Source: Ranitomeya imitator (taxonomy: Eukaryota). From it: a stretch of DNA of 64,000 nt. The position numbers and the translations under genes were made by a program. The notes beneath the pieces are model-generated. The model saw only the letters and a program-made list of their open reading frames with translations. It was not told the origin of the DNA and ran no database searches. Positions 1 through 64,000 of the stretch are shown in pieces. Location: contig NC_091288.1 in NCBI RefSeq assembly GCF_032444005.1, positions 201,934,001 to 201,998,000 of the forward strand. The letters are read 5' to 3'. Every line of letters begins with the position of its first letter. Position 1 is the stretch's first letter.

Positions 1-360
<360 letters not shown>

Positions 361-721
361 GAAAACGTTCGCTTTGGACCGAATAGATAAGGGGTGAAAA
401 CAGATATTTGTCTTGGAGCAGAAGGAAGTGCAGAAATATTCTGTTGATTTGTAGTTTGCACTTGTTGAATTTGTGTCTACTATCAGCCATAAATTGCACT
501 GACAGTCTGGTGGGTGAGGGGTTAATCCCTGTCAGTGCTTCTCCTCCGCTCCATCTGCACAGGAGGCGGCTCCTCACTCACCCGCTTATTACCCTGTGTA
601 GATTCCCTGTGGTGTCCGCGCTGATCCTATCACAGCCTGACTGAGACAAGTCTCCTATGTTCTGCCCGGAGCCTGATGTGACGCTGCCGGGTCCCGGGTG
701 GGGGAAGTCGCCGCTTCTGTA

Positions 722-1063
722 TTGTATGATACAATATTGTTCTGCTCCAGGAAGACATCCAGGCCTCTCTTGAACCCCTCGACTGAGTTCGCCATCACCA
801 CCTCCTCAGGCAAGCAATTCCAGATTCTCACCGCCCTAACAGTAAAGAATCCTCTTCTATGTTGGTGGAAAAACCTTCTCTCCTCCAGACGCAAAGAATG
901 CCCCCTTGTGCCCGTGGCCTTGGTATAAACCTTGGTATAAACAGATCCTCAGCGAGATATTTCTATTGTCCCCTTATATACTTATACATGGTTATTAGAT
1001 CGCCCCTCAGTCGTCTTTTTCTAGACTAAATAATCCTAATTTCGCTAATCTATCTGGGTATTG
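722..1063 (-). mobile_element. CR1-family LINE, truncated ORF2 C-terminal fragment
   Basis: Translates to RLAKLGLFSLEK/RRLRGDLITMYKY...GHSLRLEERRF...RRGFFTVRAVRIWNCLPEEVVMANSVEGFKRGLDVFL, the typical CR1 ORF2 end; contains a frameshift, a stop and a 12-bp duplication. Confidence 0.88.
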
Positions 1064-1880
1064 TAGTTCTCAATACCCAGATAGTGGTAATGTTCTGAGC
1101 AGGGACACTCCGCAATCTTCTACACATGATCGTACATTTCCCATCACAGAGGGATCTGCTGGGAAGGGCAGAATTGGTCTTCCCTGAAATGTCTCTTGTA
1201 GGATATGTCCCTGACCAGTATATCGTCTGCACAGTACTGATTGTGACGGGAAAGGGACGATCTGATCGTCTCCAGGTCAGGCACACGGGCACATCACAGC
1301 ATGTGGAGAACACGAATCAGTCTCTATATCTATGAGTGGAAACAGGAGCGAATACTGCACCGCTAACCTGGAAATCTGCAGACTCCTGTGTGGGATGTAA
1401 GAGAGCAATGATCGCTCAACACAAGCAGATTTCCCGATATCGGTCCTGGGAGCACGTGTCATATGAAGACAAAGGACGGAAAAAAGCGGGAACTTTAAAC
1501 TTTTTACCATTGGAAACATTAGCTCCTCCCTCTGCTGATTGGCTGAACACAGGACGGTTAGGGGGGTTTGAATTTCCCGCCGCTTCTAAATGTAATGACG
1601 TCATTTACACTGTAAAAAGAATTCAATTAGGCTCTAGATCAACTCCACCGACCACCACAAATGGCTCCTGTTAACGGAGAAAGGAGAGTAATGAACGAGA
1701 CCCCAGAATGCCGAGATCTGTGCAGCAAGGGGTTAAATAAGTCCCTGAATACACATCAACTCACTGAGCAATGCCCAGATTATTCCTGAGGTTTTCTCAC
1801 CATCTCCCTCGTCATCAGACGCAGAGCCCCGGGCGGTGCGAGCAGACACCTCGGGGAGACGGGAGAGGACACCGGAGCAG

Positions 1881-1965
1881 TGTGGGTGGCTCTTATAGTG
1901 AGGGTGTAGGTGGCTCTTATAGGGAGGGTGTGGGTGGCTCTTATAGGGAGGGTGTGGGTGGCTCT
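1881..1965 (-). repeat. 24-bp tandem repeat after the H2B stem-loop
   Basis: Unit AAGAGCCACCCACACCCTCCCTAT; AAGAGCCACC occurs 4, 3, 4 and 3 times (stem arm included) in the four H2B copies. Confidence 0.92.
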
Positions 1966-1975
1966 TAGAAGAGCC
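1960..1975 (-). terminator. Histone 3' stem-loop (H2B)
   Basis: Minus strand AAA GGCTCT TCTA AGAGCC ACCCA; present in all four H2B copies. Confidence 0.95.
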
Positions 1976-2005
1976 TTTGGGGTGAGGAGCGGAGCACGGA
2001 NNNNN

Positions 2006-2565
<560 letters not shown>

Positions 2566-2812
2566 TCTCCAACTGATATTTCGCTTTTCAGCACCCTCCA
2601 TATAGCGCTGTAAAACACGTATAATGCTGAATACATCTAAATAGTGCTGTGAAGCGCCATATACCGCAGTGCACCCTCATATAGTGCTCTATGTGTTAAT
2701 GTAGCTCTGTTTACCCTTCATGTGCTGCAGTATACTCCAATATAGTGCTGCTATTCATCTGTATAGTGCAGAGTGCCCCCATATACTGCAACTTACTGAC
2801 AAATGACTGTGC

Positions 2813-2872
2813 CACTTCCAGAGCTCGGCCGTCATGGCCCTGCAGGAGGCCAGCGAGGCTTATCTGCTGGGG
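2813..2872 (+). pseudogene. H3: H3 internal fragment (about aa 83-102)
   Basis: Encodes [20 protein letters not shown] versus [20 protein letters not shown] in the intact H3, with about 4 nt differences. Copies at 23506-23565 and 44223-44282. Confidence 0.9.
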
Positions 2873-2880
2873 AGTCTGGG

Positions 2881-5011
2881 GATGTACTAGATTTTCTCGG
2901 CACCACCATCCGCATGTGGGGTGCTGCTGTAATCCCGTTCATTATCCTCATTTTTCCTCTGCACATTCCCACATCCAGCCAAGTGATCGCGGGGTCCAGT
3001 ATACTCATCAGCATTGCCAATACTTCGATATGTAGCAAAGAAGGAGTGGTGTAAAAATTTGGGGGGCATTTTGAGGGCAACCCAAACGTTGTGCCCCACC
3101 AAAAAATGTCCCGGTTGACCCAAAACATTCTGAAAAAAATTACCACACACTCTTATAGTGTTCCTCTACACACCCTGAGAATTTGTGGTCGACAGACCCA
3201 AACCGGGCTTAGCAGTGACCTTGCGCAACACAGACTTCAATGGGCAGGGTCACTTTGGGGAGTCTCTGCTCAGCCCAGTTTGTGGCTATCATCAACCCCA
3301 AATGTTCAGGGTGTGTAGCTCTAGTGGACCAGTGCTGTAAAAATTTAGGGGGCATTTTGAGATGACCCAAAACATATGCCCCTCCCCACCCCCAAACTTC
3401 TGAACAAATTACCCGACACTCTTGAATTGTTCCTCTACACACCCTGAACATTTGGGGTCGATGGGCACAAACTAGGCTGAGCAGTGACCCTGCGCGCGAT
3501 AGGCTTCCATGGGCAGGGCAGCTTTGGGGGGTAACTGCTCAGCAGTGCACAGATTGGGGCTATCGACTTCAAATTTTCATAGTGTGTAGAGGAATAATTC
3601 ATGAGTGTGGGCTATTTTTTTTCTGAATACCTTGCTCTATATACTGTACACACTGCTCTAGATATTGTACACTGCTCTATATACTGTACACACTGCTCTA
3701 TATATTGTATACTGCTCTATATACTGTACACTGATTTACATACTGTACCCTCTCCTGTATATACTGTACACACTGCTACTGTACACTCTGGTCTATATAC
3801 TGTGTACTCTGCTGTATATACTGTACACACTGCTCTATATACTGTACGCTCTGGTCTATAATACTGTACACTGCTGTATATACTGTTCACACTGCTCTAT
3901 ATACTGTACACTGCTCTAAATACTGTACACACTGCTCTATATACTGTATATACTGTATATATACTGTATATATTGCTGTATATATACTGTATATATACTG
4001 TATATATTGCTGTATATACTGTACAATCTGTTGCACAGTCTGTATACACTGCTGTATATACTGCATACTCTGCTCTATATACTGTACACACGGCACTATG
4101 CTATACACTGCTCTATATACTGTACACTCTGGTCTATAAACTGGACACTGCTGTATATACTGTACTCTGCTTTATATACTGTACACACTGTTGTATATAC
4201 TGTAGACTCTCCTCTATTATCTGTGACACTTATTACACTGCTGATCTGGGCTGTGCAGATGTGATGTTGTGCACTATATATACTATATACAGCTGTGTTC
4301 TCTGTGTAGACGCTGGATTTTGTGTCTCCGCTTTTCTCCCAATATTCCCCTTTTGCACAACAGTGGGGGTCACATACATGCATGAATATTTCAGTTTTCT
4401 CCCGAGATGTTCATGTGTTTGGTTGGGGAGTCGCGCTGTGCAGCTGTCGCCTCATCAGAGCTCTTCCCTCCATTACAGGCCGCAGCGGTCACAGCTTCAC
4501 ACTGGGTAAGACACGATATCAGGCAGGTGATTGCAATCAGCCCCCGATATGGATCATCTACTGATGTGGAACACGTGTCCCCCCAATACTCTGCACATAC
4601 GGGGTAGAGTGATATCACAGGTCAGGGAGGTGGCAGTCAGCGGAGGCCGTCGCCTGTGTTACCCTTCTGGGTTCTCAGCAGCTCCAGCTGGTCCCCACAT
4701 CGTACAATCAGCTTCCTGTGCGATAGACACTGGAGTAAAGATCCCTGTGATGGTGACAAGAGCCGGGAATAGGAGGAACGAGCTCCCGCAGCAGATTTAT
4801 CTACCCGGACACACAGTGATGTGCAGATCGGGAGGACGGCGGCGATAATCTCCGCAATTTCTAGGCGTTTCCACTAGTGACGGCTACAAACGGTCGGTGG
4901 AGATGATGGAGAAGGAGAAGCGACGGAGGAATCGCGCTCTGCTGTCCGGTGTTAGCCGGTAAAGGGTTTTTATCCCGGGCAGGGAAGCACAAGGGGAGAG
5001 CGGAGCTTCAC
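2881..5011 (+). repeat. Long inverted repeat, left arm (TE-like composite)
   Basis: Reverse complement of 13447-16141, starting GATGTACTAG. Contains ~270-bp imperfect palindromic subunits and a satellite. Copies at 23574-25704 and 44291-46423. Confidence 0.9.
3625..4205 (+). repeat. Degenerate satellite (TATATACTGTACACACTGCTC)n
   Basis: Visible units of about 19-21 bp; source of the YILYTLL-type ORFs. Confidence 0.9.
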
Positions 5012-5381
5012 TACCTGCCAGCCCTTATGCCGAAGTGATCAGATTCTATTCTGTGTAATCCGCTCATGTAACCAATATTGGCGGAGGCTGCGGGGAGTTA
5101 TAGATTTCATGTCTTATAAAAGCAGCTCAGCGGGTTATCGATTGTGCAGAGGTGTCAGTATGTGCATGTATATATGTGTATGTACATACCCCATACACCC
5201 TTGTATCATTTACCAAATAGTACCGTAACAATGAACAGCATCAGCGGTTCCAGCTCCATAATGCAAACAGGGGGCAGCACAATAAGATGGGGGCAAACAC
5301 CAGTATATGTCAGGACTCGGGAGACTTAATGTTAGTCAGATAGGAGCTCTGCACTTCCGCAGCCATTTAATCTCATTCAAT

Positions 5382-5984
5382 GAGCCACCACCTCCTCCCC
5401 GCAGAGCTGTATGATCAGTGCCACCACCTTCTCCCAACAGAGCTGTATGATCAGTGCCACCACCTCCTCCTCGCAGAGCTGTATGATCAGTGCCACCACC
5501 TCCTCCCCGCAGAGCTGTATGATCAGAGCAACCACCTTCTCCCCACAGAGCTGTATGATCAGTGCCATCACCCACTCCCCGCAGAGCTGTATGATCAGTG
5601 CCACCACCTCCTCGCAGAGCTGTATGATCAGTGCCACCACCTCCTCCCCACGGAACTGTATGATCAGTGCCACCGCCTCCTCCCCGCAGAGCTGTATGAT
5701 CAGTGCCACCACCTCCTCCCCGCAGAGCTGTATGATCAGTGCCACCACCTCCTCCTCCCTGCAGAGCTGTATGATCAGTGCCACCACCTCCTCCTCCCCG
5801 CAGAGCTGTATGATCAGTGCCACCACCTCCTCCTCCCCGCAGAGCTGTATGATCAGTGCCACTACCTCCTCCCCGCAGAGCTGTATGATCAGAGCAACCA
5901 CTTCCTCCCCAGCAGAGCTATATGATCAGTGCCACCACCTTCTCCCCACAGAGCTGTATGATCAGTGCCACCACCTTCTCCCCT
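5382..5984 (+). repeat. 36-bp minisatellite, inverted orphan array (about 16 copies)
   Basis: Same unit on the + strand, starting GAGCCACCACCTCC. Copies at 26075-26677 and 46794-47396. Confidence 0.95.
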
Positions 5985-8254
5985 TCATTGTCTGTTCTAG
6001 TTATATGGAGATAATGGTCCTTGTATGCAATGTCCAGTAATGATTCCCGAGAGCAGCAGACGCTCCCTGAGGACCCATCTATGCCCAGCAGAGGACACTC
6101 ATAGCCAGAGACCGGTACCGGGAGTTCCCTCTCCTCACGCTGCAGAACAGCAGAGCGGGCTGGGGACTAGTGACCGGTGTCACCCGCACTCAGAGCAGCC
6201 TGCAGCTGAAGGAGGAATCCCCCCTAACAAGGAATGTGCCAGTGACACCCTGACAGCGGAGAAAGGACAGGCAGAACACGCAGCAGCCGGGACTCTCCTC
6301 GCTGCGAGCTCCGGTACACAGAGGGGGGCAGGAAGTTCCGGGCTCAGGAGACGGGGACATCACCTGCCATGGGGTGTAAGGGGATGATCTGTAGCGCTGC
6401 ATCTAATTATTGGGGGAAGCTCATTATCACTTACCAGACGCATTCAGGTGACATTAATGAGCCGCAGGCAGCGAGGCCGCCGAGTACTGTCCTCAATGGG
6501 GAGCAGCATTATAACAATGAGAATAACTTGCCCCCACTGTGATTTTCTTGTTATACGAATTGACGGTTTACTTTATTTTAATAACACTTGTATTGCAAAT
6601 GACAGAGATCATAAAACTTAGATATAACCTGTTTCTTCATATGAAGATTTACATTCACAGAACATTTATTATCTTCCCGTAGAAGATAATGACAACAGCT
6701 TAGATGGATAAAACCATAAGCAATGGAGAAAGAACACAGAGAAAGAATTCCAAAACCTGTCATTCCTCAGTTGCTGGAGCTGTAGAATGATGGGCTGCAC
6801 AGATTTTAGAGGATCATCTCTTCATTGTAATAGCTGAATCATTGGAATAGTGATATCCAGCAGGAGACATATGTCAGGACTAATAGTAACAATGCAACAA
6901 TGAGGCAGACTGAGGTGTGCACTGACTTGCAGAGAAGCAGCAGTAGTCTGAAGAAGCTGACAATTAAGAACAGCTGTGTACAACCATCTCCTATCTGTAA
7001 GCCGCTAGGAAATTAATTGTTAAACACTTATCTGCTTTTGGAGGCAAAAGAAGACGCTAAATGCTCCTGAGTAACCTCATATCTTGTATTTTACTAACAT
7101 GTTTTTCTTTTCCCTTATTTAGGCTATTCAATTTTAGTTACCATATTACATTTCTCCTGTAACTCTGACCTGCTTGGACTGTTGTCTTTTCCTACACTTT
7201 TATCATATTTGATCCTTTTTCTTACCCTATTAAAATTTATATTTACCGTCCCTCTTTTATTTATGTCTGATATAAAACTGTTTGTGTGTATTGATTATAC
7301 TTTAAAAAACAAAAAAAACTACAAATCGCTCTGAGTTCAGTGGCTTTTTATTCCAGCTCTTGCTCCATGGATCGTCCGATACTTTGTGGTCTCGTATTAA
7401 TTGAAGTTTATGATTCTCACTTTGTTTCTCCAAAGAAAACATTTATTTATTAAATGACTCCACGGTGATTTGGAAGGTGATTACAGGAGATTGCTGTTGG
7501 TGGACTTTATATCACATCACAAGAAGCTGCGGAAACTACAACAAGCGGGAAATTCAAAATTCCTACCCGCCCTGTGTGCAGCCAATCTGCAGAGGAAGGG
7601 GAGGGGCTAACGTTAACCGTTTAGGAACGTGGAGTTCCCGCTGAGTGGCTGATGAATTTTCCGTTTTTTGTCTTTCTGTAGTTTCAGGACGATCAGATGT
7701 CCGAAAAGTGTTTGTGTGGAGCGATCAATGGTCACTTGTGTCCCATACAGGAGTTTATATATTTCCAGGATCAAGGGAGAAGTATCCGCTTTCTATAATA
7801 GAAGGTGCAGAACTTTGCGACTATAGTGACTCCATCAGACCAGCAATATTCAGTGCAGGGAATATACAGAAACGAGGTCATGCAGATTAGAAACAATCTT
7901 AAAATTGGGGTGGGGAGTCTAAAATGCTGATTAATGTTATCTAGGGAAACCTACTATAGAACTGTAAACTCCTGCAGTGAGAAGAATAACAGGAAATATC
8001 GCAGAGTAGATGGGCGCCCTGTATGGTCACATATGAGCATTCTTGCCGCATCCAGTCCCATCACACATCAATATCTTTGCGGATTATTCTAGTATTGGTC
8101 CTGATCAGGGCGCACAGGGAAGAGGGGATGAGATTATTACATTTCCGCATATATGTATTTACTCCCCCACACACTGCAGACTGAGCCGCGAGTGACCCAG
8201 AGACCAGATGTTACCGAGCACAAGTGATCCCTCCGGGCATAATTATATGTGAGG

Positions 8255-8358
8255 AATGAGCTCGTCTTGAGGGAGGATTTAGTGGCTCTGAAAAGAGCCT
8301 TTGTGTTGTGGTCGGTGCCGGGGCAGATCTAAGCTCTCTCCCCACGGATCCGGCGGGC
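8255..8358 (-). pseudogene. H3: H3 3' remnant (ARRIRGERA*, 3' UTR, stem-loop, HDE region)
   Basis: 8284-8358 is nearly identical to 10178-10252, and looser homology continues about 25 nt past the stem-loop. Copies at +20,693 and +41,412. Confidence 0.9.
8284..8299 (-). terminator. Orphan histone 3' stem-loop (H3 remnant)
   Basis: GGCTCT TTTC AGAGCC following the H3 C-terminal remnant; recurs in units 2 and 3. Confidence 0.9.
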
Positions 8359-8588
8359 TTGGGAAAACCAGGTTTGTCTTTCTAGGTCAAAATATTGGAA
8401 AAGACTCTGGTCCCAGATCACACACTGCGGGCACATCCCAGAATCTGGATAATGCGGCTTCATTCCTTCGACCGGGAACCCAAAGCATTAGTGGCTCAGT
8501 AAAGGTTCTAAACGATATATTAACTTTAAAACCACCAGGAACAAGAGCGCAGGAATAGGAAGGTGCAGCCTCTCACTGAGATGTGGGT

Positions 8589-8604
8589 GGCTCTGAAAAG
8601 AGCC
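8589..8604 (-). terminator. Histone 3' stem-loop (H4a)
   Basis: GGCTCT TTTC AGAGCC ACCCA followed by HDE-like GAGAGGCTG. Confidence 0.95.
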
Positions 8605-8634
8605 TTTGGGTTGTGAGGACAGAAGAGAACACAA

Positions 8635-9145
<511 letters not shown>

Positions 9146-10177
9146 TTATTGTGCTCTTATTTCCCCGCTTCTCTATTCTTCTCATCTCGGCGCCGCTGCT
9201 AGATCTGTTGGTTATTTCGATTTTTTTTCATTGTTATTTATGTTGCTAGTTTCCAGCTTCTGCCAAATGTTAGCTAGTAGAATAAAAAATATATTCTAGG
9301 GACAATAATCTACAGAAAACTCGTGATCCCCGGCAGTCACTCATCATTACACGTGGTGCCGGACTGGCGGCCATTACCGGTCCCTCAGAGCAGGGAGCTG
9401 CATGTAACCAGTCACCCTGCGGCTCCAGCCCTGGAGAAGATGGGAAAAGTCAAATATACGAGAATTGCTTAACGACCCACCCACCACAAATGCGACCATC
9501 GCAGCACACGGGGGAGGGATCTGCTCAGACCAGTGTCAGGCAGAATAGATCACATAAAGGCGTCATCACCGATCTGAGGGACAAATGAGGTTATTAACAG
9601 AAACTAAGCGCAGAGATCTCCGATCCGAACAAAAGAGAACAACCTAAAGCCGCAAGACTGAGGAGGCGGCACTAGGACCCAGCGCGTGAGACAGCAGATT
9701 GTGATCGGTTATGATCCTCAGGAGCGCGAGCAGCAAATGAGCGGGAATTTCAAATCCACCAGCGGATCGGTAAATGACCACAAAACATCAGCATAAAGAA
9801 CCGTTCTCAGGAACCGACCAATCACCGATTACTTTTACTCCATTAACTCAATAGTGACCGCGTTCCTGCAGATCCACCCCATTTACGTCTGCACTGTATA
9901 GGAACCGCACATCCACCACCGCAAACCCGGTTGTGCACTGTACACACTTTACGCGGTCCTTATAACACGTCGGTTTTGTTATAGATGTCGGACACTTTTG
10001 GACTGGGCGAGAATAGAGAATGTGCAGAGCGATAACCAATATCGCTGATCACCTGCAATATCGGAAGCAGCAGCCTCCGTCCATTTAACTGATCGACCGT
10101 GCCTGCGCTTCGTACACTGAGAATACGCGCAGAAAAGGGACTGCTCAGGAATCGGCTCATTTGGGAGAGACTTTGGT

Positions 10178-10193
10178 GGCTCTGAAAAGAGCC
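10178..10193 (-). terminator. Histone 3' stem-loop (H3)
   Basis: GGCTCT TTTC AGAGCC ACCA. Confidence 0.95.
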
Positions 10194-10222
10194 TTTGTGT
10201 TGTGGTCGCAGCCGGGGCAGAT

Positions 10223-10850
<628 letters not shown>

Positions 10851-11039
10851 TTCCGTGATGCGTCTGTCCTCAGATCACTCATTTGCCGCTTGCTGGAGCA
10901 GCTGATGTATTTGCGTTCAAATGTCCCCGTGTATAGCGCTGTACAGTGCAGCTCCCGCAATATCGACAGATCACACAAACCCCCCATCCTGAGACTGCGC
11001 CCAGCATCAGTTATATTACAAACATTAGAAGTCCGAGAA

Positions 11040-12588
11040 CTAATCATACAGCTCTGCGGGGAGGAGGCGGTGGCACTGATCATACAGCTCTGTGGGGAGG
11101 AGGTGGTGGCTCTGATCATACAGCTCTGTGGGGAGAAGGTGGTTGCTCTGATCATACAGCTCTGCGGGGAGGAGGTAGTGGCACTGATAATACAGCTCTG
11201 CGGGGAGGAGGTAGTGGCACTGATCATACAGCTCTGTGGGGAGAAGGTGGTTGCTCTGATCATACAGCTCTGCGAGGAGGAGGTGATGGCACTGATCATA
11301 CAGCTCTGCGGGGAGGAGGTGGTGGCACTGATCATACAGCTCTGCGGGGAGGAGGTGGTGGCTCTGATCATACAGCTCTGTGGGGAGAGGTGGTGGCACT
11401 GATCATACAGCTCTGCTGGGGAGGAGGTGGTTGCTCTGATCATACAGCTCTGCGGGGAGGAGGTAGTGGCACTGATCATACAGCTCTGCGGGGAGGAGGT
11501 AGTGGCTCTGATCATACAGCTCTGCGGGGAGAATGTGATGGCTCTGATCATACAGCTCTGCTGGGGAGGAGGTGGTGGCTCTGATCATACAGCTCTGTGG
11601 GGAGAAGGTGGTTGCTCTGATCATACAGCTCTGCGGGGAGGAGGTAGTGGCACTGATAATACAGCTCTGCGGGGAGGAGGTAGTGGCACTGATCATACAG
11701 CTCTGTGGGGAGAAGGTGGTTGCTCTGATCATACAGCTCTGCGAGGAGGAGGTGATGGCACTGATCATACAGCTCTGCGGGGAGGAGGTGGTGGCACTGA
11801 TCATACAGCTCTGTGGGGAGAAGGTGGTTGCTCTGATCATACAGCTCTGCGGGGAGGAGGTGGTGGCACTGATCATACAGCTCTGCGAGGAGGAGGTGGT
11901 GGCACTGATCATACAGCTCTGCGGGGAGTGGGTGATGGCACTGATCATACAGCTCTGCGGGGAGGAGGTGGTGGCACTGATCATACAGCTCTGCGGGGAG
12001 GAGGTGGTGGCACTGATCATACAGCTCTGCGGGGAGGAGGTAGTGGCTCTGATCATACAGCTCTGCGGGGAGAATGTGATGGCTCTGATCATACAGCTCT
12101 GCTGGGGAGGAGGTGGTGGCTCTGATCATACAGCTCTGTGGGGAGAAGGTGGTTGCTCTGATCATACAGCTCTGCGGGGAGGAGGTAGTGGCACTGATAA
12201 TACAGCTCTGCGGGGAGGAGGTAGTGGCACTGATCATACAGCTCTGCGGGGAGGAGGTGGTGGCACTGATCATACAGCTCTGTGGGGAGAAGGTGGTTGC
12301 TCTGATCATACAGCTCTGCGGGGAGGAGGTGGTGGCACTGATCATACAGCTCTGCGAGGAGGAGGTGGTGGCACTGATCATACAGCTCTGCGGGGAGTGG
12401 GTGATGGCACTGATCATACAGCTCTGCGGGGAGGAGGTGGTGGCACTGATCATACAGCTCTGCGGGGAGGTGGTGGCACTGATCATACAGCCCTGTGGGG
12501 AGGAGGTAGTGGCACTGATCATACAGCTCTGCTGGGAGGAGGTGTTGGCACTGATCATACAGCTCTGCGGGGAGGAGGTGGTGGCTCT
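11040..12588 (-). repeat. 36-bp minisatellite of the H1 3' processing signal (about 43 copies)
   Basis: Minus-strand unit GCCACCACCTCCTCCCCGCAGAGCTGTATGATCAGT; the first copy begins inside the H1 stem-loop 3' arm. Confidence 0.95.
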
Positions 12589-12598
12589 TATAAGAGCC
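12583..12598 (-). terminator. Histone 3' stem-loop (H1)
   Basis: GGCTCT TATA AGAGCC ACCAC, with HDE AGAGCTGTA 16 nt downstream. Confidence 0.93.
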
Positions 12599-12607
12599 TT
12601 TGTGGTA

Positions 12608-13264
12608 TCAGAACAGGGGCTGCAGCTTATTTCTTAGCCGCGGGCTTCTTGGCTTTCGCAGCCTTCTTAACCGACTCTTGGCGGGTTTGGCCGCCTTCTT
12701 AGCCGGACTCTTCGTCACCTTCTTGGGCTTGGGAGCGGCTTTCGGCTTTTTGGGGCTCTTGGCCGCTTTCTTGGCAGCTGCGGGCTTCTTGGCCTTTTTC
12801 GGGCTCTTCTTGGCCGCGGTCGGAGCCTTCTTGGGCTTCTTCGGAGATTTGGCGGCTTTCTTGGCAGCAGCGGGTTTCTTAGGTTTGGCCGCAGCTGCTG
12901 GCTTCTTCTTGGCCACTTTGTCCTTCGTCTCCTGCTTCTTGTTCAGCTTGAAGGACCCGGAGGCGCCGCTGCCCTTCACCTGGAGGAGGGCGCCCTTGGT
13001 GACCAGAGACTTGACGGCCAGCTTCAGGCGGCTGTTGTTCTTCTCTACATCGTATCCTCCGGCAGACAGAGCCTTCTTCAGGGCGGCCAGAGACACCCCG
13101 CTGCGCTCCTTGGAGGCGGACACGGCTTTCACGATCAGCTCGGAGACGCTGGGGCCGGAGGGTTTATTGCTCTTCTTGGCAGCAGATTTCTTCGGCTGCT
13201 TCTTGGATTTGGCGGCCGGTTCTGCGGGAGGGGGAGCGGCGGCTGGCGCGGTCTCTGCCATCAT
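12608..13264 (-). CDS. H1: Linker histone H1 with frameshifted C-terminus (218 aa)
   Basis: [16 protein letters not shown], globular domain [13 protein letters not shown]...[10 protein letters not shown] and a K/A/P-rich tail. A 1-bp deletion near 12670 gives the tail [22 protein letters not shown]. Stem-loop at 12583-12598. Confidence 0.93.
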
Positions 13265-13334
13265 GTGCTGCGGAAAAACAAAATGAAAATATTTCCTGAT
13301 AGGAAGGAAAACACTGAGGCCGGAGCTGGAGGCG

Positions 13335-13432
13335 CCTGTTATATGTACAGGCTTACTGCGCACTGATTGGCTGCTGAGCTGCACCGTTCTGAGCTTCTAT
13401 TGGCTGACACTGGACATAAACCCCGCCTCCTC
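13335..13432 (-). promoter_or_regulatory. H1 promoter
   Basis: CATATAA TATA-like box, two CCAAT boxes and a GGAGGCGGGG GC box upstream of the H1 ATG. Confidence 0.7.
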
Positions 13433-13446
13433 CCAGCTGAGTCCGG

Positions 13447-16141
13447 GTGAAGCACCGCTCTCTCCTTGTGCTTCCCTGCCCGGGATAAAAGCCCTTTACC
13501 GGCTAACACCGGACAGCAGAGCGCGCTTCCTCCATCGCCTCTCCTTCTCCAACATCTCCACCGGCCATTTGTAGCCGTCACTAGCAGAGATGCCGGGAAA
13601 GAGCGGAGAACAAATCCCGGGATCATCGCCGCCGTCCTCCCGATCTGCACCTCACTGTGTACCGGGGAGATAAATCTGCTGCGGGAGCTCGTTCCTCCTA
13701 TTCCCGGCTCTTGTCACCATCACAGGGATCTTTACTCCAATGTCTATCGTACAGGGAGCTGATTGTACGATGTGGGGACGAGCTGGAGCTGCTGAGAACC
13801 CAGAAGGGTAACACAGGCGACGGCCTCCGCTGACTGCCCCCTCCCTGACCTGTGATATCACTGTACCCCGTATGTGCAGAGGATTGGGGGGACACGTGTT
13901 CCACATCAGTAGATGATCCACATCGGTGGCTGAGTGCAATCACCTGCCTGATATCTTGTCTTAGTGGTGGGAAAGAGCTCTGATGAGGCGACAGCTGCAC
14001 AGTGCGACTCCCCAACCAAACACATGAACATCTCAGGGGAGAAAACTGAAATATTAACGGATGTATATGACCCCCACTATTATGCAAAAGGGGAATATTG
14101 GGAGAAGAGCGGAGACACAAAATCCAGCGTCTACACAGAGAACACAGCTGTATATAGTATATATAGTGCACAGCATCACATCTGCACAGCCCAGATCAGC
14201 AGTGTAATAAGTGCCACTGATAATAGAGGAGAGGGTACAGTATATACAGCAGAGTGTACAGTATATAGAGCAGAGTACACAGTATATAGAGCAGAGTGTA
14301 CAGTATATAGACCAGAGTGTACAGTATACAGAGCAGTGTGTGCAGTATATACAGCAGAGTGTACAGTATATAGAGCAGTGTATAGTATATACAGCAGTGT
14401 ACAGTATATAGAGCAGTGTATAGTATAGTATAGTGCGGTGTGTACAGTATATAGAGCGGTGTGTGCAGTATATACAGCAGAGTACACTGTATGTAGACCA
14501 GAGTGTACAGTATATACAGCAGAGTACACAGTATATAGACCAGAGTGTACAGTATACAGAGCAGTGTGTGCAGTATATGCAGCAGAGTACACAGTATATA
14601 GAGCAGTGTACAGTATATACAGCAGTGTACAGTATTTACAGCAATGTACAGTAAATAGACCAGAGTGTACAGTATATAGAGCAGTGTACAGTAGTGCGGT
14701 GTGTGCAGTATATAGAGCAGAGTATACAGTATATACAGCAGAGTACAGTATATAGAGCAGAGTGCACAGTATAAAGAGCTGTGTGTACAGTATATACAGG
14801 AGAGGGTACAGTACATAGAGCAGTGTGTACAGTATATAGAGCACTGTACACAGTATATACAGCAGTGTGTACAGTATGTAGAGGAGAGTGTAGAGTATGT
14901 ACAGCAGTGTGTACAGTATATAGATCATTGTGTGCATTATATAGAGCAAAGCGTTCAGTATATAGAGCAGTGTGCAGTATAGTGCGGTGTATATAGAGCA
15001 GTGTATACAGTATACTATTATTATTTTTTTATATAGCACCATTGATTCCATGGTGCTGTACATGAGCGGTGACCTCCCAAAGTGTAGAGGAACAATTCAA
15101 GAGTGTGGGGTACTTATTTCAGAATTCGGGGGGGGGGGGGGGGTTAACGGCCCGGGGGGGGGGCATTTTTTTGAGGGGCATTACTTGTGGGCAAGGTCAA
15201 TTTGGGGGGTCACAGCTCAACCCGGTTTTGGGCTATCAACCCCAAATTTTCAGGGTGTGTAGAGTACCCCTAGCGAACCAATAGTGTAAAAAATTGAGGG
15301 TGGCACTTTGAGGGCACCCCAAAACTAATGCCCCCCCACCCCCAAAAAAAAAAAAAAAAAAAAATGCCCCCCTCCCATTAACCTAAAAATTCTGAAAAAA
15401 AAATAGCCCAACTAATGAATTGTTCCTCTACACACTATGAAAATTTGACGTCGATAGCCCCAATCTGGGCTGAGCAGTTACCCCCCAAAGCTGCCCTGCC
15501 CATTGAAGCCTATCGCGCGCAGGGTCACTGCCCAGCCTGGTTTGTGCCTACCGACCCCACATTTTCAGGGTGTGTAGAGGAACAATTCAAGAGTGTCGGG
15601 TAATTTGTTCAGAAGTTTGGGGGTCGGGAAGGGGGGCATATTTTTGGGGTGATCTCAAAATGCCCCCCACATTTTTGCAGCACTGGTCCACTAGAGCTAT
15701 GGGTACGCTACACACCCTGAAAATGTGTGGTTGATAGCCACAAACAGGGCTGAGCAGAGACTCCCCAAAGTGACCCTGCCCATTGAAGTCTATGGTGCGC
15801 AAGGTCACTGCTCAGCCCGATTTGGGTCTGTCGACCACAAATTCTCAGGGTGTGTAGAGGAACACTTTAAGAGTGTGTGGTAATTTTTTTCAGAATGTTT
15901 TGGGTCAACCGGGGCATTTTTTGGTGGGGCACAACGTTTGGGTTGCCCTCAAAAGCCCCCCAAAGTTTTACACCACACCTCCTTTGCTACATATCGAAGT
16001 ATTGGCAATGCTGATGAGTATACTGGACCCCGCGATCACTTGGCTGGATGTGGGAATGTGCAGAGGAAAAATGAGGATAATGAACGGGATTACAGCAGCA
16101 CCCCACATGCGGATGGTGGTGCCGAGAAAATCTAGTACATC
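13447..16141 (-). repeat. Long inverted repeat, right arm (H1 upstream flank)
   Basis: Ends CTAGTACATC; longer than the left arm (extra palindromic subunit, longer satellite). Copies at 34140-36834 and about 54142-56733. Confidence 0.9.
14235..15012 (-). repeat. Degenerate satellite, inverted copy
   Basis: (GAGCAGTGTGTACAGTATATA)n; about 105-110 bp shorter in unit 3. Confidence 0.9.
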
Positions 16142-17373
16142 AGCCTCATTCTGGAGAGGTGCTGACATGAAGGATTGATCAGCTCTCCGTGAGAGAGAGC
16201 GAGAAAGAAAGAGAGAGAGAAAGCCTGATGTGACGCTACCGGGTCTCGGGTGGGGGAAGTCGCCGGTTCTGTAAAGCGAGTGTGTAGTGGGGGTCAGCAC
16301 ACACACGGCGACTAAGGAGTTAAATGGAGGCGGATATTCCTGTATCTGGGATTGGTCGGCGCCTGCGGATGTCTCTCGCTCATTGGCTGATTACAGATCC
16401 GTTGATGGTTTTGAATTTCCCGCTCAATATCTGTTCTTTGTCCGTCGGATTATTACCGGCCCCTCTGCTGGAGCGGCGATCGCCGATAATACCGGGTCCT
16501 GTCCTCCCAGCTGTCTGCCCCCAAACACGGGGATCGGTTTGCTTATCGGTTGCCATTAATATTCTGGGGAGGTTATAATAGTCTTCAGAGGCGCCTTCCA
16601 TCCGAAACATTAGTGTCCAGGACGTGGTCATCACATAGGAGTCTCCGTACCCGGTACACAGGGCGTCCGTCTATCCAGCTGCCTCAGACAGCCACATTCC
16701 CTGTGAATATTCGCTGCCCCCTGTTCAGTATAACATCAAGTAGCAGAATCAACACATTCATCTCACGGCAGGACTGTAGTAACCGCATCACTCCGGGGTT
16801 TGTACTGTGTGCATAGAGGGGCCTCCGGGAGGCAGTGTGCGGATATATCCCCCATAAATCTGTGAGGTTTGAGATCAATAAGAAGAAACCGCATCACCCG
16901 AAGTTTGCGGTGCCGGCTCTAGTATGGAAAGACGGGGAGGAAAATAAGAGGGGAGAGTAGAGAAGACACGTCCCAGGCTGTGACCGATACTACAGGCAGC
17001 CGCACGGGGGATATTGTGCCCTGCAGAGACGCTGCGCCCGATACTAATCAGCGCCCAATAAAAGCAGGATCTTAGGACAACATCTTAACAGATTTAGAAA
17101 ACGCCGGGAGTTGCTCCGTTATTAGAGCTGTAGAGGGATCTGCTTGGGAAAACCAGGTTAGTCTTTCTAGGTCAAAATATTGGAAAAGACCCTAGTCCCA
17201 GATCACACACTGCGGGCACATCCCAGAATCTGGATAATGCGGTTTCATTCCTTCGACCGGGAACCCACAGCATTAGTGGCTCAGTAAAGGTTCTAAACGA
17301 TATATTAACTTTATAACCACCAGGAACCAGAGCGCAGGAATAGGAAGGTGCAGCCTCTCACTGAGATGTGGGT

Positions 17374-17389
17374 GGCTCTGAAAAGAGCC
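17374..17389 (-). terminator. Histone 3' stem-loop (H4b)
   Basis: Same sequence as the H4a stem-loop. Confidence 0.95.
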
Positions 17390-17419
17390 TTTGGGTTGTG
17401 AAGACAGAAGAGAACACAA

Positions 17420-17740
<321 letters not shown>

Positions 17741-17779
17741 TCAGTGAGCAAAAACTGATTCCTGGACAGCACGGACTGC

Positions 17780-17925
17780 TCCTTTATATGGAGGAAGAAT
17801 GGACCAGAGAGAGAACTGCAGAGATGACGCACTTCCGGGACGGGTCTTCCAGAATCTACATTTGCCCCTCCCTTCCTCTGCTGATTGGCTGACCACAGAA
17901 CTGTTGGGACGTTTGAGTTTCCCGC
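17780..17925 (-). promoter_or_regulatory. H4b promoter
   Basis: Same motif order as H4a (GCGGGAAACTCAAA, CCAAT, GGTCC, CATATAAA) but with diverged spacing sequence. Confidence 0.75.
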
Positions 17926-18049
17926 TCATTGGTCATATTCTGCAATTATCTTCCCAGCTTGTATTTTATGCAATTTCTTTCCCTTGTGACTAAAGATATC
18001 CCACATATTTTCATCACCGTTCCAGATCATCGTGGTTCATACCATCCAC

Positions 18050-18320
18050 AATGTATGATGCCCCCACTTATCCCGCACACAGTATGCTGCCCCCAAAGTT
18101 ATCCTCCACATAGTATGATGCCCCCTACACAGCAAGATAACCACACAGTAGGATGCCCCCACAGTTACTGTTTAAGGGTATGATATCCCCAGTTACTCCG
18201 AAAACAGTATGATGCCCTAAGTTACCCCCCCCCCCCCCCCCCCCAACACACACACACACACACACACACACAGGAAATATGCTGCACCCACAGTTACACC
18301 CTATACAATGTGATACCCCC
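18050..18320 (+). repeat. Degenerate ~30-bp repeat (AGTATGATGCCCCC...) with poly-C and (CA)n
   Basis: GTATGATGCCCC core recurs about 7 times; the (CA)n tract is shorter in unit 3. Confidence 0.75.
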
Positions 18321-18941
18321 AGAGCGACCCATCCTCAGTGTAATGTAATGATTAACAATTGTTCATGTTATGGTGAAAGTCTTCCATTAATGGAGATTTG
18401 GAAGGGTGAAAGAAGCAAGAGAAATTAGAAGAGATATTTCATCAGATCAACATCTGGTGATGAAATGTTCATTTTTGCCATTACCTCATGTACAAATCAC
18501 AAACCAGAGAGACACATTTTTATGCAGTTTTTTATATATCATGTTATGCTTTAGTAATGCAAAATCACATGACTGGGCCTTTAATTGTAAAGTACAAATT
18601 ATTAGGGGTTTTTTTGCTTCTTTTTCATTGTTTGTCTTAATGTGAAAACTGTACTGGCAGCAAAAGGGTTAAAAAACCAGTGTAACAGAAAAATGATCCC
18701 TACTACATTGCCCTCTATAGTGCCAGAGGCATTTACTCTCTTACAACCAGGACTTACTTCTTAGGCGTTAGGGCAGTGAACCCATTAAATGCTGCAGGTC
18801 AGTTACTGGGTAGCTGTATGATGGCTCCTGGGTCCCAGTAGGGCACTGTATGAAATACCAGGTCGGATCCACTGCCAATTACAGCACAAAGCCATTTTTG
18901 GCAGTGAAATCTGAGTAAGAAAAGTCCCTTCAACATCCACA

Positions 18942-19477
18942 CCAGTAGCAATATGCATCGTGCATCCCCCCATAAAGTGGTTTTGACGTCCTGCAGCAGT
19001 GACAGGGGAGTCTAGCGAAGATAATCGCTGTTTTTCGGCAAGGAACATTCCATGTTATCCAAATCAATTTTCTTTATGACCCCAGTGGCCCATTCTGGTG
19101 GGCGCTCCTGCCGGCCCCAACAACGTCCCCGTCTGCCATTTGCGTTTCTTTTATCGTGTGCTCCAGCCAGTCTCTTCCATGCTGTTCGGAGGGATCAGTG
19201 TCCCCATTGCAGTTTGGGCTACACAGCGAGAAGGATTTCACAAGCCTTTAATGCCACTGGCCGGTCACAGTCACACAGACAAGTCAATAAGGCCGGAAAA
19301 AGCCCGACTCTTTCACATGTAACCAGAGCGTCGGAGATGGAACCTGAGCTTCTGCTAGATGGCAGCCCTATAGTGTAAGGGCACGTTAGGGACGGCCCCA
19401 TCTCCAATATTTGTGACATATACACATATAGGAATCCTTAGCCAAACAGTAAACACCTTTACCAAAGTCACGGTTTG
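18942..19477 (-). pseudogene. BRAT1: BRAT1 C-terminal fragment, decayed
   Basis: Minus frame gives CPYTIGLP...DAL...VGLFPALLTCLCDCDRPVALKACEILLAV* then PEWATGVIKKIDLDNMECSLPKNSDYLR*TPLSLLQDV and, after a frameshift, HDAYCY. This matches human BRAT1 as recalled: CPYAVALP...EAL...[29 protein letters not shown]...[38 protein letters not shown]...EADCY. Three in-frame stops. Confidence 0.88.
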
Positions 19478-19665
19478 TTTCGAAGTCCGACAGCCGAGCA
19501 GGTGCGTTTGGAGGTCTGGCAGCAGGGCAGCGCATTTCGAGATCCAACAGCTGTGGAGGTGCGTTTCAAGATCCGACAGCCAACGAAGAGTATTTCGATG
19601 TCCGACAGCCGGGTAGATGTGCTTCGAGGTCCAGCAGCCGCGGCGGAGTGATTCGAGGTCCTGTC
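19478..19665 (+). repeat. Seven-copy 29-bp repeat with conserved head and variable tail
   Basis: Units start at 19478, 19507, 19535, 19564, 19593, 19622 and 19651; head TTTCGAGGTCCGACAGC. Copies at 40171-40358 and 60050-60237. Confidence 0.85.
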
Positions 19666-20423
19666 ACGTAGATATATATCCAGTTAGTGCAGTGTACGGG
19701 GGAACACAGGTGTTGGTTCTGCCCCGTATATATATATTTACAGTGTATACATTGTTTGCGGTGTATAGGGAACACAGCGCTACCGGGGCCTGGGGTGAAG
19801 GTGCCGCATCTTTGGATACTCTGATGAGAGATCAGCTGGAACACGGAAAATAAGAAGTTAAATGGAGGAGACACGTCTGTGTACCTGATGTACGTAGATG
19901 TCTCTCCTCCATTTAACGTCCTATTTTCAAGGCTGAGCTTTCCCAAGGCTGCCCGCTCATTGTCTTATCACATGATCCTTTGGGGGATTTGAGTTTCCCG
20001 CTCATAATCTCTGGAGGATTATTACCGGTCACTGCCGATAGCGGAGATCACAATCCGGTCACACCCGGAACAGCGCGGAGTCCTGTCCTCCAGAGCCGCC
20101 GCACACGGGATCGTCCTCCGAGAGAAGGCGCCGTCACTGATGTGGAGGAGAATCACCCGCCCGGTCCCGATACTCCGGGACCTGCTAACTACATGTAGAC
20201 CTCAGCGCGGAGTATCAGACACTAATGAGGGGACATTTCCTGCGAGCTTGGCAGACGACACTCCCACCTGAGGGGTCTGAGACTTCATGTGGGATTGACC
20301 CATTCATCTCCTATTATTCTGTGGATATGTGCACCAACAATGGCGGCAATGGTGTATGTACCATCAGCCTCATGTGAGGACCCCGAGATAGGCGGCGCCG
20401 GCTCTTGTGGTGACGGTGTGGGT

Positions 20424-20439
20424 GGCTCTTAGAAGAGCC
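20424..20439 (-). terminator. Histone 3' stem-loop (H2A)
   Basis: GGCTCT TCTA AGAGCC ACCCA followed by HDE-like AAGAGCCG. Confidence 0.95.
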
Positions 20440-20468
20440 TTTGGTTTTGTAGACATTGGCGGCAGCGC

Positions 20469-20930
<462 letters not shown>

Positions 20931-21438
20931 TTATATAGTCTGCTGCTCCGCCCTCCTCTCCTGTCATTGGATGACTCTGAAGCTGGCCAATGGGGAAGAG
21001 TCTTGAGGAACCGCCAATGAGCTGCCGAGGGCGGAGCCTATTATTGCTCCTTGCTCAAATTAGTTTCTCACCCAATAGAAAACGTTCGCTTTGGACCGAA
21101 TAGATAAGGGGTGAAAACAGATATTTGTCTTGGAGCAGAAGGAAGTGCAGAAATATTCTGTTGATTTGTAGTTTGCACTTGTTGAATTTGTGTCTACTAT
21201 CAGCCATAAATTGCACTGACAGTCTGGTGGGTGAGGGGTTAATCCCTGTCAGTGCTTCTCCTCCGCTCCATCTGCACAGGAGGCGGCTCCTCACTCACCC
21301 GCTTATTACCCTGTGTAGATTCCCTGTGGTGTCCGCGCTGATCCTATCACAGCCTGACTGAGACAAGTCTCCTATGTTCTGCCCGGAGCCTGATGTGACG
21401 CTGCCGGGTCCCGGGTGGGGGAAGTCGCCGCTTCTGTA

Positions 21439-21780
21439 TTGTATGATACAATATTGTTCTGCTCCAGGAAGACATCCAGGCCTCTCTTGAACCCCTCGAC
21501 TGAGTTCGCCATCACCACCTCCTCAGGCAAGCAATTCCAGATTCTCACCGCCCTAACAGTAAAGAATCCTCTTCTATGTTGGTGGAAAAACCTTCTCTCC
21601 TCCAGACGCAAAGAATGCCCCCTTGTGCCCGTGGCCTTGGTATAAACCTTGGTATAAACAGATCCTCAGCGAGATATTTCTATTGTCCCCTTATATACTT
21701 ATACATGGTTATTAGATCGCCCCTCAGTCGTCTTTTTCTAGACTAAATAATCCTAATTTCGCTAATCTATCTGGGTATTG
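21439..21780 (-). mobile_element. CR1-family LINE fragment
   Basis: Copy of 722-1063. Confidence 0.88.
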
Positions 21781-22698
21781 TAGTTCTCAATACCCAGATA
21801 GTGGTAATGTTCTGAGCAGGGACACTCCGCAATCTTCTACACATGATCGTACATTTCCCATCACAGAGGGATCTGCTGGGAAGGGCAGAATTGGTCTTCC
21901 CTGAAATGTCTCTTGTAGGATATGTCCCTGACCAGTATATCGTCTGCACAGTACTGATTGTGACGGGAAAGGGACGATCTGATCGTCTCCAGGTCAGGCA
22001 CACGGGCACATCACAGCATGTGGAGAACACGAATCAGTCTCTATATCTATGAGTGGAAACAGGAGCGAATACTGCACCGCTAACCTGGAAATCTGCAGAC
22101 TCCTGTGTGGGATGTAAGAGAGCAATGATCGCTCAACACAAGCAGATTTCCCGATATCGGTCCTGGGAGCACGTGTCATATGAAGACAAAGGACGGAAAA
22201 AAGCGGGAACTTTAAACTTTTTACCATTGGAAACATTAGCTCCTCCCTCTGCTGATTGGCTGAACACAGGACGGTTAGGGGGGTTTGAATTTCCCGCCGC
22301 TTCTAAATGTAATGACGTCATTTACACTGTAAAAAGAATTCAATTAGGCTCTAGATCAACTCCACCGACCACCACAAATGGCTCCTGTTAACGGAGAAAG
22401 GAGAGTAATGAACGAGACCCCAGAATGCCGAGATCTGTGCAGCAAGGGGTTAAATAAGTCCCTGAATACACATCAACTCACTGAGCAATGCCCAGATTAT
22501 TCCTGAGGTTTTCTCACCATCTCCCTCGTCATCAGACGCAGAGCCCCGGGCGGTGCGAGCAGACACCTCGGGGAGACGGGAGAGGACACCGGAGCAGTGT
22601 GGGTGGCTCTTATAGTGAGGGTGTAGGTGGCTCTTATAGGGAGGGTGTGGGTGGCTCTTAGAAGAGCCTTTGGGGTGAGGAGCGGAGCACGGANNNNN

Positions 22699-23175
<477 letters not shown>

Positions 23176-26100
23176 TCAGACCGCCGTGCTATTGGGTGAT
23201 GATGTCATGTGACCAACGGGAACGTCAGACGCTCCGCCCACTGCAGCTGATTGGTGGTTCTCCAACTGATATTTCGCTTTTCAGCACCCTCCATATAGCG
23301 CTGTAAAACACGTATAATGCTGAATACATCTAAATAGTGCTGTGAAGCGCCATATACCGCAGTGCACCCTCATATAGTGCTCTATGTGTTAATGTAGCTC
23401 TGTTTACCCTTCATGTGCTGCAGTATACTCCAATATAGTGCTGCTATTCATCTGTATAGTGCAGAGTGCCCCCATATACTGCAACTTACTGACAAATGAC
23501 TGTGCCACTTCCAGAGCTCGGCCGTCATGGCCCTGCAGGAGGCCAGCGAGGCTTATCTGCTGGGGAGTCTGGGGATGTACTAGATTTTCTCGGCACCACC
23601 ATCCGCATGTGGGGTGCTGCTGTAATCCCGTTCATTATCCTCATTTTTCCTCTGCACATTCCCACATCCAGCCAAGTGATCGCGGGGTCCAGTATACTCA
23701 TCAGCATTGCCAATACTTCGATATGTAGCAAAGAAGGAGTGGTGTAAAAATTTGGGGGGCATTTTGAGGGCAACCCAAACGTTGTGCCCCACCAAAAAAT
23801 GTCCCGGTTGACCCAAAACATTCTGAAAAAAATTACCACACACTCTTATAGTGTTCCTCTACACACCCTGAGAATTTGTGGTCGACAGACCCAAACCGGG
23901 CTTAGCAGTGACCTTGCGCAACACAGACTTCAATGGGCAGGGTCACTTTGGGGAGTCTCTGCTCAGCCCAGTTTGTGGCTATCATCAACCCCAAATGTTC
24001 AGGGTGTGTAGCTCTAGTGGACCAGTGCTGTAAAAATTTAGGGGGCATTTTGAGATGACCCAAAACATATGCCCCTCCCCACCCCCAAACTTCTGAACAA
24101 ATTACCCGACACTCTTGAATTGTTCCTCTACACACCCTGAACATTTGGGGTCGATGGGCACAAACTAGGCTGAGCAGTGACCCTGCGCGCGATAGGCTTC
24201 CATGGGCAGGGCAGCTTTGGGGGGTAACTGCTCAGCAGTGCACAGATTGGGGCTATCGACTTCAAATTTTCATAGTGTGTAGAGGAATAATTCATGAGTG
24301 TGGGCTATTTTTTTTCTGAATACCTTGCTCTATATACTGTACACACTGCTCTAGATATTGTACACTGCTCTATATACTGTACACACTGCTCTATATATTG
24401 TATACTGCTCTATATACTGTACACTGATTTACATACTGTACCCTCTCCTGTATATACTGTACACACTGCTACTGTACACTCTGGTCTATATACTGTGTAC
24501 TCTGCTGTATATACTGTACACACTGCTCTATATACTGTACGCTCTGGTCTATAATACTGTACACTGCTGTATATACTGTTCACACTGCTCTATATACTGT
24601 ACACTGCTCTAAATACTGTACACACTGCTCTATATACTGTATATACTGTATATATACTGTATATATTGCTGTATATATACTGTATATATACTGTATATAT
24701 TGCTGTATATACTGTACAATCTGTTGCACAGTCTGTATACACTGCTGTATATACTGCATACTCTGCTCTATATACTGTACACACGGCACTATGCTATACA
24801 CTGCTCTATATACTGTACACTCTGGTCTATAAACTGGACACTGCTGTATATACTGTACTCTGCTTTATATACTGTACACACTGTTGTATATACTGTAGAC
24901 TCTCCTCTATTATCTGTGACACTTATTACACTGCTGATCTGGGCTGTGCAGATGTGATGTTGTGCACTATATATACTATATACAGCTGTGTTCTCTGTGT
25001 AGACGCTGGATTTTGTGTCTCCGCTTTTCTCCCAATATTCCCCTTTTGCACAACAGTGGGGGTCACATACATGCATGAATATTTCAGTTTTCTCCCGAGA
25101 TGTTCATGTGTTTGGTTGGGGAGTCGCGCTGTGCAGCTGTCGCCTCATCAGAGCTCTTCCCTCCATTACAGGCCGCAGCGGTCACAGCTTCACACTGGGT
25201 AAGACACGATATCAGGCAGGTGATTGCAATCAGCCCCCGATATGGATCATCTACTGATGTGGAACACGTGTCCCCCCAATACTCTGCACATACGGGGTAG
25301 AGTGATATCACAGGTCAGGGAGGTGGCAGTCAGCGGAGGCCGTCGCCTGTGTTACCCTTCTGGGTTCTCAGCAGCTCCAGCTGGTCCCCACATCGTACAA
25401 TCAGCTTCCTGTGCGATAGACACTGGAGTAAAGATCCCTGTGATGGTGACAAGAGCCGGGAATAGGAGGAACGAGCTCCCGCAGCAGATTTATCTACCCG
25501 GACACACAGTGATGTGCAGATCGGGAGGACGGCGGCGATAATCTCCGCAATTTCTAGGCGTTTCCACTAGTGACGGCTACAAACGGTCGGTGGAGATGAT
25601 GGAGAAGGAGAAGCGACGGAGGAATCGCGCTCTGCTGTCCGGTGTTAGCCGGTAAAGGGTTTTTATCCCGGGCAGGGAAGCACAAGGGGAGAGCGGAGCT
25701 TCACTACCTGCCAGCCCTTATGCCGAAGTGATCAGATTCTATTCTGTGTAATCCGCTCATGTAACCAATATTGGCGGAGGCTGCGGGGAGTTATAGATTT
25801 CATGTCTTATAAAAGCAGCTCAGCGGGTTATCGATTGTGCAGAGGTGTCAGTATGTGCATGTATATATGTGTATGTACATACCCCATACACCCTTGTATC
25901 ATTTACCAAATAGTACCGTAACAATGAACAGCATCAGCGGTTCCAGCTCCATAATGCAAACAGGGGGCAGCACAATAAGATGGGGGCAAACACCAGTATA
26001 TGTCAGGACTCGGGAGACTTAATGTTAGTCAGATAGGAGCTCTGCACTTCCGCAGCCATTTAATCTCATTCAATGAGCCACCACCTCCTCCCCGCAGAGC

Positions 26101-29100
26101 TGTATGATCAGTGCCACCACCTTCTCCCAACAGAGCTGTATGATCAGTGCCACCACCTCCTCCTCGCAGAGCTGTATGATCAGTGCCACCACCTCCTCCC
26201 CGCAGAGCTGTATGATCAGAGCAACCACCTTCTCCCCACAGAGCTGTATGATCAGTGCCATCACCCACTCCCCGCAGAGCTGTATGATCAGTGCCACCAC
26301 CTCCTCGCAGAGCTGTATGATCAGTGCCACCACCTCCTCCCCACGGAACTGTATGATCAGTGCCACCGCCTCCTCCCCGCAGAGCTGTATGATCAGTGCC
26401 ACCACCTCCTCCCCGCAGAGCTGTATGATCAGTGCCACCACCTCCTCCTCCCTGCAGAGCTGTATGATCAGTGCCACCACCTCCTCCTCCCCGCAGAGCT
26501 GTATGATCAGTGCCACCACCTCCTCCTCCCCGCAGAGCTGTATGATCAGTGCCACTACCTCCTCCCCGCAGAGCTGTATGATCAGAGCAACCACTTCCTC
26601 CCCAGCAGAGCTATATGATCAGTGCCACCACCTTCTCCCCACAGAGCTGTATGATCAGTGCCACCACCTTCTCCCCTTCATTGTCTGTTCTAGTTATATG
26701 GAGATAATGGTCCTTGTATGCAATGTCCAGTAATGATTCCCGAGAGCAGCAGACGCTCCCTGAGGACCCATCTATGCCCAGCAGAGGACACTCATAGCCA
26801 GAGACCGGTACCGGGAGTTCCCTCTCCTCACGCTGCAGAACAGCAGAGCGGGCTGGGGACTAGTGACCGGTGTCACCCGCACTCAGAGCAGCCTGCAGCT
26901 GAAGGAGGAATCCCCCCTAACAAGGAATGTGCCAGTGACACCCTGACAGCGGAGAAAGGACAGGCAGAACACGCAGCAGCCGGGACTCTCCTCGCTGCGA
27001 GCTCCGGTACACAGAGGGGGGCAGGAAGTTCCGGGCTCAGGAGACGGGGACATCACCTGCCATGGGGTGTAAGGGGATGATCTGTAGCGCTGCATCTAAT
27101 TATTGGGGGAAGCTCATTATCACTTACCAGACGCATTCAGGTGACATTAATGAGCCGCAGGCAGCGAGGCCGCCGAGTACTGTCCTCAATGGGGAGCAGC
27201 ATTATAACAATGAGAATAACTTGCCCCCACTGTGATTTTCTTGTTATACGAATTGACGGTTTACTTTATTTTAATAACACTTGTATTGCAAATGACAGAG
27301 ATCATAAAACTTAGATATAACCTGTTTCTTCATATGAAGATTTACATTCACAGAACATTTATTATCTTCCCGTAGAAGATAATGACAACAGCTTAGATGG
27401 ATAAAACCATAAGCAATGGAGAAAGAACACAGAGAAAGAATTCCAAAACCTGTCATTCCTCAGTTGCTGGAGCTGTAGAATGATGGGCTGCACAGATTTT
27501 AGAGGATCATCTCTTCATTGTAATAGCTGAATCATTGGAATAGTGATATCCAGCAGGAGACATATGTCAGGACTAATAGTAACAATGCAACAATGAGGCA
27601 GACTGAGGTGTGCACTGACTTGCAGAGAAGCAGCAGTAGTCTGAAGAAGCTGACAATTAAGAACAGCTGTGTACAACCATCTCCTATCTGTAAGCCGCTA
27701 GGAAATTAATTGTTAAACACTTATCTGCTTTTGGAGGCAAAAGAAGACGCTAAATGCTCCTGAGTAACCTCATATCTTGTATTTTACTAACATGTTTTTC
27801 TTTTCCCTTATTTAGGCTATTCAATTTTAGTTACCATATTACATTTCTCCTGTAACTCTGACCTGCTTGGACTGTTGTCTTTTCCTACACTTTTATCATA
27901 TTTGATCCTTTTTCTTACCCTATTAAAATTTATATTTACCGTCCCTCTTTTATTTATGTCTGATATAAAACTGTTTGTGTGTATTGATTATACTTTAAAA
28001 AACAAAAAAAACTACAAATCGCTCTGAGTTCAGTGGCTTTTTATTCCAGCTCTTGCTCCATGGATCGTCCGATACTTTGTGGTCTCGTATTAATTGAAGT
28101 TTATGATTCTCACTTTGTTTCTCCAAAGAAAACATTTATTTATTAAATGACTCCACGGTGATTTGGAAGGTGATTACAGGAGATTGCTGTTGGTGGACTT
28201 TATATCACATCACAAGAAGCTGCGGAAACTACAACAAGCGGGAAATTCAAAATTCCTACCCGCCCTGTGTGCAGCCAATCTGCAGAGGAAGGGGAGGGGC
28301 TAACGTTAACCGTTTAGGAACGTGGAGTTCCCGCTGAGTGGCTGATGAATTTTCCGTTTTTTGTCTTTCTGTAGTTTCAGGACGATCAGATGTCCGAAAA
28401 GTGTTTGTGTGGAGCGATCAATGGTCACTTGTGTCCCATACAGGAGTTTATATATTTCCAGGATCAAGGGAGAAGTATCCGCTTTCTATAATAGAAGGTG
28501 CAGAACTTTGCGACTATAGTGACTCCATCAGACCAGCAATATTCAGTGCAGGGAATATACAGAAACGAGGTCATGCAGATTAGAAACAATCTTAAAATTG
28601 GGGTGGGGAGTCTAAAATGCTGATTAATGTTATCTAGGGAAACCTACTATAGAACTGTAAACTCCTGCAGTGAGAAGAATAACAGGAAATATCGCAGAGT
28701 AGATGGGCGCCCTGTATGGTCACATATGAGCATTCTTGCCGCATCCAGTCCCATCACACATCAATATCTTTGCGGATTATTCTAGTATTGGTCCTGATCA
28801 GGGCGCACAGGGAAGAGGGGATGAGATTATTACATTTCCGCATATATGTATTTACTCCCCCACACACTGCAGACTGAGCCGCGAGTGACCCAGAGACCAG
28901 ATGTTACCGAGCACAAGTGATCCCTCCGGGCATAATTATATGTGAGGAATGAGCTCGTCTTGAGGGAGGATTTAGTGGCTCTGAAAAGAGCCTTTGTGTT
29001 GTGGTCGGTGCCGGGGCAGATCTAAGCTCTCTCCCCACGGATCCGGCGGGCTTGGGAAAACCAGGTTTGTCTTTCTAGGTCAAAATATTGGAAAAGACTC

Positions 29101-29327
29101 TGGTCCCAGATCACACACTGCGGGCACATCCCAGAATCTGGATAATGCGGCTTCATTCCTTCGACCGGGAACCCAAAGCATTAGTGGCTCAGTAAAGGTT
29201 CTAAACGATATATTAACTTTAAAACCACCAGGAACAAGAGCGCAGGAATAGGAAGGTGCAGCCTCTCACTGAGATGTGGGTGGCTCTGAAAAGAGCCTTT
29301 GGGTTGTGAGGACAGAAGAGAACACAA

Positions 29328-29690
<363 letters not shown>

Positions 29691-30915
29691 TTATATAGAG
29701 AGTGAGCGGACCGGAGCGAGAACTGTACAGATGACGCGTTTCCGGGGCGAGATTTCTGGTACTGAATTTGCAGTTAGCCCCTCCCTTTAGTCTCTGATTG
29801 GTTGAGCACAGAACAGTTGCTAATTTTGAATTTCCCGCTTATTGTGCTCTTATTTCCCCGCTTCTCTATTCTTCTCATCTCGGCGCCGCTGCTAGATCTG
29901 TTGGTTATTTCGATTTTTTTTCATTGTTATTTATGTTGCTAGTTTCCAGCTTCTGCCAAATGTTAGCTAGTAGAATAAAAAATATATTCTAGGGACAATA
30001 ATCTACAGAAAACTCGTGATCCCCGGCAGTCACTCATCATTACACGTGGTGCCGGACTGGCGGCCATTACCGGTCCCTCAGAGCAGGGAGCTGCATGTAA
30101 CCAGTCACCCTGCGGCTCCAGCCCTGGAGAAGATGGGAAAAGTCAAATATACGAGAATTGCTTAACGACCCACCCACCACAAATGCGACCATCGCAGCAC
30201 ACGGGGGAGGGATCTGCTCAGACCAGTGTCAGGCAGAATAGATCACATAAAGGCGTCATCACCGATCTGAGGGACAAATGAGGTTATTAACAGAAACTAA
30301 GCGCAGAGATCTCCGATCCGAACAAAAGAGAACAACCTAAAGCCGCAAGACTGAGGAGGCGGCACTAGGACCCAGCGCGTGAGACAGCAGATTGTGATCG
30401 GTTATGATCCTCAGGAGCGCGAGCAGCAAATGAGCGGGAATTTCAAATCCACCAGCGGATCGGTAAATGACCACAAAACATCAGCATAAAGAACCGTTCT
30501 CAGGAACCGACCAATCACCGATTACTTTTACTCCATTAACTCAATAGTGACCGCGTTCCTGCAGATCCACCCCATTTACGTCTGCACTGTATAGGAACCG
30601 CACATCCACCACCGCAAACCCGGTTGTGCACTGTACACACTTTACGCGGTCCTTATAACACGTCGGTTTTGTTATAGATGTCGGACACTTTTGGACTGGG
30701 CGAGAATAGAGAATGTGCAGAGCGATAACCAATATCGCTGATCACCTGCAATATCGGAAGCAGCAGCCTCCGTCCATTTAACTGATCGACCGTGCCTGCG
30801 CTTCGTACACTGAGAATACGCGCAGAAAAGGGACTGCTCAGGAATCGGCTCATTTGGGAGAGACTTTGGTGGCTCTGAAAAGAGCCTTTGTGTTGTGGTC
30901 GCAGCCGGGGCAGAT

Positions 30916-31515
<600 letters not shown>

Positions 31516-31732
31516 CTAATCCCGCCCCTGAAGTCCCCGCCTCTTCCGTGATGCGTCTGTCCTCAGATCACTCATTTGCCGCTTGCTGGAGCAGCTGATG
31601 TATTTGCGTTCAAATGTCCCCGTGTATAGCGCTGTACAGTGCAGCTCCCGCAATATCGACAGATCACACAAACCCCCCATCCTGAGACTGCGCCCAGCAT
31701 CAGTTATATTACAAACATTAGAAGTCCGAGAA

Positions 31733-33281
31733 CTAATCATACAGCTCTGCGGGGAGGAGGCGGTGGCACTGATCATACAGCTCTGTGGGGAGGAGGTGGT
31801 GGCTCTGATCATACAGCTCTGTGGGGAGAAGGTGGTTGCTCTGATCATACAGCTCTGCGGGGAGGAGGTAGTGGCACTGATAATACAGCTCTGCGGGGAG
31901 GAGGTAGTGGCACTGATCATACAGCTCTGTGGGGAGAAGGTGGTTGCTCTGATCATACAGCTCTGCGAGGAGGAGGTGATGGCACTGATCATACAGCTCT
32001 GCGGGGAGGAGGTGGTGGCACTGATCATACAGCTCTGCGGGGAGGAGGTGGTGGCTCTGATCATACAGCTCTGTGGGGAGAGGTGGTGGCACTGATCATA
32101 CAGCTCTGCTGGGGAGGAGGTGGTTGCTCTGATCATACAGCTCTGCGGGGAGGAGGTAGTGGCACTGATCATACAGCTCTGCGGGGAGGAGGTAGTGGCT
32201 CTGATCATACAGCTCTGCGGGGAGAATGTGATGGCTCTGATCATACAGCTCTGCTGGGGAGGAGGTGGTGGCTCTGATCATACAGCTCTGTGGGGAGAAG
32301 GTGGTTGCTCTGATCATACAGCTCTGCGGGGAGGAGGTAGTGGCACTGATAATACAGCTCTGCGGGGAGGAGGTAGTGGCACTGATCATACAGCTCTGTG
32401 GGGAGAAGGTGGTTGCTCTGATCATACAGCTCTGCGAGGAGGAGGTGATGGCACTGATCATACAGCTCTGCGGGGAGGAGGTGGTGGCACTGATCATACA
32501 GCTCTGTGGGGAGAAGGTGGTTGCTCTGATCATACAGCTCTGCGGGGAGGAGGTGGTGGCACTGATCATACAGCTCTGCGAGGAGGAGGTGGTGGCACTG
32601 ATCATACAGCTCTGCGGGGAGTGGGTGATGGCACTGATCATACAGCTCTGCGGGGAGGAGGTGGTGGCACTGATCATACAGCTCTGCGGGGAGGAGGTGG
32701 TGGCACTGATCATACAGCTCTGCGGGGAGGAGGTAGTGGCTCTGATCATACAGCTCTGCGGGGAGAATGTGATGGCTCTGATCATACAGCTCTGCTGGGG
32801 AGGAGGTGGTGGCTCTGATCATACAGCTCTGTGGGGAGAAGGTGGTTGCTCTGATCATACAGCTCTGCGGGGAGGAGGTAGTGGCACTGATAATACAGCT
32901 CTGCGGGGAGGAGGTAGTGGCACTGATCATACAGCTCTGCGGGGAGGAGGTGGTGGCACTGATCATACAGCTCTGTGGGGAGAAGGTGGTTGCTCTGATC
33001 ATACAGCTCTGCGGGGAGGAGGTGGTGGCACTGATCATACAGCTCTGCGAGGAGGAGGTGGTGGCACTGATCATACAGCTCTGCGGGGAGTGGGTGATGG
33101 CACTGATCATACAGCTCTGCGGGGAGGAGGTGGTGGCACTGATCATACAGCTCTGCGGGGAGGTGGTGGCACTGATCATACAGCCCTGTGGGGAGGAGGT
33201 AGTGGCACTGATCATACAGCTCTGCTGGGAGGAGGTGTTGGCACTGATCATACAGCTCTGCGGGGAGGAGGTGGTGGCTCT
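31733..33281 (-). repeat. 36-bp minisatellite (about 43 copies)
   Basis: Copy in unit 2. Confidence 0.95.
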
Positions 33282-33300
33282 TATAAGAGCCTTTGTGGTA

Positions 33301-33957
33301 TCAGAACAGGGGCTGCAGCTTATTTCTTAGCCGCGGGCTTCTTGGCTTTCGCAGCCTTCTTAACCGACTCTTGGCGGGTTTGGCCGCCTTCTTAGCCGGA
33401 CTCTTCGTCACCTTCTTGGGCTTGGGAGCGGCTTTCGGCTTTTTGGGGCTCTTGGCCGCTTTCTTGGCAGCTGCGGGCTTCTTGGCCTTTTTCGGGCTCT
33501 TCTTGGCCGCGGTCGGAGCCTTCTTGGGCTTCTTCGGAGATTTGGCGGCTTTCTTGGCAGCAGCGGGTTTCTTAGGTTTGGCCGCAGCTGCTGGCTTCTT
33601 CTTGGCCACTTTGTCCTTCGTCTCCTGCTTCTTGTTCAGCTTGAAGGACCCGGAGGCGCCGCTGCCCTTCACCTGGAGGAGGGCGCCCTTGGTGACCAGA
33701 GACTTGACGGCCAGCTTCAGGCGGCTGTTGTTCTTCTCTACATCGTATCCTCCGGCAGACAGAGCCTTCTTCAGGGCGGCCAGAGACACCCCGCTGCGCT
33801 CCTTGGAGGCGGACACGGCTTTCACGATCAGCTCGGAGACGCTGGGGCCGGAGGGTTTATTGCTCTTCTTGGCAGCAGATTTCTTCGGCTGCTTCTTGGA
33901 TTTGGCGGCCGGTTCTGCGGGAGGGGGAGCGGCGGCTGGCGCGGTCTCTGCCATCAT
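33301..33957 (-). CDS. H1: Linker histone H1 with frameshifted C-terminus
   Basis: Carries the same frameshift as the unit 1 copy. Confidence 0.93.
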
Positions 33958-36900
33958 GTGCTGCGGAAAAACAAAATGAAAATATTTCCTGATAGGAAGG
34001 AAAACACTGAGGCCGGAGCTGGAGGCGCCTGTTATATGTACAGGCTTACTGCGCACTGATTGGCTGCTGAGCTGCACCGTTCTGAGCTTCTATTGGCTGA
34101 CACTGGACATAAACCCCGCCTCCTCCCAGCTGAGTCCGGGTGAAGCACCGCTCTCTCCTTGTGCTTCCCTGCCCGGGATAAAAGCCCTTTACCGGCTAAC
34201 ACCGGACAGCAGAGCGCGCTTCCTCCATCGCCTCTCCTTCTCCAACATCTCCACCGGCCATTTGTAGCCGTCACTAGCAGAGATGCCGGGAAAGAGCGGA
34301 GAACAAATCCCGGGATCATCGCCGCCGTCCTCCCGATCTGCACCTCACTGTGTACCGGGGAGATAAATCTGCTGCGGGAGCTCGTTCCTCCTATTCCCGG
34401 CTCTTGTCACCATCACAGGGATCTTTACTCCAATGTCTATCGTACAGGGAGCTGATTGTACGATGTGGGGACGAGCTGGAGCTGCTGAGAACCCAGAAGG
34501 GTAACACAGGCGACGGCCTCCGCTGACTGCCCCCTCCCTGACCTGTGATATCACTGTACCCCGTATGTGCAGAGGATTGGGGGGACACGTGTTCCACATC
34601 AGTAGATGATCCACATCGGTGGCTGAGTGCAATCACCTGCCTGATATCTTGTCTTAGTGGTGGGAAAGAGCTCTGATGAGGCGACAGCTGCACAGTGCGA
34701 CTCCCCAACCAAACACATGAACATCTCAGGGGAGAAAACTGAAATATTAACGGATGTATATGACCCCCACTATTATGCAAAAGGGGAATATTGGGAGAAG
34801 AGCGGAGACACAAAATCCAGCGTCTACACAGAGAACACAGCTGTATATAGTATATATAGTGCACAGCATCACATCTGCACAGCCCAGATCAGCAGTGTAA
34901 TAAGTGCCACTGATAATAGAGGAGAGGGTACAGTATATACAGCAGAGTGTACAGTATATAGAGCAGAGTACACAGTATATAGAGCAGAGTGTACAGTATA
35001 TAGACCAGAGTGTACAGTATACAGAGCAGTGTGTGCAGTATATACAGCAGAGTGTACAGTATATAGAGCAGTGTATAGTATATACAGCAGTGTACAGTAT
35101 ATAGAGCAGTGTATAGTATAGTATAGTGCGGTGTGTACAGTATATAGAGCGGTGTGTGCAGTATATACAGCAGAGTACACTGTATGTAGACCAGAGTGTA
35201 CAGTATATACAGCAGAGTACACAGTATATAGACCAGAGTGTACAGTATACAGAGCAGTGTGTGCAGTATATGCAGCAGAGTACACAGTATATAGAGCAGT
35301 GTACAGTATATACAGCAGTGTACAGTATTTACAGCAATGTACAGTAAATAGACCAGAGTGTACAGTATATAGAGCAGTGTACAGTAGTGCGGTGTGTGCA
35401 GTATATAGAGCAGAGTATACAGTATATACAGCAGAGTACAGTATATAGAGCAGAGTGCACAGTATAAAGAGCTGTGTGTACAGTATATACAGGAGAGGGT
35501 ACAGTACATAGAGCAGTGTGTACAGTATATAGAGCACTGTACACAGTATATACAGCAGTGTGTACAGTATGTAGAGGAGAGTGTAGAGTATGTACAGCAG
35601 TGTGTACAGTATATAGATCATTGTGTGCATTATATAGAGCAAAGCGTTCAGTATATAGAGCAGTGTGCAGTATAGTGCGGTGTATATAGAGCAGTGTATA
35701 CAGTATACTATTATTATTTTTTTATATAGCACCATTGATTCCATGGTGCTGTACATGAGCGGTGACCTCCCAAAGTGTAGAGGAACAATTCAAGAGTGTG
35801 GGGTACTTATTTCAGAATTCGGGGGGGGGGGGGGGGTTAACGGCCCGGGGGGGGGGCATTTTTTTGAGGGGCATTACTTGTGGGCAAGGTCAATTTGGGG
35901 GGTCACAGCTCAACCCGGTTTTGGGCTATCAACCCCAAATTTTCAGGGTGTGTAGAGTACCCCTAGCGAACCAATAGTGTAAAAAATTGAGGGTGGCACT
36001 TTGAGGGCACCCCAAAACTAATGCCCCCCCACCCCCAAAAAAAAAAAAAAAAAAAAATGCCCCCCTCCCATTAACCTAAAAATTCTGAAAAAAAAATAGC
36101 CCAACTAATGAATTGTTCCTCTACACACTATGAAAATTTGACGTCGATAGCCCCAATCTGGGCTGAGCAGTTACCCCCCAAAGCTGCCCTGCCCATTGAA
36201 GCCTATCGCGCGCAGGGTCACTGCCCAGCCTGGTTTGTGCCTACCGACCCCACATTTTCAGGGTGTGTAGAGGAACAATTCAAGAGTGTCGGGTAATTTG
36301 TTCAGAAGTTTGGGGGTCGGGAAGGGGGGCATATTTTTGGGGTGATCTCAAAATGCCCCCCACATTTTTGCAGCACTGGTCCACTAGAGCTATGGGTACG
36401 CTACACACCCTGAAAATGTGTGGTTGATAGCCACAAACAGGGCTGAGCAGAGACTCCCCAAAGTGACCCTGCCCATTGAAGTCTATGGTGCGCAAGGTCA
36501 CTGCTCAGCCCGATTTGGGTCTGTCGACCACAAATTCTCAGGGTGTGTAGAGGAACACTTTAAGAGTGTGTGGTAATTTTTTTCAGAATGTTTTGGGTCA
36601 ACCGGGGCATTTTTTGGTGGGGCACAACGTTTGGGTTGCCCTCAAAAGCCCCCCAAAGTTTTACACCACACCTCCTTTGCTACATATCGAAGTATTGGCA
36701 ATGCTGATGAGTATACTGGACCCCGCGATCACTTGGCTGGATGTGGGAATGTGCAGAGGAAAAATGAGGATAATGAACGGGATTACAGCAGCACCCCACA
36801 TGCGGATGGTGGTGCCGAGAAAATCTAGTACATCAGCCTCATTCTGGAGAGGTGCTGACATGAAGGATTGATCAGCTCTCCGTGAGAGAGAGCGAGAAAG

Positions 36901-38112
36901 AAAGAGAGAGAGAAAGCCTGATGTGACGCTACCGGGTCTCGGGTGGGGGAAGTCGCCGGTTCTGTAAAGCGAGTGTGTAGTGGGGGTCAGCACACACACG
37001 GCGACTAAGGAGTTAAATGGAGGCGGATATTCCTGTATCTGGGATTGGTCGGCGCCTGCGGATGTCTCTCGCTCATTGGCTGATTACAGATCCGTTGATG
37101 GTTTTGAATTTCCCGCTCAATATCTGTTCTTTGTCCGTCGGATTATTACCGGCCCCTCTGCTGGAGCGGCGATCGCCGATAATACCGGGTCCTGTCCTCC
37201 CAGCTGTCTGCCCCCAAACACGGGGATCGGTTTGCTTATCGGTTGCCATTAATATTCTGGGGAGGTTATAATAGTCTTCAGAGGCGCCTTCCATCCGAAA
37301 CATTAGTGTCCAGGACGTGGTCATCACATAGGAGTCTCCGTACCCGGTACACAGGGCGTCCGTCTATCCAGCTGCCTCAGACAGCCACATTCCCTGTGAA
37401 TATTCGCTGCCCCCTGTTCAGTATAACATCAAGTAGCAGAATCAACACATTCATCTCACGGCAGGACTGTAGTAACCGCATCACTCCGGGGTTTGTACTG
37501 TGTGCATAGAGGGGCCTCCGGGAGGCAGTGTGCGGATATATCCCCCATAAATCTGTGAGGTTTGAGATCAATAAGAAGAAACCGCATCACCCGAAGTTTG
37601 CGGTGCCGGCTCTAGTATGGAAAGACGGGGAGGAAAATAAGAGGGGAGAGTAGAGAAGACACGTCCCAGGCTGTGACCGATACTACAGGCAGCCGCACGG
37701 GGGATATTGTGCCCTGCAGAGACGCTGCGCCCGATACTAATCAGCGCCCAATAAAAGCAGGATCTTAGGACAACATCTTAACAGATTTAGAAAACGCCGG
37801 GAGTTGCTCCGTTATTAGAGCTGTAGAGGGATCTGCTTGGGAAAACCAGGTTAGTCTTTCTAGGTCAAAATATTGGAAAAGACCCTAGTCCCAGATCACA
37901 CACTGCGGGCACATCCCAGAATCTGGATAATGCGGTTTCATTCCTTCGACCGGGAACCCACAGCATTAGTGGCTCAGTAAAGGTTCTAAACGATATATTA
38001 ACTTTATAACCACCAGGAACCAGAGCGCAGGAATAGGAAGGTGCAGCCTCTCACTGAGATGTGGGTGGCTCTGAAAAGAGCCTTTGGGTTGTGAAGACAG
38101 AAGAGAACACAA

Positions 38113-38433
<321 letters not shown>

Positions 38434-39634
38434 TCAGTGAGCAAAAACTGATTCCTGGACAGCACGGACTGCTCCTTTATATGGAGGAAGAATGGACCAG
38501 AGAGAGAACTGCAGAGATGACGCACTTCCGGGACGGGTCTTCCAGAATCTACATTTGCCCCTCCCTTCCTCTGCTGATTGGCTGACCACAGAACTGTTGG
38601 GACGTTTGAGTTTCCCGCTCATTGGTCATATTCTGCAATTATCTTCCCAGCTTGTATTTTATGCAATTTCTTTCCCTTGTGACTAAAGATATCCCACATA
38701 TTTTCATCACCGTTCCAGATCATCGTGGTTCATACCATCCACAATGTATGATGCCCCCACTTATCCCGCACACAGTATGCTGCCCCCAAAGTTATCCTCC
38801 ACATAGTATGATGCCCCCTACACAGCAAGATAACCACACAGTAGGATGCCCCCACAGTTACTGTTTAAGGGTATGATATCCCCAGTTACTCCGAAAACAG
38901 TATGATGCCCTAAGTTACCCCCCCCCCCCCCCCCCCCAACACACACACACACACACACACACACAGGAAATATGCTGCACCCACAGTTACACCCTATACA
39001 ATGTGATACCCCCAGAGCGACCCATCCTCAGTGTAATGTAATGATTAACAATTGTTCATGTTATGGTGAAAGTCTTCCATTAATGGAGATTTGGAAGGGT
39101 GAAAGAAGCAAGAGAAATTAGAAGAGATATTTCATCAGATCAACATCTGGTGATGAAATGTTCATTTTTGCCATTACCTCATGTACAAATCACAAACCAG
39201 AGAGACACATTTTTATGCAGTTTTTTATATATCATGTTATGCTTTAGTAATGCAAAATCACATGACTGGGCCTTTAATTGTAAAGTACAAATTATTAGGG
39301 GTTTTTTTGCTTCTTTTTCATTGTTTGTCTTAATGTGAAAACTGTACTGGCAGCAAAAGGGTTAAAAAACCAGTGTAACAGAAAAATGATCCCTACTACA
39401 TTGCCCTCTATAGTGCCAGAGGCATTTACTCTCTTACAACCAGGACTTACTTCTTAGGCGTTAGGGCAGTGAACCCATTAAATGCTGCAGGTCAGTTACT
39501 GAGTAGCTGTATGATGGCTCCTGGGTCCCAGTAGGGCACTGTATGAAATACCAGGTCGGATCCACTGCCAATTACAGCACAAAGCCATTTTTGGCAGTGA
39601 AATCTGAGTAAGAAAAGTCCCTTCAACATCCACA

Positions 39635-40170
39635 CCAGTAGCAATATGCATCGTGCATCCCCCCATAAAGTGGTTTTGACGTCCTGCAGCAGTGACAGGG
39701 GAGTCTAGCGAAGATAATCGCTGTTTTTCGGCAAGGAACATTCCATGTTATCCAAATCAATTTTCTTTATGACCCCAGTGGCCCATTCTGGTGGGCGCTC
39801 CTGCCGGCCCCAACAACGTCCCCGTCTGCCATTTGCGTTTCTTTTATCGTGTGCTCCAGCCAGTCTCTTCCATGCTGTTCGGAGGGATCAGTGTCCCCAT
39901 TGCAGTTTGGGCTACACAGCGAGAAGGATTTCACAAGCCTTTAATGCCACTGGCCGGTCACAGTCACACAGACAAGTCAATAAGGCCGGAAAAAGCCCGA
40001 CTCTTTCACATGTAACCAGAGCGTCGGAGATGGAACCTGAGCTTCTGCTAGATGGCAGCCCTATAGTGTAAGGGCACGTTAGGGACGGCCCCATCTCCAA
40101 TATTTGTGACATATACACATATAGGAATCCTTAGCCAAACAGTAAACACCTTTACCAAAGTCACGGTTTG
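39635..40170 (-). pseudogene. BRAT1: BRAT1 C-terminal fragment, decayed
   Basis: Copy in unit 2. Confidence 0.88.
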
Positions 40171-41161
40171 TTTCGAAGTCCGACAGCCGAGCAGGTGCGT
40201 TTGGAGGTCTGGCAGCAGGGCAGCGCATTTCGAGATCCAACAGCTGTGGAGGTGCGTTTCAAGATCCGACAGCCAACGAAGAGTATTTCGATGTCCGACA
40301 GCCGGGTAGATGTGCTTCGAGGTCCAGCAGCCGCGGCGGAGTGATTCGAGGTCCTGTCACGTAGATATATATCCAGTTAGTGCAGTGTACGGGGGAACAC
40401 AGGTGTTGGTTCTGCCCCGTATATATATATTTACAGTGTATACATTGTTTGCGGTGTATAGGGAACACAGCGCTACCGGGGCCTGGGGTGAAGGTGCCGC
40501 ATCTTTGGATACTCTGATGAGAGATCAGCTGGAACACGGAAAATAAGAAGTTAAATGGAGGAGACACGTCTGTGTACCTGATGTACGTAGATGTCTCTCC
40601 TCCATTTAACGTCCTATTTTCAAGGCTGAGCTTTCCCAAGGCTGCCCGCTCATTGTCTTATCACATGATCCTTTGGGGGATTTGAGTTTCCCGCTCATAA
40701 TCTCTGGAGGATTATTACCGGTCACTGCCGATAGCGGAGATCACAATCCGGTCACACCCGGAACAGCGCGGAGTCCTGTCCTCCAGAGCCGCCGCACACG
40801 GGATCGTCCTCCGAGAGAAGGCGCCGTCACTGATGTGGAGGAGAATCACCCGCCCGGTCCCGATACTCCGGGACCTGCTAACTACATGTAGACCTCAGCG
40901 CGGAGTATCAGACACTAATGAGGGGACATTTCCTGCGAGCTTGGCAGACGACACTCCCACCTGAGGGGTCTGAGACTTCATGTGGGATTGACCCATTCAT
41001 CTCCTATTATTCTGTGGATATGTGCACCAACAATGGCGGCAATGGTGTATGTACCATCAGCCTCATGTGAGGACCCCGAGATAGGCGGCGCCGGCTCTTG
41101 TGGTGACGGTGTGGGTGGCTCTTAGAAGAGCCTTTGGTTTTGTAGACATTGGCGGCAGCGC

Positions 41162-41623
<462 letters not shown>

Positions 41624-42131
41624 TTATATAGTCTGCTGCTCCGCCCTCCTCTCCTGTCATTGGATGACTCTGAAGCTGGCCAATGGGGAAGAGTCTTGAG
41701 GAACCGCCAATGAGCTGCCGAGGGCGGAGCCTATTATTGCTCCTTGCTCAAATTAGTTTCTCACCCAATAGAAAACGTTCGCTTTGGACCGAATAGATAA
41801 GGGGTGAAAACAGATATTTGTCTTGGAGCAGAAGGAAGTGCAGAAATATTCTGTTGATTTGTAGTTTGCACTTGTTGAATTTGTGTCTACTATCAGCCAT
41901 AAATTGCACTGACAGTCTGGTGGGTGAGGGGTTAATCCCTGTCAGTGCTTCTCCTCCGCTCCATCTGCACAGGAGGCGGCTCCTCACTCACCCGCTTATT
42001 ACCCTGTGTAGATTCCCTGTGGTGTCCGCGCTGATCCTATCACAGCCTGACTGAGACAAGTCTCCTATGTTCTGCCCGGAGCCTGATGTGACGCTGCCGG
42101 GTCCCGGGTGGGGGAAGTCGCCGCTTCTGTA

Positions 42132-42473
42132 TTGTATGATACAATATTGTTCTGCTCCAGGAAGACATCCAGGCCTCTCTTGAACCCCTCGACTGAGTTC
42201 GCCATCACCACCTCCTCAGGCAAGCAATTCCAGATTCTCACCGCCCTAACAGTAAAGAATCCTCTTCTATGTTGGTGGAAAAACCTTCTCTCCTCCAGAC
42301 GCAAAGAATGCCCCCTTGTGCCCGTGGCCTTGGTATAAACCTTGGTATAAACAGATCCTCAGCGAGATATTTCTATTGTCCCCTTATATACTTATACATG
42401 GTTATTAGATCGCCCCTCAGTCGTCTTTTTCTAGACTAAATAATCCTAATTTCGCTAATCTATCTGGGTATTG
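42132..42473 (-). mobile_element. CR1-family LINE fragment
   Basis: Copy of 722-1063. Confidence 0.88.
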
Positions 42474-43415
42474 TAGTTCTCAATACCCAGATAGTGGTAA
42501 TGTTCTGAGCAGGGACACTCCGCAATCTTCTACACATGATCGTACATTTCCCATCACAGAGGGATCTGCTGGGAAGGGCAGAATTGGTCTTCCCTGAAAT
42601 GTCTCTTGTAGGATATGTCCCTGACCAGTATATCGTCTGCACAGTACTGATTGTGACGGGAAAGGGACGATCTGATCGTCTCCAGGTCAGGCACACGGGC
42701 ACATCACAGCATGTGGAGAACACGAATCAGTCTCTATATCTATGAGTGGAAACAGGAGCGAATACTGCACCGCTAACCTGGAAATCTGCAGACTCCTGTG
42801 TGGGATGTAAGAGAGCAATGATCGCTCAACACAAGCAGATTTCCCGATATCGGTCCTGGGAGCACGTGTCATATGAAGACAAAGGACGGAAAAAAGCGGG
42901 AACTTTAAACTTTTTACCATTGGAAACATTAGCTCCTCCCTCTGCTGATTGGCTGAACACAGGACGGTTAGGGGGGTTTGAATTTCCCGCCGCTTCTAAA
43001 TGTAATGACGTCATTTACACTGTAAAAAGAATTCAATTAGGCTCTAGATCAACTCCACCGACCACCACAAATGGCTCCTGTTAACGGAGAAAGGAGAGTA
43101 ATGAACGAGACCCCAGAATGCCGAGATCTGTGCAGCAAGGGGTTAAATAAGTCCCTGAATACACATCAACTCACTGAGCAATGCCCAGATTATTCCTGAG
43201 GTTTTCTCACCATCTCCCTCGTCATCAGACGCAGAGCCCCGGGCGGTGCGAGCAGACACCTCGGGGAGACGGGAGAGGACACCGGAGCAGTGTGGGTGGC
43301 TCTTATAGTGAGGGTGTAGGTGGCTCTTATAGGGAGGGTGTGGGTGGCTCTTATAGGGAGGGTGTGGGTGGCTCTTAGAAGAGCCTTTGGGGTGAGGAGC
43401 GGAGCACGGANNNNN

Positions 43416-43892
<477 letters not shown>

Positions 43893-46800
43893 TCAGACCG
43901 CCGTGCTATTGGGTGATGATGTCATGTGACCAACGGGAACGTCAGACGCTCCGCCCACTGCAGCTGATTGGTGGTTCTCCAACTGATATTTCGCTTTTCA
44001 GCACCCTCCATATAGCGCTGTAAAACACGTATAATGCTGAATACATCTAAATAGTGCTGTGAAGCGCCATATACCGCAGTGCACCCTCATATAGTGCTCT
44101 ATGTGTTAATGTAGCTCTGTTTACCCTTCATGTGCTGCAGTATACTCCAATATAGTGCTGCTATTCATCTGTATAGTGCAGAGTGCCCCCATATACTGCA
44201 ACTTACTGACAAATGACTGTGCCACTTCCAGAGCTCGGCCGTCATGGCCCTGCAGGAGGCCAGCGAGGCTTATCTGCTGGGGAGTCTGGGGATGTACTAG
44301 ATTTTCTCGGCACCACCATCCGCATGTGGGGTGCTGCTGTAATCCCGTTCATTATCCTCATTTTTCCTCTGCACATTCCCACATCCAGCCAAGTGATCGC
44401 GGGGTCCAGTATACTCATCAGCATTGCCAATACTTCGATATGTAGCAAAGAAGGAGTGGTGTAAAAATTTGGGGGGCATTTTGAGGGCAACCCAAACGTT
44501 GTGCCCCACCAAAAAATGTCCCGGTTGACCCAAAACATTCTGAAAAAAATTACCACACACTCTTATAGTGTTCCTCTACACACCCTGAGAATTTGTGGTC
44601 GACAGACCCAAACCGGGCTTAGCAGTGACCTTGCGCAACACAGACTTCAATGGGCAGGGTCACTTTGGGGAGTCTCTGCTCAGCCCAGTTTGTGGCTATC
44701 ATCAACCCCAAATGTTCAGGGTGTGTAGCTCTAGTGGACCAGTGCTGTAAAAATTTAGGGGGCATTTTGAGATGACCCAAAACATATGCCCCTCCCCACC
44801 CCCAAACTTCTGAACAAATTACCCGACACTCTTGAATTGTTCCTCTACACACCCTGAACATTTGGGGTCGATGGGCACAAACTAGGCTGAGCAGTGACCC
44901 TGCGCGCGATAGGCTTCCATGGGCAGGGCAGCTTTGGGGGGTAACTGCTCAGCAGTCAGCACAGATTGGGGCTATCGACTTCAAATTTTCATAGTGTGTA
45001 GAGGAATAATTCATGAGTGTGGGCTATTTTTTTTCTGAATACCTTGCTCTATATACTGTACACACTGCTCTAGATATTGTACACTGCTCTATATACTGTA
45101 CACACTGCTCTATATATTGTATACTGCTCTATATACTGTACACTGATTTACATACTGTACCCTCTCCTGTATATACTGTACACACTGCTACTGTACACTC
45201 TGGTCTATATACTGTGTACTCTGCTGTATATACTGTACACACTGCTCTATATACTGTACGCTCTGGTCTATAATACTGTACACTGCTGTATATACTGTTC
45301 ACACTGCTCTATATACTGTACACTGCTCTAAATACTGTACACACTGCTCTATATACTGTATATACTGTATATATACTGTATATATTGCTGTATATATACT
45401 GTATATATACTGTATATATTGCTGTATATACTGTACAATCTGTTGCACAGTCTGTATACACTGCTGTATATACTGCATACTCTGCTCTATATACTGTACA
45501 CACGGCACTATGCTATACACTGCTCTATATACTGTACACTCTGGTCTATAAACTGGACACTGCTGTATATACTGTACTCTGCTTTATATACTGTACACAC
45601 TGTTGTATATACTGTAGACTCTCCTCTATTATCTGTGACACTTATTACACTGCTGATCTGGGCTGTGCAGATGTGATGTTGTGCACTATATATACTATAT
45701 ACAGCTGTGTTCTCTGTGTAGACGCTGGATTTTGTGTCTCCGCTTTTCTCCCAATATTCCCCTTTTGCACAACAGTGGGGGTCACATACATGCATGAATA
45801 TTTCAGTTTTCTCCCGAGATGTTCATGTGTTTGGTTGGGGAGTCGCGCTGTGCAGCTGTCGCCTCATCAGAGCTCTTCCCTCCATTACAGGCCGCAGCGG
45901 TCACAGCTTCACACTGGGTAAGACACGATATCAGGCAGGTGATTGCAATCAGCCCCCGATATGGATCATCTACTGATGTGGAACACGTGTCCCCCCAATA
46001 CTCTGCACATACGGGGTAGAGTGATATCACAGGTCAGGGAGGTGGCAGTCAGCGGAGGCCGTCGCCTGTGTTACCCTTCTGGGTTCTCAGCAGCTCCAGC
46101 TGGTCCCCACATCGTACAATCAGCTTCCTGTGCGATAGACACTGGAGTAAAGATCCCTGTGATGGTGACAAGAGCCGGGAATAGGAGGAACGAGCTCCCG
46201 CAGCAGATTTATCTACCCGGACACACAGTGATGTGCAGATCGGGAGGACGGCGGCGATAATCTCCGCAATTTCTAGGCGTTTCCACTAGTGACGGCTACA
46301 AACGGTCGGTGGAGATGATGGAGAAGGAGAAGCGACGGAGGAATCGCGCTCTGCTGTCCGGTGTTAGCCGGTAAAGGGTTTTTATCCCGGGCAGGGAAGC
46401 ACAAGGGGAGAGCGGAGCTTCACTACCTGCCAGCCCTTATGCCGAAGTGATCAGATTCTATTCTGTGTAATCCGCTCATGTAACCAATATTGGCGGAGGC
46501 TGCGGGGAGTTATAGATTTCATGTCTTATAAAAGCAGCTCAGCGGGTTATCGATTGTGCAGAGGTGTCAGTATGTGCATGTATATATGTGTATGTACATA
46601 CCCCATACACCCTTGTATCATTTACCAAATAGTACCGTAACAATGAACAGCATCAGCGGTTCCAGCTCCATAATGCAAACAGGGGGCAGCACAATAAGAT
46701 GGGGGCAAACACCAGTATATGTCAGGACTCGGGAGACTTAATGTTAGTCAGATAGGAGCTCTGCACTTCCGCAGCCATTTAATCTCATTCAATGAGCCAC

Positions 46801-49800
46801 CACCTCCTCCCCGCAGAGCTGTATGATCAGTGCCACCACCTTCTCCCAACAGAGCTGTATGATCAGTGCCACCACCTCCTCCTCGCAGAGCTGTATGATC
46901 AGTGCCACCACCTCCTCCCCGCAGAGCTGTATGATCAGAGCAACCACCTTCTCCCCACAGAGCTGTATGATCAGTGCCATCACCCACTCCCCGCAGAGCT
47001 GTATGATCAGTGCCACCACCTCCTCGCAGAGCTGTATGATCAGTGCCACCACCTCCTCCCCACGGAACTGTATGATCAGTGCCACCGCCTCCTCCCCGCA
47101 GAGCTGTATGATCAGTGCCACCACCTCCTCCCCGCAGAGCTGTATGATCAGTGCCACCACCTCCTCCTCCCTGCAGAGCTGTATGATCAGTGCCACCACC
47201 TCCTCCTCCCCGCAGAGCTGTATGATCAGTGCCACCACCTCCTCCTCCCCGCAGAGCTGTATGATCAGTGCCACTACCTCCTCCCCGCAGAGCTGTATGA
47301 TCAGAGCAACCACTTCCTCCCCAGCAGAGCTATATGATCAGTGCCACCACCTTCTCCCCACAGAGCTGTATGATCAGTGCCACCACCTTCTCCCCTTCAT
47401 TGTCTGTTCTAGTTATATGGAGATAATGGTCCTTGTATGCAATGTCCAGTAATGATTCCCGAGAGCAGCAGACGCTCCCTGAGGACCCATCTATGCCCAG
47501 CAGAGGACACTCATAGCCAGAGACCGGTACCGGGAGTTCCCTCTCCTCACGCTGCAGAACAGCAGAGCGGGCTGGGGACTAGTGACCGGTGTCACCCGCA
47601 CTCAGAGCAGCCTGCAGCTGAAGGAGGAATCCCCCCTAACAAGGAATGTGCCAGTGACACCCTGACAGCGGAGAAAGGACAGGCAGAACACGCAGCAGCC
47701 GGGACTCTCCTCGCTGCGAGCTCCGGTACACAGAGGGGGGCAGGAAGTTCCGGGCTCAGGAGACGGGGACATCACCTGCCATGGGGTGTAAGGGGATGAT
47801 CTGTAGCGCTGCATCTAATTATTGGGGGAAGCTCATTATCACTTACCAGACGCATTCAGGTGACATTAATGAGCCGCAGGCAGCGAGGCCGCCGAGTACT
47901 GTCCTCAATGGGGAGCAGCATTATAACAATGAGAATAACTTGCCCCCACTGTGATTTTCTTGTTATACGAATTGACGGTTTACTTTATTTTAATAACACT
48001 TGTATTGCAAATGACAGAGATCATAAAACTTAGATATAACCTGTTTCTTCATATGAAGATTTACATTCACAGAACATTTATTATCTTCCCGTAGAAGATA
48101 ATGACAACAGCTTAGATGGATAAAACCATAAGCAATGGAGAAAGAACACAGAGAAAGAATTCCAAAACCTGTCATTCCTCAGTTGCTGGAGCTGTAGAAT
48201 GATGGGCTGCACAGATTTTAGAGGATCATCTCTTCATTGTAATAGCTGAATCATTGGAATAGTGATATCCAGCAGGAGACATATGTCAGGACTAATAGTA
48301 ACAATGCAACAATGAGGCAGACTGAGGTGTGCACTGACTTGCAGAGAAGCAGCAGTAGTCTGAAGAAGCTGACAATTAAGAACAGCTGTGTACAACCATC
48401 TCCTATCTGTAAGCCGCTAGGAAATTAATTGTTAAACACTTATCTGCTTTTGGAGGCAAAAGAAGACGCTAAATGCTCCTGAGTAACCTCATATCTTGTA
48501 TTTTACTAACATGTTTTTCTTTTCCCTTATTTAGGCTATTCAATTTTAGTTACCATATTACATTTCTCCTGTAACTCTGACCTGCTTGGACTGTTGTCTT
48601 TTCCTACACTTTTATCATATTTGATCCTTTTTCTTACCCTATTAAAATTTATATTTACCGTCCCTCTTTTATTTATGTCTGATATAAAACTGTTTGTGTG
48701 TATTGATTATACTTTAAAAAACAAAAAAAACTACAAATCGCTCTGAGTTCAGTGGCTTTTTATTCCAGCTCTTGCTCCATGGATCGTCCGATACTTTGTG
48801 GTCTCGTATTAATTGAAGTTTATGATTCTCACTTTGTTTCTCCAAAGAAAACATTTATTTATTAAATGACTCCACGGTGATTTGGAAGGTGATTACAGGA
48901 GATTGCTGTTGGTGGACTTTATATCACATCACAAGAAGCTGCGGAAACTACAACAAGCGGGAAATTCAAAATTCCTACCCGCCCTGTGTGCAGCCAATCT
49001 GCAGAGGAAGGGGAGGGGCTAACGTTAACCGTTTAGGAACGTGGAGTTCCCGCTGAGTGGCTGATGAATTTTCCGTTTTTTGTCTTTCTGTAGTTTCAGG
49101 ACGATCAGATGTCCGAAAAGTGTTTGTGTGGAGCGATCAATGGTCACTTGTGTCCCATACAGGAGTTTATATATTTCCAGGATCAAGGGAGAAGTATCCG
49201 CTTTCTATAATAGAAGGTGCAGAACTTTGCGACTATAGTGACTCCATCAGACCAGCAATATTCAGTGCAGGGAATATACAGAAACGAGGTCATGCAGATT
49301 AGAAACAATCTTAAAATTGGGGTGGGGAGTCTAAAATGCTGATTAATGTTATCTAGGGAAACCTACTATAGAACTGTAAACTCCTGCAGTGAGAAGAATA
49401 ACAGGAAATATCGCAGAGTAGATGGGCGCCCTGTATGGTCACATATGAGCATTCTTGCCGCATCCAGTCCCATCACACATCAATATCTTTGCGGATTATT
49501 CTAGTATTGGTCCTGATCAGGGCGCACAGGGAAGAGGGGATGAGATTATTACATTTCCGCATATATGTATTTACTCCCCCACACACTGCAGACTGAGCCG
49601 CGAGTGACCCAGAGACCAGATGTTACCGAGCACAAGTGATCCCTCCGGGCATAATTATATGTGAGGAATGAGCTCGTCTTGAGGGAGGATTTAGTGGCTC
49701 TGAAAAGAGCCTTTGTGTTGTGGTCGGTGCCGGGGCAGATCTAAGCTCTCTCCCCACGGATCCGGCGGGCTTGGGAAAACCAGGTTTGTCTTTCTAGGTC

Positions 49801-50046
49801 AAAATATTGGAAAAGACTCTGGTCCCAGATCACACACTGCGGGCACATCCCAGAATCTGGATAATGCGGCTTCATTCCTTCGACCGGGAACCCAAAGCAT
49901 TAGTGGCTCAGTAAAGGTTCTAAACGATATATTAACTTTAAAACCACCAGGAACAAGAGCGCAGGAATAGGAAGGTGCAGCCTCTCACTGAGATGTGGGT
50001 GGCTCTGAAAAGAGCCTTTGGGTTGTGAGGACAGAAGAGAACACAA

Positions 50047-50409
<363 letters not shown>

Positions 50410-51634
50410 TTATATAGAGAGTGAGCGGACCGGAGCGAGAACTGTACAGATGACGCGTTTCCGGGGCGAGATTTCTGGTACTGAATTTGCAGTTAGCCCC
50501 TCCCTTTAGTCTCTGATTGGTTGAGCACAGAACAGTTGCTAATTTTGAATTTCCCGCTTATTGTGCTCTTATTTCCCCGCTTCTCTATTCTTCTCATCTC
50601 GGCGCCGCTGCTAGATCTGTTGGTTATTTCGATTTTTTTTCATTGTTATTTATGTTGCTAGTTTCCAGCTTCTGCCAAATGTTAGCTAGTAGAATAAAAA
50701 ATATATTCTAGGGACAATAATCTACAGAAAACTCGTGATCCCCGGCAGTCACTCATCATTACACGTGGTGCCGGACTGGCGGCCATTACCGGTCCCTCAG
50801 AGCAGGGAGCTGCATGTAACCAGTCACCCTGCGGCTCCAGCCCTGGAGAAGATGGGAAAAGTCAAATATACGAGAATTGCTTAACGACCCACCCACCACA
50901 AATGCGACCATCGCAGCACACGGGGGAGGGATCTGCTCAGACCAGTGTCAGGCAGAATAGATCACATAAAGGCGTCATCACCGATCTGAGGGACAAATGA
51001 GGTTATTAACAGAAACTAAGCGCAGAGATCTCCGATCCGAACAAAAGAGAACAACCTAAAGCCGCAAGACTGAGGAGGCGGCACTAGGACCCAGCGCGTG
51101 AGACAGCAGATTGTGATCGGTTATGATCCTCAGGAGCGCGAGCAGCAAATGAGCGGGAATTTCAAATCCACCAGCGGATCGGTAAATGACCACAAAACAT
51201 CAGCATAAAGAACCGTTCTCAGGAACCGACCAATCACCGATTACTTTTACTCCATTAACTCAATAGTGACCGCGTTCCTGCAGATCCACCCCATTTACGT
51301 CTGCACTGTATAGGAACCGCACATCCACCACCGCAAACCCGGTTGTGCACTGTACACACTTTACGCGGTCCTTATAACACGTCGGTTTTGTTATAGATGT
51401 CGGACACTTTTGGACTGGGCGAGAATAGAGAATGTGCAGAGCGATAACCAATATCGCTGATCACCTGCAATATCGGAAGCAGCAGCCTCCGTCCATTTAA
51501 CTGATCGACCGTGCCTGCGCTTCGTACACGGAGAATACGCGCAGAAAAGGGACTGCTCAGGAATCGGCTCATTTGGGAGAGACTTTGGTGGCTCTGAAAA
51601 GAGCCTTTGTGTTGTGGTCGCAGCCGGGGCAGAT

Positions 51635-52234
<600 letters not shown>

Positions 52235-52451
52235 CTAATCCCGCCCCTGAAGTCCCCGCCTCTTCCGTGATGCGTCTGTCCTCAGATCACTCATTTGCCG
52301 CTTGCTGGAGCAGCTGATGTATTTGCGTTCAAATGTCCCCGTGTATAGCGCTGTACAGTGCAGCTCCCGCAATATCGACAGATCACACAAACCCCCCATC
52401 CTGAGACTGCGCCCAGCATCAGTTATATTACAAACATTAGAAGTCCGAGAA

Positions 52452-53282
52452 CTAATCATACAGCTCTGCGGGGAGGAGGCGGTGGCACTGATCATACAGC
52501 TCTGTGGGGAGGAGGTGGTGGCTCTGATCATACAGCTCTGTGGGGAGAAGGTGGTTGCTCTGATCATACAGCTCTGCGGGGAGGAGGTAGTGGCACTGAT
52601 AATACAGCTCTGCGGGGAGGAGGTAGTGGCACTGATCATACAGCTCTGTGGGGAGAAGGTGGTTGCTCTGATCATACAGCTCTGCGAGGAGGAGGTGATG
52701 GCACTGATCATACAGCTCTGCGGGGAGGAGGTGGTGGCACTGATCATACAGCTCTGCGGGGAGGAGGTGGTGGCTCTGATCATACAGCTCTGTGGGGAGA
52801 GGTGGTGGCACTGATCATACAGCTCTGCTGGGGAGGAGGTGGTTGCTCTGATCATACAGCTCTGCGGGGAGGAGGTAGTGGCACTGATCATACAGCTCTG
52901 CGGGGAGGAGGTAGTGGCTCTGATCATACAGCTCTGCGGGGAGAATGTGATGGCTCTGATCATACAGCTCTGCTGGGGAGGAGGTGGTGGCTCTGATCAT
53001 ACAGCTCTGTGGGGAGAAGGTGGTTGCTCTGATCATACAGCTCTGCGGGGAGGAGGTAGTGGCACTGATAATACAGCTCTGCGGGGAGGAGGTGGTGGCA
53101 CTGATCATACAGCCCTGTGGGGAGGAGGTAGTGGCACTGATCATACAGCTCTGCGGGGAGGAGGTGGTGGCACTGATCATACAGCTCTGCGGGGAGTGGG
53201 TGATGGCACTGATCATACAGCTCTGCTGGGAGGAGGTGTTGGCACTGATCATACAGCTCTGCGGGGAGGAGGTGGTGGCTCT
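52452..53282 (-). repeat. 36-bp minisatellite, contracted (about 23 copies)
   Basis: About 830 bp in unit 3 versus about 1550 bp in units 1 and 2. Confidence 0.95.
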
Positions 53283-53320
53283 TATAAGAGCCTTTGTGGT
53301 ATCAGAACAGGGGCTGCAGC

Positions 53321-53959
53321 TTATTTCTTAGCCGCGGGCTTCTTGGCTTTCGCAGCCTTCTTAGCCGGACTCTTGGCGGGTTTGGCCGCCTTCTTAGCCG
53401 GACTCTTCGTCACCTTCTTGGGCTTGGGAGCGGCTTTCGGCTTTTTGGGGCTCTTGGCCGCTTTCTTGGCAGCTGCGGGCTTCTTGGCCTTTTTCGGGCT
53501 CTTCTTGGCCGCGGTCGGAGCCTTCTTGGGCTTCTTCGGAGATTTGGCGGCTTTCTTGGCAGCAGCGGGTTTCTTAGGTTTGGCCGCAGCTGCTGGCTTC
53601 TTCTTGGCCACTTTGTCCTTCGTCTCCTGCTTCTTGTTCAGCTTGAAGGACCCGGAGGCGCCGCTGCCCTTCACCTGGAGGAGGGCGCCCTTGGTGACCA
53701 GAGACCTGACGGCCAGCTTCAGGCGGCTGTTGTTCTTCTCTACATCGTATCCTCCGGCAGACAGAGCCTTCTTCAGGGCGGCCAGAGACACCCCGCTGCG
53801 CTCCTTGGAGGCGGACACGGCTTTCACGATCAGCTCGGAGACGCTGGGGCCGGAGGGTTTATTGCTCTTCTTGGCAGCAGATTTCTTCGGCTGCTTCTTG
53901 GATTTGGCGGCCGGTTCTGCGGGAGGGGGAGCGGCGGCTGGCGCGGTCTCTGCCATCAT
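53321..53959 (-). CDS. H1: Linker histone H1, intact (212 aa)
   Basis: Ends ...[18 protein letters not shown]; has LAVRSL where units 1 and 2 have LAVKSL. Confidence 0.97.
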
Positions 53960-56900
53960 GTGCTGCGGAAAAACAAAATGAAAATATTTCCTGATAGGAA
54001 GGAAAACACTGAGGCCGGAGCTGGAGGCGCCTGTTATATGTACAGGCTTACTGCGCACTGATTGGCTGCTGAGCTGCACCGTTCTGAGCTTCTATTGGCT
54101 GACACTGGACATAAACCCCGCCTCCTCCCAGCTGAGTCCGGGTGAAGCACCGCTCTCTCCTTGTGCTTCCCTGCCCGGGATAAAAGCCCTTTACCGGCTA
54201 ACACCGGACAGCAGAGCGCGCTTCCTCCATCGCCTCTCCTTCTCCAACATCTCCACCGGCCATTTGTAGCCGTCACTAGCAGAGATGCCGGGAAAGAGCG
54301 GAGAACAAATCCCGGGATCATCGCCGCCGTCCTCCCGATCTGCACCTCACTGTGTACCGGGGAGATAAATCTGCTGCGGGAGCTCGTTCCTCCTATTCCC
54401 GGCTCTTGTCACCATCACAGGGATCTTTACTCCAATGTCTATCGTACAGGGAGCTGATTGTACGATGTGGGGACGAGCTGGAGCTGCTGAGAACCCAGAA
54501 GGGTAACACAGGCGACGGCCTCCGCTGACTGCCACCTCCCTGACCTGTGGTGTCACTGTACCCCGTATGTGCAGAGGATTGGGGGGACACGTGTTCCACA
54601 TCAGTAGATGATCCACATCGGTGGCTGAGTGCAATCACCTGCCTGATATCTTGTCTTAGTGGTGGGAAAGAGCTCTGATGAGGCGACAGCTGCACAGTGC
54701 GACTCCCCAACCAAACACATGAACATCTCAGGGGAGAAAACTGAAATATTAACGGATGTATATGACCCCCACTATTATGCAAAAGGGGAATATTGGGAGA
54801 AGAGCGGAGACACAAAATCCAGCGTCTACACAGAGAACACAGCTGTATATAGTATATATAGTGCACAGCATCACATCTGCACAGCCCAGATCAGCAGTGT
54901 AATAAGTGCCACTGATAATAGAGGAGAGGGTACAGTATATACAGCAGAGTGTACAGTATATAGAGCAGTGTATAGTATATACAGCAGTGTACAGTATATA
55001 GAGCAGTGTATAGTATAGTGCGGTGTGTACAGTATATAGAGCGGTGTGTGCAGTATATACAGCAGAGTACACTGTATGTAGACCAGAGTGTACAGTATAT
55101 ACAGCAGAGTACACAGTATATAGACCAGAGTGTACAGTATACAGAGCAGTGTGTGCAGTATATGCAGCAGAGTACACAGTATATAGAGCAGTGTACAGTA
55201 TATACAGCAGTGTACAGTATTTACAGCAATGTACAGTAAATAGACCAGAGTGTACAGTATATAGAGCAGTGTACAGTAGTGCGGTGTGTGCAGTATATAG
55301 AGCAGAGTATACAGTATATACAGCAGAGTACAGTATATAGAGCAGAGTGCACAGTATAAAGAGCTGTGTGTACAGTATATACAGGAGAGGGTACAGTACA
55401 TAGAGCAGTGTGTACAGTATATAGAGCACTGTACACAGTATATACAGCAGTGTGTACAGTATGTAGAGGAGAGTGTAGAGTATGTACAGCAGTGTGTACA
55501 GTATATAGATCATTGTGTGCATTATATAGAGCAAAGCGTTCAGTATATAGAGCAGTGTGCAGTATAGTGCGGTGTATATAGAGCAGTGTATACAGTATAC
55601 TATTATTATTTTTTTATATAGCACCATTGATTCCATGGTGCTGTACATGAGCGGTGACCTCCCAAAGTGTAGAGGAACAATTCAAGAGTGTGGGGTACTT
55701 ATTTCAGAATTCGGGGGGGGGGGGGGGGGGTTAACGGCCCGGGGGGGGGGGCATTTTTTTGAGGGGCATTACTTGTGGGCAAGGTCAATTTGGGGGGTCA
55801 CAGCTCAACCCGGTTTTGGGCTATCAACCCCAAATTTTCAGGGTGTGTAGAGTACCCCTAGCGAACCAATAGTGTAAAAAATTGAGGGTGGCACTTTGAG
55901 GGCACCCCAAAACTAATGCCCCCCCACCCCCAAAAAAAAAAAAAAAAAAAAAAAATGCCCCCCTCCCATTAACCTAAAAATTCTGAAAAAAAAAATAGCC
56001 CAACTAATGAATTGTTCCTCTACACACTATGAAAATTTGACGTCGATAGCCCCAATCTGGGCTGAGCAGTTACCCCCCAAAGCTGCCCTGCCCATTGAAG
56101 CCTATCGCGCGCAGGGTCACTGCCCAGCCTGGTTTGTGCCTACCGACCCCACATTTTCAGGGTGTGTAGAGGAACAATTCAAGAGTGTCGGGTAATTTGT
56201 TCAGAAGTTTGGGGGTCGGGAAGGGGGGCATATTTTTGGGGTGATCTCAAAATGCCCCCCACATTTTTGCAGCACTGGTCCACTAGAGCTATGGGTACGC
56301 TACACACCCTGAAAATGTGTGGTTGATAGCCACAAACAGGGCTGAGCAGAGACTCCCCAAAGTGACCCTGCCCATTGAAGTCTATGGTGCGCAAGGTCAC
56401 TGCTCAGCCCGATTTGGGTCTGTCGACCACAAATTCTCAGGGTGTGTAGAGGAACACTTTAAGAGTGTGTGGTAATTTTTTTCAGAATGTTTTGGGTCAA
56501 CCGGGGCATTTTTTGGTGGGGCACAACGTTTGGGTTGCCCTCAAAAGCCCCCCAAAGTTTTACACCACACCTCCTTTGCTACATATCGAAGTATTGGCAA
56601 TGCTGATGAGTATACTGGACCCCGCGATCACTTGGCTGGATGTGGGAATGTGCAGAGGAAAAATGAGGATAATGAACGGGATTACAGCAGCACCCCACAT
56701 GCGGATGGTGGTGCCGAGAAAATCTAGTACATCAGCCTCATTCTGGAGAGGTGCTGACATGAAGGATTGATCAGCTCTCCGTGAGAGAGAGCGAGAAAGA
56801 AAGAGAGAGAGAAAGCCTGATGTGACGCTACCGGGTCTCGGGTGGGGGAAGTCGCCGGTTCTGTAAAGCGAGTGTGTAGTGGGGGTCAGCACACACACGG

Positions 56901-58011
56901 CGACTAAGGAGTTAAATGGAGGCGGATATTCCTGTATCTGGGATTGGTCGGCGCCTGCGGATGTCTCTCGCTCATTGGCTGATTACAGATCCGTTGATGG
57001 TTTTGAATTTCCCGCTCAATATCTGTTCTTTGTCCGTCGGATTATTACCGGCCCCTCTGCTGGAGCGGCGATCGCCGATAATACCGGGTCCTGTCCTCCC
57101 AGCTGTCTGCCCCCAAACACGGGGATCGGTTTGCTTATCGGTTGCCATTAATATTCTGGGGAGGTTATAATAGTCTTCAGAGGCGCCTTCCATCCGAAAC
57201 ATTAGTGTCCAGGACGTGGTCATCACATAGGAGTCTCCGTACCCGGTACACAGGGCGTCCGTCTATCCAGCTGCCTCAGACAGCCACATTCCCTGTGAAT
57301 ATTCGCTGCCCCCTGTTCAGTATAACATCAAGTAGCAGAATCAACACATTCATCTCACGGCAGGACTGTAGTAACCGCATCACTCCGGGGTTTGTACTGT
57401 GTGCATAGAGGGGCCTCCGGGAGGCAGTGTGCGGATATATCCCCCATAAATCTGTGAGGTTTGAGATCAATAAGAAGAAACCGCATCACCCGAAGTTTGC
57501 GGTGCCGGCTCTAGTATGGAAAGACGGGGAGGAAAATAAGAGGGGAGAGTATAGAAGACACGTCCCAGGCTGTGACCGATACTACAGGCAGCCGCACGGG
57601 GGATATTGTGCCCTGCAGAGACGCTGCGCCCGATACTAATCAGCGCCCAATAAAAGCAGGATCTTAGGACAACATCTTAACAGATTTAGAAAACGCCGGG
57701 AGTTGCTCCGTTATTAGAGCTGTAGAGGGATCTGCTTGGGAAAACCAGGTTAGTCTTTCTAGGTCAAAATATTGGAAAAGACCCTAGTCCCAGATCACAC
57801 ACTGCGGGCACATCCCAGAATCTGGATAATGCGGTTTCATTCCTTCGACCGGGAACCCACAGCATTAGTGGCTCAGTAAAGGTTCTAAACGATATATTAA
57901 CTTTATAACCACCAGGAACCAGAGCGCAGGAATAGGAAGGTGCAGCCTCTCACTGAGATGTGGGTGGCTCTGAAAAGAGCCTTTGGGTTGTGAAGACAGA
58001 AGAGAACACAA

Positions 58012-58332
<321 letters not shown>

Positions 58333-59513
58333 TCAGTGAGCAAAAACTGATTCCTGGACAGCACGGACTGCTCCTTTATATGGAGGAAGAATGGACCAGA
58401 GAGAGAACTGCAGAGATGACGCACTTCCGGGACGGGTCTTCCAGAATCTACATTTGCCCCTCCCTTCCTCTGCTGATTGGCTGACCACAGAACTGTTGGG
58501 ACGTTTGAGTTTCCCGCTCATTGGTCATATTCTGCAATTATCTTCCCAGCTTGTATTTTATGCAATTTCTTTCCCTTGTGACTAAAGATATCCCACATAT
58601 TTTCATCACCGTTCCAGATCATCGTGGTTCATACCATCCACAATGTATGATGCCCCCACTTATCCCGCACACAGTATGCTGCCCCCAAAGTTATCCTCCA
58701 CATAGTATGATGCCCCCTACACAGCAAGATAACCACACAGTAGGATGCCCCCACAGTTACTGTTTAAGGGTATGATATCCCCAGTTACTCCGAAAACAGT
58801 ATGATGCCCTAAGTTACCCCCCCCCCCCCCCCAACACACACACAGGAAATATGATGCACCCACAGTTACACCCTATACAATGTGATACCCCCAGAGCGAC
58901 CCATCCTCAGTGTAATGTAATGATTAACAATTGTTCATGTTATGGTGAAAGTCTTCCATTAATGGAGATTTGGAAGGGTGAAAGAAGCAAGAGAAATTAG
59001 AAGAGATATTTCATCAGATCAACATCTGGTGATTAAATGTTCATTTTTGCCATTACCTCATGTACAAATCACAAACCAGAGAGACACATTTTTATGCAGT
59101 TTTTTATATATCATGTTATGCTTTAGTAATGCAAAATCACATGACTGGGCCTTTAATTGTAAAGTACAAATTATTAGGGTTTTTTTTGCTTCTTTTTCAT
59201 TGTTTGTCTTAATGTGAAAACTGTACTGGCAGCAAAAGGGTTAAAAAACCAGTGTAACAGAAAAATGATCCCTACTACATTGCCCTCTATAGTGCCAGAG
59301 GCATTTACTCTCTTACAACCAGGACTTACTTCTTAGGCGTTAGGGCAGTGAACCCATTAAATGCTGCAGGTCAGTTACTGAGTAGCTGTATGATGGCTCC
59401 TGGGTCCCAGTAGGGCACTGTATGAAATACCAGGTCGGATCCACTGCCAATTACAGCACAAAGCCATTTTTGGCAGTGAAATCTGATTAAGAAAAGTCCC
59501 TTCAACATCCACA

Positions 59514-60049
59514 CCAGTAGCAATATGCATCGTGCATCCCCCCATAAAGTGGTTTTGACGTCCTGCAGCAGTGACAGGGGAGTCTAGCGAAGATAATCGC
59601 TGTTTTTCGGCAAGGAACATTCCATGTTATCCAAATCAATTTTCTTTATGACCCCAGTGGCCCATTCTGGTGGGCGCTCCTGCCGGCCCCAACAACGTCC
59701 CCGCCTGCCATTTGCGTTTCTTTTATCGTGTGCTCCAGCCAGTCTCTTCCATGCTGTTCGGAGGGATCAGTGTCCCCATTGCAGTTTGGGCTACACAGCG
59801 AGAAGGATTTCACAAGCCTTTAATGCCACTGGCCGGTCACAGTCACACAGACAAGTCAATAAGGCCGGAAAAAGCCCGACTCTTTCACATGTAACCAGAG
59901 CGTCGGAGATGGAACCTGAGCTTCTGCTAGATGGCAGCCCTATAGTGTAAGGGCACGTTAGGGACGGCCCCATCTCCAATATTTGTGACATATACACATA
60001 TAGGAATCCTTAGCCAAACAGTAAACACCTTTACCAAAGTCACGGTTTG
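59514..60049 (-). pseudogene. BRAT1: BRAT1 C-terminal fragment, decayed
   Basis: Copy in unit 3. Confidence 0.88.
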
Positions 60050-61040
60050 TTTAGAAGTCCGACAGCCGAGCAGGTGCGTTTGGAGGTCTGGCAGCAGGGC
60101 AGCGCATTTCGAGATCCAACAGCTGTGGAGGTGCGTTTCAAGATCCGACAGCCAACGAAGAGTATTTCGATGTCCGACAGCCGGGTAGATGTGCTTCGAG
60201 GTCCAGCAGCCGCGGCGGAGTGATTCGAGGTCCTGTCACGTAGATATATATCCAGTTAGTGCAGTGTACGGGGGAACACAGGTGTTGGTTCTGCCCCGTA
60301 TATATATATTTACAGTGTATACATTGTTTGCGGTGTATAGGGAACACAGCGCTACCGGGGCCTGGGGTGAAGGTGCCGCATCTTTGGATACTCTGATGAG
60401 AGATCAGCTGGAACACGGAAAATAAGAAGTTAAATGGAGGAGACACGTCTGTGTACCTGATGTACGTAGATGTCTCTCCTCCATTTAACGTCCTATTTTC
60501 AAGGCTGAGCTTTCCCAAGGCTGCCCGCTCATTGTCTTATCACATGATCCTTTGGGGGATTTGAGTTTCCCGCTCATAATCTCTGGAGGATTATTACCGG
60601 TCACTGCCGATAGCGGAGATCACAATCCGGTCACACCCGGAACAGCGCGGAGTCCTGTCCTCCAGAGCCGCCGCACACGGGATCGTCCTCCGAGAGAAGG
60701 CGCCGTCACTGATGTGGAGGAGAATCACCCGCCCGGTCCCCTTACTGCGGGACCTGCTAACTACATGTAGACCTCAGCGCGGAGTATCAGACACTAATGA
60801 GGGGACATTTCCTGCGAGCTTGGCAGACGACACTCCCACCTGAGGGGTCTGAGACTTCATGTGGGATTGACCCATTCATCTCCTATTATTCTGTGGATAT
60901 GTGCACCAACAATGGCGGCAATGGTGTATGTACCATCAGCCTCATGTGAGGACCCCGAGATAGGCGGCGCCGGCTCTTGTGGTGACGGTGTGGGTGGCTC
61001 TTAGAAGAGCCTTTGGTTTTGTAGAGATTGGCGGCAGCGC

Positions 61041-61457
<417 letters not shown>

Positions 61458-62010
61458 CTAAAGACAGAAAATCGTGTGGAGAAGAGACTGTGCTGTGTGG
61501 CCTTATATAGTCTGCTGCTCCGCCCTCCTCTCCTGTCATTGGATGACTCTGAAGCTGGCCAATGGGGAAGAGTCTTGAGGAACCGCCAATGAGCTGCCGA
61601 GGGCGGAGCTTATTATTGCTCCTTGCTCAAATTAGTTTCTCACCCAATAGAAAACGTTCGCTTTGGACCGAATAGATAAGGGGTGAAAACAGATATTTGT
61701 CTTGGAGCAGAAGGAAGTGCAGAAATATTCTGTTGATTTGTAGTTTGCACTTGTTGAATTTGTGTCTACTATCAGCCATAAATTGCACTGACAGTCTGGT
61801 GGGTGAGGGGTTAATCCCTGTCAGTGCTTCTCCTCCGCTCCATCTGCACAGGAGGCGGCTCCTCACTCACCCGCTTATTACCCTGTGCAGATTCCCTGTG
61901 GTGTCCGCGCTGATCCTATCACAGCCTGACTGAGACAAGTCTCCTATGTTCTGCCCGGAGCCTGATGTGACGCTGCCGGGTCCCGGGTGGGGGAAGTCGC
62001 CGCTTCTGTA

Positions 62011-62352
62011 TTGTATGATACAATATTGTTCTGCTCCAGGAAGACATCCAGGCCTCTCTTGAACCCCTCGACTGAGTTCGCCATCACCACCTCCTCAGGC
62101 AAGCAATTCCAGATTCTCACCGCCCTAACAGTAAAGAATCCTCTTCTATGTTGGTGGAAAAACCTTCTCTCCTCCAGACGCAAAGAATGCCCCCTTGTGC
62201 CCGTGGCCTTGGTATAAACCTTGGTATAAACAGATCCTCAGCGAGATATTTCTATTGTCCCCTTATATACTTATACATGGTTATTAGATCGCCCCTCAGT
62301 CGTCTTTTTCTAGACTAAATAATCCTAATTTCGCTAATCTATCTGGGTATTG
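62011..62352 (-). mobile_element. CR1-family LINE fragment
   Basis: Copy of 722-1063, with an extra 18-bp duplication at its 5' junction. Confidence 0.88.
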
Positions 62353-63288
62353 TAGTTCTCAATAGAATTGTAGTTCTCAATACCCAGATAGTGGTAATGT
62401 TCTGAGCAGGGACACTCCGCAATCTTCTACACATGATCGTACATTTCCCATCACAGAGGGATCTGCTGGGAAGGGCAGAATTGGTCTTCCCTGAAATGTC
62501 TCTTGTAGGATACGTCCCTGACCAGTATATCGTCTGCACAGTACTGATTGTGACGGGAAAGGGACGATCTGATCGTCTCCAGGTCAGGCACACGGGCACA
62601 TCACAGCATGTGGAGAACACGAATCAGTCTCTATATCTATGAGTGGAAACAGGAGCGAATACTGCACCGCTAACCTGGAAATCTGCAGACTCCTGTGTGG
62701 GATGTAAGAGAGCAATGATCGCTCAACACAAGCAGATTTCCCGATATCGGTCCTGGGAGCACGTGTCATATGAAGACAAAGGACGGAAAAAAGCGGGAAC
62801 TTTAAACTTTTTACCATTGGAAACATTAGCTCCTCCCTCTGCTGATTGGCTGAACACAGGACGGTTAGGGGGGTTTGAATTTCCCGCCGCTTCTAAATGT
62901 AATGACGTCATTTACACTGTAAAAAGAATTCAATTAGGCTCTAGATCAACTCCACCGACCACCACAAATGGCTCCTGTTAACGGAGAAAGGAGAGTAATG
63001 AACGAGACCCCAGAATGCCGAGATCTGTGCAGCAAGGGGTTAAATAAGTCCCTGAATACACATCAACTCACTGAGCAATGCCCAGATTATTCCTGAGGTT
63101 TTCTCACTATCTCCCTCGTCATCAGACGCAGAGCCCCGGGCGGTGCGAGCAGACACCTCGGGGAGACGGGAGAGGACACCGGAGCAGTGTGGGTGGCTCT
63201 TATAGTGAGGGTGTAGGTGGCTCTTATAGGGAGGGTGTGGGTGGCTCTTAGAAGAGCCTTTGGGGTGAGGAGCGGAGCACGGANNNNN

Positions 63289-63765
<477 letters not shown>

Positions 63766-64000
63766 TCAGACCGCCGTGCTATTGGGTGATGAAGTCATGT
63801 GACCAACGGGAACGTCAGACGCTCCGCCCACTGCAGCTGATTGGTGGTTCTCCAACTGATATTTCGCTTTTCAGCACCCTCCATATAGCGCTGTAAAACA
63901 CGTATAATGCTGAATACATCTAAATAGTGCTGTGAAGCGCCATATACCGCAGTGCACCCTCATATAGTGCTCTATGTGTTAATGTAGCTCTGTTTACCCT

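What the first reader, a model, noticed from the sequence alone, without database searches (positions are those of the whole stretch)
11040..12598. The H1 3' processing signal is amplified into an array of U7-binding sites
Seen: the minisatellite begins inside the 3' arm of the H1 stem-loop. Each 36-bp unit is the stem 3' arm and cleavage region (GCCACCAC) plus AGAGCTGTA, and in the first unit this lies 16 nt after the stem, the normal HDE position. There are about 43 copies in units 1 and 2 and about 23 in unit 3. Known: the vertebrate U7 snRNA 5' end contains UACAGCUCU (recalled), a 9-nt perfect complement of AGAGCUGUA; amphibian oocyte histone loci are transcribed through into flanking repeats and carry U7-rich bodies. 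Inference: H1 pre-mRNA or read-through RNA would carry dozens of U7 sites, acting as a possible U7 sponge, histone-locus-body scaffold or copy-number dial for processing.
Basis: partly seen in the sequence, partly recalled or inferred. Interest (0 to 1): 0.8.

Follow-up and report, generated by a model that had tools for sequence, protein, structure and literature searches.

The report
Minisatellite built from H1 processing signal
In a poison-frog histone gene cluster, a 36-bp piece running from the 3' arm of the H1 mRNA stem-loop through its U7-pairing element has been copied in tandem 23 to 43 times; the structure is real and unusual, but the evidence favours an ordinary unstable minisatellite over a working array of U7-binding sites.

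Summary
A 36-bp tandem array (43, 43 and 23 units in the three cluster copies) starts inside the 3' arm of the H1 stem-loop. Each unit carries AGAGCTGTA; in unit 1 this lies 16 nt after the stem, the normal HDE position. It is a perfect 9-nt complement of the published mouse and human U7 5' ends.

A second, inverted array of the same unit (16 units, 5382-5983) has no stem-loop or H1 gene. The H2B 3' end has an analogous 24-bp array.

The functional reading (U7 sponge, scaffold or dial) has no support here:
- The 9-bp duplex (-14 kcal/mol) is only in the 1st to 5th percentile of random local 45-mers, and pairs with only 4 of the 6 core purines.
- The 9-mer is not significantly more conserved than the rest of the unit.
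- Published work shows that even a 21-bp HDE:U7 duplex holds U7 snRNP poorly without SLBP on an adjacent stem-loop.
- Histone locus bodies are nucleated by NPAT and FLASH, not by U7.

Best reading: a young, copy-number-unstable minisatellite seeded by duplication of the processing signal, with the HDE carried along passively. The species' own U7, transcription of the array, and its distribution in other frogs could not be tested.

The parts
12608..13264 (-). Histone H1 gene, cluster unit 1 (identical copy in unit 2). It has a -1 frameshift 22 codons before the normal TAA (12628-12630), so the ORF ends at a TGA at 12608-12610. The unit 3 copy (53324-53959) is intact, 212 aa.
12583..12598 (-). 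H1 3' stem-loop GGCTCT-TATA-AGAGCC with ACAAA 5' flank. The 3' arm is 12588-12583.
   Evidence: (RF00032, 29.9 bits, E=5e-5, below gathering score 34)
12558..12566 (-). First AGAGCTGTA, 16 nt after the stem. This is the presumptive functional H1 HDE and the best U7 complement of any gene in the cluster.
   Evidence: HDE position compared with mouse H2a-614 in PMC5961079
11039..12587 (-). Array 1: 43 units of 36 bp, consensus TGCCACCACCTCCTCCCCGCAGAGCTGTATGATCAG, 42 with an intact 9-mer. It contains higher-order block duplications and ends at a unit boundary next to unique sequence upstream of H3.
31732..33280 (-). Array 1 in cluster unit 2 (43 units, identical to unit 1).
52451..53281 (-). Array 1 in cluster unit 3 (23 units). 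It shares the two proximal and 17 distal units with the 43-unit version.
5382..5983 (+). Array 2: an orphan, inverted copy of the same repeat (16 units, 14 intact 9-mers). Its first unit is identical to the first unit of array 1, but there is no 5' stem arm, loop or H1 gene. It ends mid-unit. Copies at 26075-26676 and 46794-47395.
4507..5011 (+). Inverted duplicate (91% identity) of the H1 upstream region 13963-13447. It is followed by 370 bp of unrelated sequence (5012-5381) that replaces the proximal H1 promoter, the CDS and the stem-loop up to the loop.
1880..1975 (-). H2B stem-loop plus an analogous 24-bp tandem array (AAGAGCC + 17 nt). There are 3.7 copies in units 1 and 3 and 2.7 in units 2 and 4. 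It also begins in the stem 3' arm.

Best explanation
The array is a young, copy-number-unstable, GC-rich minisatellite. It arose by tandem duplication of the 36 bp running from the third base of the H1 stem-loop's 3' arm to just past the HDE. It was then expanded and homogenised by unequal exchange or replication slippage.

Only the first unit, next to the stem-loop, is likely to act as the H1 histone downstream element. The other 22 to 42 copies of AGAGCTGTA are carried along because they are part of the repeating unit. They are at most weak, SLBP-unassisted U7 sites on the short-lived downstream cleavage product.

Shown: the anatomy, the copy-number variation, the higher-order duplications, the orphan copy, the H2B parallel, and the complementarity to mammalian U7.

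Inferred: the duplication mechanism, the neutrality, and that unit 1 is the working HDE.
For: (1) The array ends exactly at a unit boundary. The duplicated segment is flanked by AG on both sides (TATAAG|AGCC ... ATCAG|TTCT), as expected for a slippage or microhomology duplication.

(2) Copy number is 43/43/23 in adjacent cluster copies that are otherwise 99.8 to 100% identical. Unit-type maps show block duplications (EFGEHE x2, IJHKLM x2, NHIJH x2) and a shared distal 17-unit stretch. This is classic minisatellite turnover.

(3) H2B in the same cluster has an independent array of different period (24 bp) that also starts in the stem 3' arm. Its period equals the 24-nt spacing between the arm AAGAGCC and the HDE-like AAGAGCC in the single-copy H2A flank. 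So the processing signal is itself a direct repeat prone to slippage. That array also varies, 3.7 against 2.7 copies.

(4) An inverted duplicate of the array survives with 14 of 16 intact 9-mers although its stem-loop and H1 gene have been replaced.

(5) There is no significant depletion of variants in the 9-mer: 3 of 18 distinct variants, binomial p=0.31; Fisher p=0.70 on variable sites. For the whole invariant-looking 17-nt block, p=0.08 to 0.11.

(6) The spacers of this cluster hold several other minisatellites (21-bp, 31-bp, 24-bp).

(7) The unit:U7 duplex is -14.0 kcal/mol, against a local background with a 5th percentile of -13.2 and a 1st percentile of -15.4, and -24.1 for a perfect 16-mer.

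(8) An independent assembly (GCA_958301615.1, R. imitator protein model P0004) reads through the stem-loop and about two units. So the junction is not an assembly artefact.
Against: By raw counts the 3' 17 nt of the unit (CAGAGCTGTATGATCAG) are almost invariant. Minor alleles fall at 5 of 731 positions across the 43 units of array 1, whereas the 5' 19 nt carry about 10% minor alleles. This could reflect constraint. However, the invariant block extends 8 nt beyond what pairs with mammalian U7. The variable half is C-rich and CpG-containing. The units are not independent because of block duplications.

AGAGCTGTA is also the strongest U7 complement of any gene in the cluster, and every intact unit exceeds the H4, H2A, H2B and H3 HDEs in predicted duplex energy.

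The mechanism that seeded a 36-bp period rather than the 22-bp arm-to-HDE spacing is not explained by the arm/HDE direct repeat.
Confidence: 0.68

Rival explanations
1. The array is transcribed as part of the H1 downstream or read-through RNA. Its dozens of 9-nt U7 complements act together as a multivalent, low-affinity landing pad. This would raise the local U7 snRNP and cleavage-factor concentration, sequester U7, or set a copy-number-dependent processing or termination efficiency before the H3 promoter.
For: There are 42 of 43 intact perfect 9-nt complements of the U7 5' end, all in the H1-sense orientation. The first sits at the canonical HDE position. The predicted duplex is stronger than for the other histone genes of the cluster. 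No poly(A) signal lies between the H1 stem-loop and H3, so any read-through RNA would span the array. Read-through into satellite repeats occurs on newt lampbrush chromosomes (PMC2114352). Multi-copy U7-complementary motifs do have a function in human LTR12 elements and lincRNAs (PMC11417402). The 3' half of the unit is nearly invariant by raw counts.
Against: - Internal units have no stem-loop. SLBP is needed to hold U7 snRNP even on a 21-bp duplex (PMC5435866).
- A 9-bp duplex without the AAAGAG core gave under 5% cleavage (PMC7026596). The unit pairs with only AGAG of that core.
- HLB assembly does not depend on U7 or the HDE (PMC10730174).
- The downstream cleavage product is degraded 5' to 3' by CPSF73 (PMC7026596).
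- A sponge role was tested and rejected for the much better 15-nt LTR12 motifs.
- Predicted accessibility of the 9-mers in array RNA is low: P(unpaired) is 0.002 against an average of 0.066 for all 9-nt windows.
- There is no significant site-specific conservation.
- The orphan array has the same conservation without a gene.
Confidence: 0.12
2. The array works at the DNA level as a polymerase pause or termination element, or as an insulator between H1 and the downstream H3 promoter. It would act through its strongly strand-asymmetric G-rich template strand (potential G-quadruplexes), independently of U7.
For: The + strand, which is the template for H1-sense transcription, has 600 G against 290 C and 32 two-tetrad G4-type motifs. 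The other strand has none. The array fills the H1-to-H3 intergenic space on the same strand.
Against: This rests on motif counts only. Two-tetrad G4s are weak. Such strand asymmetry is typical of GC-rich minisatellites in general. Copy number halves between adjacent cluster copies with no compensating change. The orphan array 2 sits in a different context.
Confidence: 0.05
3. U7 snRNA pairs with the repeated motif at chromatin or in nascent RNA to modulate NF-Y-dependent promoters nearby, as reported for human LTR12 elements. The targets would be the H3 promoter next to array 1 and the CCAAT/TATA segment next to array 2.
For: The precedent in PMC11417402. CCAAT-containing promoter sequence lies within about 400 bp of both arrays.
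Against: The LTR12 motif is 15 nt with 0 to 2 mismatches. Here only 9 nt pair with mammalian U7. There is no evidence that the 370-bp segment is a promoter. The idea rests entirely on analogy.
Confidence: 0.03
4. The array length, or the array itself, is an assembly artefact of a repetitive region.
For: Units 1 and 2 are 99.995% identical over 18.7 kb, which could reflect collapsed or copied assembly. Minisatellites are hard to assemble.
Against: A protein model from an independent assembly reads through the same stem-loop and about two units. Gene spacings recorded for the source assembly match both array lengths at several places on a 227-Mb contig. Unit 3 differs in array length and in three substitutions or indels within H1.
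Confidence: 0.03

Closest known systems
Canonical histone downstream element (HDE), e.g. mouse H2a-614
   Same: It lies 3' of a histone stem-loop and is complementary to the U7 5' end. In unit 1 the match begins 17 nt after the stem; in H2a-614 the purine core also begins 17 nt after the stem (PMC5961079). It shares AGAGCUGU with the improved mouse HDE.
   Different: Only AGAG of the AAAGAG purine core is present. The pairing is shifted toward CUGUA. Above all, 42 further copies exist with no stem-loop upstream.
HDE-like motifs in human LTR12 elements and LTR12-derived lincRNAs (PMC11417402)
   Same: These are multi-copy U7-complementary motifs embedded in repeated DNA outside the normal stem-loop context.
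   Different: The LTR12 motif is 15 nt, often perfectly complementary, dispersed by retrotransposition, and acts on transcription with NF-Y. Here the match is 9 nt, the copies are tandem, and they derive directly from a histone gene's own 3' signal. A sponge role was tested and rejected in that system.
GC-rich hypervariable minisatellites
   Same: A unit of 10 to 100 bp, strong purine/pyrimidine strand asymmetry, block duplications, copy-number differences between near-identical neighbours, and variation concentrated toward one end.
   Different: The unit is recognisably a piece of a cis-acting RNA-processing signal and starts inside a conserved RNA hairpin. A second histone gene in the same cluster shows the same phenomenon.
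Satellite repeats flanking newt histone clusters, transcribed by read-through on lampbrush chromosomes
   Same: These are tandem repeats next to amphibian histone genes that can be transcribed when 3' end formation fails (PMC2114352 abstract; the link to histone clusters specifically is recalled from Diaz et al. 1981 and was not checked).
   Different: Those satellites are hundreds of bp long, unrelated to the processing signal, and separate whole clusters. Here the repeat is 36 bp, is derived from the signal, and lies between two genes inside the cluster.

Membership tests
Histone 3' UTR stem-loop (Rfam RF00032), for the hairpin at 12583-12598 | 6-bp stem starting with GG, 4-nt loop with U at positions 1 and 3, A-rich 5' flank, ACC-type 3' flank, located just 3' of a replication-dependent histone CDS | tested here: met
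   GGCTCT-TATA-AGAGCC with ACAAA and ACCAC flanks, 29 nt after the normal H1 stop.
Histone 3' UTR stem-loop (Rfam RF00032), for the hairpin at 12583-12598 | Score at or above the curated gathering threshold (34 bits) | tested here: not met
   29.9 bits, E=5e-5. The H3, H2A and H2B hairpins of this cluster also fall just below threshold (32.7 to 33.5).
Histone downstream element (U7-binding site), unit 1 | Located about 10 to 17 nt 3' of the cleavage region of a histone stem-loop | tested here: met
   The 9-mer starts 16 nt after the stem. Other genes of the cluster have their U7-like cores after 15 to 17 nt. Mouse H2a-614 has 16 nt before its core.
Histone downstream element (U7-binding site), unit 1 | Purine core AAAGAG complementary to the conserved CUCUUU of U7 | tested here: inconclusive
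   Only AGAG is present, preceded by CGC. It is compensated by CUGUA, giving 9 contiguous pairs and -15.1 kcal/mol with the mouse U7 5' end.
Histone downstream element (U7-binding site), unit 1 | Pairs with the U7 snRNA of the same species and is required for cleavage | not testable with these tools
   There is no U7 gene in the window. Frog assemblies could not be read. No frog U7 sequence is available as text in the papers held.
Histone downstream element (U7-binding site), units 2 to 43 and array 2 | Adjacent upstream stem-loop that binds SLBP and stabilises U7 snRNP | tested here: not met
   The only GGCTCT 5' arm is at 12598-12593. Internal units and array 2 have none. The requirement itself comes from PMC5435866.
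Minisatellite | Head-to-tail units of 10 to 100 bp, many copies, copy-number variation between alleles or paralogous copies, internal variant-unit structure | tested here: met
   36 bp; 43/43/23 and 16 copies; 27 unit types with block duplications.
LTR12-type HDE-like motif (PMC11417402) | 15-nt motif with at most 2 mismatches to nucleotides 2 to 16 of U7 | tested here: not met
   Only 9 contiguous complementary nucleotides. The flanking unit sequence does not extend the duplex with mammalian U7.
Competing-RNA 'sponge' | Stable, abundant transcript carrying many accessible sites in excess of the small RNA | not tested
   No expression data were available. Predicted accessibility of the sites is low. 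The downstream cleavage product is normally degraded (PMC7026596).

The most novel reading that the evidence does not exclude
The amplified HDE units form a multivalent, low-affinity U7 snRNP landing pad on nascent RNA downstream of H1. On the orphan array they would do so on a stem-loop-less non-coding transcript. The pad would tune local U7 and cleavage-factor concentration, or promote U7/CPSF73-dependent termination before the H3 promoter, with unit number as a heritable, fast-evolving dial. It would be most relevant in oocytes, where histone loci are heavily transcribed.
Probability: 0.1. Interest if true: 0.75.

Novelty: new variant of a known kind. Interest (0 to 1): 0.35.

Why it matters
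If the neutral reading is right, the locus is still a clean natural example of how a cis-acting RNA signal can seed a minisatellite. The stem 3' arm (A)AGAGCC and the HDE core (A)AGAGCY are near-identical, because both complement a GCUCUU-type sequence. This makes every histone 3' end a short direct repeat. The H2B array, whose 24-bp period equals the arm-to-HDE spacing of H2A, shows that repeat being used.

The locus also offers a ready-made allelic series: 0 stem-loop with 16 units, and 1 stem-loop with 23 or 43 units. This could be used to ask experimentally whether extra HDEs without SLBP recruit U7 snRNP or affect termination. Published in vitro work addresses this only with single sites.

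If the functional reading were right, it would be the first case of copy-number-encoded control of U7-dependent processing.

Tried and rejected
- Fetching orthologous H1 loci from R. variabilis, R. imitator, P. terribilis and Anomaloglossus assemblies: gene tables were returned but no DNA, because the files were too large. Only H1-to-H3 spacing could be used, and that is indirect.
- Surveying the repeat through its periodic ORFs: the minus-strand ORF gave no significant hit. The plus-strand ORF hit only unrelated glycine-rich repeat proteins at 20 to 55% identity. Neither result says anything about the array.
- Exact-pattern scan of metagenome contigs for the unit: no match.
- Finding a frog U7 sequence: there is none in the window. 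Wu & Gall 1993 is not held. The U7 survey gives its frog alignment only as a figure. The text search found only mammalian sequences. Mammalian U7 was used as a proxy.
- Site-specific selection on the 9-mer: not significant.
- The idea that the 370 bp before array 2 comes from elsewhere in the cluster: no match beyond 13 nt.
- Literature search for a prior description of a stem-loop- or HDE-derived minisatellite, or of Ranitomeya histone repeats: nothing found.
Full report
CONTEXT

The window holds three full copies and one partial copy of a 20,693-bp histone gene cluster unit. Copies 1 and 2 are 99.995% identical. Copy 3 is 99.78% identical and differs mainly by a 720-bp shorter array. In unit 1 all genes are on the minus strand:
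- H4 (8635-8946)
- H3 (10223-10633)
- H1 (12608-13264)
- a second H4 (17420-17731)
- H2A (20469-20858)

The H1 protein is closest to dendrobatid poison-frog H1s: Ranitomeya variabilis 98%, then R. imitator and Phyllobates terribilis. The exact proteins are recorded on a 227-Mb contig of assembly GCA_032444005.1. From memory this is an R. imitator assembly; I did not verify that.

THE OBSERVATION

Tandem Repeats Finder reports a 36-bp array at 11039-12585 (43.0 copies, 90% matches, no indels). The same array is at 31732-33278 (43.0 copies), and a 23.0-copy version is at 52451-53279.

On the H1-sense strand the junction reads CACAAA GGCTCT TATA AGAGCC ACCACCTCCTCCCCGC AGAGCTGTA TGATCAG, followed by TGCC... 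and so on. The stem-loop occupies 12598-12583. Repetition starts within its 3' arm. AGAGCTGTA (12566-12558) begins 16 nt after the stem.

Cutting the array into units gives 43 units, 42 with an intact 9-mer. The three copies have 42, 42 and 22 intact 9-mers, all in the H1-sense orientation. Outside the arrays the 9-mer occurs once per cluster unit.

IS THE 9-MER AN HDE?

Mouse and human U7 as printed in PMC7026596 begin AAGUGUUACAGCUCUUUUAG and CAGUGUUACAGCUCUUUUAG. So UACAGCUCU, the exact complement of AGAGCUGUA, is there.

The other genes of this cluster have weaker U7-like cores at the same offset: H4 AGAGGCTG after 15 nt, H2A AAGAGCCG after 17 nt, H3 ATGAGCCG after about 19 nt. The mouse H2a-614 substrate has its purine core after 16 nt (PMC5961079). 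The first 9-mer is thus in the canonical HDE position.

With the mouse U7 5' end, RNAduplex gives:
- -15.1 kcal/mol for the H1 flank and -14.0 for a repeat unit
- -12.8 for H2B, -12.1 for H4, -11.8 for H2A and -6.8 for H3
- random 45-mers from the same cluster: mean -8.6, 5th percentile -13.2, 1st percentile -15.4
- a perfect 16-mer: -24.1

So the site is a credible but modest HDE. It pairs with only AGAG of the AAAGAG core, which is described as the essential part (PMC11417402; PMC7026596).

First, the same 36-bp unit forms a second array on the opposite strand at 5382-5983 (16 units, 14 intact 9-mers), repeated in each cluster copy. It lies in an inverted duplication:
- 2881-5011 (+) matches 16141-13447 (-). 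This includes a 21-bp minisatellite and the distal H1 upstream region at 91% identity.
- After 5011 the homology stops. 370 bp of unrelated sequence follows, containing CCAAT and TATAAAAG.
- Homology resumes exactly at GAGCC, the last five bases of the stem's 3' arm.

The first unit of array 2 is identical to the first unit of array 1. Array 2 is therefore an orphan HDE array: it descends from the H1 3' end but has lost the proximal promoter, the coding region, the 5' arm and the loop. It is as well preserved as array 1.

Second, the H2B 3' end carries its own array: AAGAGCC plus 17 nt, period 24 bp. There are 3.7 copies in units 1 and 3 and 2.7 in units 2 and 4, again starting in the stem's 3' arm. 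In the single-copy H2A flank, the arm AAGAGCC and the HDE-like AAGAGCC are exactly 24 nt apart, and the spacer is 12/17 identical to the H2B unit. The H2B array is what slippage between those two copies of AAGAGCC would produce.

This works because the stem 3' arm and the HDE core both complement a GCUCUU-type sequence (the stem 5' arm and the U7 5' end respectively). Every histone 3' signal therefore contains a short direct repeat.

ARRAY DYNAMICS

Assigning a letter to each distinct unit gives:
- 43-unit array: ABCDEFGEHEIJHKLMEEFGEHENHIJHKLMJOPAENHIJHQR
- 23-unit array: ABFECSJHKLMJOPAENHIJHQR

Blocks of 5 to 6 units are duplicated. The distal 17 units and the proximal 2 are shared. The differences lie toward the H1-proximal end.

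Array 1 ends exactly at a unit boundary against unique sequence, and AG flanks both ends of the founding segment. This is the behaviour of an ordinary minisatellite evolving by unequal exchange or slippage.

In the source assembly the H1-to-H3 spacing recorded for other copies (1975 and 1276 bp) matches the two array lengths seen here. The spacing is 883 bp in R. variabilis and 1042 bp in P. terribilis, against about 448 bp of non-array sequence here. This is compatible with shorter arrays there, but it is only a proxy.

A protein model from an independent R. imitator assembly (P0004) lost its stop codon. It continues ...KLQPLFCYHKGSYKSHHLLPAELYDQCPPPPPRRAV, which is the translation of the 3' UTR, the stem-loop and about two units in the frames seen in the window. 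So the junction is reproducible in independent data.

TEST FOR SELECTION ON THE U7 SITE

By raw counts the 3' 17 nt of the unit (CAGAGCTGTATGATCAG) are almost invariant, and the 5' 19 nt carry nearly all the variation. But the units are not independent.

Counting distinct variants:
- 13 fall in positions 1-19 and 5 in positions 20-36 (binomial p=0.08)
- 3 of 18 fall in the 9-mer (p=0.31)
- on variable sites, Fisher p=0.70 for the 9-mer and p=0.11 for the block

The variable half is C-rich and contains the only CpG. The invariant block extends 8 nt beyond anything that pairs with mammalian U7. There is thus a hint of rate heterogeneity but no evidence of constraint specific to the U7 complement.

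WOULD INTERNAL UNITS BIND U7?

They have no stem-loop. The only GGCTCT arm is the one at 12598.

Published biochemistry says:
- SLBP on the stem-loop is needed to hold U7 snRNP. [quoted passage not shown]
- A substrate retaining 9 uninterrupted base pairs but lacking the AAAGAG core gave under 5% cleavage despite a normal stem-loop (PMC7026596).
- After cleavage, the downstream product is degraded 5' to 3' by CPSF73 (same paper).
- HLBs are nucleated by NPAT/Mxc and FLASH. U7 snRNP is a resident that is not required for their formation (PMC10730174).
- For the much stronger 15-nt U7-complementary motifs of human LTR12 elements and lincRNAs, a sponge role was tested and rejected. The function found was transcriptional (PMC11417402).

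In a local folding model of the read-through RNA, the 9-mers are predicted to be unpaired with probability 0.002, against 0.066 for average 9-nt windows. The natural first site scores equally low, so this measure is weak evidence.

VERDICT

The structure is real and, as far as the searched literature shows, undescribed. A minisatellite has been built from the distal half of a histone 3' processing signal. A sibling array is at H2B, and an orphan inverted copy exists.

The most likely account (about two-thirds confidence) is mutational. A tandem duplication was seeded at the hairpin/HDE region and then expanded. Only unit 1 serves as the H1 HDE, and the rest are passengers.

The species' U7, transcription of the array and its phylogenetic depth could not be examined. 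But those proposals are disfavoured by what is known about U7 snRNP recruitment, and I give them about 10 to 12%.

Minor alternatives have only motif-level support: a G-rich template-strand pause or insulator element (32 G4-type motifs on one strand and none on the other), or LTR12-like U7/NF-Y regulation.

Read-through transcription into satellite repeats on newt lampbrush chromosomes is supported by the abstract of PMC2114352. That paper also cites Gall et al. 1981, which places histone genes at the sphere loci. U7 in Xenopus germinal-vesicle bodies is Wu & Gall 1993, cited in PMC5054213 but not readable here. None of this concerns dendrobatids directly.

Noticed in passing
window 1880-1975 (-); also 22597-22660, 43290-43377, 63187-63250: The H2B 3' end has a 24-bp tandem array (AAGAGCC + ACCCACACCCTCCCTAT) that starts in the stem-loop's 3' arm. 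There are 3.7 copies in cluster units 1 and 3 and 2.7 in units 2 and 4. The period equals the spacing between the arm and the HDE-like AAGAGCC in the single-copy H2A flank (20439 downward).
   Followed up: partly
window 12608-12680 (-), 33301-33373 (-) versus 53324-53395 (-): H1 in cluster units 1 and 2 has a one-base deletion (plus a T/C change) after ...AAKPAKS. This replaces the last 22 residues with an Arg-rich tail and moves the stop to a TGA 9 nt before the stem (4 nt before its ACAAA flank). The unit 3 H1 is intact (212 aa) and also has K-to-R at one globular-domain position. The source assembly holds at least 4 frameshifted and 3 intact copies.
   Followed up: partly
window 8271-8358 (-): Orphan histone stem-loop downstream of H4. 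It is a 90-bp fragment, 94% identical to the last codons, 3' UTR and stem-loop of the H3 gene at 10163-10252, with no H3 coding region attached.
   Followed up: partly
window 2881-5011 (+) versus 16141-13447 (-): A large inverted duplication inside each cluster unit. It carries related 21-bp minisatellites (3633-4208 and 14223-14981) and the distal H1 upstream region. The two 36-bp arrays form its inner ends, about 5 kb apart, and bracket H4 and H3.
   Followed up: partly
window 5012-5381 (+): A 370-bp segment with no match elsewhere in the cluster replaces the proximal H1 promoter, CDS and stem-loop in front of the orphan array. It contains AACCAATATTGG and TATAAAAG, which could act as a promoter driving transcription into array 2.
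   Followed up: no
window 3259-3491 (+): A long, nearly perfect hairpin (weak hit to a plant miRNA family, 47 bits against a gathering score of 230). It is probably an inverted-repeat (MITE-like) element rather than a miRNA.
   Followed up: no
window 11039-12585 (+ strand): Strong strand asymmetry of the array (G 600 against C 290 on the + strand). There are 32 two-tetrad G-quadruplex-type motifs on the strand that templates H1-sense transcription and none on the other. No AATAAA or ATTAAA lies on the H1-sense strand between the stem-loop and H3.
   Followed up: partly
window 18046-18125, 18246-18272 and copies: Further small tandem repeats in the spacers (a 31-bp repeat with 2.7 copies, and (AC)13). 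The cluster spacers are generally rich in tandem repeats.
   Followed up: no

What the first reader, a model, noticed from the sequence alone, without database searches (positions are those of the whole stretch)
18942..19477. A BRAT1 C-terminal fragment is carried in every histone repeat unit
Seen: one minus-strand frame gives SQILEMGPSLTCPYTIGLP...VGLFPALLTCLCDCDRPVALKACEILLAV*, then PEWATGVIKKIDLDNMECSL...TPLSLLQDV, and after a 1-nt shift HDAYCYW. This aligns by eye to about aa 645-821 of human BRAT1 (DCDRPVA, SLLQD, terminal ADCY*). It has three stops plus indels and is present in all three units. Known: BRAT1 binds the Integrator cleavage module INTS9-INTS11, its C-terminal tail engages the INTS11 active site, and BRAT1 loss has been reported to impair snRNA and replication-dependent histone pre-mRNA processing. 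Inference: a piece of a 3'-processing regulator was captured and amplified along with its substrates. It cannot encode the intact tail. It may be a passenger, or a multicopy source of sense, antisense or small RNAs acting on BRAT1. A 66-aa ORF (ATG at 19419) covering the DCDRPVA HEAT segment remains open.
Basis: partly seen in the sequence, partly recalled or inferred. Interest (0 to 1): 0.85.

Follow-up and report, generated by a model that had tools for sequence, protein, structure and literature searches.

The report
Dead BRAT1 fragment in frog histone repeats
Each unit of this poison-frog (Ranitomeya imitator) histone gene array carries a broken, non-coding copy of the last quarter of the BRAT1 gene; it most likely hitch-hiked when the array was amplified and shows no sign of doing anything.

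Summary
Window 18942-19462 (minus strand) is a BRAT1 C-terminal fragment. tblastn gives E = 2e-68 to Ranitomeya imitator BRAT1, and the 68-aa open piece gives E = 1.4e-8 to human BRAT1. The fragment occurs once per histone repeat unit, in all three units.

The window is not from Xenopus. The exact H1 protein and the gene spacing place it in R. imitator, on the same 227-Mb chromosome record as the intact BRAT1 gene.

The fragment covers only about aa 609-820 of 820 and lies entirely within the last coding exon. Its lesions are:
- a deletion of about 108 nt and an 8-nt duplication;
- two nonsense codons;
- frameshifting indels (-2, +6/-7, -5);
- Asp-to-Tyr in the invariant C-terminal tail;
- loss of the stop codon.

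It has 13 private replacements against 3 in its parent, and many hit residues conserved across 27 frogs.

Best reading: a decaying partial pseudogene that is a passenger of array amplification, probably copied at the DNA level from the linked parent gene. BRAT1's role in histone mRNA processing looks like coincidence. Transcription and small-RNA output could not be tested.

Interest is low to moderate.

The parts
18942..19462 (-). BRAT1 pseudogene fragment, copy 1 (parent aa ~609-820 with an internal deletion), lying between H2A and H4
   Evidence: tblastn of R. imitator BRAT1 P0029 gives E = 2e-68. DNA alignment to an unspliced frog BRAT1 contig, L003, is 76% over 19422-18937.
39635..40155 (-). 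BRAT1 pseudogene fragment, copy 2 (offset +20693)
   Evidence: blastn gives 99.9% identity over 1001 nt. No difference inside the fragment.
59514..60034 (-). BRAT1 pseudogene fragment, copy 3 (offset +40572)
   Evidence: blastn gives 99.6% identity over 1001 nt. One difference inside the fragment, equivalent to 19132.
19436..19462 (-). Probable 5' end patch (VKVFTVWLR, parent aa 611-619). About 36 parental codons (aa 620-656) are deleted just downstream of it.
   Evidence: Collinear extra tblastn hits with E = 4e-4 (P0021) and 0.002 (P0029). A 28-nt DNA match to L002 at 86%.
19410..19425 (-). 8-nt tandem duplication (TATATGTG/TATATGTC) that shifts the frame. It holds the GTG (19425) and ATG (19419) starts of the residual ORF.
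   Evidence: Sequence and comparison with L003 and P0029.
19219..19419 (-). Residual 66-aa ORF (68 aa from the GTG at 19425) covering parent aa ~660-725. It ends at the first nonsense codon, TAG 19221-19219 (parent Lys).
   Evidence: No protein of 37-119 aa resembling it in the 5.8-billion set.
19195..19212 (-). 2-nt deletion (parental CTATGC now CTGC) causing a frameshift. TGA 19197-19195 is the resulting out-of-frame stop.
19107..19130 (-). 6-nt insertion (extra Val-Val) followed by a deletion of about 7 nt that returns reading to the first frame
   Evidence: Two-frame tblastn alignment to P0029. Sequence.
19012..19014 (-). Second nonsense codon, TAG, in place of a Glu conserved in 25 of 27 frogs
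18942..18968 (-). Damaged C-terminal tail: 5-nt deletion (GGE region), Asp-to-Tyr at 18953-18951 (Asp invariant in 27 frogs), and parental stop changed to TGG at 18944-18942 (reading runs on to TGA 18932-18930)
20399..20861 (-). Upstream neighbour: histone H2A gene (CDS 20861-20472, stop 20471-20469) and its 3' stem-loop (20444-20399). The fragment starts about 940 nt downstream of it on the same strand.
   Evidence: ORF. Rfam RF00032, 33.2 bits.
17351..17731 (-). Downstream neighbour: histone H4 gene (second copy in the unit) and its 3' stem-loop (17394-17351)
   Evidence: ORF. Rfam RF00032, 35.4 bits.
19478..19667 (.). About six degenerate 29-nt tandem repeats abutting the 5' end of the fragment. 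Not BRAT1-derived as far as can be seen.
   Evidence: the repeat finder family D1. No convincing alignment to the BRAT1 exon.

Best explanation
This is a non-coding, decaying partial pseudogene of BRAT1. A piece of the last coding exon (about aa 609-820) of the frog's own BRAT1 gene was copied into the H2A-H4 spacer of a histone repeat unit. The copy was made in the Ranitomeya lineage, after its split from Dendrobates and before the R. imitator / R. variabilis split. It was then multiplied passively when that roughly 20-kb unit was amplified and homogenised by unequal crossing-over or gene conversion.

Shown: identity, extent, lesions, one copy per unit, accelerated protein-level change, and linkage to the parent gene. 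Inferred: a DNA-level (non-retro) origin favoured by that linkage, and absence of function. BRAT1's known role in Integrator assembly and histone pre-mRNA processing is taken to be coincidental.
For: Identity: (E down to 2e-68; collinear to the last residue).

Disabling lesions shared by all copies: two nonsense codons, four or more frameshifting indels, a deletion of about 108 nt, a lost stop codon, and 74% of the protein missing.

Phylogeny: the fragment sits inside the Dendrobates+Ranitomeya clade (support 100/98) and outside R. imitator + R. variabilis (97/81). Its end branch is 0.12 against 0.014-0.034 for the intact genes.

Relative rate: 13 private changes against 3 in R. imitator BRAT1 (p about 0.01-0.02) and against 5 in R. 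variabilis (p about 0.06-0.1). The private changes hit positions conserved in 23-27 of 27 anuran BRAT1s, including Ser-to-Pro and the tail Asp-to-Tyr at invariant positions.

Hitch-hiking: units 1 and 2 differ by 1 nt in 20,375, and units 2 and 3 are 99.1-99.8% identical. The fragment is simply part of the homogenised unit.

Source and linkage: the exact H1 protein, with H2B/H2A/H3 spacings matching the window, is on R. imitator GCA_032444005.1 contig HqpLrVfQ (226,787,878 bp). That is the contig carrying BRAT1 P0029. The same H2A protein and BRAT1 also share a 9.96-Mb contig in D. tinctorius and a 249.8-Mb contig in R. variabilis.

No sign of use: no protein of comparable size resembles the residual ORF in 5.8 billion proteins. 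No inverted copy exists that could form double-stranded RNA.
Against: Neutrality is not proven. No parental DNA could be fetched, so dN/dS and age from synonymous sites were not computed.

The relative-rate excess is moderate, and only borderline against R. variabilis.

The first 68 codons carry only 2 of the 13 private changes (expected about 5.6; one-sided p about 0.08). This could be chance or weak constraint.

Transcription, small RNAs and presence in other species' arrays could not be examined.

The functional coincidence (a factor needed for histone pre-mRNA 3' processing sitting in a histone array, in sense orientation 0.9 kb downstream of an H2A 3' end) is a priori unlikely for a random gene.
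Confidence: 0.85

Rival explanations
1. Same passenger pseudogene, but of retro origin. A 5'-truncated, LINE-mediated reverse transcript of BRAT1 mRNA landed in the spacer before the unit was amplified.
For: 5' truncation with the 3' end of the coding region retained is the usual shape of LINE-mediated retrocopies (general knowledge). An A-rich stretch lies about 320 nt past the former stop codon, near 18607-18625.
Against: The fragment lies wholly inside the last exon. That exon starts at about aa 589, as shown by the splice acceptor in L003 and by the Spea gene. No exon junction is spanned, so intron loss cannot be shown.

No AATAAA signal and no clear poly(A) tail were seen.

The only flanking direct repeat (17904-17929 / 19980-20005) belongs to an 18-mer motif found six times per unit, so it is not a target-site duplication. 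About 515 nt of unrelated DNA separates it from the fragment's 5' end.

The parent gene is on the same chromosome, which favours local DNA-level copying.
Confidence: 0.25
2. The multicopy fragment is a working RNA source. Read-through from H2A (sense) or antisense transcription through the spacer gives long or small RNAs that modulate BRAT1 mRNA. This would couple histone-array transcription or failed 3' processing to the level of an Integrator assembly factor.
For: The fragment is on the same strand as all histone genes, about 940 nt downstream of the H2A stem-loop, so failed 3' cleavage would transcribe it. [quoted passage not shown] With only 13+3 amino-acid differences in 155 codons from the parent, long exact nucleotide matches to BRAT1 mRNA are likely (inference). 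Pseudogene-derived small RNAs acting on parent genes are known in mouse oocytes (own knowledge).
Against: No data on transcription were available. Sense read-through RNA cannot pair with BRAT1 mRNA. There is no inverted copy or hairpin of the fragment in the window. No promoter-like arrangement was seen upstream: the nearby 18-mer motif lacks the CCAAT box that accompanies it at H4. The decay pattern is as expected without constraint.
Confidence: 0.05
3. The residual 66-aa ORF (19419-19222) is translated into a HEAT-like peptide that competes with BRAT1 for INTS9/INTS11.
For: The ORF is open and differs from the parent at only 2 of 66 residues. It contains the conserved CDCDRPVALKAC segment.
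Against: Its start codon arose inside an 8-nt duplication and has a poor context (T at -3, T at +4). No promoter is evident. No predicted protein of 37-119 aa resembles it anywhere in 5.8 billion sequences. It is a fragment of one helical repeat out of an 820-aa solenoid and lacks the C-terminal tail. The low number of changes is not significantly below expectation (p about 0.08).
Confidence: 0.02
4. Chance similarity or an assembly artefact (a misjoined BRAT1 read copied into the array).
For: Units 1 and 2 are almost identical (1 difference in 20,375 nt), as could happen if an assembler copied a unit.
Against: E-values of 2e-68 exclude chance. The fragment is diverged and broken relative to the same genome's BRAT1, so it is not a misplaced read of the real gene. 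Unit 3 is a distinct copy (0.2-0.9% different) and carries the same lesions.
Confidence: 0.01

Closest known systems
BRAT1 (BRCA1-associated ATM activator 1 / Integrator complex assembly factor BRAT1), R. imitator XP_069590443.1 (P0029)
   Same: The fragment is collinear with aa ~609-820. It is 87% identical over 165 frame-corrected columns. It includes the CDCDRPVALKAC and TPLSLLQD motifs and the remains of the HDADCY terminus.
   Different: 74% of the protein is missing. It has two nonsense codons, several frameshifts, an internal deletion, a mutated tail and no stop codon. It is not a functional member.
Gene-fragment pseudogenes carried in the spacers of tandem gene arrays (for example the CDC27 pseudogene in the human rDNA intergenic spacer; own knowledge, not checked here)
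   Same: A disabled piece of an unrelated gene sits at one fixed place in every repeat unit. It owes its copy number to array amplification and homogenisation, not to its own function.
   Different: Here the array is a roughly 20-kb histone unit in a dendrobatid frog, and the captured gene happens to act in the histone mRNA 3'-end pathway. No report of a BRAT1 pseudogene turned up in the held literature. A broader search on histone clusters, tandem arrays, pseudogenes and frogs and a 250-species histone-locus review (PMC13525598) did not mention BRAT1 either.
Duplicated (non-processed) partial pseudogenes from intrachromosomal segmental duplication
   Same: Parent and copy lie on the same chromosome record. 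The copy is a truncated piece of genomic sequence that is decaying.
   Different: A DNA-level origin is inferred, not shown. No intron or flanking genomic sequence of the parent could be compared, because the parental DNA was not retrievable.
Pseudogene-derived endo-siRNA / piRNA sources (mouse oocyte pseudogene siRNAs; Drosophila Su(Ste); own knowledge)
   Same: A multicopy, parent-like sequence in a heavily transcribed germline-active locus could in principle give such RNAs.
   Different: No antisense or inverted arrangement exists in the window. No expression data are available. Nothing tested here supports membership.

Membership tests
BRAT1 protein family (functional member) | Significant, collinear sequence similarity to named BRAT1 orthologues | tested here: met
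   Human BRAT1 PDB chains, E = 1.4e-8. R. imitator BRAT1, E = 2e-68. 30+ amphibian orthologues all hit the same stretch.
BRAT1 protein family (functional member) | Full-length (~820 aa) helical-repeat protein with an intact reading frame | tested here: not met
   Only aa ~609-820 is present. Two nonsense codons, four or more frameshifting indels and a ~108-nt deletion.
BRAT1 protein family (functional member) | Intact free C-terminal tail (…HDADCY-COOH in frogs), reported to enter the INTS11 active site (own knowledge of the 8R22/8UIB structure papers) | tested here: not met
   5-nt deletion just before it, Asp-to-Tyr at a position invariant in 27 frogs, and stop codon changed to Trp with a 4-residue extension.
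BRAT1 protein family (functional member) | Match to Pfam PF28344 (BRAT1) | tested here: inconclusive
   The local Pfam copy lacks this model: even full-length P0029 does not hit it. Precomputed tables list PF28344 for the orthologues.
Processed (retro-) pseudogene | Introns absent across at least one exon junction | not testable with these tools
   The fragment lies within the last exon only. The exon start, at about aa 589, was mapped in L003 and Spea L001.
Processed (retro-) pseudogene | Poly(A) tail and flanking target-site duplications | tested here: inconclusive
   No AATAAA and no clean poly(A), only an A-rich patch at about 18607-18625. The flanking 26-nt repeat is part of a motif present six times per unit.
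Hitch-hiking pseudogene in a tandem array | One copy at the same position in each unit, sharing the same lesions | tested here: met
   Three copies at spacings of 20693 and 19879 nt, with 0-1 differences inside the fragment.
Hitch-hiking pseudogene in a tandem array | Evolution without protein-level constraint | tested here: met
   13 private changes against 3 (p about 0.01-0.02). End branch 0.12 against 0.014-0.034. Hits at invariant residues. A formal dN/dS test was not possible.
Pseudogene-derived regulatory RNA locus | Antisense or inverted-repeat arrangement able to give double-stranded RNA | tested here: not met
   All three copies are direct and on the histone-gene strand. There is no inverted copy in 64 kb.
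Pseudogene-derived regulatory RNA locus | Transcription and small RNAs mapping to the fragment | not testable with these tools
   No expression data are accessible. The only indirect hint is negative: no ORF-sized product was called in any assembly of the protein collection.

The most novel reading that the evidence does not exclude
The fragment is kept, or at least used, as an RNA sensor. When histone 3'-end processing fails, H2A transcripts read through into dozens of BRAT1-like copies. These transcripts, or antisense or small RNAs made from them in the germline, adjust the level of BRAT1 mRNA. This would form a feedback loop between the histone array and an Integrator/U7-pathway assembly factor.
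Probability: 0.04. Interest if true: 0.75.

Novelty: new member of a known kind. Interest (0 to 1): 0.28.

Why it matters
As it stands, this is mainly an annotation point. A multicopy BRAT1 pseudogene fragment in the R. imitator histone array could mislead read mapping, gene prediction or BRAT1 expression estimates.

It is also a convenient marker. It dates the present repeat unit to the Ranitomeya stem lineage and can be used to follow amplification and homogenisation of a vertebrate tandem histone array.

Only if the fragment's RNA proved to act on BRAT1 would it become a notable case of a processing factor wired to its substrate locus. Nothing found here points that way.

Tried and rejected
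Searches and steps that led nowhere:
- A megablast against phage records was irrelevant.
- The short later pieces of the fragment gave no hit against PDB.
- The 68-aa ORF found no candidate in the 5.8-billion protein set.
- The local Pfam library lacks the BRAT1 model, so a family-model test was uninformative.
No dN/dS, no 3'UTR or end-point mapping and no cross-species array comparison were possible.
- tblastx of the whole H2A-H4 spacer against the Spea BRAT1 locus found only the last exon and no neighbouring-gene pieces.
- Pfam scan of nine other ORFs in the unit found no further captured gene fragments; the tenth ORF scanned was H1, which hit Linker_histone as expected.

Ideas considered and rejected:
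Xenopus BRAT1 is only about 37% identical.
- The 26-nt flanking direct repeat as a target-site duplication. It is a recurrent motif.
- Upstream 29-nt repeats as BRAT1 exon sequence. The alignment is unconvincing.
- Constraint on the 66-aa ORF. The deficit of changes is not significant.

Full report
**1. What is in the sequence**

The window holds three near-identical units of a tandem histone array, with periods of 20,693 and 19,879 nt. All genes of a unit lie on the minus strand. Reading 5' to 3', they are:
- H2B, whose core is N-masked and which I did not try to fill;
- H2A (CDS 20861-20472);
- the feature in question;
- H4 (17731-17420);
- H1 (about 13264-12611);
- H3 (10633-10226);
- a second H4 (8946-8635).

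Histone 3' stem-loops follow H2A (20444-20399) and both H4 genes.

**2. Is it BRAT1?**

Yes.
- The 68-aa open piece matches human BRAT1 (PDB 8r22/8uib) at aa 666-724 with E = 1.4e-8. The next hit is at E = 0.7.
- A full-library HMMER search with that piece returned only BRAT1-type proteins.
- tblastn with those proteins gives a single collinear hit per unit, running to the last residue of BRAT1.
- Among 30+ amphibian orthologues, the best is Ranitomeya imitator BRAT1 (P0029), at E = 2e-68. Dendrobates tinctorius follows. Xenopus is far down at about 37%.

So the animal is a dendrobatid, not Xenopus.

**3. Source genome and linkage to the parent**

The exact H1 protein of the window is encoded on R. 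imitator GCA_032444005.1, contig code HqpLrVfQ (226,787,878 bp). Its H2B, H2A and H3 neighbours lie at the spacings seen in the window. The same contig carries R. imitator BRAT1, although no histone gene lies within 10 kb of BRAT1.

The window's exact H2A protein also occurs in two other places that hold BRAT1:
- on the D. tinctorius contig that holds BRAT1 (9,962,215 bp; 12 or more H2A places);
- on the R. variabilis 249.8-Mb record that holds BRAT1.

BRAT1 and a histone array are thus linked in this group of frogs. In D. tinctorius they lie within 10 Mb of each other.

**4. Anatomy of the fragment**

I compared the fragment with P0029 in all frames and with the DNA of an unspliced hyloid BRAT1 contig, L003. 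The fragment corresponds to parent aa ~609-820. In order, its parts and lesions are:
- a short 5' patch (19462-19436, VKVFTVWLR);
- a deletion of about 36 codons;
- an 8-nt tandem duplication, which also created the ORF's start codons;
- 68 nearly unchanged codons ending in TAG (Lys to stop, 19221-19219);
- a 6-nt insertion and a deletion of about 7 nt that restore the frame;
- TAG for Glu at 19014-19012;
- a 5-nt deletion;
- Asp-to-Tyr in the terminal HDADCY;
- the stop codon changed to TGG.

The last exon of frog BRAT1 begins at about aa 589. This is shown by the splice acceptor in L003 and by the Spea gene structure.

**5. When it arose and how it has evolved**

I built a maximum-likelihood tree of 27 anuran BRAT1 C-termini plus the frame-corrected fragment, with X at every stop and frameshift.
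- The fragment falls inside the Dendrobates+Ranitomeya clade (support 100/98).
- It falls outside R. imitator + R. variabilis (97/81).
- Its end branch is 0.12, against 0.014-0.034 for the intact genes.

With D. tinctorius as outgroup, the fragment has 13 private changes (11 missense, 2 nonsense) against 3 in its own parent (p about 0.01-0.02). Against R. variabilis the count is 13 to 5 (p about 0.06-0.1). Eight of the private changes hit positions conserved in 23-27 of 27 frogs, two of them invariant. This is what loss of constraint predicts.

The 68-codon open part holds 2 of the 13 changes, where about 5.6 would be expected (p about 0.08). That is not enough to claim constraint.

The three copies carry no information on selection. 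Units 1 and 2 differ by 1 nt in 20,375. Units 2 and 3 differ by 0.2-0.9%, and only one difference falls inside the fragment.

**6. Surroundings**

No inverted copy of the fragment exists in the window.

A 26-nt direct repeat brackets the 2.05-kb segment that holds the fragment. Its 18-nt core, which includes the E2F-like TTTCCCGC, occurs six times per unit, so it is a recurrent spacer or promoter motif and not a target-site duplication. Next to H4 it is followed by a CCAAT box. Upstream of the fragment it is not.

No poly(A) signal or tail is evident downstream.

No other captured gene piece was found in the spacer or in the unit's ORFs.

**7. Interpretation**

The best reading is a partial BRAT1 pseudogene that entered the H2A-H4 spacer once, in the Ranitomeya stem lineage. 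It was then carried to multicopy by amplification and homogenisation of the unit, and it is decaying.

Linkage of parent and array gives an ordinary reason for the capture and favours a DNA-level copy. A 5'-truncated retrocopy is not excluded.

- BRAT1 binds INTS9/INTS11.
- Its loss lowers U7 snRNA and leaves unprocessed replication-dependent histone transcripts (PMC9418311).
- Later work calls it a chaperone of the cleavage module (PMC13335351).

That the tail enters the INTS11 active site rests on my own knowledge of the structure papers behind 8R22 and 8UIB.

Nothing in the sequence links that biology to the fragment. The RNA-source idea remains possible, because the fragment is in sense orientation 0.9 kb downstream of the H2A processing site, so read-through would transcribe it. 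It is untested, and I rate it at a few per cent. No report of a BRAT1 pseudogene turned up in the held literature. A broader search on histone clusters, tandem arrays, pseudogenes and frogs and a 250-species histone-locus review did not mention BRAT1 either.

**8. Verdict**

This is a new example of a known kind of thing, of low to moderate interest.

Noticed in passing
window 19836-19938 (arms 19846-19884 / 19890-19928), once per unit: A near-perfect 39-nt-arm hairpin between the H2A 3' end and the BRAT1 fragment. As RNA it folds at -45.2 kcal/mol, z = -7.9 against shuffles. Rfam gives only weak sub-threshold plant-miRNA-like matches. It could be a foldback or MITE remnant or a hairpin RNA. 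Its nature is unknown.
   Followed up: partly
window 7541, 9132, 9737, 16410, 17912, 19988 (and the same places in units 2 and 3): An 18-nt motif, TTTGAGTTTCCCGCTCAT, containing an E2F-like TTTCCCGC. It occurs six times per unit, where 0.01 would be expected by chance. One copy sits about 180 nt upstream of each H4 start, next to a CCAAT box. It is a candidate cell-cycle element of the array.
   Followed up: partly
window 2881-5011 versus 16141-13447: Each unit contains a large internal inverted repeat (84-93% identity, about 2-3 kb arms) rich in short tandem repeats. It brackets the H4-H3-H1 part of the unit.
   Followed up: no
window 5382-5983 and 11039-12591: Two blocks of a 36-bp satellite (about 90% between repeats), in opposite orientation to each other. 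Its copies give long spurious ORFs. The 814-nt length difference of unit 3 maps to the part of the unit that holds the second block.
   Followed up: partly
window 8357-9151 versus 17142-17931: The two H4 genes of a unit are a duplication with flanks (92% over about 800 nt). The duplication ends at the 18-mer motif.
   Followed up: partly
units 2286-22693 versus 22979-43410: Units 1 and 2 differ by a single base (18809) in 20,375 nt, while unit 3 differs by 0.2-0.9%. This means either very recent duplication or conversion, or assembler or polishing collapse. Worth checking with long reads.
   Followed up: no
window 12611-12680 (H1 C-terminus): The H1 ORF ends in an Arg/Leu-rich tail (…[22 protein letters not shown]) instead of the usual Lys/Ala-rich end. 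This looks like a frameshifted C-terminal tail. The same 218-aa product is annotated in the R. imitator assembly, but without a Pfam hit on record there.
   Followed up: no
whole unit, e.g. 20469-23079: All histone genes of the unit, including H2A and H2B, are on one strand. In D. tinctorius places holding the identical H2A protein, H2B is divergently oriented about 320 nt away. The array unit here is therefore a rearranged layout.
   Followed up: no
window 19478-19667: About six degenerate copies of a 29-nt repeat directly abut the 5' end of the BRAT1 fragment. Tandem Repeats Finder did not report them, even at its lowest score setting. Whether they arose at the capture junction is unknown.
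   Followed up: partly
window 18037-18330: A spacer block of about 30-nt repeats (CACAGTATGATGCCCCC-type), a C20 run and (AC)13 lies between the fragment and the H4 promoter.
   Followed up: no
window 2001-2285, 22694-22978, 43411-43695, 63284-63568: The four N runs (285 nt each) all fall inside the H2B coding region, one per unit.
   Followed up: no
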